Shown here piece after piece: positions 1 to 64,000 of a stretch of 64,000 bases of DNA; positions within the stretch are counted from its first letter, which is position 1; each line of letters begins with the position of its first letter. A program made the translations under genes and the position numbers. The notes beneath the pieces are model-generated. The model ran no database searches and was not told the origin of the DNA. It saw nothing but the letters and a program-made list of their open reading frames with translations. The stretch comes from Clostridia bacterium (GTDB taxonomy: Bacteria > Bacillota > Clostridia > CAKSNL01 > HGM11501). Location of the stretch: assembly GCA_900766735.1 (NCBI GenBank), contig CAAFWO010000040.1:7896-71895 (forward strand). Reading direction: 5' to 3'.

Positions 1-60
1 TTAATTAAGGAAACGCCTCCTTGCTCTGTGATATAATGCGCAGTAAGGAGGTTGTTTTTT

Positions 61-1093
61 ATGAAAAAAATATTATTAATTGCGTTATCATTACTGCTTA
101 TTTTCTCGCTGGTCACAGTTTCGTATGCCGCAGATACGGTATATAAAGCTGAAGCTTCATGGAAGATCGAGGCAAGCAGTGACAAGAGTACGAGTATAGG
201 AAAAGCGTTTGACGGAGATACGTCCACATACTGGCACACGAATTACACGGTCGGCGAGGACGGGAAAAACATAATTGAGCCCTGTCCGCATACGGTGACC
301 GTGACATTCCCCGAAGCACTTGGAATTGAGGGGATAAGATATATTCCGCGCCAGATGACCGAACAGGACAGATCCGCTTCCCGTATCCGGAACCGTGGAG
401 CTTCCCTTGTCAAAGACTTCCGACGGCAACTTTCTTTTGACCGAAGGCGGCGGTCACGTTTTTCCCAGAACAGCGAACGCAAAATGGAATCCTTGCTTCA
501 TAAACGGAGTTGAGGGAACAATAAGCATTGATGTTGACGCAACAAAGTTTCCGCGCGTGTTAAACAGCGTTAAGTTTTCAAGAAAGGAATCGGGCACAGC
601 TACCGAAGTCAAAAAGGGCGATAAGCTTATAACCTCAGCAAGCTATGTGAACGCTGACATAAACATAATTTATATTGGTGTTAACGGTTGCTGGGGCGAA
701 AATAATAAGGATGGCAAAAACACGGCCGAGGATTCGGAAAATCTCATCGGAACTATCAAAAAAATGATAGAAAACACTCCCGATCCCGAAAAATACCTTG
801 TTATAGGATACACTGTCGGTGAAAAGAACAGCTGGAATGTTCTTGATGAGGAGATGAAGAAAGCATTCGGCGAGCACTATGTTGATGCAAAATCCAATCT
901 TGTAAGTGAAGAAAGCTTAAATGCGAAGGGCGTTACTCCCACGGAAAACGATAAAGCCGACATCGCAAAAGGTGCGGTTCCCGAGTCATTCAGAAAGAGC
1001 GCGGACGATAAGACACACTTAAACGATCTCGGCTATACGGTTCTTGCTGAAGCGGTGTATAAAAAGATCACCGAGCTTGGATATATAAAATAA
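61..1093 (+). pseudogene. secreted two-domain protein: N-terminal discoidin/F5-8 type C-like domain (motif GIRYIPRQ) plus C-terminal SGNH/GDSL-hydrolase-like domain (DxxH block: DDKTHLNDLGY); reading frame broken between ORF 52..513 (frame 1) and ORF 395..1093 (frame 2)
   Basis: ATG at 61 preceded by AGGAGGT RBS (45-51) and a TATAAT at 33-38. N-terminus MKKILLIALSLLLIFSLVTVSYA is a signal peptide. Frame 1 decays into Arg-rich nonsense after ~IPRQ; frame 2 has a stop at 356-358 and then a protein-like sequence. Switch point lies ~350-400, near short homopolymers. Confidence 0.5.
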
Positions 1094-1101
1094 TTTTAAA
1101 A

Positions 1102-1130
1102 GGGTCTGCACGATACGCAGGCCCTTTTTG
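1102..1130 (+). terminator. rho-independent terminator (GGGTCTGC-loop-GCAGGCCC + TTTTT)
   Basis: GC stem with 7-nt loop followed by T-run, directly after stop of upstream gene. Confidence 0.7.
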
Positions 1131-1185
1131 TGACTTATGTATAAAAAAATATCGTTAAATATTAAGCAATTTACCTTTAACACCC

Positions 1186-1214
1186 TTGCCAAACCGAAAA
1201 AATTAATGTATAAT
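1186..1214 (+). promoter_or_regulatory. sigma-A type promoter (TTGCCA -17- TATAAT)
   Basis: -35 at 1186-1191, 17-nt spacer, -10 at 1209-1214, ~20 nt upstream of RBS GGAGG/ATG 1235. Confidence 0.55.
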
Positions 1215-1234
1215 GTGAACATGGAGGAAAAATT

Positions 1235-2182
1235 ATGAACATTACATTTCTTGACTCAAGAGCAATAGGCAGCGATATATCGCTTGACGTATTAAGAGAG
1301 GTCGGCAATCTCACGGTCGAGGAAAGGACCGAACAGGACGAGGTCGCCGAAAAGCTTTCGGATACAGAGGTGCTGATCGTCAACAAATTAAAGCTTGATC
1401 ACGAAAGCCTTAAGAATGCGAAAAAGCTTAAGCTGATCTGCGTAACTGCGACAGGATATGATAATATAGATGTTGACTATTGCAATGAACACGGCATCGG
1501 CGTTTGCAACGTCGTCGGCTATTCCTCCCACAGCGTCGCACAGGTTACCGCCGCGATGGTTCTTTATCTTTCGACACATCTTTTTGAATATACATCATAT
1601 GTAAGAAGCGGCGAATACACAAAAGTCGGCTCACCGAACAAGTTAAGCCCTGTCTTTAATGAATTGTATAAAAAAACCTGGGGAATAATAGGTTACGGCA
1701 ACATAGGAAAAGAAGTCGGCGCTGTTGCCTCTGCACTCGGGTGCGACATATTAAAATACAGAAAAACGAAAGTGCCGGACTGTGTGGACTTAGAATATCT
1801 CCTTGAAAATTCGGATATAATCAGCATACATACACCGCTGACAGATGAAACAAGGGGGCTCATCGGCGAAAAAGAGCTTGATATGATGAAAAAAAGCGCA
1901 ATACTCGTTAATACCTCGCGCGGAGCGGTGACCGATGAAGCGGCAGTGGCAAAGGCCGTGAAGGATGGAAAGATCGCCGCGTTCGGAACGGATGTCTATT
2001 CTCACGAGCCGTTCGGGGAGGACGAGCCGCTTTACGAAATCAAGTCACTACCCAACGTCTGCCTGACTCCGCATATGGCATGGGGCGCATTTGAGGCAAG
2101 AACACGCTGTATCGATGAAATCGCTGAAAATATACGCGATTTTTATGCCGGGGGAACACGCAACAGGGTCGACCTTTATTGA
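1235..2182 (+). CDS. D-isomer-specific 2-hydroxyacid dehydrogenase (glycerate/hydroxypyruvate reductase-like), NAD-binding
   Basis: 315 aa; Rossmann motif GYGNIGKEVG, conserved catalytic His region HTPLTDETRGLI, C-terminal MAWG..EAR motif typical of the D-2-HADH family. Confidence 0.8.
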   Translation: MNITFLDSRAIGSDISLDVLREVGNLTVEERTEQDEVAEKLSDTEVLIVNKLKLDHESLKNAKKLKLICVTATGYDNIDVDYCNEHGIGVCNVVGYSSHSVAQVTAAMVLYLSTHLFEYTSYVRSGEYTKVGSPNKLSPVFNELYKKTWGIIGYGNIGKEVGAVASALGCDILKYRKTKVPDCVDLEYLLENSDIISIHTPLTDETRGLIGEKELDMMKKSAILVNTSRGAVTDEAAVAKAVKDGKIAAFGTDVYSHEPFGEDEPLYEIKSLPNVCLTPHMAWGAFEARTRCIDEIAENIRDFYAGGTRNRVDLY

Positions 2183-2303
2183 ACGATAATAAACATATTT
2201 TGAAATAAAGTTAAGTAGTCGTCACGCAGTGCATAAATTGAATATTGATTTTTAACCATATCTTGGTTTATAATTAAACTATAATGAAAAGGGGCGGTTA
2301 TTA

Positions 2304-2615
2304 ATGGCAAAAGACGCTGTTGAGTTGATAAAAAACGCCGAACAAAGGGCGTATGAGATCGTCAGCAAGGCGAAAGCGGATGCTCAGAAAATGGTCGATG
2401 AGGCACGCGGCGAGAAAGACGCTATAATGAAAAAGAGCATTTCCGAAGCTGAAAATGAGATCGCCAAGCGTGAGATTGACATTAAAAAAGTCTGTGACGA
2501 AAAGTTCCGGGCAGAAGTCGAAGCTTACAGAAAAGAGAACGAAAGGTGCTTTTCCGAACTGGAGGAAAAGATCGGCCGGACTGCCATGAAGATAGTCCCG
2601 GAGATATGTATGTAA
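2304..2615 (+). CDS. V/A-type ATPase small peripheral-stalk subunit (G/H-like), first gene of operon
   Basis: 103 aa highly charged alpha-helical protein (AKDAVELIKNAEQRAYEIVSKAKADAQKMV...) immediately upstream of subunit I; RBS AAAGGGG. Confidence 0.6.
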   Translation: MAKDAVELIKNAEQRAYEIVSKAKADAQKMVDEARGEKDAIMKKSISEAENEIAKREIDIKKVCDEKFRAEVEAYRKENERCFSELEEKIGRTAMKIVPEICM

Positions 2616-2633
2616 CTCGGGGAGGATGACATT

Positions 2634-5064
<2,431 letters not shown>

Positions 5065-5079
5065 TTTAAGGAGGAACTT

Positions 5080-5655
5080 ATGGATCAGCTTGACAAAATT
5101 ATTTCGCACATCGAAGCCGAAGCGAAAAAAGAGGCTGAATCTATCTTGGCGGACGCAAGGATAAAATGCGAAGAACTGATCAAAGACGCAAAAGCCGAGG
5201 CAAAAAAAGAGAAGGATTCAGCTCTTGAAGCGCAGAAATCAAGGGAAGAACGGGAATATGAGGCGACGCTTTCTTCGATTGAACGCGAAAAAAGAATGAT
5301 CAACTTAAGAAACAAAGCAGCCGTAATTGACCGCACAACAGATGAAGCAAAAAAAATCATCGGTAAGATGGATTTTCCCGAATACGAGAAAAACATTCTC
5401 TCGTTAGCCGAAAAATATTCCGATAAAAGCAAAAAAGGCGAGGTCTATATGGCCGATCCCGATATTGAAAAGCTTTCGGACAGGGCGAAGGAAAAGTTTT
5501 CGCTTCTCGGCCTTGAAGTTAAGCCCGGCGGAAACGATTTTCCGAAGGGAATCATCATTAAATACGGAGACGTGGAGGAAACCTGCACTATAGACGCACT
5601 TTTCCGTGAGAAAAAGGAACATCTTAACGATATTATAGCTAAAGAACTACTCTAA
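5080..5655 (+). CDS. ntpE: V/A-type ATPase subunit E
   Basis: 191 aa charged coiled-coil N-terminus (IEAEAKKEAESILADARIK...), operon position. Confidence 0.8.
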   Translation: MDQLDKIISHIEAEAKKEAESILADARIKCEELIKDAKAEAKKEKDSALEAQKSREEREYEATLSSIEREKRMINLRNKAAVIDRTTDEAKKIIGKMDFPEYEKNILSLAEKYSDKSKKGEVYMADPDIEKLSDRAKEKFSLLGLEVKPGGNDFPKGIIIKYGDVEETCTIDALFREKKEHLNDIIAKELL

Positions 5656-5668
5656 AGGGTGATTTGCA

Positions 5669-6631
5669 TTGAACAGCATTGATTACGCTTACAGCGTTGC
5701 ACACATAAGAGCAATTGAAAATTCACTTTTGACGAAAGCCGATTTTGACAATATGCTCACTTTGTCTTACGATAGCGCATTAAGACTGCTGTCCGAAAAG
5801 GGATATGACACAGAATCCGATAAAATCGGAGATATTCTTTTAAAAAGAGTCTCGGACACATGGGAGCTTGTTTTATCCTCGGCCCCGGATAAGTCGCTTT
5901 TGGACATTTTGCTATATGAAAATGACTTTGAGAATTTAAAGACGGTCTTAAAAGGCATTTTCACAGATTCCGAGCTTTATAGGAAGCTTCTTCTGACTCC
6001 GAGCGTATCCGACTGGACGCAAAACAGCTGTTTTATTGCGGAAAAGAACTTTTCCGCCTTGCCGGATGAATTTAAGAAGTGCACAAACGACGCGTTTGAG
6101 ATTTTAGCGCTCTCTTTGGACTCTGACAGAGCGGATGCGATCGTTGATTCTGAATGTATGGCGCTGATGTATCGCCTGGCAAAGAAAAGCGGCAACGATT
6201 TTATCTTAAATATCGTAAAACTGAAAAACACGCTAAAGAACATAAGAACGGCATACAGAGCCGCCGCGGCAAATAAGGGTGCTAACTTTTTAGACCTTGC
6301 GCTGAGTGAGTATTCGTATCTTAATAAGAATGCGCTGATCAAAGCCGCGCTCGAAGGAACTGACGCGGTGGCAGATGTCCTCTCATCCGACGGATACGGT
6401 GATGCGGCCGCATTCATAAAGGATTCATATTCCCGGTTTGAGGTCTATGCTGATGATAAAATAAGCGATACCGCAAAAAATTCGATCTATACATCGTTCG
6501 GTGTTGAGCCTTTGATAGCATATCTTTTTAAGGTTATGACAGAGGTTAAAAACATCAGGATAATATTGACCGCCAAGACAAATAAAATTGACGAAGGCGA
6601 GATAAGGGCGCGGATGCGCGCCCTTGTATGA
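5669..6631 (+). CDS. ntpC: V/A-type ATPase subunit C (d-subunit)
   Basis: 320 aa, TTG start; N-terminus YAYSVAHIRAIENSLL typical of subunit C/d family. Confidence 0.8.
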   Translation: MNSIDYAYSVAHIRAIENSLLTKADFDNMLTLSYDSALRLLSEKGYDTESDKIGDILLKRVSDTWELVLSSAPDKSLLDILLYENDFENLKTVLKGIFTDSELYRKLLLTPSVSDWTQNSCFIAEKNFSALPDEFKKCTNDAFEILALSLDSDRADAIVDSECMALMYRLAKKSGNDFILNIVKLKNTLKNIRTAYRAAAANKGANFLDLALSEYSYLNKNALIKAALEGTDAVADVLSSDGYGDAAAFIKDSYSRFEVYADDKISDTAKNSIYTSFGVEPLIAYLFKVMTEVKNIRIILTAKTNKIDEGEIRARMRALV

Positions 6632-6956
6632 GGTGATTATATTGCGCGACATATGTATTATAGGCGACTATGACAGTGTGTGCGGCTACGGTGTGCTCGG
6701 AATTAAGGTCTACGCGGTTTCAGACAAAATTGACGCGGCCGATATATTAAAAAAGACGGCCGTGACCGCAAAGATCATATTAATAACAGAGCCTCTTGCC
6801 GAGGTGCTTCAAAACGAAATTGATCTTATGAAAGATAAGGCGCTTCCGGCAGTGATTCCCGTTCCTTCGCTTACCGGCAGTTCGGGTTTTGCAAAAGCAC
6901 GCATTTCGGAAGCTGTCAAACAGGCGGTTGGCTCCGATATTTCTTTCGGAGAATAA
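6624..6956 (+). CDS. ntpF: V/A-type ATPase subunit F
   Basis: 110 aa small subunit between C and A; overlaps C stop by 8 nt. Confidence 0.75.
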   Translation: MYEVIILRDICIIGDYDSVCGYGVLGIKVYAVSDKIDAADILKKTAVTAKIILITEPLAEVLQNEIDLMKDKALPAVIPVPSLTGSSGFAKARISEAVKQAVGSDISFGE

Positions 6957-6981
6957 TAAATACTGAAACGGAGAGTTAGAT

Positions 6982-8751
6982 ATGCCAAAAGGAAAAATCA
7001 CAAAGGTTTCCGGCCCGCTGGTTATTGCATCCGGCATGAGGGATGCGGATATGTATGATGTTGTGAAAGTCAGCAAATTGGGACTTATCGGCGAAATAAT
7101 CGAAATGCACGGCGATAAGGCGTCGATTCAGGTTTATGAGGAAACTTCCGGTCTCGGCCCGGGGGAGGACGTTATTTCAACCGGCGCTCCGCTTTCCGTG
7201 GAGCTCGGCCCCGGCCTTATCGGCGGAATATATGACGGAATTCAGCGCCCGCTTAAGGCTATTATGGAAAAGGTAGGGACAAACCTTGAACGCGGTGTCA
7301 GTGTTCATTCGCTCGACCGTGAAAAGGTTTGGCACTTTGATGCGGCGGCAAATGTCGGCGACAAGGTCGTTCCAGGCGATATTTTGGGAACGGTTAACGA
7401 GACGGACGCGGTCGTTCACAAAATTATGGTTCCCAACGGCGTGGCCGGTGTCATTTCCGAAATCAAATCCGGAGACTATAAGCTTGACGACACGGTTTAT
7501 AAGATAAAAAACGATAAGGGCGAAGAAAAAGAATATACCCTTATGCAAAAGTGGCCTGTCAGAGTCGGCAGACCGTATAAAAAGAAGCTGATTCCGACTG
7601 TTCCGCTTGTATCTGGTCAGAGAAGTATCGACACACTGTTTCCGATCGCAAAGGGCGGTATCGCGGCGATTCCCGGCCCTTTCGGAAGCGGAAAGACGGT
7701 CGTTCAGCACCAGCTTGCAAAGTGGGCGGACGCGGATATTATCGTATATATCGGCTGCGGAGAGCGCGGAAACGAAATGACCGACGTTCTTAATGAGTTC
7801 CCGGAGATCAAAGATCCCAAAACGGGAAAGACACTTATGGAAAGAACCGTTCTTATCGCAAACACGTCCGATATGCCCGTTGCGGCGCGTGAAGCCTCGG
7901 TATATACCGGAATCACGATTGCCGAATATTTCAGAGATATGGGCTATTCCGTCGCACTGATGGCGGATTCCACATCAAGATGGGCAGAGGCGCTTCGTGA
8001 AATGAGCGGCCGCCTTGAAGAAATGCCCGGTGAGGAAGGCTATCCTGCATACCTCGGAAGCAGACTCGCGCAGTTCTATGAAAGAGCCGGCCATGTTGTC
8101 TGCAACGGAAGTGACGACAGGGAAGGCGCGCTTTCGGCAATCGGCGCAGTTTCACCTCCCGGAGGCGACATTTCAGAGCCTGTTTCTCAGGCGACGTTAA
8201 GAATAGTAAAGGTTTTCTGGGGACTCGATTCAGCGCTTGCGTATAAGAGGCATTTCCCGGCCATCAACTGGCTTAAGAGCTATTCATTATACACCGACTC
8301 TTTGAAAAACTGGTTCTGCGAGAATATCGCGTCTGACTGGTTTGATCAAAGAGCGAGAATAATGCGCATCCTTCAGGACGAGGCAGAGCTTGAGGAAATC
8401 GTCCAGCTCGTCGGAATCGACGCGCTGTCCTCTAACGACAGATTAAAGCTTGAGGTTGCCCGTTCAATAAGAGAGGACTATCTGCATCAGGACGCATTCC
8501 ACGAGGTGGACACCTATGCGTCGCTTGATAAGCAGTACATTATGATGGAACTCATTTTGAAGTTTTACGACCTGGCGCTTTCTGCGCTTGATAACGGAGC
8601 GGATATTAAAAAGCTGATCTCCTTGCCTGTAAGAGAGGCGATCGGAAGATTTAAATACACTCCGGAGAGCGAAATGCGCTCGGAATTTGACAGCGTGATT
8701 GCTGAAATGAAGAGTGAAATTGACGATCTGACGAAAGGGGATGAGCACTGA
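6982..8751 (+). CDS. ntpA: V/A-type ATPase catalytic subunit A
   Basis: 589 aa; Walker A GPFGSGKT, non-homologous insert region typical of A subunits. Confidence 0.95.
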
Positions 8752-10130
8752 TGCCGAAAGAATATCGCACAATACAAGAGGTTGCAGGACCTCTGATGCT
8801 CGTTAAGGACGTCGATCATGCATCATACAACGAAATCGGTGAAATTGAGCTTGCGTCCGGCGATATAAGGCGTTGCCGCGTCCTTGAGGTCAACAATTCG
8901 GACGTATTAGTTCAGCTTTTCGAAAACAGCGCCGGAATCAACCTTCAGAACAGTAAGGTTCGCTTCCTTGGGCGCGGAATAGAGCTCGGCGTGTCTGAGG
9001 ATATGCTCGGCCGAGTGTTTGACGGAATGGGAAACCCGATAGACGGCGGCCCGGAAATAATCCCCGAAAAACGAATCGACATAAACGGTGTGCCGATGAA
9101 TCCGGCGGCGCGTGACTATCCGTCCGAGTTTATCGAAACCGGAGTTTCCGCTATTGACGGCCTTAACACGCTCGTACGCGGACAGAAGCTCCCGATCTTT
9201 TCCGGAAGCGGACTCCCGCATGCAAGCCTTGCGGCGCAGATCGCCCGTCAGGCCAAGGTAAAGGGCAAAGATGAAAAGTTTGCCGTTGTTTTCGCGGCAA
9301 TGGGCATAACATTCGAAGAAGCCGATTTCTTCAAGCAGGAATTTATCAAAACAGGAGCGATGGAGCGCACAGTTCTTTTCGTAAACCTTGCAAACGACCC
9401 CGCGATTGAGAGGATCGCAACGCCGAAAATGGCGCTCACCGCCGCGGAATATCTCGCGTTTGACCGCGGAATGCACGTTCTTGTTATTATGACCGATATT
9501 ACAAACTATGCCGACGCATTGCGTGAGATCTCCGCCGCACGAAAGGAAGTGCCCGGAAGACGCGGCTATCCCGGCTATATGTATACCGACCTTGCGACGC
9601 TTTATGAGCGCGCTGGAAGGCTTAAGGGCAAGGACGGTTCGATAACACTTATCCCGATTCTCACCATGCCGGAGGACGACAAGACTCACCCGATTCCCGA
9701 TCTTACGGGCTATATCACGGAAGGGCAGATTATTTTATCGCGGGAGCTTTACAGAAAGAACATTGAACCTCCGATAAACGTTTTGCCTTCGCTTTCCAGA
9801 CTTAAGGATAAAGGAATAGGCGAGGGGAAGACGAGAGCCGACCATGCCAACACGATGAACCAGCTTTTTGCCGCCTATGCAAGAGGAAAGGACGCAAAGG
9901 AACTGATGTCGATCCTCGGCGAGGCCGCCCTTTCGGATGTGGACAAGCTTTATGCCGAGTTTGCCGAGCGTTTCGAAGAGGAATATGTGTCTCAGGGGTA
10001 TTATAACGACCGGTCGATTGAGGAGACGCTTGAAATCGGCTGGAAGCTCCTTTCGATACTTCCGAAGAGTGAGCTTAAGCGAATCAAGAGCGAATATATC
10101 GAAAAATATTATAAGGGTAACGAACAATGA
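8751..10130 (+). CDS. ntpB: V/A-type ATPase subunit B (regulatory)
   Basis: 459 aa; F1/V1 alpha/beta fold without canonical P-loop (SGSGLPH), ATGA overlap with A. Confidence 0.95.
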
Positions 10131-10780
10131 GCGTTTTAAATGTAAACCCCACCAGAATGGAGCTCACGAACCTTAAAAAGAAGCTCGCCGTCGCGAGAAA
10201 GGGCCATAAGCTCCTTAAGGATAAGCGCGACGAGATGATGCGACGGTTTTTGGATATTGTAAAAGAAAACCGTTCGCTTCGCGACGAAGTGGAACACGAG
10301 CTTCTCTCTGCGGAAAAAAAGATTATGCTCGCAAAGGCCGTGATGGGTGAAAAGACGCTCACATCGTCGCTCATGCTTCCGAAAAGCCGCGCGGCATTGG
10401 CTCTCGGCGAAAAGAATATTATGAGCGTTCCGATTCCGGAGTTTCGCCTTTTGGATAAGGGCGAAAACGTTCTGCCATACGGCTTTGCAACAACGGCCGG
10501 TGAGCTTGACGAGGGTATTTTTGCCCTTGAGGATACTATGCCGAAACTTATCAAGCTCGCGGAATCCGAAAACGCGATCGAGCTTCTCGCATCGGAAATC
10601 GAGAAGACAAGGCGCAGAGTTAACGCCTTGGAGCATGTCATGATACCGAATTATGAGGACACGATAAAGTATATCACGATGAAGCTTGACGAAAACGAGC
10701 GCTCGAATACGGCGCGGCTCATGAAGGTCAAGGATATGATGATCGAAGAAACAATTGAAGAAAAACGCGCAGCTCAGTAA
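10127..10780 (+). CDS. ntpD: V/A-type ATPase subunit D (central stalk)
   Basis: 217 aa, N-terminus [20 protein letters not shown] conserved in subunit D. Confidence 0.9.
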
Positions 10781-10785
10781 GTGCG

Positions 10786-10817
10786 AAAAAAACTCTGTAA
10801 TCATTACAGAGTTTTTT
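10786..10817 (+). terminator. rho-independent terminator of the V-ATPase operon
   Basis: CTCTGTA-ATCAT-TACAGAG hairpin flanked by A6 and T6. Confidence 0.75.
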
Positions 10818-10930
10818 ATGTTTTAAATTATGCAAAAAATCAATTTTGTGCTAAATCTTGACAAAGTTTACCATGGATGCTACAATAATTACAGTCGATC
10901 TTTGATTGGCTGCGATTGTGAAAAGCTTAG

Positions 10931-11098
10931 AATGGTCAAGGGTACAAGGATAACAACGGAAATATATGGAAAAAAGATCAGCTTCATAAAGATCATTGGG
11001 ATATAACCGACAGGCATGGCAATAAGATTAGAGAGGTGGATTTTAACGGAAATGAAATTTGGCCAAATGGACCTAAAAACAAAAATAAGTTGCCGTAA
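10931..11098 (+). pseudogene. start-less 3' remnant of a polymorphic-toxin C-terminal domain (…YKDNNGNIWKKDQLHKDHWDITDRHGNKIREVDFNGNEIWPNGPKNKNKLP*)
   Basis: 56 in-frame codons with no start (stop at 10928-30 immediately upstream); His/Asp-rich DHWD…HGN motif reminiscent of HNH/His-Me-finger type toxin tails; sits at the left edge of the AT-rich island directly before a small ORF. Confidence 0.4.
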
Positions 11099-11124
11099 CT
11101 TATATATGAAAGCGGGTGAATAAG

Positions 11125-11685
11125 ATGAGGGTTGTTGATGGTCCGAAGTTGGAGAGAATAAAGGCAAATAACGGTTTTTTTGATTTTGATAAATTAGAAT
11201 CTGATTACGGTTTGAAGAGCAGGATAGAATTTGATAATTCGAAAAAAAGCGTGACATATTCGGACATACAATTCGGAGTAAGCGCAATAGAGGTTGATGA
11301 AAGAGCAAAATGCCTTAAATACATAGTGAAAGAACTGCTTGCACTATTTGGATGCAATGGGGTTATTTCAAGGTATAATGAAAAATGGGTTTTAAACCGG
11401 CTTAAATCTAAATCGTTATATGATTGTTTTAAAAAACAAAGGCTCTCAATTTGTTTCGACGGAGGAATTTTGATTCCGGATGACTATGTGGCAATGTTGA
11501 TTATTGATTCAATTTTAAAATATAATTGCTTTGCTTTATTCATACTCGAAAATTGCGTTTTGGCTCCGACCGATCACATGGATATATTCATATGGTATAC
11601 TGATGAAAGTAAACAAAAAAAGATTAATGATATTATTTGTGACCTTAATCGAGATGATCTGATAGTCGTTACTGAACAAAAATAA
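11125..11685 (+). CDS. hypothetical protein (candidate immunity protein for the upstream toxin remnant)
   Basis: ~186 aa ORF (track ORF 11116..11685; first ATG at 11125), AT-rich, starts 27 nt after the toxin-tail stop. Confidence 0.45.
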   Translation: MRVVDGPKLERIKANNGFFDFDKLESDYGLKSRIEFDNSKKSVTYSDIQFGVSAIEVDERAKCLKYIVKELLALFGCNGVISRYNEKWVLNRLKSKSLYDCFKKQRLSICFDGGILIPDDYVAMLIIDSILKYNCFALFILENCVLAPTDHMDIFIWYTDESKQKKINDIICDLNRDDLIVVTEQK

Positions 11686-11720
11686 TATTATAAAGGGGCT
11701 GATAGGGTGGCGGTGATTAA

Positions 11721-12227
11721 TTGCATAAAAGATATTTTATTTCAAAATATAATCCAATGTTGTGGTCTAAAGAAGGGATATACCTTGGAGACGAATGGAC
11801 AAGCATAGGGGATTTAAGGAAAACAGGGAAATCGCTTATCAACGATCAAGAATATTTGGGCGTTGAACAAAGGTATATAGATTGTGTTTTGTATTTAATG
11901 AACAAAAGTAATATAGATTTTTTATATATTGCTGATTTGGCAATGTCTGGTATATCAGATGATGTGCGAATACATAATTTATATGATCATAACACAATGA
12001 ATTTTTACAATAAAATCGCTGAAGGAATGAGGGTGGATTCGGGTAACATTAAATATGTAATGAGGCTCATGTTGCGTTGTAATATTGATTGCCGCTTGTA
12101 TTCACGCAAAAAGCATTTCATTGTAATTGTATCAGACGAAATGTATATGCATGTTATATGCGCACGGTTGTTTGACACAGATATAAAAAAGGTTGAAAGC
12201 CTGGGACTATTTGTTCTCAATGAGTAA
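11721..12227 (+). CDS. hypothetical protein, paralog A of tandem pair
   Basis: 168 aa; shares motifs with next ORF: W-T-x-I-x-D-[IL]-x-[RK]-T, EYLM, [KR][IL]AEG..VD..I..V..LMLR..I.CRLY[SA]R..HFI, HI[I]C. Confidence 0.55.
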   Translation: MHKRYFISKYNPMLWSKEGIYLGDEWTSIGDLRKTGKSLINDQEYLGVEQRYIDCVLYLMNKSNIDFLYIADLAMSGISDDVRIHNLYDHNTMNFYNKIAEGMRVDSGNIKYVMRLMLRCNIDCRLYSRKKHFIVIVSDEMYMHVICARLFDTDIKKVESLGLFVLNE

Positions 12228-12233
12228 AGAGAA

Positions 12234-12725
12234 ATGAAAATGAACTATAAGAAGTATATCTTATCCCGCAATGGTTTGGAACATAATGATAATTGGACTG
12301 AAATAAGTGATATCGGAAGAACATTTGGCGGCGAAGTATTGACAGATGAGATCTATAGCAAGGGAGAGGATTGCTATGTGAGAGCTATGGAATATTTGAT
12401 GGAAGTCAACGGTATCCATTCATTACGCATAGGCGAACTTAGTAAGTTTGATAATGATTATGAAGAAAAATACAACTCACTTTACAGTGAAAGTATATTA
12501 TCGTTAAAAATGAGGCTGGCAGAAGGGTATGAGGTTGACAAAAAGTATATCGGAGATGTGGTAAAATTAATGCTACGCGGCGATATATGGTGCAGGCTGT
12601 ATGCACGTAATGCTCACTTTATTGCTGATGTTGGATACGATTTTTCTATACATATAATATGTAAAAAAATGAAAAAAAGAGAATTCAAAAATATTCAGGC
12701 TATTATGTCAAAATCCATAAAATGA
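12234..12725 (+). CDS. hypothetical protein, paralog B of tandem pair
   Basis: 163 aa; collinear similarity to 11721..12227 over the whole length. Confidence 0.55.
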   Translation: MKMNYKKYILSRNGLEHNDNWTEISDIGRTFGGEVLTDEIYSKGEDCYVRAMEYLMEVNGIHSLRIGELSKFDNDYEEKYNSLYSESILSLKMRLAEGYEVDKKYIGDVVKLMLRGDIWCRLYARNAHFIADVGYDFSIHIICKKMKKREFKNIQAIMSKSIK

Positions 12726-12768
12726 AACGTGATATTAAATACTAACATTGTCGGGATAAAGGCTTGAA

Positions 12769-13203
12769 ATGAATATGCGTGGGAGAAGGTGGCAAAATAA
12801 GATGATAGAGAGGCATGAGATGGTTATTAGAGTATTGCCGATCGTTATGCTATGCATAATTTTTTGTGGTTTAATTGTTTGTTCTACGAAATTAAAAAAC
12901 AAAAACACAAATGATATAAAAATTGGTAAAAATATAACTATTGAAATTCTAGATGGAGAAAACGTGAGCGCGGATTATCTTAGAAATATTTTAAAAGGAA
13001 CAACAGTTGAATCGAATCCATTTTTTATAATGATGGATGACAAAGATCTTGAAAGGTTAATTGAATATATGGAGGAAAATAAGTATAAAATAGGGGCTGG
13101 GACATATACGATTAACCAAGGTTGGAGATTTGATAATGGGGAGTTTGTTACATGGAGTGGGGAAAAAAGAAAAATTTTTGTCTTTGAAAAGGCTATTGGT
13201 TAA
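12769..13203 (+). CDS. hypothetical N-terminally membrane-anchored small protein
   Basis: 144 aa; one TM helix (VLPIVMLCIIFCGLIVC) then hydrophilic domain; start may be an internal Met. Confidence 0.4.
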   Translation: MNMRGRRWQNKMIERHEMVIRVLPIVMLCIIFCGLIVCSTKLKNKNTNDIKIGKNITIEILDGENVSADYLRNILKGTTVESNPFFIMMDDKDLERLIEYMEENKYKIGAGTYTINQGWRFDNGEFVTWSGEKRKIFVFEKAIG

Positions 13204-13230
13204 TAAAAATCTAAATCATTCAAATAAAAG

Positions 13231-13246
13231 AGATAACGGAGAGTTA
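13231..13246 (+). repeat. 16-bp direct repeat AGATAACGGAGAGTTA (copy 1), cassette-junction motif
   Basis: identical 16-mer also at 13886-13901; both immediately 3' of a small membrane-anchored ORF and preceded by an A-run. Confidence 0.7.
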
Positions 13247-13318
13247 TACTATTAATCTTGAACGCTCTATCAAAAAACATATGATGAAATCAGTTTTATC
13301 AGTGATCGGAGAAGAAAA

Positions 13319-13870
13319 ATGATAAGAAATGTTAAGAAAGCAATTGGTATTATCATTATTTTGTGCAGTATAGTTTTAGCTTATATTATACTCCCTTGGG
13401 CAGGAATGTTTCTTGAAATGGTTTTGATGCCAAATCCTCAAAAACCACAAATTACATATGGAGAATTTCCTTTTAGGTTAGTGTATGAAATAGATAATAA
13501 AACAATTGTAGTGGAAGACACATTAATATGTGAATATGATGGGTATGCCGCGGATACAGCAAGCGGAAAATATCGAACGTGGAAATCTCATTTAAGAAGT
13601 GGAAACGCACATATTACATTGTTTAAGAATGAAAATTTAGAAATTTTTTACACACCTGATGTTAATCAGCACGCGGCTGGAGTGTATATGGGAGACACAG
13701 AAATTTATAGCAGTATAAATGAGGCTTTCCCTAATGCATGGCAAACCTACATTTTTAATGACAGGCAATCAAGCGCATATATAATATCCGCAGATGATAT
13801 GTGGGAAAAGTATAAGTTGCGTTTAATCAGTTGGGAAATTGCTCCGCCGATAGAGAATAACTTCAAATAA
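13319..13870 (+). CDS. hypothetical N-terminally membrane-anchored protein
   Basis: 183 aa; TM helix AIGIIIILCSIVLAYIILPWAGMFL then soluble domain. Confidence 0.45.
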   Translation: MIRNVKKAIGIIIILCSIVLAYIILPWAGMFLEMVLMPNPQKPQITYGEFPFRLVYEIDNKTIVVEDTLICEYDGYAADTASGKYRTWKSHLRSGNAHITLFKNENLEIFYTPDVNQHAAGVYMGDTEIYSSINEAFPNAWQTYIFNDRQSSAYIISADDMWEKYKLRLISWEIAPPIENNFK

Positions 13871-13885
13871 AAGTTTCCACAAAAA

Positions 13886-13901
13886 AGATAACGGAGAGTT
13901 A
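13886..13901 (+). repeat. 16-bp direct repeat AGATAACGGAGAGTTA (copy 2) at the AT-rich/GC-rich junction preceding an RHS-core fragment
   Basis: identical to 13231-13246. Confidence 0.7.
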
Positions 13902-13922
13902 CAAATAAGAGAATGCCCTCCG

Positions 13923-14273
13923 GTGAGGTTTGATGAAAAGCCTCCCCGGAGGCGCAAAAGCACAATTGCAGGGAGCGAGCGCGTCGAGTTCGGTTATGAC
14001 AGCGCAGCTCTATTAACAAAAAAGGAAATATCGTCTAAACTCGGAATAGAAGCCATAACGGCGTATGAGTACGCCAAGAACGGAAACCTTAAGAAAAAAG
14101 TGGACTTTTACGGAATCCACTCAAAGACCGAGACATACACATACACCGCGTTCGGCGAGCTTAAAACTGCCGAGGGGAGGTACACTTGTCAACGGAAGCA
14201 ATGCCAGCACATATATGAAATAGTTAGGCTTAAGGGGAGGCACAATACCCAATTTAAAGATATCAAAATTTAG
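13923..14273 (+). pseudogene. RHS/YD-repeat core fragment (degenerate)
   Basis: GC-rich ~300 bp patch in AT-rich DNA encoding YD-repeat-like text (VEFGYDSAAL…AITAYEYAKNGNLKKKVDFYG…YTYTAFGELKTAEGRYT) then out-of-family tail; a +1 frame continues TLVNGSNASTYMK*. Confidence 0.5.
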
Positions 14274-14313
14274 CGAAATTTTCATGAATAACTCTTTTAC
14301 TTATAGCGGAGCC

Positions 14314-14329
14314 TATAACTCTCTGTTAA
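14314..14329 (-). repeat. inverted, one-mismatch copy of the 16-bp junction repeat (TTAACAGAGAGTTATA on minus strand)
   Basis: 14/15 identity to TAACGGAGAGTTATA in reverse complement; between RHS fragment and membrane ORF. Confidence 0.4.
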
Positions 14330-14332
14330 ATT

Positions 14333-14785
14333 ATGCATATTTGTATAATCGGAATAGCCCTTGGGCTCAACAGGCTTCCAAAGCTTCGTATGCGAATGCT
14401 GCAATTAGAAAGTGAGGGGCAAATGATGTATTATTTATTAAATTATGTTCCCAATATGCTCTATATATTAATTCTTGCTATACCTATAAAGGTAAATCCA
14501 GTTTTGTTTTTTATTATGTACCTATTTGTTCAACCAATATATTTGTTGATTGTTAATGTGCCGTTTGTTTGTAAAAAAACGACATCATATACTAAATGCA
14601 TTGTATGCATGGTTTCAACAATTATATTCAATGCGGTATTGACTATAGCCATTCATAAAATACGGACGGGATATTTTATAGGCGATGTACCGGAGGGATT
14701 ATATTATTTAATGGTAGGGATGCCGATTTTGATTATAGTTATCGGGTTAGGCATAATATGTTGCATAAGAAATAGAATGCTTTGA
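14333..14785 (+). CDS. small polytopic membrane protein (4 predicted TM helices), candidate immunity protein
   Basis: 150 aa, very hydrophobic (LYILILAIPIKVNPVLFFIMYLFVQPIYLLIV… LIIVIGLGIICCI). Confidence 0.45.
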   Translation: MHICIIGIALGLNRLPKLRMRMLQLESEGQMMYYLLNYVPNMLYILILAIPIKVNPVLFFIMYLFVQPIYLLIVNVPFVCKKTTSYTKCIVCMVSTIIFNAVLTIAIHKIRTGYFIGDVPEGLYYLMVGMPILIIVIGLGIICCIRNRML

Positions 14786-14810
14786 TGCTGTAACCAATCA
14801 GAAATATTCT

Positions 14811-15857
14811 TTGTTAAATATCGTCGGCGAAAGCGTTGACGGGGTGAACTATACATACTCAAGAGGGACGGACCTTTTGGGCTACACCTCAAGCCTTGGT
14901 GAAACGGTGTATTACCGCACGAACGTTCATGGGGACGTTAAGGAGCTTGTCAACGTTTTCGGGGAGAGTCTGGAGCGCTATGACTACAACGCATACGGTG
15001 CGGAGAATGAGGATTACAACCCTTTCCGCCGTATGTTTGGGAAAAAGAACGTGCATAATCCTTTCCGCTATACGGGAGAATATACCGACTCCGAAACGGG
15101 ACTTGTGTACCTTCGTAACCGAATGTACGACCCGGAAACGGGACGTTTCATAAGCGAGGACACACACTGGAACATTGACAACTGTATATACGGCGATGCC
15201 ATAGACGGCAACAGACCGACAACGCCTGACATCGGGGCAATTATCCAATCAAACAATCTATATGTATACTGCATGGGCAATCCTATCATGTATGTTGACT
15301 ATGAGGGAGAGTTTGTAATTTCCACAGCCTTAATCGTTGGAATTTCCATTGGAGCGTTGATAGGAGCTGGAATAGGCGCTTATGTTGGCTATCAAGTAGC
15401 GGAAAAAGTCGGAGTAGAGGAACCTGAACGATGGAAATTTGTTGTTGGATATGGGTTGGGAGGAGCATTAATTGGCGGTACTATTGGCGGGGTGATTGGA
15501 TATGGCATACATGCCGCAATAGGAGTAGCAGCTGGAAGTAGCGCAACGGCTGTATCAATCCAAAATGCAATATCTAATGTTGATGCATCAAGAATTAATC
15601 ACATATTAAATGGGTCTAAAGGAAACGATCATATGTGGGAAAAGCTTATGAATAAGGTTGATTGGAACGGCGTTAGATATTATATACAGGAGACAATGAA
15701 AACAGGTGAAACGATTTTGAAGAATAAATATGTAAACAACGATGTAACTACTATGGTCTATGAAACGGTACAAGAATATAACGGTGTAACTGTTAAGGTT
15801 ATTTATAATGTTATACATGGGATTGTCAATATAACCGATGCTTATGTGGTTTCATAA
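14811..15857 (+). CDS. 5'-truncated RHS/WapA-type toxin module: end of RHS core (RYTGEYTDSETGLVYLRNRMYDPETGRFISED…NLYVYCMGNPIMYVDYEGE) + glycine-zipper TM segment + ~110-aa C-terminal domain of unknown type
   Basis: TTG start assigned by ORF track; in-frame sequence continues upstream to a stop at 14766 (…TNQKYSLLNIVGESVDGVNYTYSRG), i.e. no N-terminal RHS body. Classic RHS core-end motifs are present. GxxxG-rich segment ALIVGISIGALIGAGIGAYVGY…GYGLGGALIGGTIGGVIGYG. C-terminal domain contains INHILNGSKGNDHMWEKLMNKVDWNG. Confidence 0.6.
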   Translation: MLNIVGESVDGVNYTYSRGTDLLGYTSSLGETVYYRTNVHGDVKELVNVFGESLERYDYNAYGAENEDYNPFRRMFGKKNVHNPFRYTGEYTDSETGLVYLRNRMYDPETGRFISEDTHWNIDNCIYGDAIDGNRPTTPDIGAIIQSNNLYVYCMGNPIMYVDYEGEFVISTALIVGISIGALIGAGIGAYVGYQVAEKVGVEEPERWKFVVGYGLGGALIGGTIGGVIGYGIHAAIGVAAGSSATAVSIQNAISNVDASRINHILNGSKGNDHMWEKLMNKVDWNGVRYYIQETMKTGETILKNKYVNNDVTTMVYETVQEYNGVTVKVIYNVIHGIVNITDAYVVS

Positions 15858-15934
15858 AAACGGAGGTGGCATGATAATTAACAGAGTAAGCATTTAATTA
15901 TATTGAGGATAAAGAACTATGGGAGGGAGTTACA

Positions 15935-16456
15935 ATGACTGATGTAAATAAAAACATCGAAAAGATCAGGCAAATCAAAAGTGAAAAAAAGCGGAACAGG
16001 GAGGCAATTTCATTTCTGTGTGACATTGTTGCAAGTCAAAATGACGATGAGCTTAAGAAAAGCTACGAGAATATAATTTATTTTAATATCGACATGTTCC
16101 TCGAAGCATTGGCAAGAAAGAATAAGGCTGATACAACTGAAATGGTGTTTTCAATGCTTGCACAGGAATTACTTAATGAATACACTAATTGGCTGTTTTG
16201 GAAGAGAAAAGAGTTAAATGCTGACAACATAGATGTCTGCATGTCCGTTGCACAGACGGTTTTTTATCTGTCATTTAAATACCGGGAAGTTGTAGATGTA
16301 ATGGAGTATGTATTAAAATCTCCTAATATAACACTGCGGCAAAGGCAGTCGGCATACGATTATCTTTGCTCGGACAATCCGGAAATTACGGGGTATCTCG
16401 GTGAAGAAAAAATTGAAAAATATAAAAAAGAGCGCCTTAAGTATGCCGGAAATTAA
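15935..16456 (+). CDS. hypothetical alpha-helical protein, candidate cognate immunity protein
   Basis: 173 aa ORF starting 78 nt after the toxin module stop, same strand. Confidence 0.45.
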   Translation: MTDVNKNIEKIRQIKSEKKRNREAISFLCDIVASQNDDELKKSYENIIYFNIDMFLEALARKNKADTTEMVFSMLAQELLNEYTNWLFWKRKELNADNIDVCMSVAQTVFYLSFKYREVVDVMEYVLKSPNITLRQRQSAYDYLCSDNPEITGYLGEEKIEKYKKERLKYAGN

Positions 16457-16665
16457 AAAGGCCGACGAACGGCTCGGTAACGTATTCGTACAACGCGGAC
16501 GGGACGGTGAAACAGTCGATCCGCACCAAACAGGGCAAAATCGTATACAGTGAGCGCTACGAGTACGACAAAAACGGCAACCGCGTGTTTTCCGAGGAAA
16601 ACGGTGAGATCAGAGACTACTGGTACGATGAGAACAACCGCCTTAAGAAAAAAACACCGCGATAG
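16441..16665 (+). pseudogene. start-less YD-repeat (RHS core) fragment
   Basis: frame-1 translation …VTYSYNADGTVKQSIRTKQGKIVYSERYEYDKNGNRVFSEENGEIRDYWYDENNRLKKKTPR*; GC-rich; no start codon after stop at 16438-40; the track ORF 16550..16741 is in a different, spurious frame. Confidence 0.6.
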
Positions 16666-16676
16666 CGGTGTTTTTC
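16654..16676. terminator. bidirectional hairpin terminator (ACACCGC-GATA-GCGGTGT) between YD fragment and recombinase gene
   Basis: 7-bp GC-rich stem flanked by A7 upstream and T4 downstream. Confidence 0.6.
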
Positions 16677-16680
16677 TGTA

Positions 16681-17724
16681 CTATTTTTCCGGAATCTCGC
16701 GGCTTCGCATGATCTCTTTTTTTGCTTTTGAGCTATACTGAGCATAGAATTTATGCGTGACCTCGATATTTTTATGCCCCATGAGCTCGGCAACCATTTT
16801 AATGTCCACGCCTTCCTCCAGGAGGGTGCACGCAAACGTTCTCCTAAGCGCGTGAGGACGTGTTTTATCCTTATTTGTGATTCCGGCGGCAAGGCAATAT
16901 GTTTTAAGATTATGCTCAACGCTTGAAATCGTGAGCCTGTCGCCGTTTCGTGAAACGAATAGGGCAGAGGTGTTATAATTTTGCTCTTTTCGCCATTCGA
17001 GATACTCCAAAAGCTCATTTTCGACCTGAACCGGCATAAAAATCTCGTCCTCATTTCCGCCTTTTCGGGTGACTGTGAACGACGATGTTTCAAAATCAAT
17101 GTCCGAAACGTCAAGATTTACCAGCTCAGAAACACGAACACCTGTTCCTAAATAGGTGAGATAGAGCGCAACATCGCGCTTTTTGCGGTTCAGATATTCT
17201 GTCAGAAGGCGACCCTTAAAGTATTTTTCGCCGTTTAGTATCACATCCATAAGCCGCATAGTCTCCTGGAGAGTGAGAGGCTTTTTGATCTTCTGAACAA
17301 GCTTATTCATATCAACTTTAAGTGTGATATTCTGCGAAATTTTGTCAGTCTTATAAAGATATGAAAAGAGACTCCTGAGTGACGACATTTTGCGGTTGAT
17401 GCCGAAAGAGGAATTTCTGTGCGTGCGGCTGTAGGGCTGGCCGTCAGCGTCCGTATATGTCAGCGTGTATTGCTTTAAGTATGATTTATATTCCAACAGA
17501 TCGTCAACGCTGATTTGCTCCATATCGTTTTCGGAAAATTCTTCAAGAGAGTCGTATGGGAATTTTTTTGTCACGAGCAGGAAGCTTAAAAATATTTTAA
17601 TGTCTAAAGCAAAGGCGAGCTGAGTGTTGACGGATTCACCGTCATAATAATAGTCGATAAACCTGAAAACAAAGTCAGGCAGTTCCGACAGATAATTTCT
17701 CAGTGTATTTTGCTTATCAGCCAT
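16681..17724 (-). CDS. tyrosine site-specific recombinase/integrase (XerC/XerD-like)
   Basis: 347 aa; C-terminal catalytic region with RPHALRRTFA…LMGH…Y signature (R-H-R-H/Y of tyrosine recombinases), N-terminal core-binding domain. Confidence 0.85.
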   Translation of the reverse strand: MADKQNTLRNYLSELPDFVFRFIDYYYDGESVNTQLAFALDIKIFLSFLLVTKKFPYDSLEEFSENDMEQISVDDLLEYKSYLKQYTLTYTDADGQPYSRTHRNSSFGINRKMSSLRSLFSYLYKTDKISQNITLKVDMNKLVQKIKKPLTLQETMRLMDVILNGEKYFKGRLLTEYLNRKKRDVALYLTYLGTGVRVSELVNLDVSDIDFETSSFTVTRKGGNEDEIFMPVQVENELLEYLEWRKEQNYNTSALFVSRNGDRLTISSVEHNLKTYCLAAGITNKDKTRPHALRRTFACTLLEEGVDIKMVAELMGHKNIEVTHKFYAQYSSKAKKEIMRSREIPEK

Positions 17725-17760
17725 AATATCCTCCGTACATTCAAAACGGGTGTTCCAATT

Positions 17761-17782
17761 CAGATAAATAGTTATTTATCTG
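17761..17782. repeat. perfect 10-bp inverted repeat CAGATAAATA-GT-TATTTATCTG upstream of recombinase gene
   Basis: palindrome 37 nt upstream of integrase start codon; between integrase and glycosidase gene end. Confidence 0.6.
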
Positions 17783-17823
17783 AAAATAATCACATTAAAC
17801 CCCGTATATTCCCCGGTTTGTTT

Positions 17824-19195
17824 TTAAATTTCCAAAGTAAGCTCTTTGTCTTTTTTTAGTGTGTAGTCTTTACCGTTAATGCTTAAAGTGCCGCTGCCTT
17901 TCGTCGCGGTAACAGAAAGCGAGTTCCCGTCAAGCTTAATTTTAACTTCTCCGCCCATGATCGGAACACTTCCTTCGATAAATCCGAATCCGCCAAGATG
18001 CGGCTTTACGCTGAAGGTTTCAAACCCCGGACTTGTCGGATAAACACCCATGAAAAATCTTCCCAGAAGATATATCGGCGCTGCTCCCCACGCGTGGCAG
18101 AGCGATTTATCGTATTTCTTTCCGTACATCGCATAATGCTCATCACCGGTAAGCGACGGGTCGAATTCCTCCCAGACTGTGGTCGCGCCTAGGTCGAACA
18201 TTCCCTTCCAGTATGTTCTGATCTTATTTTCGATAAAATCAAATTCCGAGAGCTTGCCCATCACCTCGAGCTCGTAACCCTCAAAATACGGGGTTGTGAT
18301 CTTTTCTATCTCGTCGTTAAACAAAACATTTTTACAGATGCTCTCCGCCTGCTCCTTTGACGCGATGTCATAAAGAATCGCGAAAATATTCGCGTGGCGC
18401 GTCACATTTCGTTTGCCGGACTCATAATTGTCGATATAGGCGCCCCTCTCTCCGTCCCAGAAAAATGCATTAACTTTTTCCTTGAGGATTTGGGCTTCTT
18501 TTTCGAATTTAGATTTGTCATCGCCGACAATTTCGGACAACTTTGCCATTGAGTTATTTGCCGCTATGTATAGCATCTGCTCAGCGCTGATGCAGGATTC
18601 GCCGGATTTATCGATATTTGCCCAGTCGATGAATATCCAGTCGCCCGGAACGCATTTTATAAAGCCTTCTCCGTTCACGCGTTTCCGGCAGAAATCCAGA
18701 AGCGACACAGCTTTCGGATATATGAATCTTATAAATTCATCGTCCTTATAAAACAGATAGTACTCATAGAGCCCGATTATCCAGAAAAGACTGTAATCGG
18801 CGATAGTGTTTATGTGTTCATAAACCGGTTCTTCCCCACGCAATGCAATTGTACTGCGCCTTATTATCTCCTTATCAAAGAAAAGGTAGTTGTTGAATTT
18901 ATACGCCTGGTACGCGTCGCCGCCCCAAAGCCAGCGGTCACGCTTAACAGCCTCTAACTGCACCTCGCGTGAGGTGAGCAAAAGCGTGTATGCGCACATA
19001 TCCCAAATCTTATTAACATCGTCCGAGTCCGAGTGAAACGAGCCCTTATATTCAAGCGGAAGGTACTCAAAATCGGCCGAAACTTTTAAATCCGAATGCG
19101 AGCCCGGAATGAAGATATAGCGAAAAGCGCGCGGACGCAGTCTATAGCTCGTTTTCCCTGAAATATCTCATAATCGCCGTAGTTCCACATCCAGT
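17824..19195 (-). pseudogene. six-hairpin glycoside hydrolase (alpha-L-rhamnosidase/GH78-like), N-terminus in a different frame
   Basis: 391-aa ORF 17824..18999 continues in-frame upstream to 19140 without a start (…IFIPGSHSDLKVSADFEYLPLEYKG…); a likely N-terminus (VTKAYWMWNYGDYEIFQG…) is in another frame at ~19195, frameshift ~19120-19170. Confidence 0.45.
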
Positions 19196-19304
19196 ACGCT
19201 TTTGTCACAAATGTTTCCCTCCGATATTTATACAAAGTTTTTCAAAAAAGAAATCTGCTTTAACAGCCATATCCAGCTGGACCAAAAATGCGCCTATATT
19301 CATT

Positions 19305-21014
19305 TTAAGCCTCCACTAAAGCTCTTAATTCGTTGATAAGTGCGGCAGAGATCTTTTCTGCCTGCGCCTTGGAATCCGCCTTTGCTCCGACATAAATTTT
19401 AAGCTTCGGTTCTGTTCCCGAAGGACGAAGAACCGCCCAAAGACCATCCTCGAGCTCAAAATAGAGCACATTGGATTTCGGAAGTGTCAACGGAGAAGTA
19501 TTGTTATTAACAAAATCTTTTCTGACTCTCTCGTCATAATCGCGAAGTGCCAGAACCTTAAATCCGGCCAGAACCGTGGGCGGATCGTGTCTTACTTTAG
19601 TCATCGAGGCCTTGATCTCGTCCGCACCCTTAAGCCCCTCTCTGACAATGTTATAAACGCCCTCTTTATGCCAGCCATATTTATTATAAAGGTCACAAAG
19701 CGCGTCATACAGTGTTTTGTTTTTAAGGCTGTAGAATGCCGCCATCTCGGCGATCAGCATCGATGCAACGACCCCGTCTTTATCACGGGCATGGATTCCG
19801 GCAAGGTAGCCATAGCTTTCCTCAAATCCGAAGACATAGTGCATATCGCCCTCTTCCTCGTTGCTCTTTATAAGCTCACCGATGTATTTGAATCCTGTCA
19901 GGCACTCAAACATCGCCACGTTATACGATTTACAGATATTTCTTATAATATCGGTCGTTACGATGGTTTTGACCACAAAGGGATTTTTGGGCATTGTGCC
20001 CTTCTCGGTGCGCTGTGAAAGAATGTATTCGCAAAGGAGCGCGCCGACCTGGTTGCCCGTCATCGTGACATATTCCCCGTCGGAATTTTTAACGACGATA
20101 CCCACTCTGTCACAATCGGGATCTGTTCCTAAAATCAGGTCAACATCAAGCTTTTTTGCCATTTCGATGCCGATCGTGAACCCTTCCTTGTCCTCCGGGT
20201 TGGGCGATTTGACCGTCGGAAAGTCACCGTCCGGAACGCACTGCTCTTTAACGGTGTAGACATTCTTAAGCCCGATCGCATTAAATGCCTTCATAACGGG
20301 CTTATAGCCTGTTCCGTGGAACGGAGTGTATATGATCTTGAAGTTATCTGCCGCCTCTTTGACCGCATCGGGATTGATCTGCTGGGTCAGCACAGCATTC
20401 AAAAATTCATTTTCAATATCTTCACCGATAAGCGAGATGAGCCCTTCGTTGACCGGCGCATCAAACTCCTCGAAAAGAGGCATTGACTTTATAATGTTAA
20501 CGATACTGTCTGCCGTCTCGGGCCCGATCTGGCAACCGTCGTCGCCATATACCTTATAGCCGTTATATTTTGCCGGGTTGTGGCTTGCGGTGACCATGAT
20601 GCCGGCAGAACACTTTAAGTATCTCGTCGCGAAGCTGACCTCCGGAACGGGTTTAAGCTCTTCGAAAAGATAGACCTTGATGCCGTATCTTGTGAGCGTT
20701 TCCGCCGCTTCTTTAGCAAAAACATCGGACTTATGGCGCGAGTCATAGCCGATCACAACGCTCGGGTTCTCGATTTTTTCAGAAAGCAGATGCTTTGCAA
20801 GTGCCTTTGTTGCTCTCCTCACAACATAGATATTCATTCTGTTTGTACCCGCGGCAATGATTCCGCGAAGACCGGCCGTTCCGAACGCAAGCTCGGCGCC
20901 GAACCTTTCTTTTATCTCGGTGTCATCGCCTTTTATCGCTTCAAGCTCGCTCCGAAGTTCGGGGTCGAGCTCTTTATAGTTAAGCCATTCGTTATACTTA
21001 TCAATGTAGGTCAT
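19305..21014 (-). CDS. phosphoglucomutase/phosphomannomutase (alpha-D-phosphohexomutase family)
   Basis: 569 aa; active-site TASHNP, metal-binding GTDPDCDR, sugar-binding GFEESYG. Confidence 0.9.
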   Translation of the reverse strand: MTYIDKYNEWLNYKELDPELRSELEAIKGDDTEIKERFGAELAFGTAGLRGIIAAGTNRMNIYVVRRATKALAKHLLSEKIENPSVVIGYDSRHKSDVFAKEAAETLTRYGIKVYLFEELKPVPEVSFATRYLKCSAGIMVTASHNPAKYNGYKVYGDDGCQIGPETADSIVNIIKSMPLFEEFDAPVNEGLISLIGEDIENEFLNAVLTQQINPDAVKEAADNFKIIYTPFHGTGYKPVMKAFNAIGLKNVYTVKEQCVPDGDFPTVKSPNPEDKEGFTIGIEMAKKLDVDLILGTDPDCDRVGIVVKNSDGEYVTMTGNQVGALLCEYILSQRTEKGTMPKNPFVVKTIVTTDIIRNICKSYNVAMFECLTGFKYIGELIKSNEEEGDMHYVFGFEESYGYLAGIHARDKDGVVASMLIAEMAAFYSLKNKTLYDALCDLYNKYGWHKEGVYNIVREGLKGADEIKASMTKVRHDPPTVLAGFKVLALRDYDERVRKDFVNNNTSPLTLPKSNVLYFELEDGLWAVLRPSGTEPKLKIYVGAKADSKAQAEKISAALINELRALVEA

Positions 21015-21111
21015 AATATTAACTCCTTTGCTTATAATTTACCAAAGATATTATACCACAAATCATCCCGTGAGTAAAGAGTTTAAATTGCCGGATCGCC
21101 CCGAAAAAGGC

Positions 21112-21143
21112 AAAAAAGTTCCGATTCATAAGAATCGGAACTT
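21112..21143. terminator. bidirectional rho-independent terminator (GTTCCGATTC-ATAA-GAATCGGAAC)
   Basis: 10-bp perfect stem flanked by A6 and T6; follows stop of ispH-S1 gene on minus strand. Confidence 0.75.
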
Positions 21144-21148
21144 TTTTA

Positions 21149-23128
21149 TTATTCAGCTGTCTCTTCAGCCGCAACGGGTGCCTCTTCAGGCTCCGCGTCC
21201 GGAAGAAGTGCTCTTATCGAAAGAGCGATCTTGGGTGTGGGAGTTGCATCCCAGTTGATGTCGATTATCTTCGCGTCAACCTTCTGTCCCTTCTTAAGCT
21301 CATCGGAGGGCTTATTGATTCTCTTGTTTGCGATCTGAGAAATGTGGATAAGACCTTCAACGCCGGGGATAAGCTCGGCAAATGCACCGAAAGGCATTAC
21401 ATTCGTAATTGTTACGTTTACAACGTTGCCGATCTCAAACTTGCTCTTTGCGATCACCCAGGGATTATCCTCGTCCTTCTTGTAGCCGAGAGAAACCTTG
21501 GTCTTGCCGTTCTCGTCTGTCTCGATCTTAAGGATGCGAGCATTGATCTCGTCGCCGACCTTAACGACCTCGGACGGATGGCTGATCTTGCTCCAGGAGA
21601 GCTGAGAAATGTGAACAAGGCCTTCAACGCCGCCGATGTCAACGAATGCACCGAAATCGGTGATCGTCTTAACAACGCCCTTATATTCCTTGCCGACTTC
21701 CGCGTCAGCCCAAAAAGCTTCTGCCTTCTTAGCCTTTTCTGCAAGAAGAACCTGCTTGATGGAGCCGACGATCTTCTTTGTGCGCTGATCGAACTTTATG
21801 ATCTTGAGCGGAACTTTCTTTGTTGTGTCAACAAGCACGGATAAGTCGCTTAAGTATCTGTCGTTCGCCTGAGAACCGGGAACGAACACTCTGATGCCTT
21901 CGCAAAGAACGATAACGCCGCCCTTTACAGCCTCGATAACGATACCGGAAAGAACTGTGCCGTTCTCAAAAGCATCTGCAAGAACAGCGTATTTCTTCTC
22001 GTTATCGATCTTCTTCTTGGAAAGAAGAACGTTGCCTTCAACGTCGTTTACTCTTATTACAAATACATCTATAACGTCCCCTACCTTAACTACATCCGAA
22101 GGTGTAAGTGTGGGGTCATCGGTTAACTCACTGGCGGGAATGATACCGTCAGACTTGTAATTAAGGTTAACAATTACTTCATTCGGGTGTATCTCAACGA
22201 CAGTACCCTTAACCTTTTCACCTGTATGTAAGGTAACAAGAGTGTTTTCAAGCACTTTTGTCCAGTTTTCCTCCTCATTTGTATTAGTTGTTACTTTTGT
22301 GTTTTCTTCCATTGTGTGAAGAACCTCCTTTATTATCCAGTCCGGTGTTGATGCACCGGCTGTTACACCAATTCGTTTGCGGATATATTCCGACTTGTCC
22401 GGAAGCTCATATGCCCCCTCGATATGATAGACGTTTTTGCACGCTTTCTTTGCCGTTTCGACAAGTTTTTTATTATTGGAGCTGTGCTTTCCGCCGATTA
22501 CGAAAAATATATCGGACCGTTCCGCGATTTTTAGCGCTTCCTTTTGTCTTAAATCGGTCGCACTACATATTGTATCAAAAAACTCTGCCCTTTGGCAAGT
22601 CTTTTTTAAAAATTTTTTTAAGTTTTCCCAAAAAATCACCGAAGACGTTGTCTGCGCGACAACGCAGAGCGGCAGATCGGCAACGGACAAAAGCTTTTGT
22701 TCGGCTTCCTCCATATCCCCTACTATTACCGCGCTGTTATCGCACCAGCCGTTGATCCCTATGACCTCGGGATGCGTTTTATCTCCCGCTATTATTATAG
22801 TATAACACTTTTCGTGATACTTTTCAACTATTCTTTGAATTTTTTTAACAAAAGGGCACGTTGCGTCGATAAAATCTGTTTTTATGGCCTCAGCCGTCTT
22901 TTTTGAAACGCCGTGGCTTCTTATAACGACCGTCTCTCCCTCTTTAGCCTCCGACGGATCGTCAATTATCCTGACGCCCCTTTCGGAAAGCTCCGATACG
23001 ACCCTCTCGTTATGTATTATCTGGCCGATAGTCGCTATTTTTTTACCTTCGGCGATCCCTTCGTTCACAAACCCCAGCGCTCTTGAAACGCCGAAACAAA
23101 AGCCGGCCGATTTTGCAACCTCAATCAT
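21149..23128 (-). CDS. ispH: bifunctional 4-hydroxy-3-methylbut-2-enyl diphosphate reductase (IspH/LytB) fused to ribosomal protein S1-like domains
   Basis: N-terminal IspH fold (three conserved Cys: CFGV…, ATCPFVKK, CSAT…) followed by four S1 RNA-binding repeats (GTVVEI…, GIVIEAVKGG…, GVVKTITDFGAFV…, VVNVTITNVMPFGAFAEL); start probably the internal Met (MIEVAKSAGFC) to avoid overlap with plsC. Confidence 0.85.
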   Translation of the reverse strand: MIEVAKSAGFCFGVSRALGFVNEGIAEGKKIATIGQIIHNERVVSELSERGVRIIDDPSEAKEGETVVIRSHGVSKKTAEAIKTDFIDATCPFVKKIQRIVEKYHEKCYTIIIAGDKTHPEVIGINGWCDNSAVIVGDMEEAEQKLLSVADLPLCVVAQTTSSVIFWENLKKFLKKTCQRAEFFDTICSATDLRQKEALKIAERSDIFFVIGGKHSSNNKKLVETAKKACKNVYHIEGAYELPDKSEYIRKRIGVTAGASTPDWIIKEVLHTMEENTKVTTNTNEEENWTKVLENTLVTLHTGEKVKGTVVEIHPNEVIVNLNYKSDGIIPASELTDDPTLTPSDVVKVGDVIDVFVIRVNDVEGNVLLSKKKIDNEKKYAVLADAFENGTVLSGIVIEAVKGGVIVLCEGIRVFVPGSQANDRYLSDLSVLVDTTKKVPLKIIKFDQRTKKIVGSIKQVLLAEKAKKAEAFWADAEVGKEYKGVVKTITDFGAFVDIGGVEGLVHISQLSWSKISHPSEVVKVGDEINARILKIETDENGKTKVSLGYKKDEDNPWVIAKSKFEIGNVVNVTITNVMPFGAFAELIPGVEGLIHISQIANKRINKPSDELKKGQKVDAKIIDINWDATPTPKIALSIRALLPDAEPEEAPVAAEETAE

Positions 23129-23726
23129 TTTTTTCTCCCTCTGACGAAAGAGCATAGATCTTTTCCATCAGTTCATCGGACAGTCTGTCGCACTCCTCGT
23201 CGGTGAGCTTCATTCCCTTGTATTTTGAATAATCGATCGGCTTGCCGATCTTAACAAAACCTTTTTTTCTGAACGCCTTGTGATCTTCCGAAACGCCGAC
23301 CGGAAGTATCGGCACACCGGTCATGATCGCAAGCCTTACCGCACCGTGCTTTGCACGTACATTTTCCGCCCTTTTGCAACGTTTGCCCTGCGGAAACATC
23401 AAAAGCGCGTGACCGCCTCTTAAAAGCTTTATCGCCGTTTTGACCGCGGAAACATCGTTGTGTTCCCTGTCCACCGGGAAAGCGCCTAAAATCGATATGA
23501 GTTTTCCGAACGGTTTGAAATTGAAAAGCTCTTTTTTTGCCATAAATGTGAGCTTTCGCTTAAGCGATATTGCGATGAATACCGGGTCAAGAAGGCTTGA
23601 GTGGTTGGCACACACGATGAGTCCGCCGTTCTCCGGAACCGATTTATTATCCGGTCTTCTCAATCTGTACGGTATGAACATAACGGCACGGACCAATCCG
23701 CGTGCGAAATTATAAAAACCGTTCAT
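23121..23726 (-). CDS. plsC: 1-acyl-sn-glycerol-3-phosphate acyltransferase
   Basis: HxxxxD acyltransferase motif (CANHSSLLDP), FPQGKR block. Confidence 0.8.
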   Translation of the reverse strand: MNGFYNFARGLVRAVMFIPYRLRRPDNKSVPENGGLIVCANHSSLLDPVFIAISLKRKLTFMAKKELFNFKPFGKLISILGAFPVDREHNDVSAVKTAIKLLRGGHALLMFPQGKRCKRAENVRAKHGAVRLAIMTGVPILPVGVSEDHKAFRKKGFVKIGKPIDYSKYKGMKLTDEECDRLSDELMEKIYALSSEGEKND

Positions 23727-24392
23727 TTTATCCTGTCTCCAATACACTTTATTACCGCGTCGACCGACTCGTCAAGCGACAAGTCAGATGTGTCAATAAG
23801 AATAGCGTCGTCCGCCTTTTTAAGGGGCATAAATTCGCGCGTGCTGTCATTTTTATCGCGAAGTACCATGCCCGATAAAACATCCTCGAATTTAACTTGC
23901 TCGCCTTTTTCGGTAAGCTCGCGGTATCTTCGTTCGGCACGCACGCGAACGTCCGCCGTGAGAAATATTTTAACATCCGCATCCGGAAGGACAAAGGTGC
24001 CGATGTCGCGCCCGTCCATAATGCAATTGTTGTTTTTTGCCAAATTGCGCTGTAAATGAGTCATCTTCTCGCGGATTTCCAGAACCGTGCCCGAATCTGA
24101 CGCGGCCATTGAAATTTCGGGAGTTCTTATAAGTGAGGAAACATCCTCCCCGTTTAAGAAAATGTGCTGTTCGCCGTTTTCATATTTTATATCTATATTT
24201 ATCCCGGAAAGGCTATTTATAACCTTTTCTTTTTCAGCCTTTATGTTGATTCCGAGACGGTTAAGATAAAGCCCGACCGTGCGGTACATCGCCCCGGTAT
24301 CGATATAAATATAGCCGAGTTTTTCGGCCGCTTTTTTTGCTATCGTGCTTTTCCCTGCGCCGGAGGGACCGTCTATCGCAATATTGATCATA
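23723..24392 (-). CDS. cmk: cytidylate kinase
   Basis: P-loop IAIDGPSGAGKST, DTGAMYR motif; track ORF extends to 24523 but conserved start is MINIAIDG at 24392. Confidence 0.9.
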
Positions 24393-24401
24393 AAATCACT
24401 C

Positions 24402-24815
24402 CTAAATAACTCTGTGCCCGAGCCCGATTGCAATTTCGTTAAGATGCAAAAGCCCGATCCCGCAAAATATGCACACGGCAATATGTTCTTTATAGCGTGC
24501 GATGCCAATCTTTCCGCCGACATTCAAGCCTATCGCTTTTGTCATAATGGCGCTCATCGCCTCGCGCGCCGCGCCGGCAACCGCACCTTCCTCCATATGT
24601 GACGCAGTGATGAGCTTTTCCCGCTTCGCGCTGACGACCGTGCGTTCTACAATTTTGTTAACGGAGCTTATGAAGTCGCCGCCGAAATCGACCGCACAGC
24701 AAAGCATATTTTCTTTTGACATCTGAGCCTTGAATGATGCCTCATCGTCTCTCGATGCGGTGAGCGCCATTTTGACGGCCGCCGAAGCAACCTCTTTACT
24801 GCCGAATTCAGCCAA
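24402..24815 (-). CDS. HutP-family-like small protein
   Basis: 137 aa; C-terminal …GLGHRVI resembles the HutP C-terminal signature; placement in operon between flavoprotein and cmk. Confidence 0.35.
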   Translation of the reverse strand: MAEFGSKEVASAAVKMALTASRDDEASFKAQMSKENMLCCAVDFGGDFISSVNKIVERTVVSAKREKLITASHMEEGAVAGAAREAMSAIMTKAIGLNVGGKIGIARYKEHIAVCIFCGIGLLHLNEIAIGLGHRVI

Positions 24816-24882
24816 CGCAATGCCCCCTTAAAACAAAACATATTATATTCTATCACAAATAAAGAAAATAATCAACTTATTT

Positions 24883-26094
24883 TTACGATTTTCCGGCAAT
24901 GTATCCTGTCGAAAATGCGATCTGAAGGTTAAAACCGCCCGTATAAGCGTCCATATCGATGATCTCACCGGCAAAATAAACACCTTTTACAAGCTTTGAC
25001 TCCATGGTCGAGGGGTTGATCTCATTAACGCTGACGCCGCCCGATGTGATAATTGCCTCCGCAATCGGCCTGAATCTTTTTATGTGAATCTCAAAATGCT
25101 TTAAGAGCTCCACAATGCGCCGTCTTTCTTCTTTTGTTATTTCGGAGACGGTCTTATGTGGCGGAATTCCGGAAAGTCTCACTATGACGGGAATCATCTT
25201 TTGCGGCAAAAGATCCGAAAGTGCATTTATAAAATCCTTTTTCGCATATTTTTCAAAATCCTTTATTATTCTTTTGTCCAATACCTCTTCCGTCAGCGCC
25301 GGCTTTAGATCAAGCACTATTTTATAGTTTTCGGGGCTCTTTTTCATATGTGCGCTTGCCGAGAGCACCGTCGGCCCGGAGAGGCCGAAGTGCGTGAATA
25401 AAAGCTCGCCGAAATCCTCATACACTGTTTTTTGTCCGTCCATCAGACGAAGCACCGTGTTTTTAAGTGAAAGGCCCATCATCTCACTGCAAAATGATTC
25501 TTTGGTTTCAAGCGGAACTAAAGACGGGCGGATCGGTTTTATGCTGTGCCCGAGCGAGCGCGCAAAGTCATACCCGTCCCCTGTCGAGCCCGTGCCAGGA
25601 TAGCTTGCGCCCCCGGTCGCTATAATGACCCTGTCGCCCTCTATTTTTGTTTTATCCGAGAGCAAAACATAAGAAAACGCGCCGTTTTCGCAAACGACCT
25701 TTTCCGCCTTTGCGCGAACATTAGTCACATTATGCTTTTTCATCTCTCTGACCAGAGCGTCGACAATGTCCGCCGCCTTGTCCGACTGCGGAAAAACGCG
25801 GTTTCCGCGCTCGGTCTTAAGGCTCACACCGGCATTTTCGAAAAACTCCATTGTCGAATTTGAATCAAACCTTGAAAATGCGCCGTACAAAAACCTGCCG
25901 TTAACGGGGATGTTTTTAATAAGCTCATCCCGTGAGCAGTGATTTGTCACATTACAGCGCCCTTTTCCGGTGATAGAAAGCTTTTTTCCGTATCTGTCGT
26001 TCTTTTCGATAAGGATGACCTCGTCCCCCGACTCGCCGGCAGAGCATGCCGCCATCAGTCCGGCCGCCCCGGCTCCTATTATGATCGTTTTCAT
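24883..26094 (-). CDS. FAD-dependent oxidoreductase, HI0933/aminoacetone-oxidase family flavoprotein
   Basis: N-terminal dinucleotide motif IIIGAGAAGLMAA, 403 aa. Confidence 0.8.
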   Translation of the reverse strand: MKTIIIGAGAAGLMAACSAGESGDEVILIEKNDRYGKKLSITGKGRCNVTNHCSRDELIKNIPVNGRFLYGAFSRFDSNSTMEFFENAGVSLKTERGNRVFPQSDKAADIVDALVREMKKHNVTNVRAKAEKVVCENGAFSYVLLSDKTKIEGDRVIIATGGASYPGTGSTGDGYDFARSLGHSIKPIRPSLVPLETKESFCSEMMGLSLKNTVLRLMDGQKTVYEDFGELLFTHFGLSGPTVLSASAHMKKSPENYKIVLDLKPALTEEVLDKRIIKDFEKYAKKDFINALSDLLPQKMIPVIVRLSGIPPHKTVSEITKEERRRIVELLKHFEIHIKRFRPIAEAIITSGGVSVNEINPSTMESKLVKGVYFAGEIIDMDAYTGGFNLQIAFSTGYIAGKS

Positions 26095-26840
26095 TTTTCT
26101 TCTCTCTTTCTGGCCGTAACGAAAATGCGCTGTTCGTCCTCTGCCGGCGCCGATAACTTTCTGTCCGCGAAAAATTCAATGTCGGAAAGGCCGGCCTTTT
26201 TCATAAGAGCTGAAAGCTCGGCAAGGCCCCATGCGCGTTCGGTCTGATATTCGTCAAACCGGAAATATCTTCCGTCGTTCTCCTCTATAAAGAATTTCAG
26301 TTCAAAATCGCAAAGGCGGACCTCATCGTCATAAAAGCTCTCCCATGTGTAAAAGATTCCGCCTTCGTCATATGTGTAGCAGTTTCCACCGAGGATATTT
26401 TTAAGCTTGAACTCCGAATTGATGTCGAAAATAAAAACTCCGTCATAATCAAGATAGTTTTTCACAAGCTTAAAGACCGTCAAAAGATCGTCCTCGTCCG
26501 TAATATAGTTTATACAGTCGAGGCTTGAAACTATCGCGCCCATCGTTCCGTAGAGCTCAAAATCGGTCATACTCTGATTTAAATAAAGCGTTTTTCCGTC
26601 GTTTTTCTCCGCCGCTTTGCCGAGCATTGCACAAGATGAATCGACCCCTGTCATATCATATCCGCGGCGCGACATAATGTTAGTCAGCGTTCCCGTTCCG
26701 CACCCTAAATCCAGAACGAGCCCGGGCGAAACGCCGTATTTTTCAAATATTTTCTCGTAAAAATCAGCCCAGGACTCATAGTCTAAGTCCTTCATCAGTG
26801 TATCGTAAATGTCAGCAAACTGGGTATACATTAAAATCAC
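26091..26840 (-). CDS. class I SAM-dependent methyltransferase
   Basis: motif I VLDLGCGTGTLT; 249 aa; ATGA overlap with downstream gene. Confidence 0.8.
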   Translation of the reverse strand: MILMYTQFADIYDTLMKDLDYESWADFYEKIFEKYGVSPGLVLDLGCGTGTLTNIMSRRGYDMTGVDSSCAMLGKAAEKNDGKTLYLNQSMTDFELYGTMGAIVSSLDCINYITDEDDLLTVFKLVKNYLDYDGVFIFDINSEFKLKNILGGNCYTYDEGGIFYTWESFYDDEVRLCDFELKFFIEENDGRYFRFDEYQTERAWGLAELSALMKKAGLSDIEFFADRKLSAPAEDEQRIFVTARKREEK

Positions 26841-29032
26841 TCCGATATTTTTTCAAGCTTGGCATAGACCGCCATAAGGTTTTTCTCACCCGACTCATCA
26901 AAAATGATCTTAAGGCGCATATCGTTGCCGACGGCCTGCGCCTCCGCGACCGTTCCGTCACCGAATTTTTTATGGCGGACGCGGTCTCCCTCGGCAAAGT
27001 CAAACTTCCTGTCGGCCGATGCGCTCTTAAATGACGCAAAATTGACCTTTTCAAATCCGCCCGCATTCTTTCGGGCGGCAGGCGACGAATAATAAAAATC
27101 GTCATATGTCGGCTTCGGAGTGATGTCCTCACAGCAGTAATCCGGTATCTCGTCAATAAACATTGACTCCTTGTGGTATTCTGTCTTTCCAAATACCTTG
27201 CGCTGGTTTGCCCAGGTCATGAAAAGCTCCTGCCTAGCTCTCGTTATCGCAACATAGGCAAGCCTTCTCTCCTCCTCGATCCCGTCCGGCTCAAACTTTG
27301 ATCTTTCACTCGGAAAAAGCCCATCCTCGCAACCGGCTATGAATACGACCGGAAACTCCAGCCCCTTTGCCATATGTATGGTCATCATCGAAACGGAGTC
27401 CTCGTCCTCGTCGTAATCGTCAATATCCGAAACGAGCGATATACTGTCAACATAATCGGATATTGACGCGCCCTCCGACACCGCCTCAAAGCTTTTCGCA
27501 CCGCTTATAAGCTCGCCGAGATTTTCAAGTCTTGAGCGCGACTCCACATCGTCCGTCAAAGTCAAAAAGTTATAATATCCGCTTTTTTTGATGACGCGTT
27601 CCACGAAATCGCCGATCGGCATAGTGTCCATCTCGGAACGGAGCTCTTCAATAAGAGCCGCGAACTCCTGCATTTTAGGGCCGCTTCTGCCAAGCTCATG
27701 ATAATAATTGACGATCGTGTCGTAAATGCTTATGCGCTTTTCTGCGGCAATTTTGACCGCATTGTCAAGCGAAGTCTTCCCGATTCCGCGTTTCGGCTCG
27801 TTAATGCATCTGAATAGCGCAATATCGTCATCCGGATTTATAATAAGCTTTAAGTAAGCCATAATGTCTTTAACTTCCTTGCGGTCGTAAAAGCGTAGTC
27901 CGGAAAGGAGCTTGTGCGGAATGCCGGCCATTCTGAACCGTTCCTCAAGCGCTCTTGACTGATTATTCGTCCTGAAGAGCACCGCAATATCGGAAAGAGA
28001 GTATTTTTCTTTGAGCTCATCGATCTTCCCGGCGATAAAATCCGCCTCCGAATATTCGTTGTCGGCCTTATATATCCTGACCGGTTCGCCCTTGTCCTCC
28101 GCCGTCCAGAGCTTTTTGCCCTTGCGCCCGATATTGTTGCCGATGACTCCGTTTGCCGCGTCCAAAATATTCTGCGTCGAACGGTAGTTGCGCTCGAGCC
28201 TTATGACTTTAGCGTCCGGAAATTCCTTTTCAAATTCCAATATGTTTCTTATATCCGCGCCGCGGAACTTGTATATGCTCTGATCGTCGTCTCCGACAAC
28301 CGAAATATTTCGGTTGTCGCGGCACAAAAGGCTTATAAGGCTGTATTGCGCATGGTTAGTATCCTGATACTCGTCAACCAGAATGTATCTGAATTTATTC
28401 TGATAGAACCTTAATATTTCTTCGTTCTCGTTAAAGAGCTTCACCGTGAGCATTATAAGATCGTCAAAATCCATGGCGTTGTTGGCGCGGAGCGCCTCGG
28501 TATACGCCGCGTAGACACGGGCGTAAATGCTCTTTAAATAGTCGTTTCCATAGGCGGACAGGAAATTTTCCGGATAGATCATTTTATTTTTCGCGTCCGA
28601 AATAATGGAAAGACAGCTCTTTGCCGGAATCTTTTCCGAGTCGATGTTAAGATTCTTCATACAATCTTTGATAAGCGTCTTTCTGTCCGTATCGTCATAT
28701 ATGTTAAAGCCCGGCTTGAAGCCGATGTATTCCGGGTTTCTCCTTAAAATCGCAAGGCACGCGCTGTGAAACGTCTTGATCCACATAATATCCGCGTCAC
28801 TCCTGCAAAGCTTGGAGAGCCTTTCGCGCATCTCCGCCGCGGCCTTGTTGGTGAATGTTATCGCAAGTATATTATAAGGCGACACGCCCCTTTCCGACAG
28901 CATATATGCAATTTTATGCGTCAGAACCTTGGTCTTCCCGCTTCCTGCTCCGGCTAAGATCAAAAGCGGACCGTCGGGCGCCGTGACTGCCTCAAGCTGT
29001 TCGGTATTAAGCCCGTCAAGCAGCTCGTTCAT
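26837..29032 (-). CDS. pcrA: ATP-dependent DNA helicase PcrA (UvrD/Rep family)
   Basis: 731 aa; Walker A AGAGSGKT, helicase motifs II (VDEYQDTN), VI (VAITRAR). Confidence 0.9.
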   Translation of the reverse strand: MNELLDGLNTEQLEAVTAPDGPLLILAGAGSGKTKVLTHKIAYMLSERGVSPYNILAITFTNKAAAEMRERLSKLCRSDADIMWIKTFHSACLAILRRNPEYIGFKPGFNIYDDTDRKTLIKDCMKNLNIDSEKIPAKSCLSIISDAKNKMIYPENFLSAYGNDYLKSIYARVYAAYTEALRANNAMDFDDLIMLTVKLFNENEEILRFYQNKFRYILVDEYQDTNHAQYSLISLLCRDNRNISVVGDDDQSIYKFRGADIRNILEFEKEFPDAKVIRLERNYRSTQNILDAANGVIGNNIGRKGKKLWTAEDKGEPVRIYKADNEYSEADFIAGKIDELKEKYSLSDIAVLFRTNNQSRALEERFRMAGIPHKLLSGLRFYDRKEVKDIMAYLKLIINPDDDIALFRCINEPKRGIGKTSLDNAVKIAAEKRISIYDTIVNYYHELGRSGPKMQEFAALIEELRSEMDTMPIGDFVERVIKKSGYYNFLTLTDDVESRSRLENLGELISGAKSFEAVSEGASISDYVDSISLVSDIDDYDEDEDSVSMMTIHMAKGLEFPVVFIAGCEDGLFPSERSKFEPDGIEEERRLAYVAITRARQELFMTWANQRKVFGKTEYHKESMFIDEIPDYCCEDITPKPTYDDFYYSSPAARKNAGGFEKVNFASFKSASADRKFDFAEGDRVRHKKFGDGTVAEAQAVGNDMRLKIIFDESGEKNLMAVYAKLEKISE

Positions 29033-29082
29033 AAAAATTTCTCCTTTATAAAATCAGGCTGTGCGGCGCACAGCCTGATTTT

Positions 29083-30015
29083 TTATTTAAGCTTTATTGC
29101 TTCCTTTGCAGATGATGCAATGTCATCGGGTGTCATATGATAGTATTTAAAGAGATCGGCAGGCTTTCCGCTTCTTCCGAAAACATCGCGCACGCCGATG
29201 CGCCTTAAAATGCACGGTGCCTTCTCGGCGATGACTTCGGACACTGCCGTGCCGAGGCCGCCGATTATGCTGTGATCCTCGACCGTCACGATCGCGCCGG
29301 TCTCCTTCGCGCATTTTATGATAAGCTCTTCGTCGATCGGCTTGATGGACGCCATATTAACGACTTTCGCTTTTATTCCTTCTTTTTTAAGCGCGTCAGC
29401 CGCTTCGATCGCGGCCGTTGCCATGATACCGGTCGAAATGATCGTTACGTCGCTTCCCTCTATTAATATCTGCCCCTTGCCGAGCGTGAACTCATAGGAC
29501 GAATCGAATATTTCCTCCGTCGCAAGGCGGCTGAATCTTAAATAAACCGGTCCGTCAAAGTTGAGTGCGAATTCGACAGCGGCATAAGTCTCGACCGCGT
29601 CCGCCGGGTTAATAACGGTCATTCCCGGGATACCGCGCATGAGAGCGAGGTCTTCAATGCACTGATGGGTCGCCCCGTCCTCGCCGACCGTGATTCCTGC
29701 GTGAGTCGCGCCGATCTTGACATTAAGGTGCGGATATGCGATCGAGTTTCTGATCTGTTCATAGCTTCTGCCTGCGGCAAACATCGCAAAGGAGCTTGCA
29801 AAAACAGGCTTTCCCGTCGTTGCAATACCTGCAGCAACACTCATCATATTGCCCTCAGCGATTCCGGTATCGAAAAATCTTTCCGGATATGCTTTTTTGA
29901 AAATTTCCGTCTTCGTTGCAGCCGCAAGGTCCGCGTCAAGAACAAGGAAATCATATTTTTCGGCAAGAGAGCAAAGCGCTTCTCCGTATGCCTGTCTGGT
30001 TGCTTTTTTCGCCAT
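29083..30015 (-). CDS. transketolase, C-terminal (pyrimidine-binding) subunit
   Basis: 310 aa; split-transketolase arrangement typical of Clostridia. Confidence 0.85.
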   Translation of the reverse strand: MAKKATRQAYGEALCSLAEKYDFLVLDADLAAATKTEIFKKAYPERFFDTGIAEGNMMSVAAGIATTGKPVFASSFAMFAAGRSYEQIRNSIAYPHLNVKIGATHAGITVGEDGATHQCIEDLALMRGIPGMTVINPADAVETYAAVEFALNFDGPVYLRFSRLATEEIFDSSYEFTLGKGQILIEGSDVTIISTGIMATAAIEAADALKKEGIKAKVVNMASIKPIDEELIIKCAKETGAIVTVEDHSIIGGLGTAVSEVIAEKAPCILRRIGVRDVFGRSGKPADLFKYYHMTPDDIASSAKEAIKLK

Positions 30016-30017
30016 AA

Positions 30018-30863
30018 TTATGCCTCCTCTTTCATTAACGCTTCAATATGTGCGTCGAGTTCGGAAATAGCCTTATCATACTCTTCCTCATTGGGAGCGA
30101 CACCGTGCCATTTAACGGAGTTTTCCATATATGAAACGCCCTTGCCCTTAACTGTCTTCATTATGACCGCGGTGGGCTTGCCTTTGGTCCCGCGTGCATC
30201 TCTGAGTGCCTTTTTGATCTCATCGTAATTATGACCGTCGATCGTTAAAGTGTTCCAGCCGAATGCTTCAAACTTTTTGTCAAGAGGCGATGAATTCATA
30301 ACCTCGGCCGTCGATCCGTCGATCTGGAGGCCGTTAAGGTCAACGAATATACAAAGATTGTCAAGCTTATAGTGAGGCGCATACATGGCCGCTTCCCAAA
30401 CCTGGCCTTCCTCGATCTCACCGTCGCCCAAAAGAGCATATACTCTGTAATCTTTTTTATAAGCCTTTGCAGAAAGTGCCATACCGCAAGCCGCGGAAAT
30501 TCCGAGTCCGAGTGAGCCGGTCGACATATCAACGCCGGGAATGTGCTTCATATCGGGGTGCCCCTGAAGCCTCGAATCGATATGGCGGAAGGTCTTAAGC
30601 TCCTCCTTATCGAAAAATCCCGCTTCCGCAAGCGTTCCGTAAAGTGCCGGACTGCAATGCCCCTTTGAAAGAACGAACCTGTCCCTGTCCTCCATCTTCG
30701 GGTTCTTCGGATCGACATTCATCTCGTCAAAATACAAAACCGCCATCAGATCAGCAGATGAAAGCGAGCCGCCGGGATGACCGGAAGATGCGCTATATAC
30801 TGCCGTGACGGCGTTTTTGCGAATATTGTAGGCCTTGATCTCAAGTTCTTTGTTATTCATTAG
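30018..30863 (-). CDS. transketolase, N-terminal (TPP-binding) subunit
   Basis: TPP motif GDGEIEEGQVWEA, HPGGS; true start MNNKELEIKAY (track ORF extended to 30932). Confidence 0.85.
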   Translation of the reverse strand, partial: LMNNKELEIKAYNIRKNAVTAVYSASSGHPGGSLSSADLMAVLYFDEMNVDPKNPKMEDRDRFVLSKGHCSPALYGTLAEAGFFDKEELKTFRHIDSRLQGHPDMKHIPGVDMSTGSLGLGISAACGMALSAKAYKKDYRVYALLGDGEIEEGQVWEAAMYAPHYKLDNLCIFVDLNGLQIDGSTAEVMNSSPLDKKFEAFGWNTLTIDGHNYDEIKKALRDARGTKGKPTAVIMKTVKGKGVSYMENSVKWHGVAPNEEEYDKAISELDAHIEALMKEEA

Positions 30864-31022
30864 CCTTTCTCCTTTACAGCTTTTAATCTTTATGCATAAA
30901 TCTATTATAGCACATAACTTCTTCCAATTCAAGAGATTTTGACCCGATTAAAAAAATTTATATTTATTATAGATTTTTATCTGATTTTGTGCTATTATAT
31001 TGTTTAAGGAAGGTGTTATATT

Positions 31023-31664
31023 ATGGAAAAATACGCTTTAATAATCGGAGACGACGAGCTCGGGATCAGCTTGGCAAAGGCGATCTCTTCTATGGATCAC
31101 CGTGTCGTCTTGTTGAACATCGGCCCGGAAAAAGGGTATGAATTTGACTTTGAATACATTTGCGGCTCGCTTAAAGATGAAAAGCTGATAGATTCGCTCG
31201 ACATTGACCGCACAACTATCTGCATTTGCGCTTTGAAGGACGATTTTTTCTCGTCGCTCGAATGCGTGCGCATATTAAAGTCGCACGGTGCCGGCTACAT
31301 CGTTGCCGAAGCCGAGGACGAGGTGTTAAAATATTACTTAAAGCTCGGCGGAGTTAAAAAAATAATCCGCCCGTTCAGCGATTATGCGCTTGTTACCGCG
31401 GCAAAGCTTTTGGGAAAAGATGAGCTTGAGCTTACCTATCTTTCAGATGTTCAGGCGCTTTTTCAAAGGAAAATTCCCGATTCATGGGCCGGAAAGACTC
31501 TAAGCGAACTCGACATCAGAAGAAAGTATGACGCTAACGTTCTCGGCGTTCGCAGAAACGGAGAGTTTTTAGCCGCGACCGCATCCGATTTCGCGCTTGA
31601 AAATGGCGACGAGCTTTATGCGCTGGGTGATCTAAGAAAGGTCTTTGACATGGAGGAGTCATAA
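31023..31664 (+). CDS. TrkA/KtrA-family (RCK domain) protein with degenerate N-terminal dinucleotide motif
   Basis: 213 aa; TrkA-C like C-terminus (LSELDIRRKYDANVLGVRRNGEF…ENGDELYALGD); N-terminal IIGDDELG replaces GxGxxG. Confidence 0.6.
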   Translation: MEKYALIIGDDELGISLAKAISSMDHRVVLLNIGPEKGYEFDFEYICGSLKDEKLIDSLDIDRTTICICALKDDFFSSLECVRILKSHGAGYIVAEAEDEVLKYYLKLGGVKKIIRPFSDYALVTAAKLLGKDELELTYLSDVQALFQRKIPDSWAGKTLSELDIRRKYDANVLGVRRNGEFLAATASDFALENGDELYALGDLRKVFDMEES

Positions 31665-31692
31665 AAAATATACTTAAAACGGCAATTATTTA

Positions 31693-31720
31693 TTGACAAA
31701 TCGAAAAATTGCGGTATAAT
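31693..31720 (+). promoter_or_regulatory. consensus sigma-A promoter for tRNA-Gly (TTGACA -16- TATAAT)
   Basis: -35 31693-98, -10 31715-20, tRNA 5' end 31732. Confidence 0.7.
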
Positions 31721-31731
31721 AGATAGTGCGT

Positions 31732-31805
<74 letters not shown>

Positions 31806-31808
31806 CAT

Positions 31809-31839
31809 TCGGAACGGACTTTGATTCGTTCCGATTTTT
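31809..31839 (+). terminator. rho-independent terminator after tRNA-Gly
   Basis: TCGGAACG-loop-CGTTCCGA + TTTTT. Confidence 0.65.
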
Positions 31840-31850
31840 CTTTAAACAAA

Positions 31851-31882
31851 AGCCCTGCGTACTTTCATACGCAGGGCTTTTT
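31851..31882. terminator. bidirectional terminator (11-bp stem AGCCCTGCGTA/TACGCAGGGCT)
   Basis: perfect 11-bp stem, T-run on + side, A-run (T-run on minus) on other side; 2 nt below the stop of minus-strand gene 31884..32672. Confidence 0.75.
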
Positions 31883-31883
31883 G

Positions 31884-32672
31884 TCAGAAGAGCGCTTTAT
31901 CTGCCGCCGCTTCTTTATGTTCTTTAATATATTTTGTCCACTTAATATAGCCGTAGGTCGTATTTGTGAGGTAGCCGACCTTCAGGACAAGCAGAACGTA
32001 CTGGCCGGACAAAATGTTTATCGCCGACTCCAATATTGCGCTTATGTACCATGCGATCCACTGCTCGCGGTATCTTAAGAGTATGAATACGCCGTTAGCG
32101 ATGCCGACAGCAGAAGCGCACGCGTCCAGATAGCATACGATGTTTTCCAAAAGCTCGTTTCCGCCGAAAAGATCTGTTCCGATCTCAAGAGTAGTAAGGA
32201 AATAGCCTACCCCGAGCGTCCATACAACGATACCGGCAATGATCAGCACTTCGGCAAGACCGCTTAATTTCCGCACCTTGGTGACCTCGTCGTCAGCCTT
32301 ATCAGGATGTTTATTCCAGTTAATGAAACTTATTATGTCAATCGGAATCCAGAAAAAGAGCGTGGACGCCATCGTCGCAAATCTGTAGGACAAAACGATG
32401 CAAATCGCGATTTCGGTTATCTCGACCAAAAGCGAAACGATGAAATTCCATTTGCTCTGCTTTGAGATCAAAAGCTCGCAAAGTATGTTAAGAAACGTGT
32501 CTGCAAGATAAAGTCCCATTATGAGCGAGCCGTTAATTCCGTTAACGTCCTCCTCCGGGAACAAAAATGCGAATATAACAGCTAAAATAAGTATGCTGAA
32601 AAACCATATTTTCTCGTATGTCGTGAAATAATTCCACAGTTCCTTTGTTTTTTTCACAATTTTATTTTCCAT
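31884..32672 (-). CDS. polytopic membrane protein (possibly PnuC-like transporter)
   Basis: 262 aa, ~7 hydrophobic helices; no strong signature I can name. Confidence 0.35.
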   Translation of the reverse strand: MENKIVKKTKELWNYFTTYEKIWFFSILILAVIFAFLFPEEDVNGINGSLIMGLYLADTFLNILCELLISKQSKWNFIVSLLVEITEIAICIVLSYRFATMASTLFFWIPIDIISFINWNKHPDKADDEVTKVRKLSGLAEVLIIAGIVVWTLGVGYFLTTLEIGTDLFGGNELLENIVCYLDACASAVGIANGVFILLRYREQWIAWYISAILESAINILSGQYVLLVLKVGYLTNTTYGYIKWTKYIKEHKEAAADKALF

Positions 32673-33534
32673 CGGAATTTTTCTCCTTTATGTCATTTAG
32701 TTTAATTGCAAGATCGGAAAATTCATGCATTGAGAGCGTCTCTCCGCGGACATTGGAGTCATAGCCCATATCCTCCAAGATTCCCCTTATTTTTTCTTTT
32801 TCCCCGTAAAGCCCCGAGTTTGCAAGTGCGTTCAAAAGCGTTTTTCTCCTTTGGGAAAATGACGCTTTGACGAGACGGAAATAGTCCCTTTCCGGAGCAT
32901 CTACAGGCGGCGAAGGCAACAGCGTCAATTTAACCACTGCCGAATCAACCTTCGGCGCGGGAATGAATTTTGCCGCGGGCACAAGATCGGTTATTTCTGC
33001 ATCGGCATAATAAGATACCGCCAGCGTCAGCGCGCCGTAATCCTTCTTTCCGGGCTTTGCGACAATTCTTTCTGCAACCTCTTTCTGAACCATTATAATA
33101 ATGCTTGAAAACGAAAGCTTCTCTTCCAAAAGCTTCATCAGAATCGGGGTCGTGACATAGTAAGGCAGATTTGCCGCCACGCTTACCTGCATGCCCGAGA
33201 ACTCCTCATTTATGAGCTTTTTAATGTCGGTCTTCATAATATCGCCATAGTGCACGGAAACATTTGAAAAACCGGCAAGTGTTTCTTTGAGCACCGGTCG
33301 AAGAGTTTCGTCAAGCTCAACGGAAACCACTTTTTTAGCCACCGTTGCAAGTGCCGCTGTCAAAGTGCCGAATCCCGGACCGATTTCCAGAACGCCGTCT
33401 GTTCCGGCTGATTTAGCGATGCCGAAAAGCACCTCGCCATCTGTCAGAAAATTCTGTCCGTAGCTTTTCTTAAATGAAAATCCGAAGCTGTCACAAAGAT
33501 TTTTTATGACGGACGGTGACGTAAGATCATACAT
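32662..33534 (-). CDS. rsmA: 16S rRNA (adenine1518/1519-N6)-dimethyltransferase
   Basis: GQNFL motif, LEIGPGFGTLT SAM motif, 290 aa. Confidence 0.9.
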   Translation of the reverse strand: MYDLTSPSVIKNLCDSFGFSFKKSYGQNFLTDGEVLFGIAKSAGTDGVLEIGPGFGTLTAALATVAKKVVSVELDETLRPVLKETLAGFSNVSVHYGDIMKTDIKKLINEEFSGMQVSVAANLPYYVTTPILMKLLEEKLSFSSIIIMVQKEVAERIVAKPGKKDYGALTLAVSYYADAEITDLVPAAKFIPAPKVDSAVVKLTLLPSPPVDAPERDYFRLVKASFSQRRKTLLNALANSGLYGEKEKIRGILEDMGYDSNVRGETLSMHEFSDLAIKLNDIKEKNSDGK

Positions 33535-33539
33535 AAGTC

Positions 33540-34934
33540 TTAAACCGGATAGGTGTTGTTCTTCGTGTCGGCAAGCGACGAATCAACCTTATATTTCTTC
33601 GCCTGTCTTTCCTTGAAGAACTTTACCGCAACCTGTCCGAAAAGCGCATAGGACAAAACGTCCTCCTCCTGCTCTAAATACTGCTTCATTTCTTCTCTGT
33701 ATTTATCGAGCTCTTTCGGGATATTATCGGCCGGCCTGCATGTTATGGGCTTCTCGTCGCCGATGATCATCTTTCTGATTTCATCGCTTATGGGAGCCGG
33801 AGTCTTTCCGTACTCACCGCGGACGATGCCTTTCGTTTCGTTAGAGATCATCTTATATCTTTCGCCGCAGATAACGTTAAGAACTGCCTGAGTTCCGACG
33901 ATCTGGCTTGTAGGCGTTACGAGCGGAGGATAACCCAGATCCTCACGCACCCTCGGCACTTCCTTCAATACGGCGTCAAGCTGATCCTCTTTTCCCTGCT
34001 GTTTGAGCTGCGAAACGAGGTTTGAGAGCATTCCGCCGGGAACCTGATACCTGAGCGTGTTGATGTCAACCCCCAGAACCTTGGTATTCAAAAGGCCTTC
34101 CTCAAGATATTTCTCTCTTAAGCCCTTGAAGTATTCGGAGATCTCCGAAAGTGCGTCAAGGTTAAGTCCTGTGTCATACTTTGTGCCGGCAAGCGTCGCA
34201 ACAAGCGGCTCTGTCGGGGGCTGTGATGTGCCCAAGGCAAGTGGAGACAATGCGGTGTCAACAATGTCGCACCCTGCCTCGATCGCCTTAAGATATGTCA
34301 TTGAAGCAACACCGCTCGTGTAGTGAGTGTGAAGCTCGATCGGAATCTTAACGCTCTCTTTTAACGCCTTGACGAGGTCATATGCCGTATAAGGCACCAA
34401 AAGTCCCGCCATATCCTTTATGCAGATGCTGTCCGCACCCATATTTTCAAGCTCTTTCGCCATTTTAACAAAGCTTTCGGTCGTATGTACGGGGCTTATG
34501 GTGTACGAAATCGCCGCCTGAACATGGCCGCCCTCTTTCTTTGTCGCGTTAATAGCCGTCTTTAAGTTTCTGGTATCGTTAAGCGCGTCGAATATTCTTA
34601 TGATGTCAATTCCGTTTGCTATCGACTTCTGAACGAAATATTCAACAACGTCGTCTCCGTAATGCTTATATCCGAGTATATTCTGACCTCTGAAAAGCAT
34701 CTGGAGCTTCGTGTTTTTAACTTTAGCTCTGATCTTTCTGAGTCTTTCCCACGGGTCTTCGTTTAAGAAACGCAGGCATGCGTCAAACGTTGCTCCGCCC
34801 CATGCTTCCAAAGCGTTATATCCGATCTTATCTAATGCTTCGAGGACCGGCAACATTTCCTCAGTTGTCATTCTTGTCGCAATCAGTGACTGATGTGCGT
34901 CACGGAGGATCGTTTCAGTGATTTTAACACCCAT
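33540..34934 (-). CDS. oxaloacetate/pyruvate carboxyltransferase (OadA/5S-type) subunit lacking a biotinyl domain
   Basis: 464 aa; N-terminus KITETILRDAHQSLIATRM (carboxyltransferase TIM barrel), no C-terminal AMKM biotin motif. Confidence 0.75.
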   Translation of the reverse strand: MGVKITETILRDAHQSLIATRMTTEEMLPVLEALDKIGYNALEAWGGATFDACLRFLNEDPWERLRKIRAKVKNTKLQMLFRGQNILGYKHYGDDVVEYFVQKSIANGIDIIRIFDALNDTRNLKTAINATKKEGGHVQAAISYTISPVHTTESFVKMAKELENMGADSICIKDMAGLLVPYTAYDLVKALKESVKIPIELHTHYTSGVASMTYLKAIEAGCDIVDTALSPLALGTSQPPTEPLVATLAGTKYDTGLNLDALSEISEYFKGLREKYLEEGLLNTKVLGVDINTLRYQVPGGMLSNLVSQLKQQGKEDQLDAVLKEVPRVREDLGYPPLVTPTSQIVGTQAVLNVICGERYKMISNETKGIVRGEYGKTPAPISDEIRKMIIGDEKPITCRPADNIPKELDKYREEMKQYLEQEEDVLSYALFGQVAVKFFKERQAKKYKVDSSLADTKNNTYPV

Positions 34935-34958
34935 AATATATCTCCTATTCTGAATTAA

Positions 34959-36161
34959 TTATTTAAACATCGCAAGGAACACGCCTGCCGCAACGGCTGA
35001 GCCGATAACCCCGGCAACGTTGGGTCCCATCGCGTGCATGAGAAGGAAGTTTCCGGGGTTCTCCTCCTGTCCGACCTTCTGCGAAACTCTCGCAGCCATG
35101 GGAACTGCGGAAACACCTGCAGAACCGATGAGCGGATTGATCTTGCCGCCGGATACTTTATACATTATCTTGCCGAACAAAAGTCCTCCTGCGGTTGAGA
35201 TCGAGAACGCAACAAGGCCGAGTATAACTATCTTTATCGTGCTCCAGTTAAGGAAGTTTTCTGCTGTTGCCGTTGCGCCGACAGTCACGCCCAAGAATAT
35301 TGTTATAATATTCATAAGCTCGTTTTGCGCTGTCTTTGAAAGTCTCTCAACAACTCCGGTCTCCTTAAACAGATTTCCGAGCATGAGCATTCCGACAAGC
35401 GGAACGGCATCCGGAACTATAAGCCCGACAACGATGGTAACAAGGATCGGGAAAATGATCTTTTCTTTTTTAGATACCGGTCTTAACTGCTCCATAACGA
35501 CAGAGCGCTCTTTTTTCGTTGTCATCAGCTTCATAATGGGCGGCTGTATCATCGGAATAAGCGCCATATAAGAATATGCCGCGATGGCAATAGCCGGAAG
35601 AAGATTCGGCGCAAGTGCCTTGGTGACATATATCGCCGTCGGTCCGTCAGCTCCGCCGATAATACCGATAGCACAGCTCTCTTTAATCGTAAATCCTAAA
35701 ATATTTGCACCTAAAAACGTTACGAAAACGCCAAGCTGAGCCGCCGCACCCAAAAGAATGCTCTTGGGGTTTGCGATAAGCGGACCGAAATCCGTCATCG
35801 CTCCGATTCCCAGGAATATGAGCGGCGGATAAATTCCGAGCTTAACGCCCAGATACAAAAGATCCAAAAGACCGCCCTCGTGCAATACCAATCCGTAATC
35901 TATTGTTTCCTGCGTAAAATAATCCGCATGGAAAACGCCCGATCCCGGAAGATTCGCAAGAGCCATACCGAATGCTATCGGCAAAAGAAGCATCGGCTCA
36001 AAGCCTTTCACTATCGCAAGGTACATAAGCACGCATGCGATTGCGATCATAACGAGGTTTAATAGATTTCCGTTATCTAAAGCAGCATCGAAAAGCTTTG
36101 CCACACCGGTTTCGGCAGCAAAGTTCGTTATGCCGTCTCTGAAATAATCAATAAAACTCAA
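34959..36161 (-). CDS. Na+-translocating decarboxylase beta subunit (OadB/MmdB/GcdB family)
   Basis: 400 aa integral membrane protein, conserved beta-subunit N-terminus MSFIDYFRDGITNF. Confidence 0.8.
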   Translation of the reverse strand: MSFIDYFRDGITNFAAETGVAKLFDAALDNGNLLNLVMIAIACVLMYLAIVKGFEPMLLLPIAFGMALANLPGSGVFHADYFTQETIDYGLVLHEGGLLDLLYLGVKLGIYPPLIFLGIGAMTDFGPLIANPKSILLGAAAQLGVFVTFLGANILGFTIKESCAIGIIGGADGPTAIYVTKALAPNLLPAIAIAAYSYMALIPMIQPPIMKLMTTKKERSVVMEQLRPVSKKEKIIFPILVTIVVGLIVPDAVPLVGMLMLGNLFKETGVVERLSKTAQNELMNIITIFLGVTVGATATAENFLNWSTIKIVILGLVAFSISTAGGLLFGKIMYKVSGGKINPLIGSAGVSAVPMAARVSQKVGQEENPGNFLLMHAMGPNVAGVIGSAVAAGVFLAMFK

Positions 36162-36175
36162 TGCTATCCCCTCCG

Positions 36176-36556
36176 TTAATTAAGGGTTACGATCACATCA
36201 CCCGTGTTTACAGACTGCCCCTGGGAGACAGCAACGCTTGCTACGACCGCATCCTCGGGAGCCATGATTTCATTTTCCATTTTCATTGCTTCAAGAACAG
36301 CTACGACCTGGCCTTTTTTGATGGACTCGCCGGCCGTTACTTTAACAGCATTGATTGTTCCGGGCATAGGCGCTTTTATGGACGAAGAACCGGCATTTAC
36401 GGGTGCGGGTGCCGGAGCAGGAGCGCTCTTTGTCTCATTAACGGGCGCAGAAACAGCCGGTGCCGCCGGAGCTGTGAACGAAGGAGCCGAAGAGCCAACC
36501 TCCTCAACCTCAACCTCATAAGCTTTTCCGTTTACTTTTATATTGAACTTTTTCAT
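36176..36556 (-). CDS. biotin carboxyl carrier protein (biotinyl-domain subunit)
   Basis: 126 aa; Ala/Pro-rich linker then biotinylation motif EAMKMENEI. Confidence 0.85.
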   Translation of the reverse strand: MKKFNIKVNGKAYEVEVEEVGSSAPSFTAPAAPAVSAPVNETKSAPAPAPAPVNAGSSSIKAPMPGTINAVKVTAGESIKKGQVVAVLEAMKMENEIMAPEDAVVASVAVSQGQSVNTGDVIVTLN

Positions 36557-36586
36557 TATAATCTTCCTTTCTTGTGAAGGCTTGTT

Positions 36587-36877
36587 TTAAGAGAGCCTTT
36601 TATAAGATCTTATCTTAAATCCGGATACCGGAGTGTTGATCGACGCCGCAACGGCTGCCGCCAGAACGGCGATAAGCTCGTCCTCATCTTCGGCCTCGGC
36701 CTTGCTTTCGGTAACCAAAGCCGGTGCAGATGCGGGAGATTCTTCTTTAACCTCCGCTTCATTCGACGGAGCAAAAAGCTTCATCAGGTTTAATATTAAC
36801 ATCAAAATAATGAGTACGGCAAAAACGATCAAAACGCCAAAAACGGTTACCGCAAGAACCTGTGTTATATTTCCCAT
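36587..36877 (-). CDS. small membrane subunit of Na+-pumping decarboxylase (OadG/delta-like)
   Basis: 96 aa, single N-terminal TM helix then Ala/Glu-rich tail. Confidence 0.6.
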   Translation of the reverse strand: MGNITQVLAVTVFGVLIVFAVLIILMLILNLMKLFAPSNEAEVKEESPASAPALVTESKAEAEDEDELIAVLAAAVAASINTPVSGFKIRSYKRLS

Positions 36878-36889
36878 AGCTACATCTCC

Positions 36890-38308
36890 TTACAGCGCAA
36901 GGCCGGAATGCTTTTTTTGCACGTTTCTGTTTTTCGTATAGAGCATTTCAAATGCCGCAGCAAGGCGCGGTCTTGTCGTTTCGGGCTCGATTACATCGTC
37001 GATAAATCCGGTCGATGCCGCATTTAATGCATTTGCCTCGTTATTTATGTAGTCTGCCTTTATCGTGTCCTTATCCGTTACGCCGTTCTTGCCGTATAAA
37101 AGAACCGTCGCCATATCGGGCGAGATCGTCCCGATAACAGCCTCGGGCCAAGCAATGACAAAGTCAGCTCCTACAGCTCTTGAACCCATTATGATTCCGG
37201 CACTCGCGCATGCGCTCTTAGTGATGAGTGTTACCTTCGGAACTGTCGCAAAGCTGTACGCATAAGAAAGCGCGGCCGCGCTCTTTAATATCTTACCGTG
37301 TTCTTCCGCTATCGAGGCCTTGAAGCCTTCTGCCTCACACAGTGTGAGAACAGGAATATTGAACGCGTCGGCAAATTTGACCATCTTGACCGCCTTTTCA
37401 AACGCAGACGAATCAAGCTCGTTTCCGCCGGCAACAACGGCAATCGTACGGCCGTTGATCTTAATAAATCCTGTTTCGATGCTCGTTGCATACTCTTCGG
37501 CAACCGGAAGATAAATTCCGTTGTCCGATATTGCCCTGATCGTGTCGCCCAACGAAGCGCCGTTTCCGAACACATTCGAAATTCTGTTAAGGTCGTCCGT
37601 GCACTCGTCCTCCGGCGCATGCTCTGCGGAGCATCCGGGCAAAAGCGCGATAAGTTCTTTAACCTTTGCGATCGCCGCAGCAGAGTCAGCCACAACAAAA
37701 TCGGCATTGCCGTTTATTTTCGAATTAACAAGAGGGCTGGACACATCGCCTTTATCTCTGCCGGACTCGCTTGAAAGCGCCTCTCCGGTCAGCATAAGGC
37801 GGCTCTTCTCGGTCATGATAACAAAATCCGAAAGAGCGGGAACTATTGCGCATCCGCCTGCGCATGTTCCGAAAACTACCGAAACCGTCAAAACCGTGCC
37901 GGAAAGCGCGGCATACTCGGAATAAAGCATTCCGAGCGAATTTAACGCCTCTGCCTTGTCGTCAAGCTTCACGGTGCAGTCGTCCAAAAGTGCCACGACC
38001 GGAGCACCTGTCAGCCTCGCCGTTTTTAAGGTTTTTAATATTTTCTTTGCCTGTTCTTTTCCGAACGCGCCCTCAGGCGAACCGTCATTTGCATAAACAA
38101 AGACAGACCTTGAGTCCACCGTTCCGTAACCTGTGATTACTCCTTCGTTTACAGCGCCGCCCGCTTTTCCCGAAAACATATCGGTCTCAATAAAGCTTCC
38201 CTCGTCAAAAAGAAGATTTATTCTTTCGCGCGCAGACGATCCGTTTTTTCCGGAGCCTGACTGCATAACTGCGTTTCTGCGGTCAATAAGCTCTTTTCTT
38301 TTATCCAA
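36890..38308 (-). CDS. acyl-CoA carboxyltransferase (methylmalonyl-CoA decarboxylase alpha / propionyl-CoA carboxylase beta-like, 12S-type)
   Basis: 472 aa; duplicated crotonase-like carboxyltransferase domains. Confidence 0.75.
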   Translation of the reverse strand: MDKRKELIDRRNAVMQSGSGKNGSSARERINLLFDEGSFIETDMFSGKAGGAVNEGVITGYGTVDSRSVFVYANDGSPEGAFGKEQAKKILKTLKTARLTGAPVVALLDDCTVKLDDKAEALNSLGMLYSEYAALSGTVLTVSVVFGTCAGGCAIVPALSDFVIMTEKSRLMLTGEALSSESGRDKGDVSSPLVNSKINGNADFVVADSAAAIAKVKELIALLPGCSAEHAPEDECTDDLNRISNVFGNGASLGDTIRAISDNGIYLPVAEEYATSIETGFIKINGRTIAVVAGGNELDSSAFEKAVKMVKFADAFNIPVLTLCEAEGFKASIAEEHGKILKSAAALSYAYSFATVPKVTLITKSACASAGIIMGSRAVGADFVIAWPEAVIGTISPDMATVLLYGKNGVTDKDTIKADYINNEANALNAASTGFIDDVIEPETTRPRLAAAFEMLYTKNRNVQKKHSGLAL

Positions 38309-38445
38309 ACGTATCCCTCCTGTAGTATTATTTTAAGTAAATTTAAAATCAACTCCAATTTAAAAAAATTCGGCGTCCCCTCCTCTTTTACCTCTCTGTT
38401 TTTTATACAAAAACCGATTCGGGGTTTGACGAATTTTTGTGCATA

Positions 38446-38796
38446 TTAATCTTTGCAATGCCTTCCAGGAATGAAAAATCCTTCAAGCGAGACGGTCATA
38501 TCTTTTTCAAAATGCATCCGCTCGCAAAGGTCGGCAAGATCGCTGTTGATACAGCGCGCCATTTTCATTTTATGCCTTTCGGCATAGTTTAACATCGCGA
38601 GAAACATCAATAGTCTCGCGTCATCATACGGTGCGTCGACACTCTTTATTATAACAGTTTCGCCCTCGTTCTCACAGATCGCCGTGCCCTTGAAAACGCC
38701 CTCTTCGTTGAGCGCGAAAAGCATTTCGTTATCTCCGAGTGAAGGATAAATACTTTCAGCGATTTCTCGGTTATCTATGTAGTGGATCTTAAACAT
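38446..38796 (-). CDS. hypothetical protein
   Basis: 116 aa ORF, 2 nt downstream of rluB-like gene on same strand. Confidence 0.4.
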   Translation of the reverse strand: MFKIHYIDNREIAESIYPSLGDNEMLFALNEEGVFKGTAICENEGETVIIKSVDAPYDDARLLMFLAMLNYAERHKMKMARCINSDLADLCERMHFEKDMTVSLEGFFIPGRHCKD

Positions 38797-38798
38797 AA

Positions 38799-39521
38799 TT
38801 ATCCCTCGTTTTTATATGTTTTGATAAGTGCCGTTTCCGCCTTTGTAAACTCCCTGTACGTCCCCGGCGCAATATTGCCGAGTGTAAATTTGCCGACGGC
38901 GGTTCTTTTAAGCGCCGTCACGAAACAGCCGACCGAGGTGAACATTTTTTTGACCTGCCTGTTTCTGCCCTCGTGGATTACGATTCTTACATCCGTGAAA
39001 TTTTCACCGGCTTTTAATATCTTCACTTTTGCAGGAGCGGTCTTTTTCCCGTCGATAACGACCCCGGCACGCAGTTTTTCGGCCTTTTCCTCATTAAATT
39101 CACCTTTGACCCGCGCAAGATACACCTTTTCAATACTTTTCTTCGGATGCGCGATAGCATTTGCAAAATCGCCGTCGTTAGTCATAAGGAGAAGCCCTTC
39201 GGTGTCATAGTCAAGCCTTCCGACGGGGTATATTCTCTCTTTTATGTCGGAGACAAGCTCCATAACGGTCTTCCTGTCGAAATTATCTTTAGCGGTCGTG
39301 ATATAGCCCTTCGGTTTATTTAATATGATGTAGCGCTTTGTGCTTTCAATTTTTACATTTTTTCCGTCAAGCGTCACACGGTCGGACTCCTCATCGACCG
39401 TACTGCCCATTTCGGTTATGAGCGATCCGTTTACTTTGACTCTTCCTTCTTTTATCAGCTCCTCTGCCCTTCTTCGCGACGCAACGCCGGAAAGCGCAAG
39501 GAACTTTTGCAATCTCATCAT
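38799..39521 (-). CDS. rRNA pseudouridine synthase, RsuA/RluB family (S4 domain + PseudoU_synth_2)
   Basis: N-terminal S4 motif MRLQKFLALSGVASRRRAEELIKEGRVKVNG; catalytic GRLD. Confidence 0.85.
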   Translation of the reverse strand: MMRLQKFLALSGVASRRRAEELIKEGRVKVNGSLITEMGSTVDEESDRVTLDGKNVKIESTKRYIILNKPKGYITTAKDNFDRKTVMELVSDIKERIYPVGRLDYDTEGLLLMTNDGDFANAIAHPKKSIEKVYLARVKGEFNEEKAEKLRAGVVIDGKKTAPAKVKILKAGENFTDVRIVIHEGRNRQVKKMFTSVGCFVTALKRTAVGKFTLGNIAPGTYREFTKAETALIKTYKNEG

Positions 39522-39525
39522 CGGT

Positions 39526-40665
39526 TTACCTCATCTGCTCTAAAAGTATTTTGATCAAAAAAATATATCTTTCTTTATATTCATAAGAAAGATCGTTTTT
39601 CTCGGCATTCTGCGACGCCGTAAGATTGACCGTCGTTATATACAGGCCGTTATTATATACATCGGCACTGCCGATTATGTCGTTTTTTGACACCGGCGCG
39701 CCGAGTTCTTCTTTTATGTTGTATCTCACAGAAATACCAAGAGGGTCGCGGCACTCCTTTAAGTAAAGGTCTCTGTCCGCTGAATACGGGAGTTTTTCCC
39801 TGCTTCCCGCAACCTCAATAGTGCCAAGTGTCTCGCCTTTTTCGAATACGCATTTTGTGCTTTTATATTCGGAAAATGCGAGATCCAATAGCTTTTTGTG
39901 ATCCTCCCAGTCGTTGGGATCAGAAAGCGTTACGACGATCGCTCCGAAGCCGTCCTTCTCCGCCGATGAAACAAGGCATCGGCCGGACTTTTTGGTATAT
40001 CCGGTTTTAATACCGTTTGCACCCGGATAAGAAGCCAGGAGCTTGTTATGATTTTTGAGTGATCTGTCCCGCTCCTTGCCCTGCCACGGAATTTTATAAT
40101 TTTGCGTGGAAACTATCTTCTTAAAGTCCTCGTTTTGCATCGCATATCTTGCGATCAGTGCAAGGTCGCGCGCGGTGGTATAATGGTTTTCATCATCAAG
40201 TCCGCTGGCAGTCACGCAGTTTGTGCTGTTTGCGCCGGCCATTTTACACGTTTCGTTCATTAAAGCGGCAAATGCGCCCTCACTTCCCGAAATATGCTCC
40301 GCGATCGCGACTGCCGCGTCGTTCCCGGATTCTAACATCAGCGCATACAATAAGTCGACCAGCTTAAGCTTTTCGCCTTCGGTGAGCCAGACGCTCGACC
40401 CCTCTGTCGCCGCCGCGTTGGCAGAAACGGTGACTGTGTCGTCGACACTACAGTTTTCAAGCGCCGTTATCGCGGTGATTATTTTCGTCGTGCTCGCCAT
40501 CGGGAGCTTTTCGTCTGCGTTTTTTTCAAAAATAATCCCGAAGGTTTCAGCATCAACACAGATCGCTGAGCGCGCCGAAACCTCCGGCTCATTTGCAAGG
40601 ACTTTTAATTGCATCGTCAAAAGTGCCAACAAACATAAAGTCAGTTTCTTAAAAATACCAATCAC
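39526..40665 (-). CDS. D-alanyl-D-alanine carboxypeptidase (PBP5-type serine peptidase)
   Basis: signal peptide; SxxK (ASTTKIIT), SGN, KTG motifs. Confidence 0.85.
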   Translation of the reverse strand: MIGIFKKLTLCLLALLTMQLKVLANEPEVSARSAICVDAETFGIIFEKNADEKLPMASTTKIITAITALENCSVDDTVTVSANAAATEGSSVWLTEGEKLKLVDLLYALMLESGNDAAVAIAEHISGSEGAFAALMNETCKMAGANSTNCVTASGLDDENHYTTARDLALIARYAMQNEDFKKIVSTQNYKIPWQGKERDRSLKNHNKLLASYPGANGIKTGYTKKSGRCLVSSAEKDGFGAIVVTLSDPNDWEDHKKLLDLAFSEYKSTKCVFEKGETLGTIEVAGSREKLPYSADRDLYLKECRDPLGISVRYNIKEELGAPVSKNDIIGSADVYNNGLYITTVNLTASQNAEKNDLSYEYKERYIFLIKILLEQMR

Positions 40666-40712
40666 CTGCCATAACTAATGTATATGCACAAGATCCGGTA
40701 TTTTTACTTTAA

Positions 40713-41108
40713 TTATTCGTCGTCTTCCTTATTTTCCTTGATGATGGAATTGATCTTATCGATCATCTTCGGAACGAACTCAAAGAGCTTGTCCACCGAC
40801 GTGGAGGAAGTCGTCTCGATCGGGAGCATCTTGATCTGATCCTGGCCGACGACCAAAAATCCGACGGGCTTTATCGAAACTCCCGCGCCGCTTCCGCCGC
40901 CGAAAGGCGAATCCTCAGCCGTTGCCGAAACGCCCTTTATCGGAATATTGGAACCGCCCGCGCCAAAGCCGAATGCAACCTTTGAAACCGGAATGATCGT
41001 CGTTCCGTCCGGCGTCTGAACCGGGTCTCCGATAATGGTGTTAACGTCAACCATTTCCTTGATGTTCTTCATTGATGATTCCATAAGTCCTTCAATTGGA
41101 TGTGCCAT
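40713..41108 (-). CDS. ytfJ: sporulation protein YtfJ/GerW
   Basis: 131 aa; near-identical family N-terminus MAHPIEGLMESSMKNIKEMVDVNTIIGDPVQTPDGTTIIPVSKVAFGFGAGG. Confidence 0.8.
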   Translation of the reverse strand: MAHPIEGLMESSMKNIKEMVDVNTIIGDPVQTPDGTTIIPVSKVAFGFGAGGSNIPIKGVSATAEDSPFGGGSGAGVSIKPVGFLVVGQDQIKMLPIETTSSTSVDKLFEFVPKMIDKINSIIKENKEDDE

Positions 41109-41114
41109 AAAAAA

Positions 41115-41672
41115 TCAACCCTTTCTTTTGTTATATGATTTGTATTTTTTATAAAATTTAACCGCGGTATACAGTGCCTTTGCCGCATTGGTTTTGACCC
41201 TTAATTCAAACTCTAAATTAAACTTAGGTTCGTCCTCATAACACGGGCTTATCGTTATGACGGGCGGATTTACGGTAAAAATGCAGGAGACAAGGCCGAT
41301 GAATTTATAAATTTCGGCATAAGCTATTCCGAGCAGAAACCCGGTTGCCGCCGCATCTCCGCTTCCGTAAAGCGCCGAAAGCTCCAGCTTTTCGACTTTC
41401 ACGGTGCGCCTTATGGCTCTTGACGATTCATAAAGCGCGCTAAGCAAATTGATGCCGTCGTCAAATGACAGTTTCTTTTCGTTCCCGGCTTTTTTTTCAC
41501 CCTCGGCCGGCGCTTTTTTCTTTACTTTATCCGCCTTTTTCATTTTGATGCGAAAAGGCCCGGCCGCAAGGTCAATCTTAATTTTTTTTGCCTTATACGA
41601 TACATCGGCCTTAAGCGGAATAAAAAGGATGAGCGCCAAAGCAAGTATTATTGCCGCTATGATAATGATCAT
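41115..41672 (-). CDS. DUF2953-type membrane protein (YtfI-like, partner of YtfJ)
   Basis: 185 aa, N-terminal TM helix, conserved position upstream of ytfJ. Confidence 0.55.
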   Translation of the reverse strand: MIIIIAAIILALALILFIPLKADVSYKAKKIKIDLAAGPFRIKMKKADKVKKKAPAEGEKKAGNEKKLSFDDGINLLSALYESSRAIRRTVKVEKLELSALYGSGDAAATGFLLGIAYAEIYKFIGLVSCIFTVNPPVITISPCYEDEPKFNLEFELRVKTNAAKALYTAVKFYKKYKSYNKRKG

Positions 41673-41694
41673 CGCTTAAACACACCCTTTAAAA

Positions 41695-42267
41695 TCACAC
41701 TTCCGCCGAATCGTCATCGATCTTAAGCTGGTCACTCTCCTCGGTCTCAAGCTCCTTATAAAGCTCGCCGATGTCGGGCAGTTCGCCGAGGTTTTGAAGG
41801 CCAAAGACCCTCAAAAATTCTTTGGTGGTCGAATAAAGCGACGGGCGGCCCGGCGCGTCCGACGTGCCGGTCTGCTCTATAAGTCCGCACATCACAAGGC
41901 GGCTCACGGAGCTTGAACTGTCAACCCCTCTTATATAGTCGATCTGGCTCCTTGTGACCGGCTGTTTATACGCAACGATGGAAAGAACCTCAAGCGCCGC
42001 ATGCGAAAGCGGAGCGTTCCTTTTAGGCTCTGTCACGCGCCTTACATATTCATAGTATTCTTTTTTTGTCTTAAGCTGAAGATCGTCATCGATCCTGATG
42101 ATCGTGATTCCGCCTTCTTTGTATTTTTCCTCGAGCATCGAGGCTGTTTTTATAACATCGTCGCTGTCAGTCTCAAGCGCCGCGGCAATATCCCCGATCG
42201 CAACACTCTCGCCGGAGGCAAATAAAATCGCCTCTAAGGCAGACATTTTTTCACTGTCCGTCATCAT
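41695..42267 (-). CDS. scpB: segregation and condensation protein B
   Basis: 190 aa, winged-helix pair, N-terminus SALEAILFASGESV. Confidence 0.85.
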   Translation of the reverse strand: MMTDSEKMSALEAILFASGESVAIGDIAAALETDSDDVIKTASMLEEKYKEGGITIIRIDDDLQLKTKKEYYEYVRRVTEPKRNAPLSHAALEVLSIVAYKQPVTRSQIDYIRGVDSSSSVSRLVMCGLIEQTGTSDAPGRPSLYSTTKEFLRVFGLQNLGELPDIGELYKELETEESDQLKIDDDSAEV

Positions 42268-42980
42268 TTCGCCTCCCCGTCCGTTATGGTTATTCCGTCA
42301 TCCTCCTCATAAAACTTAACTTTGCTCAGCTTTATGAGCTCCAAAAGCGCGAGGAAGGACGCGACGCGTTCGCTCCTCGTTCCTTTGAATAAGTCCTTAT
42401 ATTTCATTTTGGTTCTTCGCTTTATACTTTTTAATATATCCTTAACTTTGGAAAAAATACTAACCGGTTTTCTTATGACCGCCTCTTTGATATTTTCCTT
42501 TGACGGCGGCCGCAGGAGCGCCTTTCTTTCGGACAGCGCAAAAAGAGATTTCAAGAGCCTGTCCTTATCCATCGGCGCAAGCGGCTTTGACGGGAATTTG
42601 ATCTGCTCGGCGATCTTGAAAAATGTGTATTTTGACTCAAACTGCCTGTCGGCAATCTTGTCCGCCGTGAGCTTGATAAGCTTGTATTCCTTAAGCCTGT
42701 CAATAAGGCTGACCGCAGTGCCGTCATCCTCCGCCGTCTCCTCCTCGTGCCTTGGCAAAAGGAACTTTGACTTGATATAAAGAAGCTCCGAGGCGATGAC
42801 CAAAAACTCGCTCGAAAAATCTATATTTTCTTTTTTCCAGCGCTCGATATAGTAAAAATACTGATCGGTAATTTCGGCAAGCGACACATCAACAATAGAG
42901 AGCTTGTTTTTGCTTATAAGGTGAAGCAAAAGGTCAAGCGGTCCTTCGAAATCCTCCGATTTAAATATTACCGGTTCCAA
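42264..42980 (-). CDS. scpA: segregation and condensation protein A
   Basis: 238 aa; ATGA overlap with scpB. Confidence 0.85.
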   Translation of the reverse strand: MEPVIFKSEDFEGPLDLLLHLISKNKLSIVDVSLAEITDQYFYYIERWKKENIDFSSEFLVIASELLYIKSKFLLPRHEEETAEDDGTAVSLIDRLKEYKLIKLTADKIADRQFESKYTFFKIAEQIKFPSKPLAPMDKDRLLKSLFALSERKALLRPPSKENIKEAVIRKPVSIFSKVKDILKSIKRRTKMKYKDLFKGTRSERVASFLALLELIKLSKVKFYEEDDGITITDGEAK

Positions 42981-42992
42981 TCATTCATCCCC

Positions 42993-44276
42993 TCAAACGT
43001 CATATCTTAAAATATCTTCATACGTTTCGCGGCGCACACAGATTCGAGATTCTCCGCCGCGGACAAACACGATCGGCGGTCGCGGCACTCTGTTATAATT
43101 GCTTGCCATTGAATAGTTATATGCACCGGTCGCCAAAACGGCTAAAATGTCGCCGCTCTTAACATCGCCGATCGGAACGTTTTCACCCAGCATATCGCCG
43201 GATTCGCAACACTTTCCGCACACGGTGACCTCTTTATCCTTCGGCTGATCGCATCTGTCGGCAATTAAAAAAGAGTATTTTGCACCGTATAAAATATATC
43301 TGGGGTTATCTCCCATTCCCCCGTCGACAGACACGTATGTCCTAACTCCGGGAATCTCCTTTACCCCGCCGACCTTATAGAGCGTCACTCCGGCAGGGCC
43401 GACTATAGCCCTTCCGGGCTCAAACCCGAGGCGAATTAACGGGCGCTTTTCTTTTTTCCGGCGCTCTTTGACATATGTCAGCACCGGCTTTAATATTTCG
43501 TCATAAGAAAGCGGATTATCCTCATCTGTATACTTGATTCCGAACCCTCCGCCGAGCACAAGCTCCGAAAATTCAGTACCGTGCTTTTTTTCCAGGTCAC
43601 CGGTAAAGTCCAGCATCACCTTCGCCGCTTCGACGAAAGGCTCTTTTTCAAATATCTGCGATCCGATATGACAATGAAACCCGCAAAGATTAATATTTTC
43701 AAGCTCTAACGCTTTTTTTGTTATCTCGTCAGCAGCACCGGTCTTGATCGCGCATCCGAATTTTGAATCGATCTGCCCTGTCTTGATAAAATCGTGGGTA
43801 TGCGCTTCAACCCCGGGTGTGATTCTTAAAAGAATATCCTGGATGATATCAGCTTCCTTTGCATATTCGTTAAGCTTTATAAGTTCATCTGTATTGTCGA
43901 CAATAAATTTGCCGACACGGTAAGATATGCCGAGCTTTATTTCCTCATCAGTCTTATTATTTCCGTGATAATGAATCTTTTCCATCGGAAAGCCTGAGGC
44001 GTATGCCGTGTATAGCTCGCCTCCGGACACGCAGTCAAGTCCGAGCCCCTCTTCGTTTGCTATTTTGCACATTTCCTTTATACAAAGCGCCTTCGAGGCA
44101 TATGTAATCATACCCTCGGAATCATAGTATTTGTCGATCGCGCTTTTAAGGGCACGCATATTGTCCCTCACCGCGTCCTCATCCATAATATAAAGGGGCG
44201 TGCCGTATTTTTCGGCCAGAGAAGAAGCGGTCAAAGAACCGATATAAAGTTGTCCGTTTTTAATGTCGATTGCCAT
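42993..44276 (-). CDS. lysA: diaminopimelate decarboxylase
   Basis: 427 aa PLP fold-III decarboxylase; ASKAL PLP-Lys region, C-terminal EYD motif …CESGD. Confidence 0.9.
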   Translation of the reverse strand: MAIDIKNGQLYIGSLTASSLAEKYGTPLYIMDEDAVRDNMRALKSAIDKYYDSEGMITYASKALCIKEMCKIANEEGLGLDCVSGGELYTAYASGFPMEKIHYHGNNKTDEEIKLGISYRVGKFIVDNTDELIKLNEYAKEADIIQDILLRITPGVEAHTHDFIKTGQIDSKFGCAIKTGAADEITKKALELENINLCGFHCHIGSQIFEKEPFVEAAKVMLDFTGDLEKKHGTEFSELVLGGGFGIKYTDEDNPLSYDEILKPVLTYVKERRKKEKRPLIRLGFEPGRAIVGPAGVTLYKVGGVKEIPGVRTYVSVDGGMGDNPRYILYGAKYSFLIADRCDQPKDKEVTVCGKCCESGDMLGENVPIGDVKSGDILAVLATGAYNYSMASNYNRVPRPPIVFVRGGESRICVRRETYEDILRYDV

Positions 44277-44422
44277 AATTCATCATCCTTAAAACAAAGC
44301 CTTAATTAAAATAATTTTACCACACAAAGAGTATTTTGTCAAATAATAAACCTTAAATAAAAAGTTCACATTTTATTTTTATTTTAGATATAGTTAATTC
44401 ACAATCATATTATATAATAAAA

Positions 44423-44525
44423 TTGTAAAGCAGAGAAAACGCTTTACAAAGTTTTTCATTTTCCTCTCCTATATCTCATTTGGATGCAGGCGCACAGTTT
44501 TCCCCAACTGTGCGTTTTGCTTTTT
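44423..44525 (+). ncRNA. candidate small RNA or 5' leader: 9-bp perfect hairpin (TTGTAAAGC…GCTTTACAA) followed by an intrinsic terminator (CGCACAGTT-TTCCCC-AACTGTGCG-TTTTGCTTTTT)
   Basis: located after a TATAAT (44413-18) and ~70 nt before the RBS of rluA-family gene; no + strand gene upstream that it could terminate. Confidence 0.35.
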
Positions 44526-44597
44526 AAATTCTTTTTGTTGCTTTTTTTACTATTGTATGCTAAAATAAGGAAAGTGTTATTGATACGGAGAACAATT

Positions 44598-45503
44598 ATG
44601 AGAATATTTACGTTAAACGCCGATGACGCAGGTCAGAGGCTTGACAAATATATAATGAAAATAACCGATATGCCGCGTTCGCTTGTTTATAAATACATAA
44701 GAACCGGCCATATAAAAGTGAATAAAAAGAAGAAGGACGGCAGCTTTTTTCTTTCCGCGGGAGACACGGTTGCGCTTTTTATCGGCGATGAGTTCTTCAA
44801 ATCGCCAAAAAGCTCATTTCCTCAAAAAAAGCTTGACATAATTTTCGAGACCGAGGATCTTCTGGCCGTAAATAAACCCTCCGGAATGAAGAGCCAGCCG
44901 GACGGACCTTGTGATAACGCGCTTTCGGAGTATATCAAAGGCTATCTTTATGATAAGGGCGAATATGACCCGGAGGACGGGCATTCGTTTGCTCCGGCAA
45001 TATGCAACAGGCTTGACGTTAACACTTCGGGAATTGTGCTCGCGGCGAAAAATGCCGAAACGCTTCGGTTCTTAAATGAAAAGGTTAAGAATAAAGAGAT
45101 CGAAAAATACTATCGCTGCATCGTATGCGGCACTCCCCCTAAAGAGAGTGATATTCTTACCGGATATATCTTAAAGGACCGCAAAAAAAACAGATCGGTG
45201 ATAAAAAAAGAAGAAGGCCCGGGCTCAAAATTTGTCAAGACCGGATATAAAGTGCTCCGTTCGCATATGGGGCGCTCGCTTCTTGATATCACGTTATATA
45301 CAGGCAGATCGCACCAGATACGCGCGCACATGGCGTCTGTCGGATGCCCGATAGAGGGCGACTTTAAATACGGCGGCGGCGAAGGCACGCAAAAGCTTTG
45401 TGCATATAAGCTTGTATTTAATTTTTCGGACGAAGGCAAGCTCTCATATCTTAACGGCAAAACGCTTGAAATTATTCCTTACTTTGATGAAGAGGTGCAA
45501 TAA
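44598..45503 (+). CDS. RluA-family pseudouridine synthase
   Basis: 301 aa from ATG 44598 (RBS GGAG); S4-like N-terminus, catalytic motif NRLDVNTSG; track ORF 44484 start is a spurious upstream extension. Confidence 0.85.
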   Translation: MRIFTLNADDAGQRLDKYIMKITDMPRSLVYKYIRTGHIKVNKKKKDGSFFLSAGDTVALFIGDEFFKSPKSSFPQKKLDIIFETEDLLAVNKPSGMKSQPDGPCDNALSEYIKGYLYDKGEYDPEDGHSFAPAICNRLDVNTSGIVLAAKNAETLRFLNEKVKNKEIEKYYRCIVCGTPPKESDILTGYILKDRKKNRSVIKKEEGPGSKFVKTGYKVLRSHMGRSLLDITLYTGRSHQIRAHMASVGCPIEGDFKYGGGEGTQKLCAYKLVFNFSDEGKLSYLNGKTLEIIPYFDEEVQ

Positions 45504-45505
45504 AA

Positions 45506-46365
45506 TGAATTTGGCTAACGAATGGAAGGATTATGAGATATTAGATCTTTATAACGGAGAAAAGGTTGAGCGCTGGGGAGAAATAATACTTATACGGCCC
45601 GACCCTCAGGTCATATGGCCGAAAACGGATGCGGCAGAGTGGGGAAAAAAGGCATATGCAAAATATATAAGATCGTCATCCGGCGGCGGAAGCTGGGAAT
45701 ATTATAAAAAGCTCCCCGAAAAGTGGCAGATAAATTACAAAAATCTTTCTTTTTACATTAAGCCGATGGGCTTTAAGCATACAGGGCTCTTCCCCGAGCA
45801 GGCTGTAAACTGGGACTATATGATAGCAAAAATCAAAAATGCGAATCGCCCGATAAGGGTGTTAAACCTCTTCGCTTATACCGGCGGAGCAACGGTCGCC
45901 TGCGTTTCTGCCGGCGCTTTTGTATGCCATGTTGACAGTTCGAAGGGTATGACGGCATGGGCAAAGGAAAACATCGCCTTATCAGGGCTTTCGGATAAGC
46001 CGATGCGCTTTATTGTTGACGACGTGAGAAAATTTGTCGAGCGCGAAATAAGACGCGGCAACACTTATGACGCAATAGTAATGGATCCCCCGTCTTACGG
46101 GCGCGGTGCCGGAAAAGAAGTCTGGAGTCTTGAGACCGACCTTTATGATCTTGTTTCGCTCTGTTCGAACGTTCTTTCCGACAACCCCTTGTTTTTCCTT
46201 ATTAATTCATACACGACCGGCCTCTCACCTACTGTGCTTGAAAACATACTCGCAATAAATCTTTCGCGCTTTAAAGGAAAGATAAGCTCCGGCGAGGTTG
46301 GCCTTCCGGTCACAAATTCAAACCTTATTCTCCCGTGCGGAATTTTCGGACGGTGGGAGGAATAA
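45506..46365 (+). CDS. class I SAM-dependent (rRNA) methyltransferase, RlmI/YwbD-like
   Basis: 286 aa from ATG 45506; SAM motif LNLFAYTGGATVA, DPPSY motif (IVMDPPSYG). Confidence 0.75.
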
Positions 46366-46400
46366 AAAATATCGGGTGTAAAATTTACACCCGATATTTT

Positions 46401-48020
46401 TTATTTAACGAGTATCCATTCGGTATACTCATCGTCAGAATGCTTTTTTGCCGACGAAGCATAATCTGTAAGCTTCAATAAATCGGAATCAAACTCAAGG
46501 TTGTATTCCGTTTTATCGTTTTTGACAAACTTGCCGCTGCAATCTTTTGCGGAATATATATCATCATTCAAATTCGAATCCGGAACCATAACGATCGGCC
46601 CGAACGAAAAACCGGCATATGTTTTTTCGCCGATAATGACAGTTTCCTTTACAAGCCGAATGCTAAGATCCAGCAATATTTCATCACCGTCACTGATTTC
46701 AATGGTCGCATATCCGTCAACCAAAGGAGCCGGGCTCTTTTTTCCGTTCACGGCAATATAATACTCTTCACACCATGACGGAATACGAAGCTTTAGTTTT
46801 TTCCCGCAGTCACTCACAACCGAAAAAAAGATCTTCCCGTCAAACGGATATCCGGTAGTTTCTTCAATTCTGACCTTCCCGTTATCGTATACTGCCGAAG
46901 CGTATACGGCCGGAATTAAAGCCTTGTGACGCGGCAGAAAGAGCGCTTTTTAATCACATATTGGGTTCATTTGACGATGAGAGTGCCGACTTTGCATATT
47001 ATCAGCCGAATTTCGGGAAGAGGGTCACCAGGACAACCGGAAGCGATCCTTATAAGTGCTGCAGATACCGCGGATATAATTTTATCAGCCGTCTTAACGA
47101 GCTTTTGTTCACAGAAGATGACAATATTTCGTCTCCCCGGTCGCCTTGTAAAGAAGAAGCGAAAACTCCGCCCAACCGACGGAAACACAAGTTTCGTTCG
47201 GGTGAATATCGAGCGGCAAAAAGCAAGGCTTATTCCCCTCGGGAATCCATTTTTCCGCATTTGTCCCGTTTCCGGGGCGGCGAATCTGCGTGCTATTGAG
47301 CTCTTCCCAATATTTTTTTGCACCGTACAAACACTCATAATCATTTGAATCGCAATAGTAGAACAGCATGCCGATTAAAATGATGAAATTTTCGATTCCT
47401 TTTTTGCTTCTCAAATCAAAAATACTTTCAAAATCAAAAAAGTTGTTACCCGAATTTTTCAGTCTTTTTATAATATAGCGGATAAATTCGGCATAGACCA
47501 CATCATCAGTTATGTCATAAAGCTCCGGAAGCGTTAAAAGAAACGAAGCGTTTTGCGTCCCGTCGTTAAATGCATCCATAATATCATCTTTTTCTGCCAT
47601 ATAATGAAAAGCAATGTTTTTTGAGCACTTTTCAGCCGCGGCAAGCGCCCTTTTCCTCTTCGTCGCTTTGTAGTATGACATTAATCCGCAAACCGTGAAG
47701 GTCTGGTTCCAGACGGAAAATTTTTGCCATTCATCCTCCTTCGGGTATCCTCCGAGATAGCCGTCATCATGCTGATTTTTTATTATACACTCCACCAGCT
47801 CCTCTGCCTTGTCCAAAAGGCTCGGATCGCCCGTCGCATTGTAAAAATTAATGCAGGTATCGAGGCATTTTCCGGCGAATTCGCTTTCCGCAAAGCCATG
47901 ATATTCCCTGTGGTCACCAATGTACGCCTTCTTGTGTGCTTCAAGGTCAATTGTATTTTTAATGCTGTCGAGACATTTATCATATGCTCTTTTTAAAAAA
48001 CCGGATTTTAATTCTGCCAT
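46401..48020 (-). pseudogene. DUF1680/GH127-like glycoside hydrolase with two compensating frameshifts
   Basis: Frame A ORF 47109..48020 (…HPNETCVSVGW…GETKYCHLL*). Frame A then has five stops for ~160 nt while frame B reads protein-like KLVKTADKIISAVSAALIRIASGCPGDPLPEIRLIICKVGTLIVK. Frame A resumes at ~46955 through 46401 (…IPAVYASAVYDNGKVRIEE…KLKLRIPSWCEEYYIAVNGKK…). Shift points abut T4/T5 homopolymers. Confidence 0.45.
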
Positions 48021-48145
48021 GTAATCACCTCTTTTTCATTATACAAAAAAATATGATATAACGCAATATCATATTTTATATTTTTTTATCGATCATGATA
48101 TATTATTGACATTTTGTATCACAAATGCTACTATAATTTTATGAG

Positions 48146-49030
48146 GTGATCAAAATGCAGAAAAATGCACTCTATATTGCAAGGCTTTACATGCTTAAAG
48201 AAAATAAAAAATCCAAATTTTCACTTTTGGCTGATTATTGTCTGTCAAACATCGACTCGCTCGATAAGCTGACTATCACGGAACTTTCCGAAAGCACCCA
48301 AACGAGCTATGCTACCGTCTGCCGCTTTGTGAAGGAGATTGGCGTTTCGGGCTTTAGGGAATTTAAGAAAATGATCAGAAGCGAGGTTGACAATCAAAAA
48401 AGGCTCGAAATCAAGATCGACAATTTTGCGCCCGAAGAAAGCGACGGTCTTTCGTTCGAACTTCTGAGTAAAAAGGTGTGCGGCTTTTCGTCGAGTGTGG
48501 TCGAAAACTGTTATTCCACGCTGAAAGAAGAGACACTTATAAGGTTTATAAAACACTTTATGAAAGCAAAATGCGTCTATTTCATTGGGATGGGCACATC
48601 TGCCGTGACGGCGCTTTATGCCTATACAAAACTTTTTCGTATCAAACGCAGCTGTTCGTTTGATTCAGACGCAATAATTGCAAAAATGAAGGCGTCCGTC
48701 ATGGAGAAGGACGATATGCTCTTTGTTATTTCATCCTCCGGCAGGACTAAAGCAATGGTCGAGGCGGCACAAAATGCAAAGAAAAACGGTACGCTGATAG
48801 TCAGTCTTTGCGACTTTCTTGTCTCACCTCTTTCCGACGTTTCGGATATTAACATATGTACGACAATCAGAAACTCAAACAAATATTTAGACACCGACTT
48901 TCCGCTGATACAGGGGCAGATTACAATCATCGATATTTTATACGCCTGTCTATGCAGCTCGGTAAAGGCTTCCTCCGGCATGAATTTCAAAAAGACGGTC
49001 GCGGCAGTAAAAGACGATAAAACAAATTAA
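48146..49030 (+). CDS. MurR/RpiR-family transcriptional regulator (HTH + SIS domain)
   Basis: N-terminal HTH (LTITELSESTQTSYATVCRFVKEIG), C-terminal SIS (VYFIGMGTSAV). Confidence 0.8.
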   Translation: MIKMQKNALYIARLYMLKENKKSKFSLLADYCLSNIDSLDKLTITELSESTQTSYATVCRFVKEIGVSGFREFKKMIRSEVDNQKRLEIKIDNFAPEESDGLSFELLSKKVCGFSSSVVENCYSTLKEETLIRFIKHFMKAKCVYFIGMGTSAVTALYAYTKLFRIKRSCSFDSDAIIAKMKASVMEKDDMLFVISSSGRTKAMVEAAQNAKKNGTLIVSLCDFLVSPLSDVSDINICTTIRNSNKYLDTDFPLIQGQITIIDILYACLCSSVKASSGMNFKKTVAAVKDDKTN

Positions 49031-49191
49031 TGCTTAAGATCTGATCGAGCCAGACATTCTCTGCAACAAGGCTCACTTTCCGTTTGAAGTTCATGAAGAT
49101 GACAATTTTTTCGTTTCTGACAGGGGAAATTTAATTAAAATATACTCGCGAATTATTTAATTTTTTCAAAAAAATCGCACAAAATTCGTAC

Positions 49192-49226
49192 ACGAGAAAA
49201 AGAAAGCGCCTAAAATAGGCGCTTTC
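49192..49226 (-). terminator. rho-independent terminator of the tRNA-Leu/tRNA-Ala transcription unit
   Basis: GAAAGCGCC-TAAAATA-GGCGCTTTC with T-run on minus strand. Confidence 0.7.
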
Positions 49227-49234
49227 GGGCTATA

Positions 49235-49310
49235 TGGTGGAGATATGGGGATTCGAACCCCAGACCTGTTACATGCGAAGCAACCGCTCTCCCAACTGAG
49301 CTATACCCCC
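49235..49310 (-). tRNA. tRNA-Ala (anticodon CGC)
   Basis: 76 nt; 5' GGGGGTATAGCTCAGTTGGGAGAGC…, G3:U70 Ala identity pair, anticodon loop TTCGCAT, encoded CCA. Confidence 0.9.
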
Positions 49311-49316
49311 AAAGGT

Positions 49317-49405
49317 TGGTGCCCGAGACCGGAATCGAACCGGTACGACTTTTAACGGTCGCAGGATTTTAAGTCCTGTGCGTCTGCCAGTTCCGCCACT
49401 CGGGC
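49317..49405 (-). tRNA. tRNA-Leu (anticodon TAA), long variable arm
   Basis: 89 nt; GCCCGAGTGGCGGAACTGGCAGACGC…, anticodon loop CTTAAAA, variable stem-loop CGACCGTTAAAAGTCG, encoded CCA. Confidence 0.9.
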
Positions 49406-49419
49406 TAACAACAAAATAT

Positions 49420-49448
49420 AGAATATCACATTTTCCCCGATTTGTCAA
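49420..49448 (-). promoter_or_regulatory. promoter of tRNA pair (TTGACA -17- TATTCT with TGTG extension)
   Basis: minus-strand -35 at 49443-48, -10 at 49420-25, ~8 nt before tRNA-Leu 5' end. Confidence 0.55.
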
Positions 49449-49567
49449 GTGCTATATGCGAAAAACTGTCCCGTTTTTTAATATGCGCACCAAAAATAAG
49501 ATATTTTCGGAGCGCATATTAAAGCGGCTCTCTCCACACCTTTTTGGCAGCGTGGGTAAAACGATTT

Positions 49568-49825
49568 TCACTTCTTAAACGCCGAGAAAAGGCCTTTCTT
49601 TTCATACGGCTCTTCGCTTATGTCTCCGAGCGTGTAACCTGTGTTTTTTATGACTTCTCTGATCTTTTCCTTGTCGAGCTCATTTTCGGAGATTATCTCC
49701 GTCTCGCCTTTAGAGTGTGAAGAGGTGACCTTTTTAACATCAAACGCCGCCCTTATCGCGTCATTCACGTGCGCCTCGCACATCTGGCACATCATACCGT
49801 CGATTTTCAAGGTTGTTTTGATCAT
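49568..49825 (-). CDS. copZ: copper chaperone CopZ (heavy-metal-associated domain)
   Basis: 85 aa, metal-binding GMMCQMC. Confidence 0.8.
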   Translation of the reverse strand: MIKTTLKIDGMMCQMCEAHVNDAIRAAFDVKKVTSSHSKGETEIISENELDKEKIREVIKNTGYTLGDISEEPYEKKGLFSAFKK

Positions 49826-49830
49826 AATAA

Positions 49831-52305
49831 TTACTCCTTTATCTTTGTTACTTTATATCCCGCTGCCTCAACGGCAGTTTTCAATGCTTCCTTATCGGTC
49901 TTTTCGTCACACGAGACCTCCGCTTTGCCGGACTTTGCGCTGACAAAAGCCTCCGTAACGCCCGGAACGCTCAAAAGCGCCTCCCTCACCCTGTTTTCGC
50001 AGTGAGAGCACGTCATATTTTTAACTGTCAAAACAGTCTTTTTGTCGCTGTTTTTATCCGGATATACCTTAAAGAAATTAAGCCTTAACGCGTTCGACAC
50101 GACCGAAACGCTCGAAAGACTCATCGCCGCCGCGCCGAACATCGGATTTAATGTCAGTCCCAGCGCCGAAAAACAGCCTGCCGCAAGCGGAATACCGATG
50201 ACATTATATATAAACGCCCAGAAAAGATTCTCGTGAATGTTTCTGATCGTTGCACGAGAAAGCCTTATCGCCGTCGGAACGTCCGTCAGCCGGCTTTTCA
50301 TCAGAACGACATCTGCCGCGTCGATCGCGACATCGGTTCCCGCGCCGATCGCGATGCCGACATCCGCGCTCGTTAAAGGCGGTGCATCGTTTATGCCGTC
50401 GCCGACCATTGCGACTTTGCCTTCTTTTGCAAGTTTTTCGACGGCTTCCTTTTTGCCATCCGGTTTCACGCCGGCGATGACCTCGTCGACCCCGACTTTT
50501 TCGGCGATCGCGCGTGCTGTGTGTTCGTTGTCGCCCGTCAGCATCACGACGCGGATACCCATCTCGTGAAGCTCTGAGATCGCCTCCCTGCTCTCGGGCT
50601 TGACCGAGTCCGCAACCGCGATAACTCCCAAAAGCTTATTTTCTTTTGCAAAGAAGAGCGGCGTTTTCCCGTGGCGCGAAAATTCCTCCGCCTTTTTCTC
50701 ATCCTCCGGCGAAATTTTGGCCTCGTTTTTTATAAATTCAAGATTTCCACCGGAAACCTTTTCGCCGCCGATAATTCCGACAAGCCCGTTACCCGGAAGA
50801 GCCTTAAAATCCGACACTTCTTTTTCGGAAACATTTTTCTCTTCGCCGAGCCTTTTAACAGCCCCCGCGAGCGGATGCTCGCTCTTTTTCTCGAGCGAGA
50901 AAGCAAGGCTCAAAAGCTCATTTTCCGAAACGCCGTTCGATGTGAAGACATCGGTCACCTCGGGCAAGCCCATCGTTATTGTGCCTGTTTTATCGAGCGC
51001 GGCGATTTTTATTTTGCCGGCATTTTCAAGAACTTCGGCCGTTTTATATAAAATTCCGTTCTTTGCGCCGACACCTGAACCGACCATTATCGCGACCGGA
51101 GTCGCAAGTCCGAGCGCACAGGGACAGCTTATCACGAGTACCGAGATCGCACGGGCAAGCGCGAACGGAAATGTCTGCCCGATCATCAGCCATACTATCA
51201 ATGTGACGACTGAAATTGTAATGACCGCCGGGACAAACACGCCGGACACCCTGTCCGCAATTTTCGCGATCGGCGCTTTTGAGGACGCGGCATCGCTCAC
51301 CATCTTGATTATTTTCGAAAGCGCCGTGTCCTCGCCGACCTTTTTTGCCTCGCATGTTAAAAATCCTGACATATTCACAGTTCCGGCCGAGACCTCGTCT
51401 CCTGCCTTTTTATCCGCTGGAATGCTCTCGCCGGTGAGGGCAGATTCGTTGACCGCGCCTGAGCCTTCAGTCACCGTTCCGTCGACAGGAATGTTTTCTC
51501 CCGGACGGACAACGAATATATCGCCGATCTTCACATCGCCGACAAGAACTTCCGCTTCCTTGCCGTCGCGGATCACTGTCGCCTTATCCGGTGCAAGCTT
51601 CATCAGGCTTTTAAGCGCGTCCGTCGTCTTGCCCTTTGAGCGCGCTTCAAGCATCTTACCCAGCGTTATGAGCGTTAATATCATCGCGGCAGACTCAAAA
51701 TAGAACTCGTCCATATAGCGCATGACAGCTTCGTGGTCGCCCGATACCTGTGCGCCGGTCATCGCAAAGAGCGCATAGACGCTCCAGATGTATGACGCGC
51801 CGGAGCCCAGCGCAACGAGCGAATCCATATTCGGCGACCGATTTATGAGCGCCTTAAATCCGCTTATAAAAAACTTCTGGTTTATCACCATAATGACTGA
51901 CGCGAGCAGAAGCTGTATAAGCCCCATTGCAACATGATTATCGGAAAGCCATGACGGGACAGGACAGCCCCACATCATGTGCCCCATCGAAAAATACATA
52001 AGTACCAAAAGGAAAATAACAGAGGCGACCAGCCGTTTTTTTAGAACCGGTGTTTCATTATCCGAAGGCTTTTCCTTTTTTTCTTTACTGTTTTCTTCGC
52101 CCTTAACGGATGCGCCGTATCCGGCATCTTTGACGGCTTTTATTATTTCTTCATCCGTCGCGCTTCCCTCCACTGCCATACTGTTGGTGAGAAGGTTGAC
52201 ATTGCATTTTTCAACGTTTTCAAGCTTCGAAACAGCTTTTTCAACTCTCGATGAGCAAGATGCACAGCTCATTCCCGTTACATTAAACTGACGCATAAAA
52301 ATCAC
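49831..52305 (-). CDS. copA: copper-translocating P1B-type ATPase with N-terminal and C-terminal HMA domains
   Basis: 824 aa; N-terminal GMSCASC and C-terminal NMTCSHC metal-binding domains, TGES actuator motif, CPC (SCPCALGLATP), DKTGT, GDGINDAP. Confidence 0.9.
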   Translation of the reverse strand: MIFMRQFNVTGMSCASCSSRVEKAVSKLENVEKCNVNLLTNSMAVEGSATDEEIIKAVKDAGYGASVKGEENSKEKKEKPSDNETPVLKKRLVASVIFLLVLMYFSMGHMMWGCPVPSWLSDNHVAMGLIQLLLASVIMVINQKFFISGFKALINRSPNMDSLVALGSGASYIWSVYALFAMTGAQVSGDHEAVMRYMDEFYFESAAMILTLITLGKMLEARSKGKTTDALKSLMKLAPDKATVIRDGKEAEVLVGDVKIGDIFVVRPGENIPVDGTVTEGSGAVNESALTGESIPADKKAGDEVSAGTVNMSGFLTCEAKKVGEDTALSKIIKMVSDAASSKAPIAKIADRVSGVFVPAVITISVVTLIVWLMIGQTFPFALARAISVLVISCPCALGLATPVAIMVGSGVGAKNGILYKTAEVLENAGKIKIAALDKTGTITMGLPEVTDVFTSNGVSENELLSLAFSLEKKSEHPLAGAVKRLGEEKNVSEKEVSDFKALPGNGLVGIIGGEKVSGGNLEFIKNEAKISPEDEKKAEEFSRHGKTPLFFAKENKLLGVIAVADSVKPESREAISELHEMGIRVVMLTGDNEHTARAIAEKVGVDEVIAGVKPDGKKEAVEKLAKEGKVAMVGDGINDAPPLTSADVGIAIGAGTDVAIDAADVVLMKSRLTDVPTAIRLSRATIRNIHENLFWAFIYNVIGIPLAAGCFSALGLTLNPMFGAAAMSLSSVSVVSNALRLNFFKVYPDKNSDKKTVLTVKNMTCSHCENRVREALLSVPGVTEAFVSAKSGKAEVSCDEKTDKEALKTAVEAAGYKVTKIKE

Positions 52306-52339
52306 TCCGTATATAGTCTTGCCTTAAGATAAATATTTA

Positions 52340-52648
52340 TTACTTCATTAATTTCTGAATCGTCGAAACAAGCTCGTCGATCACTTCATCGTCGCCGTTT
52401 CTTATGTCCCTTACGACGCAACCCTCGATGTGGCTTTTGAGCATTTCCCTGTTAAAGGCGTTCATCGCGGCCACGACCGCAGATGACTGGATCAGAATGT
52501 CGTTACAGTATGCGTCGGACTCGATCATCGACTGTATTCCGCGGATCTGCCCTTCGATTCTTTTAAGCCTGTTAAGCATTGATTTTTTCTGCTCGTCGCT
52601 ACGCATCGTGTGTTTTTCGCTGCAATGACAGCATTTTTCTCGCTCCAT
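52340..52648 (-). CDS. csoR: CsoR-family copper-sensing transcriptional repressor
   Basis: 102 aa; conserved Cys/His ligands (…YCNDILIQ…, …EGCVV…), RIEGQIRGI helix. Confidence 0.85.
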   Translation of the reverse strand: MEREKCCHCSEKHTMRSDEQKKSMLNRLKRIEGQIRGIQSMIESDAYCNDILIQSSAVVAAMNAFNREMLKSHIEGCVVRDIRNGDDEVIDELVSTIQKLMK

Positions 52649-52653
52649 AAAAA

Positions 52654-52689
52654 TACCCCCTAAGGGTATTATATACCTATAGGGGGTAT
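52654..52689. promoter_or_regulatory. two tandem, mutually inverted 17-bp GC-core palindromes (ATACCCCCTAAGGGTAT / ATACCTATAGGGGGTAT): candidate CsoR operators
   Basis: located 6-41 nt upstream of csoR start codon on its promoter side. Confidence 0.55.
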
Positions 52690-52706
52690 TTTGTCAAGCA
52701 TTAATT

Positions 52707-55289
52707 TTATACCCGGCAATAAAGCTCGTCGTCCTTAACGTCGACGGTTATTGTACTTCCGGCGTCAAAATCGCCTTTCAAAATTGCGCGTGCAATAAGG
52801 GTCTCCATACTGCTCTGCAAGTAACGACGGAGCGGTCTTGCACCGTAAAGCGGATCGTAGCCTCTGTCGATGATGAGTTCTTTTGCTTTATCCGTAACAG
52901 TAAGCTTAAGCGACTTGTCTGCAAGACGGCTTCTCAAACCTTCGATCATAATGTCGATGATTCCGGTGAGGTTCTCCTTCGTGAGCGGACGGAACATAAC
53001 CGTCTCGTCGAGTCTGTTTAAGAACTCCGGACGGAAGAACTTTTTAAGCTCGCTCATAACGGCGTTCTTTGCCTCCTCGGTGATATTGCCGTCTGCGTCG
53101 ATTCCGTCAGTCAGATACTGGCTTCCGAGGTTCGACGTTAAGATTATGATAGTGTTCTTAAAGTCGACAGTTCTTCCCTGCGAATCGGTGATACGTCCGT
53201 CGTCCAATATCTGAAGAAGAATGTTAAATACGTCGGGGTGCGCCTTCTCGACCTCATCGAAAAGAACAACGCTGTAGGGTTTTCTTCTTACCGCTTCTGT
53301 AAGCTGGCCGCCCTCGTCATATCCGACATATCCGGGAGGTGCGCCGATAAGGCGCGATACGGAGTATTTCTCCATATACTCGGTCATATCGATACGAACG
53401 ATGTTTTTCTCATCGTCAAACAGGCATTCCGCAAGGCTCTTCGCAAGCTCTGTCTTTCCGACACCGGTAGGTCCTAAGAAGAGGAACGAGCCGATCGGCC
53501 TGTTGGGGTCGGAAATTCCGGCACGCGACCTTAAAATTGCCTCCGTTACCTTCTTAACGGCCTCATCCTGGCCGACAACGCGCTTGTGAATGTATTCGTC
53601 CAGATGAAGGATCTTTTCGCGCTCGCCCTCCATCAGCTTGGAAACGGGAATCCCCGTCCACTTTGCGACGATTCCCGAAATATCCTCGTCAGTTACGGTG
53701 TCGTGAATCATCGTGCCCTGCTTCTTTGTTTCGGTTGCTTTTTCGGCCTCGTGAAGCTTTGCTTCGAGTGCCGGAAGGTCTGAATACTTAAGCTTTGCGG
53801 CCTTTTCATATTCATAGTGAAGCTGTGCGTTCTCAATGTCTGCGTGCATCTTCTCGATTTCGGACTTTAACTTCTTAACAGCATCAACGCTCGACTTTTC
53901 TTCCTCCCAGCGCGACTTCATCTCGTTGAACTTGTCTTTAAGTTCATAAAGCTCCTTGCGAAGCTTTTCGAGCCTGTCGCGGCTTAAGGTGTCGTCCTCC
54001 TTTTTGAGTGCCATTTCCTCGATCTCAAGCTGCATGATCTTTCTTCTGACATCGTCCATCTCCGAAGGCATCGAGTCGATCTCGGTTCTGATAAGTGCGC
54101 ACGCCTCATCGACTAAGTCGATCGCCTTATCGGGCAGGAATCTGTCCGTGATATATCTGTTAGAAAGCGTTGCCGCCGCGACAAGCGCACTGTCATGGAT
54201 TCTGACACCGTGGAACACCTCATAGCGCTCCTTAAGACCTCTTAAGATCGAGATAGTGTCCTCGACAGTCGGCTCATCAACCTGAACAGGCTGGAAACGC
54301 CTTTCAAGTGCCGGATCTTTTTCAATATATTTTCTGTACTCGTCAAGCGTTGTCGCACCGATGCAGTGAAGCTCACCGCGCGCAAGCATGGGCTTTAAGA
54401 GATTACCTGCGTCCATACTTCCCTCGGTCTTTCCTGCGCCGACGATCGTGTGAAGCTCATCAATGAAAAGAAGTATCTTTCCCTCCGAGCGTTTGATCTC
54501 GGTAAGTACGGCCTTTAACCTTTCCTCAAATTCGCCCCTGTATTTTGCGCCGGCGATAAGTGCGCCCATATCGAGCGAGAATATTGTCTTATCCTTAAGG
54601 CTCTCGGGAACATCGCCTCTTACGATACGCTGGGCAAGCCCCTCTGCGATCGCCGTTTTGCCGACGCCGGGTTCGCCGATAAGAACGGGATTGTTCTTCG
54701 TCTTACGTGAAAGAATTCTGATTACATTTCTTATCTCGGAATCACGGCCGATGACCGGGTCAAGCTCATTGTTTTTTGCTCTTTCAACAAGGTCTGTTCC
54801 GTATTTTTTAAGCGCATCATAGGTGCTTTCGGGGTTATCTCCCGTAACCGGTGCGGTCTTCACCTTCGAAAGCTCTGAGATGAATTTCTGCTTTGTGACA
54901 GAATGGTTATCGAATATCTTTTTGATCGCCGGTGTCGCCGCGGCAAATATTCCGACCATCAGATGCTCGACGGAAACATATTCGTCCCCCATCGACTTTG
55001 CCGCCTGCTCCGCGGCCTTTATTACCCTGTCGGTCTCGGGTGAAAGATATGCTCTTCCCTCCATTGTGCCGACCTTGGGAAGGTTGTCGATCGCGGTGTC
55101 AAGTTCAGTAAGTACCGCGTCGGTGTCCGCTCCCATCTTCTTTAAAAGCGACCCGATAAGTCCGCCGTCCTGATCAATAAGGGCGTATAAAAGATGCTCG
55201 GGAGCGATATAGTTATTTCTGTTTTCCTCAGCCATGGACTGAGCGGTGTTAAGCGCTTCCGCGCTTTTCTGTGTATAGTTAGTGTTCAT
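52707..55289 (-). CDS. clpB: ATP-dependent chaperone ClpB
   Basis: 860 aa; two AAA+ modules ([16 protein letters not shown]), long middle coiled-coil, Clp N-domain. Confidence 0.95.
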
Positions 55290-55313
55290 AGCGTTTCTTC
55301 CTTTCCCTCGGCG

Positions 55314-55961
55314 CTAAAAATAAAGTGCCGCATTCTCAAGATATTTTGCGTATGACGCTTCGACGTCTCTTTCTGTGAGCCTCTCGGAAAGATAGCCCTT
55401 TAAGAGCTCATCGAAAAGCTCAATATAGTCGGAGAGCGCTTTTGCAAGCGTTTCCGCCGAAAAGTCCTTATCCGGTGCGAGGATCGTTCTCTCGAATTTT
55501 CCGTCATAGAGTGCATAGTCGTTTTCAAGGCCTGTCAGCGGTCTTAAATATGCGTCTTCAATGCGCTTCCACAGGCGGAAAAAGTTTGTAATTCTTCTCA
55601 CGAGATATTCGGACTGTGTTCTGAATACCACCGAAAGAGTTCCGATCTTTCTGCCGGACTCGGCGTCAAGCTCGACCTCATATTTGACCGTCGGGCGGTA
55701 TTTATATTCAAGCGAGCTTTTAAGCGACATCGAAAGGCTGTTCGGTGAAAAGAACGGAACGAGCTCTCTCGATGATGCCGTGAGTCTTTCGATCGCGGAA
55801 AGCACCTCGCCTATCCGCTGTTCCGGCGTCACATAATTCACATATTCGGCAAGTATTCTGTTTATGAGGCTTGAACGGTTAGTGCCCATCTTGTGCGCCA
55901 TAATGTCAACCTCGCGCACAACATCGTCATTAAGCACAAGACTGTATAATGTTTTTTTCAT
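55314..55961 (-). CDS. hypothetical protein with N-terminal ribbon-helix-helix (CopG/Arc-like) DNA-binding motif and uncharacterised ~170-aa C-terminal domain
   Basis: start MKKTLYSL at 55961 preceded by AGGAGGTG RBS; RHH signature TLYSLVLNDDVVREVDIMAHKMGTNRSSLINRILAEYV. Confidence 0.55.
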   Translation of the reverse strand: MKKTLYSLVLNDDVVREVDIMAHKMGTNRSSLINRILAEYVNYVTPEQRIGEVLSAIERLTASSRELVPFFSPNSLSMSLKSSLEYKYRPTVKYEVELDAESGRKIGTLSVVFRTQSEYLVRRITNFFRLWKRIEDAYLRPLTGLENDYALYDGKFERTILAPDKDFSAETLAKALSDYIELFDELLKGYLSERLTERDVEASYAKYLENAALYF

Positions 55962-56091
55962 AATGCACCTCCTGGTTTCATCGGACATATTATCTCCGAT
56001 TTACAAGTTCATATTACACCCAAAACAAACTTTTGTCAATAGTTTTATATAATTATTAATGCAAATTATATAAATAGTTTTCATTTTGTTA

Positions 56092-56124
56092 AAAAAAGAG
56101 CTGAGCATTGCTCAACTCTTTTTG
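56092..56124. terminator. bidirectional hairpin terminator overlapping the stop of the GLUG-protein gene
   Basis: AGAGCTGAGC-ATT-GCTCAACTCT flanked by A7/T5. Confidence 0.6.
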
Positions 56125-59100
56125 CGTTTATGTTTTTTAACTAAAGTTACTGTCACGAATACTGCCGCCGCCAGAATGAGGACGATCACAGCCGCCGTGA
56201 TGCATTTTGACAAAAGCGCCGATTCATATCTCACCGCGATCGTGACCTCGGGACTGTCAACAGTGAACTTGACATATTTTCCCCTGTTTGAGGATTTGAT
56301 CTTCTCCCACTTGCCGCCGTTTTTATAAAAGACGGTCGCCTTGTCTTTGTTCTCGTTAATTATCCTGAACTTATATTCTCCGTCCTCGGGAACGGAAGCG
56401 CCCATAAGCTTAATGCTGTAGACCTCTGTCTCGCCGACTGCGCCGCCGGGACCTTCCTCATTTAACTCGCTCGCTCGTAACAGGGTATCTGAGGTGAACT
56501 CGCCTTCTGCAAGGGCAATTGCAAGCTTTCCGGTGTTGTTTCTCTCCTCGCTCTCCAAAAGCGTTACCCAGTTATTATATTCAGCTTCGATCGAGAGATC
56601 GCTTGAAACCGTTCCCTCGCCGATGTCCTCCCACTCTCCGAAGCTTCCCTTCTTTTCGGGAACCTCCGGCATCTTGATCTTGCCGTACGGCTCGCCGTAT
56701 TTTATAAGCTCCTCAGCGACCTTTTCGCCGTCTGCATAGAACCTTGCATAGAAGCTGATAAATTCGGCCGGTACATTCATTTTTGAAAGCTCATCGTAAG
56801 TCGCCGGCTCAGCCTTTCCTTTATAGCTGATTCCGTCAAGTGCGCCGAGACCCTTATCCAGGTACTTGCAGTCCCTCACTATTTTCACGTTTTTCTTATC
56901 TCCGGCAATGCTTCCTGTGTATTCGTCACCGGTAACGTCCGCGATCGCATAGCATTCGCTGACAGAATCCGTGTAGCCGGCCACACCGCCGACGTATGAC
57001 GCGCCTTCGGCGTTGCACTTAGCATAATTTTTCTTGAGCACGGACTCTGAGTATCCGGCGATTCCGCCGACATATGAGCCGGACTCGCTTAACACGTCGG
57101 CATATCCCTCGCAGGAATATATAACGCCGAGGCTTAAGTTTCCGGCGATTCCGCCCATACAATTCTTTTTGCCGTCGATCTTTCCGCGGTTAACGCATTC
57201 AGATACAATGGCTTTTGTCTTATAGACAAAGTTTAAGTTTGACGGGCGCTTGAAATCGTCCTCCGGGTCGGAGGTGTACTCGATCGCGACAGCGCCGGCG
57301 ATTCCGCCTCCGTTTCTGTCCGCATTTATCTTGCCGGAATTTTCACACCTTGTGACTTTTCCGGATACGGCGCTCGATATTTCGGACTCCGAAACGTCGA
57401 CGAAGTAGTCGTCAATATCGAAATTGAGATATTTCTCTTCGTTTTCGGTGATCGAGTCGATTATAAGGTTCATTATGAGGTCGAACTGATCCGAAAGGTT
57501 CTGAACATCGTTTCTGATCGTCTTTCTGTCCTCTTTGAATTTATCCTTCATTTTTGAAAGCTCGTCGGAGATTCCGGTCAGCGTGTCAAAAAGTCCGTCT
57601 CCCTTTTCCTGAAATTCCGTGCCAAGCTTTTTAAGCTTCATCGGCCCTGCGTCCGCAATGTCTTTCGCAATGTCGGAAAGCTTCGAAAACGCGTCCGAAA
57701 GGTCTGAAAATGCATAGCTCATCGCATCGGAAGCTTTTTTAAGCTCTGCGTTTGCCGCGTTGAGCTGCTCGGTCATATCGTCGGCATAATCGCCGAGCTT
57801 TTTATGAAGCCCTGAAAGCGAGTCTGCCAATGAAGCGCACGCCTCCGACATGGCCTTAAACCCTGCCATCAGGCAGTCAAGTGAATCGTCAAGATAATCG
57901 GCCGCCTTTTCAAAATCGTCAAAATCGACTTCAGTATTGCTGATTATAGTATTTAAGCTTTCGCTCATGGCGTTTATCGCGTCCGCAACCGGCGAAAGAG
58001 CTTTGAGCATCCGGCCGAGTGCGTCGGTAATGCCCTCGATGTCCTTAATATCGCCCGATGAAATTATATCGCTTAACGTTTTTATTGCCTTATAGATCTG
58101 ATTGTGCGCCGAGAGAAGCTTTTCGATCGCGCTTTTAAGCTCGCTTGCCGCCTTTCTCACATCGCTCTTATTTTTTACCGTCACGGCGGAAGACAGGCGG
58201 CGCATTGCCTTCTGGGCATAGCTTGTCGCGCTCTTCAATTCCTTTGAACCGTCGGCAAGAGTCTTGAGTGCGTCAGTCATCAGGTCGATCTCCATATCGA
58301 TGTCCGGCGTGTAAAGATTGATTTTAGAAAGTGCCGCATTTAAGCTGTCGGAAGCCGAAACGAGCGAATCAGCCGAGGAGGAAACAAGATCTAAAACCTC
58401 AACGCTGTCGTCGATCGCCGTTGACAATATGGCAGAATAAGTGTTAAGCTCATCGATATTTGTATCGATAAAGTCATCCGTCATATCGAGCATATCCTTG
58501 GCATATCCGCGTGCGATGCCTGAATAATCCGAAATATTGTCAAGGTAAGCCTCGATATTGTCCGCCGCAGAATCCGAATCGTTTATAAGAGTGTCCGTCA
58601 TTTTGTTAAAGGTCTCAAGCTCGCGTTTAACCTTTTGAAGCGTGCTCTCCGAAACGTCCAAAAGCACATAAGGCTCTGCCTGACCGACGATTCCGCCGAC
58701 ATCCTTTCGACCCATGATCTCGCCGCTGTTCTTACAGCCCGTTAAAAGCCCGGACTGCCTTCCGGCGATACCGCCGACGTTATAGCCGACATGCTGATAG
58801 CCGACCGTGCCTTTGTTTTCACAGCCGGATATAACGCCCTTTGAAAGACCGACGATTCCGCCGATATCATAAAAGCTCTTAAGGAGCCCTTCTTCGGTTT
58901 TATCGTCTTTTTCTTTATTGATTTTTACGTTTTCAACGACGCTTTCAATATCCGTGTCAAGCACCGATGTGCTCTTTTTATCAGCCTCAACAGTGTTGAT
59001 GTTGCCGAGATTTTTGCTCGAAGCAATATATCCGTCGTTATATCCGGCGATACCGCCGACGGAATTCTCGCCGACAATGACGCCGTTAAACGTCGCGTCG

Positions 59101-59597
59101 ACCACTTTTGCGCTGTCCGTGCATTTTCCGGCGATTCCGCCGATCGCGGACGCGCCTTTCACCGTGCCGGAGTATGTCGATGAAATAATCTCGCCCGAGT
59201 TCACGCCGGCGATCCCGCCGATATAGCAGGCCGTGCCGCCCGGCGCGATATTTCCGGTTATATTAAGCTCCTTAACGACCGCGCCCTTTTCAAGATACCT
59301 GAAAAAGCCGAGGTTTGAACCGTTTTTCGAAATATTGACTCCGCTTATCGTGTGCCCGTTTCCCAAAAATGTGCCGGAAAATGTCGGTATCGGGGTAAAT
59401 TCATCACCCGAAAAGTCAATATCCGCGGTCAGGTTCACCGTCTTTCCGATTGACCAGGAATCAAGCGTGCATTTTTCCGCAAGCCTTAAAAATGCTGATT
59501 TGTCCGAAACCGTGATAATGTCTCCCTCGGCATATAAAGGAGTAGCCGAAAGCACAAATATTATCAAAAGTAATAAAGATATTATTTTTTTATACAT
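56112..59597 (-). CDS. large membrane-anchored surface protein: signal peptide, N-terminal GLUG-motif repeats, ~450-aa alpha-helical/coiled-coil region, second GLUG-repeat block, C-terminal TM anchor + basic tail
   Basis: 1161 aa. Repeated GGIAG-type units: IGGIAGVNSGEI, IGGIAGKCTD, VGGIAGYNDGYI, IGGIVGLSKGVI, VGGIAGRQSG, VGGIVGQ; later GGGIAGAV, MGGIAGNL, VGGIAGYSES, VGGVAGYTDS. Central low-complexity Ser/Asp/Leu/Lys-rich helical region. C-terminus ITAAVIVLILAAAVFVTVTLVKKHKRKKS. Confidence 0.7.
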   Translation of the reverse strand: MYKKIISLLLLIIFVLSATPLYAEGDIITVSDKSAFLRLAEKCTLDSWSIGKTVNLTADIDFSGDEFTPIPTFSGTFLGNGHTISGVNISKNGSNLGFFRYLEKGAVVKELNITGNIAPGGTACYIGGIAGVNSGEIISSTYSGTVKGASAIGGIAGKCTDSAKVVDATFNGVIVGENSVGGIAGYNDGYIASSKNLGNINTVEADKKSTSVLDTDIESVVENVKINKEKDDKTEEGLLKSFYDIGGIVGLSKGVISGCENKGTVGYQHVGYNVGGIAGRQSGLLTGCKNSGEIMGRKDVGGIVGQAEPYVLLDVSESTLQKVKRELETFNKMTDTLINDSDSAADNIEAYLDNISDYSGIARGYAKDMLDMTDDFIDTNIDELNTYSAILSTAIDDSVEVLDLVSSSADSLVSASDSLNAALSKINLYTPDIDMEIDLMTDALKTLADGSKELKSATSYAQKAMRRLSSAVTVKNKSDVRKAASELKSAIEKLLSAHNQIYKAIKTLSDIISSGDIKDIEGITDALGRMLKALSPVADAINAMSESLNTIISNTEVDFDDFEKAADYLDDSLDCLMAGFKAMSEACASLADSLSGLHKKLGDYADDMTEQLNAANAELKKASDAMSYAFSDLSDAFSKLSDIAKDIADAGPMKLKKLGTEFQEKGDGLFDTLTGISDELSKMKDKFKEDRKTIRNDVQNLSDQFDLIMNLIIDSITENEEKYLNFDIDDYFVDVSESEISSAVSGKVTRCENSGKINADRNGGGIAGAVAIEYTSDPEDDFKRPSNLNFVYKTKAIVSECVNRGKIDGKKNCMGGIAGNLSLGVIYSCEGYADVLSESGSYVGGIAGYSESVLKKNYAKCNAEGASYVGGVAGYTDSVSECYAIADVTGDEYTGSIAGDKKNVKIVRDCKYLDKGLGALDGISYKGKAEPATYDELSKMNVPAEFISFYARFYADGEKVAEELIKYGEPYGKIKMPEVPEKKGSFGEWEDIGEGTVSSDLSIEAEYNNWVTLLESEERNNTGKLAIALAEGEFTSDTLLRASELNEEGPGGAVGETEVYSIKLMGASVPEDGEYKFRIINENKDKATVFYKNGGKWEKIKSSNRGKYVKFTVDSPEVTIAVRYESALLSKCITAAVIVLILAAAVFVTVTLVKKHKRKKS

Positions 59598-59613
59598 TCC
59601 GGTTCACTCCTTT

Positions 59614-62094
59614 CTATTCGTCGTCTTCGTCATCATAATAGTCATCGGAATCGACGTCATAATGTCCGTCCTTGTCACCGGCGCTTCCGCTGAGTAGATT
59701 TGCGTCAACCTCACCCGAAATGATTCCGTAAAAGCTTCCCTCAACTCTGCCGTTGACATAGCCCGAAAGCTTGCCGTTTATCACGTGGTTACCGGAAAGC
59801 GAAAGCTTCTTGCCGTGAAGGCCGACCTTAAATGCCGTCTTATCAATGATCTTATCGCCAAGCAGGAGAAGCTGGGGTAAAATTCCCATAACAAGCACCA
59901 TTGATATTATCGTTCCGCGCCCTAAGCATGTTCCGATCGATGCAATCGCGCAGTCTGTCGACATAAGGCCGATGATGATACCGGCTGATGCTAAAATAGT
60001 TCCAGATGTAAATATTGTCGGGAACGCAAGGCTTAAGGTCTTTATTATCGCGTCCTTTTTGTCCATCGTCTGTCTTAACTCGGTATAACGGTTCGTGATA
60101 ACTATCGCATAGTCGATATTCGCACCCATCTGAATCGAGCTTACGACCAAATAGCTTAAGAAGAACATATGATTTCCCTCGATTATCGGGAACGAGAAGT
60201 TTATCCATACGCTACCTAAAATAACGATGATAAGTATTATCGGCAGTCCGGCCGACTGGAAAGTGAAAAGAAGAATTATCACGACAAACAGCGCTGAAAG
60301 AATGCTGATAAGGAGATTATCTTGCCCGAATGTCGATGATAAATCGTAGTCGTTGGTTGAGTTACCGCACAAAATAACGTCGTCTCCGTAATACTTTGTC
60401 GCCTTATTTCTGATCGTTTCAAGAAATGCAAACGTTTCCTCCGTCTCCTCAGGAAGATTCAGTTCGAGCACAATTCTTGAATAATTCTTGCCCTTAAGCT
60501 GTTTTTTACCGTCTTCAAGGTCGGAATTGATTTCGTCAAGGTCGGAGCGCAGATCATCATCCAATGTGATCGTACCGTTATCGACATCATCGTACAAAAA
60601 TTCAAACATATCTATTAGCGGAACCTCGTAATTGTCGATACCGCCGATAATCTTTCCGTAATTTTCATCGTCAACGGCATATGCCGCATAGAGAAAACGC
60701 ACAAGCTCCACATCCATATCGGTAAGCTCTGAAAATGTTCTTGGACTGAGCTTGTCGGCCAGCATATAGCCGTCCATCGCCTCGGTGCTCGAAAGCCCGG
60801 TCACAGTGTCGATCTCCGGAAGCTTCGACAGCTCCTCGGAGAGCGCCTTTTCGTCGTCATATCGCCCGGTCGGAACCAAAATGGCGACAACGTTGGTCGG
60901 CGCGAAAGTCTCCGATATCATCTGCTCTGCGATCTGCGAGTCGTTCTTTCTCACTGTCGATAAAAGTGTGTAGCTGTATGCATAGGGACACATATTGGAA
61001 AGAATGAATGCAATCACCAAAAGTCCGGCAAAAATGCAGGGTGCGATCACCTTAAGCTTGATGACGATCCTTCCCCACGCGTCGATATTCGGCACAAAGC
61101 TTCTGTGGTGTGTCTTATCGATCTTATCACTGAAGGTATATATAAGTCCCGGCATAAACGTGAACACGCAAAGAATGCTTATGATTATCGCTTTGATAAG
61201 GATAATACCCATATCAAAACCGATCTTGAAGTGCATAAACATCATCGCAGCGAGTCCGGAAAGCGTCGTCAGGCAACTGCCGGAGATCTCCGGAACGGCC
61301 TTGGAAAGCGCCGCGACAACAGCTTCATAAGGCTCTTTTGTCTCACGCTCTTCTGTGTAGCGATGGCAAAGAATGATCGCATAGTCAATAGCGAGCGCCA
61401 GTTGGAGTATGACGGCAACGGAATTTGAAACAAACGAGATCGTTCCGAACATAAAGTTTGTTCCTTTATTAATGAGCGCCGCCATACCGAAGGTCGCCAG
61501 CATGACCGGGACCTCCATATATGTTTTCGATGTGAAAAGCAAAACCGCAATGATAATAACACATGTTATTACCATAACGATGTTTATTTCGTTGTTGATT
61601 CGGTTCGCCTTTGTATCTCCGAGCTCCGCCGAAATGTAATAATCATATCCCCCGAGATAATCCTCGGCATTCTGAAGCGCTTCGGATGATATTTCGTCGT
61701 CCTCGTCCCCCTCGAACGTGAGAGTGAAAAGCGCCGACGACTCGTTATAGTGCTTATCCGTGTCGTCAAACGCAACGGACTTTACACCGTTAAGATCCGC
61801 GAGTTTATCCGAAAGCTTTTCAGCGCTCTCGTATGATATATTGTCGACCATAATTTTTGCGGTAGCATATGTAGTGAACTCCTCTTCCATAATGGAAAGT
61901 CCGCGCCTGGTCTCCGTCTCCTCATCAAGATAGTCGGTAAGCTTGTTGTCAACCTTGACCCAGCCGGACGATATTATACAAAACACAGCTATTATGGCAT
62001 ATATAAAATAGAACGCTTTTCTTTTATCAACAATAAACGCCGCAACCTTTTCAAAGCCTTTCGGATTATCCTTGGTCTTCTCCTCCATAAGCAC
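59614..62094 (-). CDS. MMPL/RND-superfamily membrane transporter (two 6-TM bundles each followed by a large extracytoplasmic domain) with acidic C-terminal tail
   Basis: 826 aa; two hydrophobic blocks with SSD-like arrangement; C-terminal …DVDSDDYYDDEDDE. Confidence 0.75.
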   Translation of the reverse strand: MLMEEKTKDNPKGFEKVAAFIVDKRKAFYFIYAIIAVFCIISSGWVKVDNKLTDYLDEETETRRGLSIMEEEFTTYATAKIMVDNISYESAEKLSDKLADLNGVKSVAFDDTDKHYNESSALFTLTFEGDEDDEISSEALQNAEDYLGGYDYYISAELGDTKANRINNEINIVMVITCVIIIAVLLFTSKTYMEVPVMLATFGMAALINKGTNFMFGTISFVSNSVAVILQLALAIDYAIILCHRYTEERETKEPYEAVVAALSKAVPEISGSCLTTLSGLAAMMFMHFKIGFDMGIILIKAIIISILCVFTFMPGLIYTFSDKIDKTHHRSFVPNIDAWGRIVIKLKVIAPCIFAGLLVIAFILSNMCPYAYSYTLLSTVRKNDSQIAEQMISETFAPTNVVAILVPTGRYDDEKALSEELSKLPEIDTVTGLSSTEAMDGYMLADKLSPRTFSELTDMDVELVRFLYAAYAVDDENYGKIIGGIDNYEVPLIDMFEFLYDDVDNGTITLDDDLRSDLDEINSDLEDGKKQLKGKNYSRIVLELNLPEETEETFAFLETIRNKATKYYGDDVILCGNSTNDYDLSSTFGQDNLLISILSALFVVIILLFTFQSAGLPIILIIVILGSVWINFSFPIIEGNHMFFLSYLVVSSIQMGANIDYAIVITNRYTELRQTMDKKDAIIKTLSLAFPTIFTSGTILASAGIIIGLMSTDCAIASIGTCLGRGTIISMVLVMGILPQLLLLGDKIIDKTAFKVGLHGKKLSLSGNHVINGKLSGYVNGRVEGSFYGIISGEVDANLLSGSAGDKDGHYDVDSDDYYDDEDDE

Positions 62095-62248
62095 TCTCCT
62101 TTTACAAAATAATAATTGACAAATGTTAATTAAGCAATTATAATAATATTATAAACATTAGGGTTTATTAATGCAATATACAATTGCGAAAAAAATGTAT
62201 TTTAATGGACAAAAATGCTGTGTGCTGTCCATTTGGGAGGTATTAAAT

Positions 62249-62824
62249 ATGGTAAATTCCGATGATCGCAGAGTTCGCAAAACGCGCCGCCTGATGACGG
62301 ACGCACTGGCAAAGCTGCTTGCCGAAAAACCTTTGAGCAACATCACCGTCCGCGAGATCGCCGATATGGCGGACATAAACCGCGGAACATTCTATCTTCA
62401 TTATAAAGATGTTTTCGATATGGTCGATAAGATCCAGGCCGATCTCTTTGAAAAATTCAATGCGATCATAACAAATTATATGCCGACTGCGGATTCAAAA
62501 CGACTCTTTCCTCTTCTTGAAAAGCTGTTTGAGCTTTTAGCCGAAAACGCAAACCTTGCGCGCGCCCTTGTGAGCAAGCACGGCGACGCGGCATTTATCA
62601 ATAAGCTCAAAAACGTTGTCCGCGAAAAGTGCCTTGCCGACATGCCGAATCCGCAGCCTGATAAAGCGGCGGAATTCGACTACTTTTTCAGTTATGTTTC
62701 ATCAGGCTGTACCGGGCTTTGCCATGCGTGGCTTGAGGGCGATATGGCAGAGTCTCCGGCCGAGATGGCAGCGCTTGCCGAGCGGTTCATAAAGGGCAGC
62801 TTCGACGCTGCGGTCCGTCATTAA
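62249..62824 (+). CDS. TetR/AcrR-family transcriptional regulator
   Basis: 191 aa from ATG 62249 (RBS GGGAGG); N-terminal HTH RKTRRLMTDALAKLLAEKPLSNITVREIADMADINRGTFYLHY; divergent from MMPL gene. Confidence 0.85.
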   Translation: MVNSDDRRVRKTRRLMTDALAKLLAEKPLSNITVREIADMADINRGTFYLHYKDVFDMVDKIQADLFEKFNAIITNYMPTADSKRLFPLLEKLFELLAENANLARALVSKHGDAAFINKLKNVVREKCLADMPNPQPDKAAEFDYFFSYVSSGCTGLCHAWLEGDMAESPAEMAALAERFIKGSFDAAVRH

Positions 62825-62981
62825 TATTTTAACATATTTATAAGAAAAATCAACCGTATTTTCATAAATATTTCTGCCAAAATATTTGTGAAAATCGGCG
62901 TGGGTTGCATGTTCTTAAAAAAGCACAAAAACAGGTTCGGTCTTTAATCATTTGATATAATATATAAAAAAGGATGATGTA

Positions 62982-63212
62982 TTAGATAATTATATTGCCA
63001 TTTTCCCTACTCCTTTCTGCCTGTGGCTTATAATTTACTCTCTCGAAAAAGTACTGCTTACTTACTCTGCCGGCAATGGAGCGAAATCCTTGCCGTCGCA
63101 GCTCGGAATTCATTTCCTTGATAACCTTGTAAGCATATGACTTTGATACTCCGAGTATCTGCTGCACTTCTTCAGCTCTCAAAAACAAATTCCCCATGTT
63201 TTCACTCCTCAC
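62982..63212 (-). CDS. small helix-turn-helix protein of the excisionase (Xis-Tn916-like/MerR-type) DNA-binding family
   Basis: ~71-76 aa; …LRAEEVQQILGVSKSYAYKVIKEMNSEL… ; start may be MGNLF at 63197. Confidence 0.55.
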   Translation of the reverse strand: MRSENMGNLFLRAEEVQQILGVSKSYAYKVIKEMNSELRRQGFRSIAGRVSKQYFFERVNYKPQAERSRENGNIII

Positions 63213-63529
63213 TATTGTTTTTTATCATTTAGCGTTAATATAATATAAATAAATGCTTCTATGCCTGCATTGACTCAACGCATTTTGATAATGTATAACC
63301 ATTATATCCTACTTTTAAGATAATGTCAAGTGCTTTTCGAAAATTTATTATCTTTTTTATTTCTTATAGTTGACTAACTCAAACTAATATGTTATAACAG
63401 ATGTATGGTCTATACATCTATTTCAAGGTTCTGTCAAATAATAAAGGTAGAGATTTTTAAAAAAAATACTACCTGATACTTGACAGGTTCTTATAATAAT
63501 AGATAGAACAATACGATTGGAGATATATT

Positions 63530-63988
63530 ATGGCTATCGGAGAACGAATAAGATTTTTAAGAAATCTGCACGGTGCCACACAGAAATGGCTTGGCATCAA
63601 ACTCGGCTTTAGCGAAAAAACAGCCGAAACCCGTGTAGGTCAGTATGAAATAGGTGTCAGAACACCAAAAGATGATATGATAAAGGATATTGCAAAAATA
63701 TTCGATGTATCACCGCAGGCAATCAAACTGCCCGATATTGATAATTACAATGCACTGCTGCACACCCTGTTTGCAATAGAGGATATATACGGATTGACAA
63801 TAAATATGCTTGATGACGAGTTCTGTCTTGCACTTGACAGGGAAAATCCGTCTTATTTTCCTATGTACGATATGCTTCGTGCGTGGAATAAGGTTGCCCG
63901 TAAATATAGAAACGGCGAAATAACAAAAGAGGAATACGATAATTGGAGATATAATTATCCGGAAAATAATTCTAAAAACACAAATTAA
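63530..63988 (+). CDS. XRE-family HTH transcriptional regulator
   Basis: 152 aa; N-terminal HTH (IGERIRFLRNLHGATQKWLGIKLGFSEKTAETRVGQYEIGVRTPKDDMIKDIAKIFDVSPQAI). Confidence 0.7.
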   Translation: MAIGERIRFLRNLHGATQKWLGIKLGFSEKTAETRVGQYEIGVRTPKDDMIKDIAKIFDVSPQAIKLPDIDNYNALLHTLFAIEDIYGLTINMLDDEFCLALDRENPSYFPMYDMLRAWNKVARKYRNGEITKEEYDNWRYNYPENNSKNTN

Positions 63989-64000
63989 GTCGAAAGAAAG

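Follow-up and report, generated by a model that had tools for sequence, protein, structure and literature searches.

A strain-variable array descended from the 3′ part of an RHS locus in an uncultured gut Clostridia species, and its probable role as an immunity bank

RHS loci usually carry low-GC toxin tips and immunity genes beside GC-richer cores. In Salmonella, orphan tips are reportedly swapped into the main rhs gene by homologous recombination, an exchange that was experimentally selected. Systems built on an adjacent tyrosine recombinase also exist in gut bacteria, the example being rAID-1 of Bacteroidales, which requires a recombinase that lies 5′ of the array and is co-directional with it (preprint 10.1101/471110). 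For the recombinases XerS and XerH, the dif site adjoins the gene (PMC5357621). The locus described here, at about 10.82–16.68 kb of a 64,000-nt window (the whole stretch of DNA analysed), is a chromosomal array in an uncultured human-gut Clostridia species. It derives from the 3′ portion of an RHS locus and retains shell/core pieces, toxin tips and the small genes after them, having lost the long YD-repeat shell and the N-terminal export region. We regard it as probably a decayed, headless orphan RHS-CT/immunity array, driven by a promoter and reshaped through homologous recombination and deletion, whose chief role is that of an immunity bank and to which the recombinase gene beside it does not belong.

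The terminator hairpin of the V-ATPase operon (10787–10817, + strand) consists of a perfect 15-bp stem with a T run after it. This hairpin is kept in the sister species L016, the sequence beyond it is not, and by this comparison it is the left limit of the lineage-specific block. GC content drops right after it from approximately 0.47–0.53 to 0.29–0.36, and the block as a whole (10826–16476) has a GC content of 0.360 versus 0.465 and 0.467 in the flanks, in keeping with the sharp drop noted in a preliminary description of this DNA. That description placed the recovery at the glycosidase gene (17824) and the end of the island at 17823. Instead, GC content is back at 0.44–0.46 already by 16.2–17.2 kb, and the variable block stops at 16477, the recombinase gene and an adjoining YD fragment being conserved in nearly every strain. 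Comparison of 13 same-species contigs revealed different cassettes in the same place, between block ends fixed at window positions 10922–10931 on the left and 16477 on the right. The conserved right-hand sequence begins at 16477 in nearly all strains, the exception being the short contig L029, where the YD fragment is lost. The flanks are 97–99 % identical between strains, and the V-ATPase operon lies directly upstream of the array in every contig that includes the left flank. Because the two outer junctions coincide in nearly all strains, the array is an old resident of the species.

A sigma-70-like promoter candidate (10858–10886, + strand) lies inside the left segment common to all strains and points into the array. 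It comprises TTGACA, a 17-nt spacer and TACAAT, with a TG preceding the −10 element. It agrees with the consensus at 11 of 12 positions and ranked first in a scan of 10700–17900; its putative promoter function is proposed from this consensus match. Overlapping it, and overlapping the adjacent toxin tail out of frame, is an ORF at 10830–11006 that is probably spurious. The toxin tail itself (10922–11098, + strand) is the start-less C-terminal end of an RHS-borne toxin, with an open frame of 55 codons at 10931–11098. As had been suspected, it is a genuine toxin end: in strain L005, a 425-aa RHS-core toxin has a C-terminus 96 % identical to it, and DNA homology to that gene begins at 10922. The tail is what is left of a module that lost its 5′ part by deletion. 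Other strains retain 0, 9, 43 or 59 nt of it, indicative of nested deletions.

Seven of the eight small + strand ORFs initially counted as lacking a recognizable family stood up to inspection, the eighth being the ORF at 10830–11006. Searches of the small ORFs, including HMM searches, returned no match in Pfam, NCBIfam, PADLOC, PHROGs or PDB sequences. The first, o189 (11116–11685, + strand; 186–189 aa), is the putative cognate immunity gene of the toxin represented by the upstream tail. It lies directly 3′ of the intact 425-aa toxin in L005, is intact in L005 and L006 at 98–99 % identity, and has full-length 189-aa copies also in L010 and L094. The tandem genes o168 (11721–12227) and o163 (12234–12725), both on the + strand, are paralogues as first proposed (31 % identity, E=1e-25) and encode candidate Ntox21 immunity proteins; in L005 the pair lies immediately 3′ of the gene for a 424-aa RHS-core protein that bears an Ntox21 domain (Pfam E=6.6e-26). 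The remaining + strand genes upstream of the RHS-core/toxin ORF are orphans, and they account for the three membrane proteins expected from the first reading. Both o144 (12769–13203), which has a Shine–Dalgarno sequence upstream of an ATG at 12802, and o183 (13319–13870) have an N-terminal transmembrane segment, which would anchor the o183 product in the membrane; o150 (14333–14785) encodes a polytopic membrane protein with several transmembrane-like segments. The exact o183 protein is known only from this locus in this species, with a 33 % identical homologue in L007, and o150 also occurs in L094 and in L003 and L004, in the last two of which it adjoins the left border. As no partner toxin for o144, o183 or o150 was found in any strain seen, their designation as immunity genes is a guess.

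The GC-rich patches between these genes proved to be RHS sequence. A decayed shell fragment (13923–14190, + strand) has a weak match to the YD_repeat model TIGR01643 and 70 % identity to residues 117–178 of P0014, a 554-aa RHS fragment of another strain used as the reference for shell pieces; the reading frame of the shell fragment breaks off after ‘ELKTAEG’. A truncated shell fragment (16477–16665, + strand), 98 % identical to P0014 residues 27–84, makes up the fixed right end of the array. All shell/core pieces can be placed on one contiguous RHS C-terminus, as found in P0014 and P0019, indicating that they are scrambled parts of a single C-terminal shell and supporting the initial view of an orphan array that lacks a full-length rhs body. 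Past the last fragment, a hairpin at 16660–16678 (AAAAACACCGC-GATA-GCGGTGTTTTT), read from the sequence, is common to the array and the convergent recombinase gene; it is probably a bidirectional terminator and is retained in L029.

Two immunity-gene remnants also mark the interior. At 13226–13248 (+ strand), an F02-family immunity gene has left its 3′ end (codons KRDNGEL and stop), a direct repeat of 13881–13901, and the intact 165–166-aa F02 genes of L005 and L078 terminate in the same 24 nt. The second remnant, together with a GC-rich intergenic hairpin at about 13914–13956, forms a recurring ‘leader’ (13881–13963, + strand) that precedes RHS fragments. This element contains a short hairpin and a 12-bp GC hairpin, and ten copies of it could be aligned (fold z-scores −3.4 to −5.8); it had no match in Rfam. 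In L024 it also follows the immunity gene of a full-length RHS. Because it combines the coding 3′ end of an immunity gene with the hairpin downstream, we interpret the leader as inherited module sequence. It is the sole recurring junction element in the array, in which no recombination-site repeats were found.

One core/toxin/immunity module, described from the outset as complete (14811–16456), was corroborated. Its first ORF (14811–15857, + strand) encodes an RHS shell-end/core (14818 to about 15330; TIGR03696 Rhs_assc_core, E=4e-18), a glycine-zipper segment and an Ntox35-like toxin domain (about 15560–15857), the Ntox35 match of which (E=0.0023) falls below the Pfam cutoff. In the predicted model of the product, the N-terminal part matches solved Rhs cores; the toxin domain was predicted with pLDDT 77–88 and a fold search with it gave no significant match. 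The second gene, o173 (15935–16456, + strand), is the cognate immunity gene, a pairing that recurs in L024. There, the toxin homologue P0053 is directly followed by an o173 homologue with 75 % identity, one of three copies in that contig (74, 75 and 92 % amino-acid identity, DNA identity up to 96 %). L024 carries a 1929-aa RHS, a classical rhs locus, followed by an orphan array. Pairings within the species are similar, with F05 toxins followed by F04, F17 toxins by F02, and the Ntox21 toxin by o168/o163.

The recombinase gene (16681–17724, − strand) encodes a 347-aa XerS-like tyrosine recombinase (Pfam Phage_integrase, E=2e-32) with a GC content of 0.43. The NCBIfam XerS model matched it over the full length (E=3e-44), with 151 bits against a curated cutoff of 267 bits, and its best PDB sequence matches were XerA and XerD; no close relatives were found among viral contigs. 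It had been taken for a XerC/D-like enzyme closing the island, of which the recombinase part holds and the island membership does not, as genes with 64–95 % identity adjoin PGM in eight related species that have no RHS array. By this conservation it is a core gene rather than a member of the island. A 26-bp dif-like palindrome (TTCAGATAAA-TAGTTA-TTTATCTGAA; 17759–17784) lies outside the array, 35 nt upstream of the recombinase start, and occurs once per locus, on the side of the gene away from the array. It is almost unchanged in seven species with 80–95 % identical recombinases, the surrounding intergenic DNA having diverged; L019 and L020 share a symmetric double change, and L023 has a different palindrome at the corresponding place. 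Within the 64-kb window, GC and AT skew switch sign at this locus. The enzyme appears to be the cell’s own chromosome-dimer-resolving recombinase, and its position, conservation and homology suggest that it is most likely a single-recombinase Xer of the XerS/XerH kind, with a dif-like site beside its gene at the replication terminus. Beyond the recombinase, the glycosidase gene that had been named as the neighbour is present, but in this strain as a 5′-truncated copy (391 versus 655 aa).

The interior of the array differs in almost every one of the same-species contigs. With lengths from 1.75 to more than 9.8 kb, the interiors present over 40 gene families, shuffled into 10 or more arrangements. 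An intact RHS-core/toxin ORF is missing from four of the ten distinct arrays, which nevertheless retain three to five intact small ORFs. Shine–Dalgarno sequences precede o173 (GGGAGGGAG, a strong site 7 nt upstream of the ATG), o183, o189 and o144, and are absent before the RHS-toxin ORF, where no GGAGG-like sequence was found ahead of the TTG at 14811. Since the small genes have ribosome-binding sites and the intact RHS-core/toxin ORF does not, the main product is likely to be a set of immunity proteins. Transcription would run rightwards from the conserved sigma-70-type promoter, which lies just 3′ of the V-ATPase terminator, to the hairpin at the recombinase gene, and the proteins made may protect the cell from RHS toxins of related gut Clostridia that carry full-length RHS genes and homologous modules. 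Remodelling of the interior between strains probably proceeds by homologous recombination among repeated shell/core segments and module remnants, by nested deletions and by exchange with other species. Several strains carry intact toxin domains, for which an array acting purely as an immunity bank would have no use.

Those intact domains bear on an alternative that we consider unlikely, namely that the array is a silent reservoir of toxin tips which homologous recombination swaps into a full-length rhs gene elsewhere in the genome, as in the Salmonella precedent. Several strains retain intact core-plus-toxin ORFs with their cognate immunity genes, repeated core segments (four in L005, 94–95 % identical) are good substrates for recombination, and type-B orphans in some strains share 75–83 % identity with the C-terminus of the 1929-aa RHS of L024. 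However, L024 probably represents a different and rarer species (its neighbouring gene falls in a 90 %-identity cluster present on 6 contigs, whereas the collection lists the window species’ V-ATPase D protein in 118 blocks), an intact tip is missing from four of the ten arrays, and recombination between the array and a remote locus would lead to chromosomal rearrangement. No full-length rhs was present at the locus in any strain (window and 20-kb loci examined), the longest RHS ORF being at most 585 aa. Likewise, a HMMER search of 1.84e9 representative proteins found no full-length RHS more than 40 % identical to the type-A shell/core; among the matches listed, all those above 85 % identity were at most 405 aa long and the best full-length RHS reached 40 %. 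Should a full-length RHS be present elsewhere in the genome, the immunity array could also be a tip reservoir.

It is improbable that the block is the decayed remnant of an integrative mobile element, be it a genomic island or an IMEX exploiting Xer, through which a polymorphic-toxin locus was acquired. A decayed integrative element had been suggested at first, and support for it is weak. The block is low in GC, is found neither in the sister species L016 nor in more distant relatives, and lies within about 1.1 kb of the dif-like site; in L016, the same intergenic site is occupied by a different insert with its own 277-aa integrase. Against this, low GC beside GC-richer cores is the usual state of rhs loci, inside the block there is no integrase, att repeat or other mobility gene and nothing for transfer or replication, its ends have no direct repeats, no dif-like site occurs in its interior or at its ends, and the whole recombinase gene separates it from the palindrome. 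Because both outer junctions, shared by nearly all strains, cut through RHS or toxin coding sequence, they point to deletions rather than site-specific integration.

Least probable, and in our view very doubtful, is the suggested store of toxin/immunity cassettes captured or shuffled at specific sites by the adjacent recombinase, as in integrons or rAID-1: a tyrosine recombinase does abut a low-GC, co-oriented and strain-variable array with a structured element recurring at module boundaries, but this gene is convergent with the array, unlike in rAID-1, and occurs without any array in other species, its palindrome lies on its far side with neither palindrome nor half-sites in the array, the recurring element is inherited module sequence, and array junctions fall at many different positions, some of them inside coding remnants.

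The low-GC block at approximately 10.82–16.68 kb, between the V-ATPase operon and a recombinase gene, is a 'headless' RHS immunity/toxin-tip array of gut Clostridia, lacking both the full-length gene of the classical locus and the defining features of rAID-1 clusters and integrons. Its anatomy is modular and RHS-derived, its ends are fixed around a variable interior, the pairing of neighbouring toxin and immunity genes is conserved, the locus has no RHS head, and the recombinase beside it is a core gene. Base composition changes where the preliminary description had placed the left border, with GC content falling from 0.47–0.53 to 0.29–0.36 immediately 3′ of a perfect 15 bp hairpin that follows the V-ATPase genes (10787–10817). 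Mean GC content was 0.360 over 10826–16476, and 0.465 and 0.467 in the flanks. The right edge had been drawn at 17823 and has to be moved, as strain comparison placed the end of the variable block at 16477.

Sibling contigs were found via exact matches in public assemblies to four proteins: V-ATPase D, the recombinase, o183 (a small array ORF) and P0014 (a 554 aa RHS fragment from another strain). This look-up yielded 13 human-gut metagenome contigs of the window species. Every contig spanning the locus displayed the same gene order of V-ATPase operon, array, recombinase (minus strand) and GH78-like gene, with flanks 97–99 % identical between strains. Conserved DNA broke off at window positions 10931–10990 on the left and restarted at 16477 on the right; these ends were fixed, and the interior differed in almost every strain. 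The shortest array measured 1.75 kb (L003) and the longest exceeded 9.8 kb (L005); over 40 protein families were present across the 13 contigs, and their arrangements numbered at least 10. Toxin domains at the locus across strains included Ntox21, CDI_toxin_EC869_like, an SH3_3-containing tip, a DUF4347-like tip and, in the window, an Ntox35-like tip. Four of the 10 distinct arrays (L002, L003, L007 and L008) carried no intact RHS-core/toxin ORF and retained three to five intact small ORFs, a pattern that fits selection for immunity over toxins.

Both junctions bear traces of deletion. The start-less toxin tail already noted at 10931–11098 proved to be the C-terminus of a 425 aa RHS-core toxin that is intact in L005 (96 % identity), with DNA homology to L005 starting at 10922. 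The same tail was retained to 0, 9, 43, 59 or all 168 nt depending on the strain, and these graded lengths match the pattern expected of nested deletions; the left junction is ancestral. On the right, the junction falls within an RHS shell repeat, which breaks off at '...NRLKK' and continues directly into the terminator hairpin of the recombinase gene. This junction was shared by all strains but L029, which has lost the shell fragment through a further deletion.

The GC-richer patches inside the block, initially read as RHS text, all matched RHS proteins or models. The first, on the plus strand at 13923–14190, is a decayed RHS shell fragment 70 % identical to residues 117–178 of P0014. The second is an RHS core/toxin ORF (14811–15857, plus strand; 348 aa) that matched TIGR03696 (E=4e-18, 65.7 bits versus a 32.5-bit cutoff), and its AlphaFold2 model matched solved Rhs cores in Foldseek, for example 8qja. 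The third, a right-end shell fragment (16477–16665, plus strand), is 98 % identical to residues 27–84 of P0014. Both P0014 and P0019, an RHS protein like it, display the contiguous RHS C-terminus that is the source of the window fragments. Relative to that source the pieces are out of order: the middle piece (13923–14190) comes first, the shell end and core (from 14818) lie between, and the N-terminal-most piece (16477–16665) comes last.

A conserved 'leader', composed of a small hairpin and a 12 bp GC hairpin with some compensatory changes, repeatedly precedes the RHS fragments. We considered a recombination site or a mobile or RNA element and rejected these readings, since the leader comprises the last codons of an immunity gene together with the hairpin downstream of it. 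Its 24 nt AAAAGAGATAACGGAGAGTTATAA code for KRDNGEL-stop, the last seven codons of the 165–166 aa F02 immunity family, whilst the GC hairpin is the intergenic hairpin downstream of the F02 gene. The leader is thus inherited module sequence. It had no Rfam match, and a degenerate-motif scan of the metagenome collection returned 60 loci, three of them real (all from the window species and this locus) and the rest chance; diverged copies were present in the gut Clostridia contig L024. A repeat search over 10.7–17.9 kb found only short families of chance size and no integron- or rAID-like (attC-like) intergenic motif. Separately, Rfam gave a weak RsmY match at 16651–16797 on the minus strand (26.6 bits, where the gathering score is 57; E=0.002). 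This match, which coincides in part with the terminator hairpin and with the 3′ part of the recombinase gene, is most likely spurious.

Amongst these fragments the window holds a co-oriented core/toxin/immunity module, and toxin-to-immunity pairs recur across strains. One such pair comprises the tip of the 348 aa ORF and o173 (15935–16456). In L024, the toxin P0053 is 39 % identical to the 348 aa ORF, toxin domain included, and the gene immediately after it encodes an o173 homologue (75 % identity). That the two genes stay together across species provides good support for o173 as the cognate immunity protein. Two further o173 copies in the L024 array displayed 74 and 92 % amino-acid identity and up to 96 % DNA identity. 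The toxin domain matched Ntox35 (Pfam PF15534) across model positions 2–78 of 78, although its score of 19.0 bits (E=0.0023) fell short of the 23.6-bit cutoff; the homologues P0072, P0142 and P0143 bear a precomputed PF15534 annotation, and HHI..KH.W and DAW motifs are conserved in the domain. Its AlphaFold2 model was confident (residues 250–348) and comprised helices and a four-stranded sheet, for which Foldseek found only non-significant NTF2-like matches in the PDB.

The adjacency logic applied to o173 extends to other small ORFs. In L005, o189 (11116–11685 in the window) follows the intact 425 aa toxin, and the o168/o163 pair (11721–12725) follows an Ntox21 toxin, making these ORFs putative immunity partners. 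More generally within the window species, proteins of family F04 come after F05 toxins and those of F02 after F17 toxins. No partner toxin was found in any strain seen for o144 (12769–13203), o183 (13319–13870) or o150 (14333–14785), so an immunity role for these three is a guess. Several features of the small ORFs noted in the preliminary description were borne out: o168 and o163 are tandem paralogues (31 % identity, E=1e-25), three ORFs have transmembrane segments, and none belongs to a recognizable family, with scans of Pfam, NCBIfam, PADLOC and PHROGs (the latter two covering defence and phage families) and PDB sequence searches all empty.

No full-length rhs body, whose absence had been suspected from the sequence, was found at the locus in any strain or within the 64 kb window, which contained no other RHS ORF. 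A long YD-repeat shell of approximately 1000 aa or more was likewise missing: the largest RHS ORF measured 348 aa in the window and at most 585 aa in any strain. The 14811–15857 ORF had no N-terminal secretion or trafficking domain and no signal peptide, and starts inside the shell ('IVGESVDG'). From what is established about RHS structure, a 348 aa product with no export domain and so little of the shell is unable to build an RHS cocoon. Nor did a full-length rhs gene lie directly upstream, this position being occupied by the V-ATPase D gene with its terminator in every contig with a left flank. Two word-indexed protein searches listed matches of at most 585 aa, a ceiling that may reflect a bias of these searches; those checked were encoded either at the window-species locus or, in other species, at orphan positions. 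An exhaustive HMMER search of 1.84 billion representative proteins returned, among the matches listed, no full-length RHS protein more than 40 % identical to the shell; the best full-length proteins listed, at 40 % identity, were P0217 (1878 aa) and P0218 (1652 aa), and listed matches above 85 % identity were all of 405 aa or less. A second type of shell, present in some strains (family F17 in L078; P0002), is 75–83 % identical to the C-terminus of the RHS protein encoded in L024.

The contig L024 itself, from a gut Clostridia bacterium, carries a classical rhs locus at 45–16758, where a gene for a 1929 aa RHS protein is followed by approximately 17 small genes. These include the three o173 homologues, and the modules are 78–96 % identical at the DNA level to cassettes of the window species, suggestive of cassette exchange between species. 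The solute-binding protein encoded beside this locus belongs to a 90 %-identity cluster found on only six contigs, with the next match 78 % identical. By comparison, the collection lists the window-species V-ATPase D protein in 118 blocks. The rarity of the neighbouring-gene cluster suggests that L024 represents a different, rarer species.

The minus-strand gene at 16681–17724 encodes, as first described, a tyrosine recombinase (347 aa), with the catalytic motifs GVRVSEL, HALRRT and GHKNIEVTHKFY legible in its translation. Its best model was NCBIfam XerS, which it matched over its full length (residues 5–341 against positions 7–355 of 360, E=3e-44) at 151 bits, below the 267-bit equivalog cutoff; the XerC and XerD models reached only its C-terminal two-thirds, and its best PDB sequence matches were XerA and XerD. 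A scan of species-representative genomes identified eight relatives with 64–95 % identity, all adjoining PGM except the most distant (L023, 64 %). In L017, a contig of a related species with no array, the other neighbour of the recombinase gene is the 2-hydroxyacid dehydrogenase gene that sits upstream of the V-ATPase operon in the window. Because relatives keep the gene without an array, we regard it as a vertically inherited core gene. A phage origin was rejected, there being no close relative among viral contigs.

A dif-like 26 bp palindrome, TTCAGATAAA-TAGTTA-TTTATCTGAA, lies at 17759–17784, 35 nt upstream of the recombinase start codon, and has 10 bp perfect arms and a 6 bp centre. It was almost unchanged in seven species with recombinases 80–95 % identical, where the intergenic surroundings have diverged, and two of these species, L019 and L020, displayed a mirror-symmetric double change; L023, with the 64 % homologue, has a different palindrome in the same place. 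The palindrome occurs once per locus, with the recombinase gene standing between it and the array, and neither palindrome nor half-sites were found within the array or at its ends (10.8 and 16.7 kb). The idea of a cassette store serviced by the recombinase, raised in the preliminary description, finds no support in these data, given a core gene that also occurs without an array and an array without the palindrome or its half-sites. Integration at dif by Xer, as in an IMEX, is likewise unlikely, as no dif-like sites were found at the element junctions. GC and AT skew were both positive over 1–17 kb and negative over 18–64 kb in the 64 kb of chromosome visible, and gene orientation flips at 16.7 kb. 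The most economical reading is that recombinase and palindrome may constitute a single-recombinase Xer/dif module at the replication terminus. XerS and XerH are single recombinases of approximately 355 aa with the dif site adjoining the gene (PMC5357621). The recombinase, though not the array, resembles such modules in its length of approximately 350 aa, full-length XerS-model match, adjoining inverted repeat and change of skew sign. Single-recombinase resolution of chromosome dimers is represented by XerS/difSL in streptococci and lactococci and XerH/difH in Campylobacterota. The window recombinase differs from the XerS family in scoring 151 bits against the 267-bit equivalog cutoff and in its Clostridia lineage, and its site differs from the 31 bp difSL, which has an 11 bp centre, in its 10 bp perfect arms and 6 bp centre.

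Amongst known systems, the closest to the array are the orphan rhs-CT/immunity arrays located downstream of full-length rhs genes, as at the Salmonella and Serratia rhs loci. Gut Clostridia loci combining a full-length rhs gene with an orphan array are seen in L024 (1929 aa RHS) and L096 (RHS of more than 2224 aa). The window array shares with the classical arrays co-oriented modules, each comprising a core piece, a variable toxin and a small immunity gene, as well as repeated cores that are GC-richer than the AT-rich tips, and extra orphan immunity copies; with the L024 locus it shares homologous modules at 78–96 % DNA identity. By analogy, its function resembles that of a classical array. 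Unlike those arrays, the locus lacks a full-length rhs in all 13 window-species contigs, is bounded by the V-ATPase operon and a Xer-like gene, contains shuffled RHS pieces, and in many strains retains only immunity-like genes.

The acquired interbacterial defence clusters of Bacteroidales (AID-1, AID-2 and rAID-1) offer a second parallel, and the function of the array probably resembles theirs too. Shared features are low-GC, co-oriented short genes with orphan immunity genes and toxin fragments, variation between strains of gut bacteria, a tyrosine recombinase gene alongside, and a likely role in defence against contact-dependent toxins. In contrast to those clusters, which concern T6SS effectors, the window array is RHS-derived and located in Bacillota, and nothing places it on a mobile element. 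An rAID-1 cluster is defined by a 5′ XerD-like recombinase that shares 44 % identity or more with the B. fragilis protein BF9343_RS08045 and whose close homologues are confined to array context, and by at least two co-directional downstream genes with a GC content of 41 % or less (Ross et al., preprint 10.1101/471110). The GC content of the array (0.36) falls within this limit, whereas homologues of the recombinase occur beside PGM without an array. The window recombinase is, moreover, convergent, on the opposite strand at the 3′ rather than the 5′ end, and is a conserved core gene found also where there is no array; unlike both rAID-1 and integrons, the array has no repeated intergenic recombination motifs. 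A Bacillota counterpart of the Bacteroidales clusters, namely a terminus-anchored, promoter-driven immunity bank no longer dependent on an RHS weapon of its own and with turnover driven by the adjoining Xer/dif site, strikes us as improbable. Turnover would then proceed via hyper-recombination peculiar to the terminus or via cryptic sites on which Xer acts occasionally, and chromosome-dimer resolution would be tied to the diversification of interbacterial defence.

For the headless array as we describe it, a likely mode of operation can be proposed. Transcription may start at the best promoter-like site, 10858–10886, which has an extended −10 element and agrees with the consensus at 11 of 12 positions, and would stop at the shared hairpin at 16660–16678. 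The promoter-like site lies within a left segment that is specific to the lineage yet conserved among strains. Shine–Dalgarno sequences are present ahead of o173, o183, o189 and o144 and absent before the RHS-toxin ORF; the small genes may be translated preferentially. Selection would act chiefly on immunity, as the four arrays lacking an intact toxin ORF suggest. Remodelling could occur by homologous recombination among repeated cores (94–95 % identical, with four copies in L005) and module remnants, by deletion, and by interspecies exchange, for which the 96 % DNA identity to L024 provides an example.

Orphan immunity genes are thought to shape survival in contact-dependent warfare in the gut, with evidence mostly from Bacteroidales and T6SS. 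For another toxin family, gut Bacillota MAGs are reported to carry far more orphan immunity genes than toxin/immunity pairs (PMC13556189), which makes the general phenomenon unsurprising. The locus provides a clear case, in an uncultured species of gut Clostridia, of an RHS-derived array in the chromosome whose ends are fixed and whose interior differs between almost all strains, often being reduced to immunity-like genes. It also contributes candidate pairs from unannotated families (Ntox35-like/o173, Ntox21/o168–o163 and the 425 aa toxin/o189), and could double as a strain marker. A XerS/XerH-like single-recombinase dif module in Clostridia, if such it is, would help to locate replication termini in MAGs.

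Three further observations concern the surroundings. In the sister species L016, the stretch from recombinase to V-ATPase D (11107–13191) contains no RHS array and instead encodes a DUF6273 membrane protein and an unrelated 277 aa tyrosine recombinase; as it carries a different insert, the intergenic site seems to be an insertion hot spot. Elsewhere in the window, a 1161 aa ORF without a Pfam match at E≤1e-5 (56112–59597, minus strand) adjoins an MMPL-family transporter gene (59614–62094). The glycosidase gene previously placed beside the block is present, albeit in the window strain as a 5′-truncated copy. Comparison of window positions 19000–19305 with L002 (16497–17072 and 17166–17916) revealed that approximately 575 and 750 nt are missing in the window strain only, as a result of which the GH78-like rhamnosidase gene is shortened at its 5′ end (391 versus 655 aa) and an AP_endonuc_2 (TIM-barrel) gene has been lost.

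Follow-up and report, generated by a model that had tools for sequence, protein, structure and literature searches.

Orphan rhs/cdi toxin-immunity cassette arrays occur in gut bacteria, as do acquired interbacterial defence (orphan immunity) clusters. The toxin domain Ntox21 corresponds to the CdiA-CT of E. cloacae, and the immunity families listed for it are Imm-Barstar and Imm41 (Zhang et al. 2012, PMC3482391). A toxin of the Ntox21 type has been reported to cleave the 3' end of 16S rRNA (PMC12582261; summarized in PMC13460014). Li et al. 2022 (PMC9424270) assign the solved immunity protein of E. cloacae, CdiI (PDB 4NTQ chain B), to the sPC4L fold, and for S8-PTS/ABP systems they describe new immunity families, designated FdL-Imm, whose partner toxins are Ntox21 or Ntox21-like. 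In FdL-Imm1-4 the fold is composed of two ferredoxin-like units, of which the second interrupts the first after helix 1 and before strand 2 (PMC9424270).

The locus studied here is situated in a window of 64 kb (the whole stretch of DNA that was analysed) and contains two adjacent genes, ORF1 and ORF2, or the A and B paralogs, which are most probably orphan immunity genes directed against Ntox21 RNase toxins, a mechanism suggested by genomic linkage. As in orphan rhs/cdi arrays, small immunity-like genes are mixed with truncated toxin C-termini, and the array is low in GC, variable among strains and bordered on one side by a recombinase. It differs from them, however, in lacking a full-length RHS gene within the 64 kb. 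Nor was any other large toxin gene found when the large ORFs of the window were checked (ClpB, P-type ATPase, MMPL, UvrD and V-ATPase subunits); hence the polymorphic-toxin neighbourhood consists of orphan modules only. The island extends from approximately 10.8 to 16.5 kb with a GC content of 0.34-0.39, versus about 0.45-0.51 in the flanks. Upstream of it, the genes for subunits I, A, B and D of a V-type ATPase form an operon, and all genes between this operon and the tyrosine recombinase are encoded on the + strand. The features of the region are the following.

10787..10817, + strand: hairpin resembling an intrinsic terminator (14-bp stem, then a T run), which closes the V-type ATPase operon at the left border of the island

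10858..10886, + strand: promoter-like site, TTGACA-17-TACAAT with TG extension (11/12 matches; a consensus match only)

10931..11098, + strand: C-terminal remnant of a toxin-like protein, without start codon, the translation ending in ...HKDHWDITDRHGNKIREVDFNGNEIWPNGPKNKNKLP*

11116..11685, + strand: 189-aa ORF, an independent cassette without family match

11721..12227, + strand: ORF1, the A paralog (168 aa, TTG start), predicted orphan immunity protein

12234..12725, + strand: ORF2, the B paralog (163 aa, ATG start), of the same fold and family as ORF1

12769..13203, + strand: 144-aa ORF, another cassette of the array, without family match

13319..13870, + strand: 183-aa ORF with an N-terminal hydrophobic segment, without assigned family

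13923..14273, + strand: YD/RHS-repeat fragment, a weak match (TIGR01643 YD_repeat_2x, 16.6 bits against a cut-off of 15.8, E = 0.0085)

between the YD-repeat fragment and the next feature, + strand: 150-aa membrane ORF

14811..15857, + strand: orphan RHS C-terminal cassette with RHS-associated core end and glycine zipper (TIGR03696, 65.7 bits against a cut-off of 32.5)

15935..16456, + strand: 173-aa ORF without family match

16681..17724, - strand: tyrosine recombinase that bounds the island on the right (Xer/integrase-like; Phage_integrase, 2.4e-32; XerS-like below the equivalog cut-off)

The orphan RHS cassette, the YD-repeat fragment and the toxin remnant show that the polymorphic-toxin neighbourhood proposed in the initial annotation is real. 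The tip of the RHS cassette has a weak Ntox35-like match (E = 0.0023, below its cut-off), and the 173-aa ORF behind it is its putative immunity gene, as judged from position. No Pfam match was found for the remnant at 10931..11098, and we rejected it as a form of Ntox21 because it does not match the Ntox21 HMM; the 189-aa ORF downstream is possibly its immunity gene. The same ORF was also considered as a third, diverged member of the family of the pair and rejected (hhalign probability 1.9%). Promoter-like sites in the region are in total not more numerous than expected from shuffled sequence, and the one at 10858..10886 could drive the array of + strand cassettes.

Comparison with related contigs indicates how the array varies. 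Three of them (L003, L004 and L005) derive from the same species as the window, with 98% identity in the ATPase genes (blastn), and have the 189-aa ORF and the pair followed by downstream genes that differ from those of the window. The toxin remnant is missing from L003 and L004, which are elsewhere 96-98% identical to the window, and so is the 144-aa ORF, which is found in L005; the 183-aa ORF is missing from L005. In L001 and L006 (uncultured Clostridia MAG, human gut sample) the pair forms a contiguous block of 1 kb with 78% identity (blastn), while the 189-aa, 144-aa and 183-aa cassettes are placed at other positions, that of the 189-aa ORF downstream of the pair. The pair thus behaves as one unit in an array whose neighbouring cassettes are shuffled. 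A homolog of the 183-aa ORF with a similar C-terminus is moreover located directly upstream of a family member in one metagenomic locus (L042).

ORF1 and ORF2 are separated by 6 nt and are indeed collinear paralogs, as initially proposed: BLASTP aligns them over nearly their full length with 48/153 identities (31%), 55% positives and one gap, far above chance (E = 1e-25). They were predicted in five related public contigs, never one without the other, and a single family HMM recognizes both (E = 2e-51 for ORF1 and 2e-45 for ORF2). The shared blocks quoted earlier were all found except EYLM, which is present in ORF2 only and reads LYLM in ORF1. The first block is WTSIGDLRKT in ORF1 and WTEISDIGRT in ORF2, the second KIAEG..VD...LMLRCNIDCRLYSRKKHFI and RLAEG..VD...LMLRGDIWCRLYARNAHFI, and the third HVIC and HIIC, respectively.

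Word-index homology searches with each ORF recovered five close relatives only, and the family seemed tiny before an exhaustive profile search, which assembled, with clustering at 50% identity, 1081 clusters at E <= 1e-3, of which 335 reach E <= 1e-10. These proteins of ~170 aa (nearly all 155-185 aa) are distributed across many phyla, including Bacillota, Bacteroidota and Actinomycetota, with Listeria booriae, Chitinophaga caeni, Gabonibacter chumensis, Babeliales and Mycobacteriales among the named sources, and their NCBI records are titled 'hypothetical protein'. Neither ORF1 nor ORF2 has a match in Pfam, NCBIfam or the PDB sequences, none of 115 scanned members reaches any Pfam or NCBIfam model, and a profile search of all PDB sequences returned only a spurious match at E = 0.43. 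Standard databases offer no description of the family, in agreement with the initial annotation, which could not name it.

An alignment of the 115 members gives the consensus xRITKYNPxxRDxxGxYxxDEWTSxSDIGK...YLxxExxY...LxLRExxWCxL...FGYDYYMYI...GLFVE. E49 is invariant in this alignment, and K9, Y10, P12, W26, D31, Y45, Y52, L118, R119 and D140 are conserved in at least 90% of the members. ORF1 retains the family motifs KYNP, EWT, D31, Y45, E49, Y52 and LR. Some members carry additional domains, namely a SUKH immunity domain (P0053), DUF7683 or HTH_3; the family domain itself has no match to SUKH (SMI1/KNR4), which occurs only as the extra fused domain of P0053. Fusion proteins encoded on Streptomyces plasmids combine the family domain with two S1 RNA-binding domains. 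The near-invariant polar residues K9, Y10, D31, E49, R119 and D140 are unusually many for an immunity protein.

The genomic context of the family was surveyed in 80 metagenomic loci from a scan with a sub-alignment, in which ORFs were called, members were placed by the family HMM and the neighbours were inspected. Upstream of many members lies a large ORF (some of >3300 aa), with a gap of 0-10 nt to the family gene or an overlap of 8-11 nt, and the upstream proteins have a C-terminal domain in common (...KLGYKKTNYYSHGQPVY..KYITPDVDSHNGGVWK....LGSK.TR.GTYD..L.RIGD*). Of 33 upstream proteins encoded in tight proximity to the family gene, 24 match Pfam Ntox21 (PF15526), with E = 2e-31 at best. 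With an Ntox21 HMM built from these upstream tips and run on six-frame translations, the family gene was found directly 3' of an Ntox21 tip in about half of the assessable loci (35/71, against 36 without it; 9 more were too short upstream), a rate of 49% that may not hold family-wide because the 80 loci are those most similar to the canonical 'FGYDYYM/DEWTS' subfamily. In 34 of the 35 the tip overlaps the family gene or stops no more than ~13 nt short of it, the last one lying at 97 nt (L050); the gaps are mostly -8 to +13 nt, on the same strand.

The proteins that carry the Ntox21 tip are diverse: they comprise RHS proteins with DUF6531 (L055 and L033), a filamentous haemagglutinin (Fil_haemagg_2; L035), a PT-HINT protein, and proteins with N-termini without assignment (L040, L041 and L052). 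In Chitinophaga caeni (L009) an Ntox21 protein of 153 aa directly precedes the family gene, in a locus that also holds Imm33, Tox-ART-HYD1 and DUF4279, and in Listeria booriae the family gene belongs to a run of ~12 small genes behind a protein of 3157 aa. As it is the carriers that vary, the family follows the toxin tip rather than the delivery module, a pattern characteristic of cognate immunity genes. Moreover, the charges are complementary: members of the family are acidic, with a median pI of 5.06 and a net charge of -6, and the Ntox21 tips are basic (pI 9.7). The core of the earlier proposal, namely immunity-type paralogs in a toxin neighbourhood, is hence supported and can be made specific for Ntox21, but their tandem duplication is atypical, since more than one family copy was found in just 1/80 metagenomic loci.

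Loci without Ntox21 are less uniform. A Pfam scan of 150 neighbours in these loci revealed no recurrent pathway or enzyme; DUF4279, classed as an immunity family by Li et al. (PMC9424270), and miscellaneous housekeeping genes recur. No toxin at all was seen near the family gene on a Gabonibacter mobile element and a Priestia plasmid. That many members reside away from any toxin would also agree with an RNA- or ribosome-directed factor or enzyme, acting for example in 16S rRNA protection or repair and merely co-occurring with Ntox21, and so would the S1 fusions of Streptomyces and the several charged or aromatic residues that are near-invariant across phyla. We consider such a factor very unlikely, because the gene follows the toxin tip directly and often with overlap whatever the delivery module, because the acidic family is matched with a basic toxin, because SUKH fusions exist, and because Foldseek and HMM searches show no likeness to a known enzyme.

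Compared with the described countermeasures to Ntox21, the family resembles CdiI of E. cloacae in its predicted target family, in being encoded directly after the toxin tip and in being a small cytoplasmic protein, but its fold and family are different. An identity with CdiI and the sPC4L fold was rejected, as the search of the PDB sequences and the Foldseek search of our models yielded no match to it. Imm41 (PF15592) and Imm-Barstar likewise follow Ntox21 tips directly and are found in polyimmunity loci as well. However, the present family has the motifs KYNP, EWTSxSDIG and FGYDYYMY in place of the 'SF, W' of Imm41, and none of the 115 members reaches the Imm41 model (one sub-threshold match at E = 0.0054; no match for the window proteins), so that Imm41 was rejected too. 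A Barstar-type immunity protein was dismissed on the same grounds, since neither the window proteins nor any of the 115 members match the Pfam Barstar model.

AlphaFold2, with the family alignment as input, gave confident models that share one fold (pLDDT 94.4 and pTM 0.90 for ORF1; pLDDT 93.5 and pTM 0.89 for ORF2), and the order of secondary-structure elements common to both is b-a-b-a-a-b-a-b-b-b-a(-b). Foldseek found nothing at E <= 0.001 in the PDB for either model, nor in the viral BFVD for the ORF1 model; the best matches in the PDB have E of ~0.1-0.2 and TM of ~0.2. Weak matches to TBP, GGDEF and phosphagen kinase were rejected at this TM value (~0.2). Judged by the order of its secondary-structure elements, the fold would be compatible with ferredoxin-like units. 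FdL-Imm1-4 are, like the present family, alpha+beta proteins linked to Ntox21 and not included in Pfam. On the other hand, FdL-Imm1-4 are tied to BetaH/S8 systems of Bacillales and Actinobacteria, whereas the present family is not confined to these and accompanies RHS, haemagglutinin-type and other carriers in many phyla; around the family gene on the plasmid of Priestia megaterium, no S8-PTS/ABP context was seen. As judged from their published description, the family may nevertheless be one of FdL-Imm1-4.

In a neighbour-joining tree, ORF1 and ORF2 fall together in a clade of eight members, which consists of an A group (ORF1, P0005 and P0006), a B group (ORF2, P0002 and P0007), and P0008 and P0010. 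The nearest non-orthologous relatives, in L093, L094 and L095, are only ~41-43% identical and still keep the tandem order of A followed by B. L093 is informative with regard to the origin of the pair, as it has an RHS core end, an Ntox21 tip, an ORF1-like gene 1 nt later and then an ORF2-like gene. Its upstream gene contains ...LRNRMYDPETGRFISEDTHWNMENCIYGD..., which is the RHS core end (TIGR03696), followed by a glycine-rich segment and a complete Ntox21 tip, and this core end is 86% identical in nucleotides over 88 nt to that of the orphan RHS cassette in the window. Both the arrangement in L093 and the match of the core ends indicate that the ancestral module was RHS-Ntox21, A and B. Six-frame searches detected no Ntox21 in the 64-kb window or in L001 and L003-L006, for which reason we class the pair as orphan immunity genes; since no cognate toxin occurs within the 64 kb, the role of the pair in the window is deduced from homology.

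The loss of the toxin raises the question of whether the pair could be a decaying leftover of a former toxin locus, now devoid of function. The absence of Ntox21 from the window and its close relatives, the truncated toxin fragments in the surrounding array and the departure of both ORF1 and ORF2 from the family consensus at several conserved positions fit such a decay. Nevertheless, neither reading frame is disrupted in any of the six related loci, both proteins give confident models, and the substitution pattern points to constraint. Nei-Gojobori estimates between the window and its orthologs in L001 and L006 yield dN = 0.13-0.14, dS = 0.80-0.81 and omega = 0.16-0.17 for A, and dN = 0.17, dS = 1.09 and omega = 0.16 for B. 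Closer ortholog pairs, which differ by very few changes, give omega of 0.07-0.5. Both genes are under purifying selection between orthologs (omega 0.15-0.17), and as this holds at dS of ~0.8-1.1 between two lineages that both lack the toxin, we regard decay as highly improbable.

These estimates also bear on the initial annotation, in which the low identity of the paralogs was taken as a sign of diversifying selection. They lend no support to diversifying selection at the level of the whole gene. The duplication is old, as the A-B pair is already present in relatives of only ~41-43% identity, and dS between the paralogs is saturated; orthologs were used because this saturation makes dN/dS of the paralogs uninformative.

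In the mechanism that we propose, the family would comprise ~170-aa cytoplasmic alpha+beta proteins that neutralise Ntox21-type toxin domains, the latter being BECR-fold RNases of the E. cloacae CdiA-CT type that cut 16S rRNA near its 3' end. An RHS toxin with an Ntox21 tip, followed by an A gene and a B gene, would represent the ancestral state, and the A-B block, now without its toxin, persists as one of the cassettes that have been shuffled, along with other immunity-like genes and toxin fragments, between the V-ATPase operon and the tyrosine recombinase. Each immunity protein would bind a single incoming Ntox21 domain and keep it from reaching the ribosome, and the cell would thereby be protected against Ntox21-armed neighbours, that is, by orphan immunity. 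We infer the binding, the neutralisation and the protective role from the linkage of the family to Ntox21. A toxin-less immunity pair that is maintained by purifying selection in gut Clostridia is what would be expected if orphan immunity defends against the toxins of neighbours.

A further reading combines elements of those discussed here. The family might be a new structural class of Ntox21 countermeasure that acts at or on the ribosome or the 16S rRNA and does not only cap the toxin, the pair in the window being an obligate A+B module retained after the loss of the toxin. Action on the ribosome or 16S rRNA would be suggested by the near-invariant polar residues together with the S1 fusions, but we hold this combination to be rather improbable. 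With the pair read as orphan immunity genes against Ntox21, a testable function is obtained for a family of >1000 clusters (50% identity) that has no name in Pfam or NCBIfam, and one more, structurally distinct, immunity family would be added to those known for Ntox21 16S rRNase toxins. The kind of system is well known, and the gain lies in the annotation and in a candidate new immunity fold rather than in a new principle.

Several observations sit less easily with immunity to Ntox21 as the main explanation, namely that about half of the assessable loci have no adjacent Ntox21, that the family has so many near-invariant polar residues, that ORF2 is without K-Y-x-P and that ORF1 is nearly neutral. 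The A proteins keep K-Y-N-P, while K-Y-x-P, which is 92-98% conserved in the family, is not found in B. A-type proteins are mostly acidic (pI 5.1-5.6), with the ORF1 of the window at pI 6.95, and B-type proteins are neutral to basic (pI 6.9-9.4). In the proposed mechanism A would be the canonical binder and B a diverged copy.

Instead of two independent immunity genes, A and B may constitute a two-subunit immunity module, either as a heterodimer or with B as an adaptor or stabiliser of A. At three levels of divergence (window and L003-5, L001 and L006, L093 and L094) A precedes B with little space between them, and this is so where the toxin is present, too (L093); the two genes have stayed together while the cassettes around them moved; furthermore, B has lost KYNP and its acidic charge, yet it evolves with omega of ~0.16. 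We think that a module of this kind is unlikely, as 79 of the 80 other loci have a single copy and one protein thus normally suffices. B could be a neutraliser of a variant toxin or a partner of A, and the constant linkage of A and B speaks for some coupling between them.

The entire cassette array may be a single transcript, judging from its sequence, because the + strand carries no terminator-like site before about 16245 once the promoter-like site, which lies just 3' of the ATPase terminator, has been passed. The window features considered here are as follows.

10858..10886, near-consensus sigma-70-type promoter-like site (TTGACA, 17 nt, TACAAT, with TG)
10931..11098, start-less C-terminal toxin-like remnant, ending ...HKDHWDITDRHGNKIREVDFNGNEIWPNGPKNKNKLP*
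13319..13870, 183-aa protein with a hydrophobic segment at its N-terminus
14811..15857, orphan RHS C-terminal cassette that combines the end of an RHS-associated core with a glycine zipper and a weak Ntox35-like tip
15935..16456, 173-aa ORF without family assignment, next after the RHS cassette
56112..59597, - strand, 1160-aa ORF

The 173-aa ORF is probably the immunity gene of the orphan RHS cassette, whose core end is nearly identical to that of the RHS-Ntox21 toxin in the relative L093. At the left end of the array, the remnant is missing in L003 and L004, contigs otherwise near-identical to the window, and the next ORF (11116..11685, 189 aa) may represent its immunity gene. No Pfam match was obtained for the remnant, and its assignment to Ntox21 was ruled out. 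The 183-aa protein has a homolog with a similar C-terminus (...ISFEPSPPIQNTFK) at L042:9410-9985, directly 5' of a family member in an unrelated metagenomic locus, and may be a further recurrent cassette in arrays of this kind.

Among the metagenomic loci examined, only L050 (6929-8800) holds several family copies. Here a 205-aa Ntox21 ORF is followed by three tandem copies, with a 31-aa Ntox21 fragment separating family copies, and the arrangement resembles a homogeneous polyimmunity array. In three other loci (L010, L011 and L012; from Gabonibacter chumensis and gut metagenomes), the gene for a 135-149-aa multi-pass membrane protein shares its last 4 nt with the family gene. Both genes are carried by a mobile-element-like stretch (HTH_17, AAA_25, DUF6371 and DUF1016) adjoined by an RloB/AAA_21 pair, and no toxin domain was recognised in this neighbourhood.

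A fusion gene was also found on a Streptomyces plasmid.

L097:3992-5506, 504-aa fusion protein gene, Streptomyces sp. NBC_00829 plasmid NZ_CP108868.1

Its product begins with the family domain (N-terminal ~165 aa) and carries two S1 RNA-binding domains in its C-terminal part; the protein thus joins a putative 16S-RNase immunity domain to RNA-binding domains. A Tn3-family transposon (transposase and resolvase) surrounds the gene, a SUKH+HEAT protein gene adjoins it, and the observation covers 33 Streptomyces plasmid records.

Elsewhere in the window, the 1160-aa ORF, without a match in the Pfam scan at E<=1e-5, is adjoined by an MMPL-family transporter gene (59614..62094).

Follow-up and report, generated by a model that had tools for sequence, protein, structure and literature searches.

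The closest described counterparts of the locus examined here are the mycobacterial MmpL4/MmpS4 and MmpL5/MmpS5 systems (PDB 9syj, 8zkp), in which the pump requires MmpS and a 130-Å coiled-coil stalk (PMC12122801; PMC12803245). Asp-Tyr pairs are carried by both MmpL3 and MmpL5 (PMC12122801). In S. aureus, FarE/FarR is a TetR-regulated, inducible RND/MMPL fatty-acid efflux system which, as far as the cited accounts go, confers inducible resistance to membrane-active lipids (PMC12671165, PMC8844917). It resembles the present locus, by gene arrangement and literature description only, in combining a Firmicute RND/MMPL-type pump with a divergent TetR-family regulator; it differs in that FarE has no partner gene.

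In the 64,000-nucleotide window analysed (contig CAAFWO010000040.1 of a Clostridia bacterium), a gene for an MMPL/RND transporter is followed by one for a large extracellular protein, hereafter the partner, with a TetR-family gene diverging from both (Table 1). As with MmpL4/5, there is a putative Asp-Tyr proton relay, an operon-encoded single-pass accessory protein, repressor control (probably TetR here, MmpR5 for MmpL5) and a long extracellular helical stalk, which is predicted here and functionally essential in MmpL4/5. However, MmpL4/5 share only 13-16% identity with the MMPL protein, and their stalk is inserted into the second periplasmic domain of the pump itself. At that position the MMPL protein has only an ~85-aa helical insertion, and it is the partner that carries the large helical domain (in a sister clade, the pump C-terminus). 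MmpS is a β-sandwich of ~140 aa with an N-terminal anchor, whereas the partner has 1161 residues, two β-helices and a C-terminal anchor, and no MmpS homology was found in it. The host also differs from those of MmpL4/5, being a monoderm Clostridium that lacks a mycomembrane. The predicted elongated helical ectodomain projecting from the membrane also recalls Firmicute proteins of the YhgE/Pip and EsaA/YueB type, in which it is long enough to span the wall, although these differ from the partner in topology and domain content and have no β-helices.

Table 1. Features of the MMPL-partner locus, in window coordinates
Feature	Position	Strand	Basis or detail
Intrinsic terminator	56092-56124	-	14-bp stem, dG -18 kcal/mol, then U7
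Promoter-like site, next gene	56092-56011 (beyond terminator)		promoter scan
Partner, 1161 aa, C-terminally anchored extracellular protein	56112-59597	-	ORF, homologues, AF2 model
C-terminal TM anchor and Lys/Arg-rich cytoplasmic tail, residues 1126-1161	56115-56222	-	hydropathy, sequence, conservation
Membrane-proximal β domains, residues 931-1125	56223-56807	-	AF2 secondary structure, pLDDT 83-91
β-helix 2, residues 745-930, four GG[IV]AG rungs	56808-57365	-	AF2 model, motifs, conservation
Helical bundle domain, residues 317-716	57450-58649	-	AF2 model, conservation
β-helix 1, residues 25-312	58662-59525	-	AF2 pLDDT >90
Sec-type signal peptide, residues 1-24, MYKKIISLLLLIIFVLSATPLYA/EG	59526-59597	-	hydropathy, sequence
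Intercistronic spacer	59598-59613	-	16 nt, AGGAG ribosome-binding site for partner gene
MMPL/RND transporter, 824 aa	59614-62088	-	Pfam MMPL 8.8e-39, both halves
MMPL cytoplasmic C-terminal tail, residues 752-824	59617-59835	-	hydropathy, motif, AF2 model
Asp659-Tyr660 (NIDYAI), putative TM10 proton-relay pair	60109-60114	-	motif count
Asp235-Tyr236 (AIDYAI), putative TM4 proton-relay pair	61381-61386	-	motif count
Divergent control region	62095-62248		promoter scan, inverted repeats, sequence
Perfect sigma-70 promoter for tetR, TTGACA-17-TATAAT	62116-62144	+	promoter scan
Candidate operators, AT-rich palindromes	62122-62159 (overlap tetR promoter)		inverted-repeat search
Weaker promoter-like site, MMPL operon	62171-62143	-	promoter scan
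TetR-family regulator (TetR_N + TetR_C_8)	62171-62824	+	Pfam TetR_C_8 2.3e-19, TetR_N 6.7e-08
Candidate operator, inverted repeat AATGGACA/TGTCCATT	62204-62233		inverted-repeat search

Organisation and regulation of the locus

The first-pass annotation had described the MMPL and partner genes as a single operon, and they are one: the short gap between them carries a ribosome-binding site, there is one terminator, which is real at the position first proposed and overlaps the stop codon of the partner gene, and the promoter region is divergent with that of tetR. In related loci the MMPL stop and partner start overlap by 11-23 nt, as against the gap seen here. Homologues number more than 5,990 (7,780 representatives at E ≤ 1e-30), so the open reading frames are not chance occurrences. 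The MMPL gene had been placed at 59614-62094, the mechanical frame reaching GTG 62094; gene and strand stand, but the start is almost certainly ATG 62088, 7 nt downstream of a AAGGAGAG ribosome-binding site, and a database protein of 824 aa (P0121) is 100% identical to the product.

For TetR, the true start is probably ATG 62249, downstream of GGAGG, giving a protein of 191 aa; TetR homologues next to related MMPL genes have 188-196 aa. Judged from their sequence, the palindromes and inverted repeat of the control region may serve as TetR operators, and in this genome the MMPL-partner machine is very probably under divergent TetR control. The divergent TetR gene and shared promoter region, both recognised at first pass, are present, but the link is not general: a same-family TetR lies ≤2 kb upstream in 31 of 64 loci (divergent in 24 of these), and also adjoins fused and helical-fusion forms of the MMPL protein. 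Since about half of the loci have no nearby TetR, a constitutive role in envelope biogenesis is as likely there as inducible efflux.

The MMPL transporter

The AF2 model of the transporter (pLDDT 75.6) contains 12 TM helices and two porter domains. Foldseek places it closest to MmpL4/MmpL5 (E 5e-26 to 1e-22, TM-score 0.6-0.7), which also give the best PDB sequence match (E 1e-8). The same 12-TM, two-porter-domain fold is found in the RND lipid exporters MmpL3, HpnN and the HAE3 family (Foldseek E 1e-20 to 1e-17), although none of these has a GLUG/helical partner, and the weak NCBIfam matches TIGR00921, TIGR00833 and TIGR03480 score far below the family cut-offs (118/352, 119/875 and 79/752, respectively). 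Asp-Tyr pairs occur in both halves of the protein, and the motif DY[AS][IV] is present at least twice in all 199 of the 199 MMPL homologues. By analogy with the pairs of MmpL3 and MmpL5 (PMC12122801), these residues likely function as a proton relay; with both pairs intact and an MmpL4/5-like fold, the pump looks functional.

The C-terminal tail comprises a G-x-V-x-G repeat segment (GYVNGRVEGSFYGIISG), predicted with low confidence as a β-hairpin, and a disordered acidic end (DVDSDDYYDDEDDE). The acidic end noted at first pass is thus present, but is lineage-specific and not a family trait, occurring in only 16 of 120 MMPL homologues, many of which have ~770 aa. The G-x-V-x-G motif is common to a distant fused relative (P0278) and absent from the ~770-aa homologues, indicating that the tail is lineage-variable.

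Architecture and family of the partner

The AF2 model of the partner (pLDDT 78, pTM 0.67) predicts, in order, a GLUG-type β-helix, a helical bundle, a second β-helix, β domains and the TM anchor. The hydrophobic signal peptide ends ...PLYA/EG and has no lipobox Cys; at the C-terminus, which has no LPXTG motif, the TM segment (~1127-1153) is followed by KKHKRKKS. Signal peptide, two GG[IV][AV]G blocks, C-terminal TM and Lys-rich tail are therefore as initially described, whilst the helical region spans ~400 aa and not 450.

Of the ten GG[IV][AV]G motifs, six fall within residues 127-301 and four within 764-870. β-helix 1 has six GGI[AV]G rungs; its acidic loop at 205-241 is disordered, and the best-conserved segment of the protein (70%) is residues 244-312 (GYxHxGYNVGGIAGRQ...GRKDVGGIVGQAEPY). 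The helical bundle, modelled with moderate confidence (pLDDT 55-87), has nine helices of 25-79 residues, a net charge of -32, a composition rich in D (13.5%), S (11.8%), L (11.2%), A (11.2%) and K (8.8%), and sequence conservation of only 32%. β-helix 2 contains an acidic loop, IEYxxDPEDD (residues 772-780), that is conserved; pLDDT is low over 774-794. The β domains form a small unit, InlB-B-repeat-like by motif resemblance only, followed by a β-sandwich, and some family members have extra Flg_new_2 copies. The TM helix is poorly conserved (19%) and so may be an anchor only. Most of the closest homologues keep a length of 1140-1190 aa and many polar residues are invariant, which, together with the conservation of residues 244-312, indicates that the partner behaves as a machine part and not an adhesin.

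Assignment to GLUG (PF07581), suggested at first pass, is marginal for the partner itself (21.3 bits against a cut-off of 20.5), but is supported by stronger matches in fused relatives (44 bits) and by the GLUG region of S. pneumoniae IgA1 protease (PDB 6xja, 6xjb, 7jgj), the only solved sequence relative of β-helix 1 (E 4e-4). The similarity spans ~65 residues of the protease's N-terminal domain, which belongs to Pfam GLUG and has GxxxVGG[IL]aG rungs like those of β-helix 1; the partner differs in having no M26 peptidase domain or HExxH, in its anchor, and in the added helical insertion. No recognisable catalytic motif and no enzyme family match was found in it. The other families put forward, YhgE/Pip and apolipoprotein, were not matched above noise in domain searches, nor was MCE, and a Pip-like function is not supported; family matches to the helical part reflect coiled-coil composition only and lie far below family cut-offs. 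Foldseek relates the bundle weakly and non-significantly (E ≥ 0.015) to ClyA-family toxins and designed bundles. We found no curated family or solved structure matching the partner as a whole, no paper mentioning both GLUG and MMPL, and no published study of an MMPL-partner machine, in agreement with the initial view that the pair matches no characterised system.

Conservation and fusion of the pair

In 79 of 80 related loci across Clostridia (Oscillospiraceae, Lachnospiraceae, Tissierellales, Syntrophomonas and others), the gene directly upstream of the partner gene, in the same orientation, is that for MMPL; the 80th locus has no upstream DNA. Across these loci identity is 46-67% for MMPL and 31-43% for the partner, and there are no conserved neighbours besides TetR. 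In the reverse direction, three of three independently chosen MMPL homologues are followed by a partner of 1165-1223 aa whose start overlaps the MMPL stop. The linkage drawn between the two genes at first pass is hence conserved, and the pairing is not accidental.

In 29 protein clusters, MMPL and the whole partner (residues ~23-1125) form one polypeptide of 1686-2167 aa. These fusions fall in at least three clades, one nested within the clade of split forms, and retain the signal-peptide segment of the partner as a 13th TM helix (TM13), with consistent topology. They are unlikely to be assembly or frameshift artefacts given the number of clusters and the independent samples. As the two proteins are here a single membrane protein, MMPL and partner are subunits, and not pump and cargo. 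A sister MMPL clade has, in the partner's stead, a C-terminal TM helix and a ~330-aa coiled-coil ectodomain, so a helical appendage outside the membrane is something that these pumps repeatedly require.

Proposed mechanism and alternatives

We propose, with moderate confidence, that the pair is a proton-motive-force-driven exporter of hydrophobic compounds in which the partner is an obligate, extended extracellular subunit. The molecule that the MMPL subunit would pull out of the cytoplasmic membrane would be small and hydrophobic or amphiphilic, and could be an envelope lipid, a fatty acid, or a bile-type or other membrane-active compound. The partner, secreted by Sec and presumably held beside the pump via its C-terminal helix, would extend its long acidic β-helix and helical-bundle ectodomain outward from the membrane, taking in trans the role of the coiled-coil stalk and MmpS in mycobacterial MmpL4/5. 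It may thereby have an organising role for the pump and serve as an exit path or acceptor, moving substrate away from the membrane into or through the thick cell wall and possibly spanning it. FarE and other monoderm RND pumps do without a partner, which means that the need for a conduit is not obvious.

It is also conceivable, although unlikely, that MMPL, rather than being chiefly a pump, is a proton-powered motor driving conformational work of a tethered ectodomain, for instance in sensing, in remodelling of the wall, or in display or release at the surface. SecDF, within the RND superfamily, is a precedent for such a motor; in the fusions an RND motor is covalently attached to a very large ectodomain with both ends anchored, the putative proton relay is strictly conserved, and the best-conserved partner segment, at the junction of β-helix and helical bundle, could be a hinge. 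However, the closest folds are lipid/siderophore exporters (MmpL4/5, MmpL3, HpnN) and not SecDF, TetR-type control is typical of efflux, and the partner is devoid of a recognisable catalytic motif.

Uptake, with a wall-spanning partner capturing host or dietary sterols or lipids for RND insertion or import as in NPC1/NCR1 or Mce, is quite improbable. The family is abundant in gut Oscillospiraceae, two sterol handlers, NCR1 (Foldseek E 1e-17) and BstA (a weak NCBIfam match), are among the RND relatives, and Mce4_CUP1 and Mce C-terminal models weakly match the helical domain. The Mce and apolipoprotein matches are, however, compositional and below cut-off (46 bits against 140.5; 17-18 bits against 33-90), domain searches found no MlaD/MCE domain in the partner, and MmpL4/5, MmpL3 and HpnN, all exporters, match better than NCR1.

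We consider it equally doubtful that the partner functions on its own at the surface, as an adhesin, enzyme or phage receptor, sharing an operon with an efflux pump but forming no complex with it. GLUG β-helices and InlB-type repeats are common among surface adhesins and proteases, the anchor sequence is unconserved, and Gram-positive membrane proteins with long helical ectodomains, e.g. Pip and YueB, act as phage receptors. Genes of unrelated function would not be expected to show synteny that is near-absolute across deep divergence, stop and start codons that overlap, and recurrent fusion in several clades, and conserved length and polar residues are unlike fast-evolving adhesins; YhgE/Pip is also unmatched.

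The first-pass proposal that MMPL exports or assembles the giant protein into a fibrous surface structure accounts for the tight genetic linkage but is highly improbable and is set aside, the partner not being MMPL cargo: it has its own Sec signal peptide and stop-transfer anchor, the fusions hold the supposed cargo within the same membrane protein, its size is fixed at ~1160 aa without polymerising repeats, and, to our knowledge, RND/MMPL pumps move small hydrophobic molecules and are not known for protein translocation.

The MMPL-partner pairing, for which we thus favour an exporter with an extracellular subunit, is found in hundreds of gut Clostridia, in some of them as a fusion, from which we conclude that the two proteins belong together as one widespread envelope machine.

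Operon organisation and control region

The MMPL/RND transporter gene (hereafter, the pump), the gene for the large GLUG-type surface protein (hereafter, the partner) and a gene for a TetR-like regulator are all present where the first-pass annotation had placed them (see table). The pump stop codon lies 16 nt from the partner ATG, with an AGGAG sequence inside the gap. The partner stop codon is contained within a hairpin (14-bp, dG -18 kcal/mol, followed by U7), and a promoter scan located a promoter-like site for the next gene beyond this terminator, indicating that the transcription unit ends there. The short gap with its AGGAG, the one terminator at the partner stop and the divergent TetR promoter region bear out the earlier proposal of a single operon.

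The start of the pump is most likely the ATG at 62088, which is preceded by AAGGAGAG; a database protein 100% identical to the pump (P0121) has 824 aa, which fits this start. The most likely start of the regulator is the ATG at 62249, which follows GGAGG and would give a protein of 191 aa; the TetR proteins adjoining related pumps have 188-196 aa. The tetR promoter is a perfect, intergenic TTGACA-17-TATAAT (62116-62144). A weaker promoter-like site of divergent orientation lies in the same intergenic region, as do overlapping AT-rich palindromes, whilst the tetR leader holds an 8+8 inverted repeat. Inverted-repeat and promoter scans place the palindromes over the divergent promoters, as a candidate TetR operator. 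Judging from these palindromes and from its Pfam matches (TetR_N, 6.7e-08; TetR_C_8, 2.3e-19), the regulator is predicted to be a TetR-family repressor. Such control parallels that of FarR/FarE of S. aureus, reportedly a fatty-acid efflux system of the RND/MMPL type that is inducible and has its TetR gene in divergent orientation.

Beyond the TetR gene, at 62982-63988, the GC content falls from ~48% to 35-38%, and this stretch, with its excisionase-type and repressor genes, probably marks the border of a prophage or integrative element. The downstream neighbours (49831-55988), which are all encoded on the minus strand, seem to have no connection with the pump-partner system.

Features of the operon, its products and its neighbours (nucleotide positions are those of the window; residues are those of the protein named)
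Feature	Position	Strand	Residues	Remarks
Heavy-metal P-type ATPase, CxxC metal-binding motifs	49831-52305	minus	824 aa	by eye from translation
Small CsoR-like ORF	52340-52648	minus		by eye from translation
Probable ClpB-type chaperone	52707-55289	minus		by eye from translation
Protein with weak ribbon-helix-helix N-terminus	55314-55988	minus	224 aa	own promoter
Partner ORF	56112-59597	minus	1161 aa
Partner, signal peptide			1-24	domain order from AF2 model
Partner, beta-helix 1			25-312	pLDDT >90; disordered acidic loop 205-241
Partner, nine-helix bundle			317-716	pLDDT 55-87
Partner, beta-helix 2			745-930	conserved acidic loop IEYxxDPEDD
Partner, two small beta domains			931-1125	AF2 model
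Partner, TM helix and Lys/Arg tail			C-terminus
MMPL ORF	59614-62094	minus		mechanical ORF, before start correction
MMPL cytoplasmic tail	59617-59835		752-824	G-x-V-x-G repeat segment, acidic end
TetR-like ORF	62171-62824	plus		before start correction
Small HTH_17/AlpA-like excisionase-type gene	62982-63212	minus		phrog_989, E 1.3e-24; near strong promoter-like site
XRE/cI-like repressor gene	63530-63988	plus		near strong promoter-like site

The pump

By its profile match, its 12-TM fold and its Asp-Tyr pairs, the pump belongs to the MMPL family of the RND superfamily. Pfam PF03176 matches both of its halves, in two stretches (E 8.8e-39, 133.8 bits against a cut-off of 20.5). The AF2 model (pLDDT 75.6) has 12 TM helices and two alpha/beta porter domains, which follow TM1 and TM7; the second of these carries a ~85-residue helical insertion at 449-531. 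MmpL4 and MmpL5 are the top Foldseek matches to the model (E 5e-26 to 1e-22, TM-score 0.6-0.7), followed by MmpL3, HpnN, NCR1 and AcrB-type pumps. By sequence the relationship to MmpL4/5 and the others is distant (E about 1e-8, TM region only), and the pump scores far below the NCBIfam cut-offs for MmpL3 (43.6 against 1400), HpnN (78.8 against 751.85), BstA (26 against 1400), HAE3 (TIGR00921; 118 against 351.9) and actII (TIGR00833; 119.1 against 874.7). Each pseudo-symmetric half has one Asp-Tyr pair (D235/Y236 and D659/Y660); from their position in the model these are the putative proton-relay pairs of TM4 and TM10, and at least two DY[AS][IV] motifs are present in 199/199 homologues examined.

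The acidic tail remarked on in the first-pass annotation is present in the window protein but is not conserved among homologues. In the AF2 model the cytoplasmic tail is of low confidence or disordered. Its repeat is bactofilin-like (GYVNGRVEGSFYGIISG) and is followed by a poly-acidic end; the G-x-V-x-G repeat recurs in a distant fused relative (P0278; GYVNGVIEGDFNGIIEG) and is absent from the ~770-aa homologues. The acidic end and the repeat were each rejected as family signatures, as neither is conserved and many homologues end at ~770 aa.

The partner protein

An AF2 model of the partner, built from 120 homologues (pLDDT 78, pTM 0.67), agrees with the architecture previously read from the sequence, i.e. 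a signal peptide, two GGIAG blocks around a helical region, and a C-terminal TM helix with a Lys/Arg tail. The ten GG[IV][AV]G rungs, in blocks of six and four, fall in the predicted beta-helices. The membrane topology is that of a signal peptide and a single C-terminal TM helix, and the ectodomain is strongly acidic (net charge -61). The GLUG family (PF07581) matches the partner at a borderline level (21.3 bits, the cut-off being 20.5; none of the individual stretches is significant) and its fused relatives at 41-44 bits. The sole match of a beta-helix 1 profile against the PDB is the GLUG region of the pneumococcal IgA1 protease (E 4e-4). This similarity is confined to the GLUG rungs; the partner has no HExxH and no M26 metallopeptidase match.

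Matches to the helical region all reflect coiled-coil composition (SMC, ZorA, JetC, tape-measure, apolipoprotein, Mce tail and spike HR1). The same holds for the whole-partner profile against PDB sequences (MCPs, spike HR1, myosin and apolipoprotein A-IV only). A whole-chain Foldseek search of the PDB found no significant match (best E 0.015), and weak matches to ClyA/AhlB/SmhB/Hbl and designed bundles were discounted as generic long helical bundles. PADLOC returned only coiled-coil matches to the helical region (JetC, ZorA) and none for the pump or the regulator; a defence-system or phage-tail origin was rejected, the PADLOC and PHROGs matches (JetC, ZorA, tape-measure proteins) being coiled-coil noise. 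The partner has no MlaD domain; its MCE scores were 46.3 bits against 140.5 for TIGR00996, in the helical tail only, and 18.2 against 32.6 for Mce4_CUP1. The NCBIfam Mce match (3e-12) was rejected as compositional, since it covers the helical tail only and lies far below the cut-off.

The Pip-like function suggested earlier finds no support, as no YhgE/Pip model is among the NCBIfam or Pfam matches at E<=0.01, and a signal peptide with one TM helix is not a multi-pass ABC-2-like arrangement. For wall anchoring, no LPxTG motif was found in the partner and no SLH, S-layer or cell-wall-binding domain by Pfam; a known adhesin or S-layer family, a match to which would have counted against the first-pass annotation, was thus not encountered. 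Its statement that the pair matches no characterised system also holds, in that Pfam, NCBIfam, the PDB and the literature yielded no curated family, solved structure or paper for the partner or the pairing; no paper was found that combines GLUG and MMPL, and nothing relevant under the GLUG motif.

Conservation of the pairing

A scan of species-representative genomes gave 589 candidate loci, of which the best 80 were analysed, with MMPL and TetR genes counted by tblastn and HMM searches. An MMPL homologue (46-67% identical) lies directly upstream on the same strand in 79 of these 80 loci; the remaining one has only 17 nt of upstream DNA. The loci, nearly all from gut or rumen MAGs, span Oscillospiraceae, Oscillibacter, Ruminococcus, Lachnospiraceae, Anaerotignum, Tissierellales, Syntrophomonas and other Clostridia. 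Partner identity across them is just 31-43% and yet the MMPL gene adjoins, i.e. the linkage has survived deep divergence. In the reverse direction, 3/3 MMPL homologues chosen by MMPL similarity alone have a partner gene of 1165-1223 aa, the start of which overlaps the MMPL stop by 11-23 nt. The pairing, for which conservation had been proposed as the check, is thus upheld in both directions. A same-family TetR gene occurs within 2 kb upstream in 31 of the 64 loci with enough DNA (24 divergent, 7 co-directional), and clustering of all neighbouring ORFs at the 80 loci revealed no conserved neighbour other than a TetR gene.

The partner family comprises 7,780 representatives (50% identity) at E<=1e-30. 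Each of the top 150 scores above 870 bits, and the majority are full-length (about 1,100-1,200 aa). Members of 1300-1900 aa exist (database proteins P0459, P0496, P0400 and P0408, for example), and P0459 and P0496 contain three inserted Flg_new_2 (divergent InlB B-repeat) domains. A ~450-aa C-terminal extension past the family match is present in P0440, P0468 and P0486, with no significant Pfam match in the latter two and only a weak, sub-threshold DUF4364 match in P0440.

A small gene, co-directional with the MMPL gene, lies just upstream of it, between the TetR and MMPL genes, in 7/80 loci (L018, L048, L057, L059, L065, L067 and L078) and in two further loci (L083:4632-4952 and L085:4676-5014), overlapping the MMPL start in L085. 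It encodes a soluble, beta-rich protein of ~106-112 aa with the motif YSPLG[VI]KKG...TIIGDI...LYG...TNKGCMAVTG and no Pfam match; it is absent from the window. This protein may be an optional cytoplasmic accessory of the pump system.

The pair also occurs on short contigs of Anaerovibrio sp., a diderm Negativicute (L078), and of a MAG labelled Bacteroides sp. (L062). These occurrences, which may reflect mis-binning or horizontal transfer, bear on whether the system is restricted to monoderms.

Fused forms and a sister architecture

In three rabbit-gut MAG loci (L014, L016 and L017) pump and partner form one ORF of up to 2003 aa. A fused-protein query recovered 29 clusters (90% identity), 1686-2167 aa in length, which derive from Clostridium, Lachnospiraceae and Lachnoclostridium MAGs and bear no annotation other than 'MMPL family transporter'; the MMPL moiety and the entire partner (residues ~23-1125) are present in every one of the 29. 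The last MMPL helix is followed by a hydrophobic segment matching the partner signal peptide, and then by the mature partner. A neighbour-joining tree built on the MMPL moiety places the fused forms in at least three clades, one nested in the split clade of the window, indicating that fusion or fission has happened more than once. The fused topology is consistent with a cytoplasmic MMPL C-terminus, the former signal peptide serving as TM13, an external ectodomain and a last TM helix which returns the Lys-rich tail to the cytoplasm. With TM13 uncleaved, both ends of the ectodomain would lie at the membrane and the mid-chain helical bundle would form its distal tip.

In a Lachnospiraceae MAG, a gene of the choloylglycine (bile-salt) hydrolase family (PF02275 CBAH; L081:11354-12361) is convergent with a fused MMPL-GLUG gene, whose 3' end it overlaps. 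The overlap could be due to chance, but fits a bile-related substrate.

The fused-protein search and tree also revealed a separate clade of about 50 clusters (P0301-P0350) of Clostridial MMPLs of 1050-1370 aa, in which TM12 is followed first by one additional TM helix and then by a Q/A-rich coiled-coil ectodomain of ~330 residues. P0303 and P0340, the two sequences read, have 2-3 further TM helices after the coiled coil. These proteins have no similarity to the partner and no GLUG partner; P0303 (L082:6001-9693) has a divergent TetR_C_8 regulator. Together with the pairing and fusion of the partner, this clade suggests that a helical appendage outside the cell has been gained repeatedly by these Clostridial MMPLs, whether in cis or in trans.

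Proposed mechanism and alternatives

The system combines an RND/MMPL pump with an accessory subunit of a new kind. Both proteins are encoded by one operon, the pump has an intact PMF-coupling motif and an MmpL4/5-like fold, and the partner is a Sec-type, membrane-anchored protein. Near-exceptionless co-occurrence with repeated fusion is the pattern classically seen for two subunits of a single complex. This complex would export a hydrophobic or amphiphilic molecule, with the partner ectodomain presumably acting as a stalk, exit path or acceptor beyond the membrane.

MmpL5 trimers are held by a ~130-A extracellular coiled-coil stalk, which is required for assembly and efflux, and MmpL5 also requires the operon-encoded, single-pass MmpS5 (PMC12122801). 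The MmpL4 stalk is likewise essential, its role in transport still being open (PMC12803245). In contrast, the window pump has only a short helical insertion at the position of the stalk domain, and the 400-residue bundle sits on the partner. The likeness of the partner to MmpS and to periplasmic adaptors is functional only; its anchor is C-terminal whereas theirs are N-terminal, and no MmpS or HlyD-type adaptor (MFP) homology was found among its Pfam or NCBIfam matches.

We tentatively propose, as a reading that is possible but short of probable, a hitherto unrecognised class of bipartite RND machines of gut Clostridia in which an MmpL4/5-like pump bears a wall-spanning arm of ~1,160 residues, composed of beta-helix and helical bundle and either separate or fused. 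Such a machine would correspond, in monoderms, to the mycobacterial stalk and MmpS, with the arm serving as a conduit or acceptor for lipids or other hydrophobic molecules, or as a proton-powered mover; the cis-fused coiled coil of the sister clade would then be a second solution.

A mechanical, SecDF-like role driven by the PMF, for which the same coupling motif would serve, seems to us unlikely. Inward handling of lipids or sterols, as by NPC1 or Mce systems, is quite unlikely, as the better fold matches to the pump are all exporters, and the Mce and apolipoprotein matches are compositional. We give equally little weight to the partner being an unrelated adhesin or receptor that merely shares the operon, a reading that fits poorly with the synteny, the overlap of stop and start codons, the fusions and the conserved length. 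That the pump exports the giant protein or assembles it into a fibrous structure, as first suggested, is very improbable, as it conflicts with the signal peptide that the partner itself carries and with the fusion of partner and pump in 29 clusters.

Implications

Little is understood of how Gram-positive RND/MMPL pumps get hydrophobic substrates past the membrane and across a thick cell wall, and the function of the MmpL4/5 extracellular stalk is still described as open (PMC12122801, PMC12803245). The pump-partner family, in which the extracellular module may be encoded by its own gene, be fused to the C-terminus or be swapped for a simpler coiled coil, offers a ready comparative system for studying the role of such a module. 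It is a large natural family, with 589 candidate loci in species-representative genomes and thousands of protein clusters, many from gut commensals; its members bear no annotation beyond 'hypothetical', 'GLUG motif-containing' or 'MMPL family transporter'. Should the pump prove to transport a bile-type, fatty-acid or envelope lipid, the system would be relevant to the tolerance or handling of host lipids by dominant gut Clostridia.
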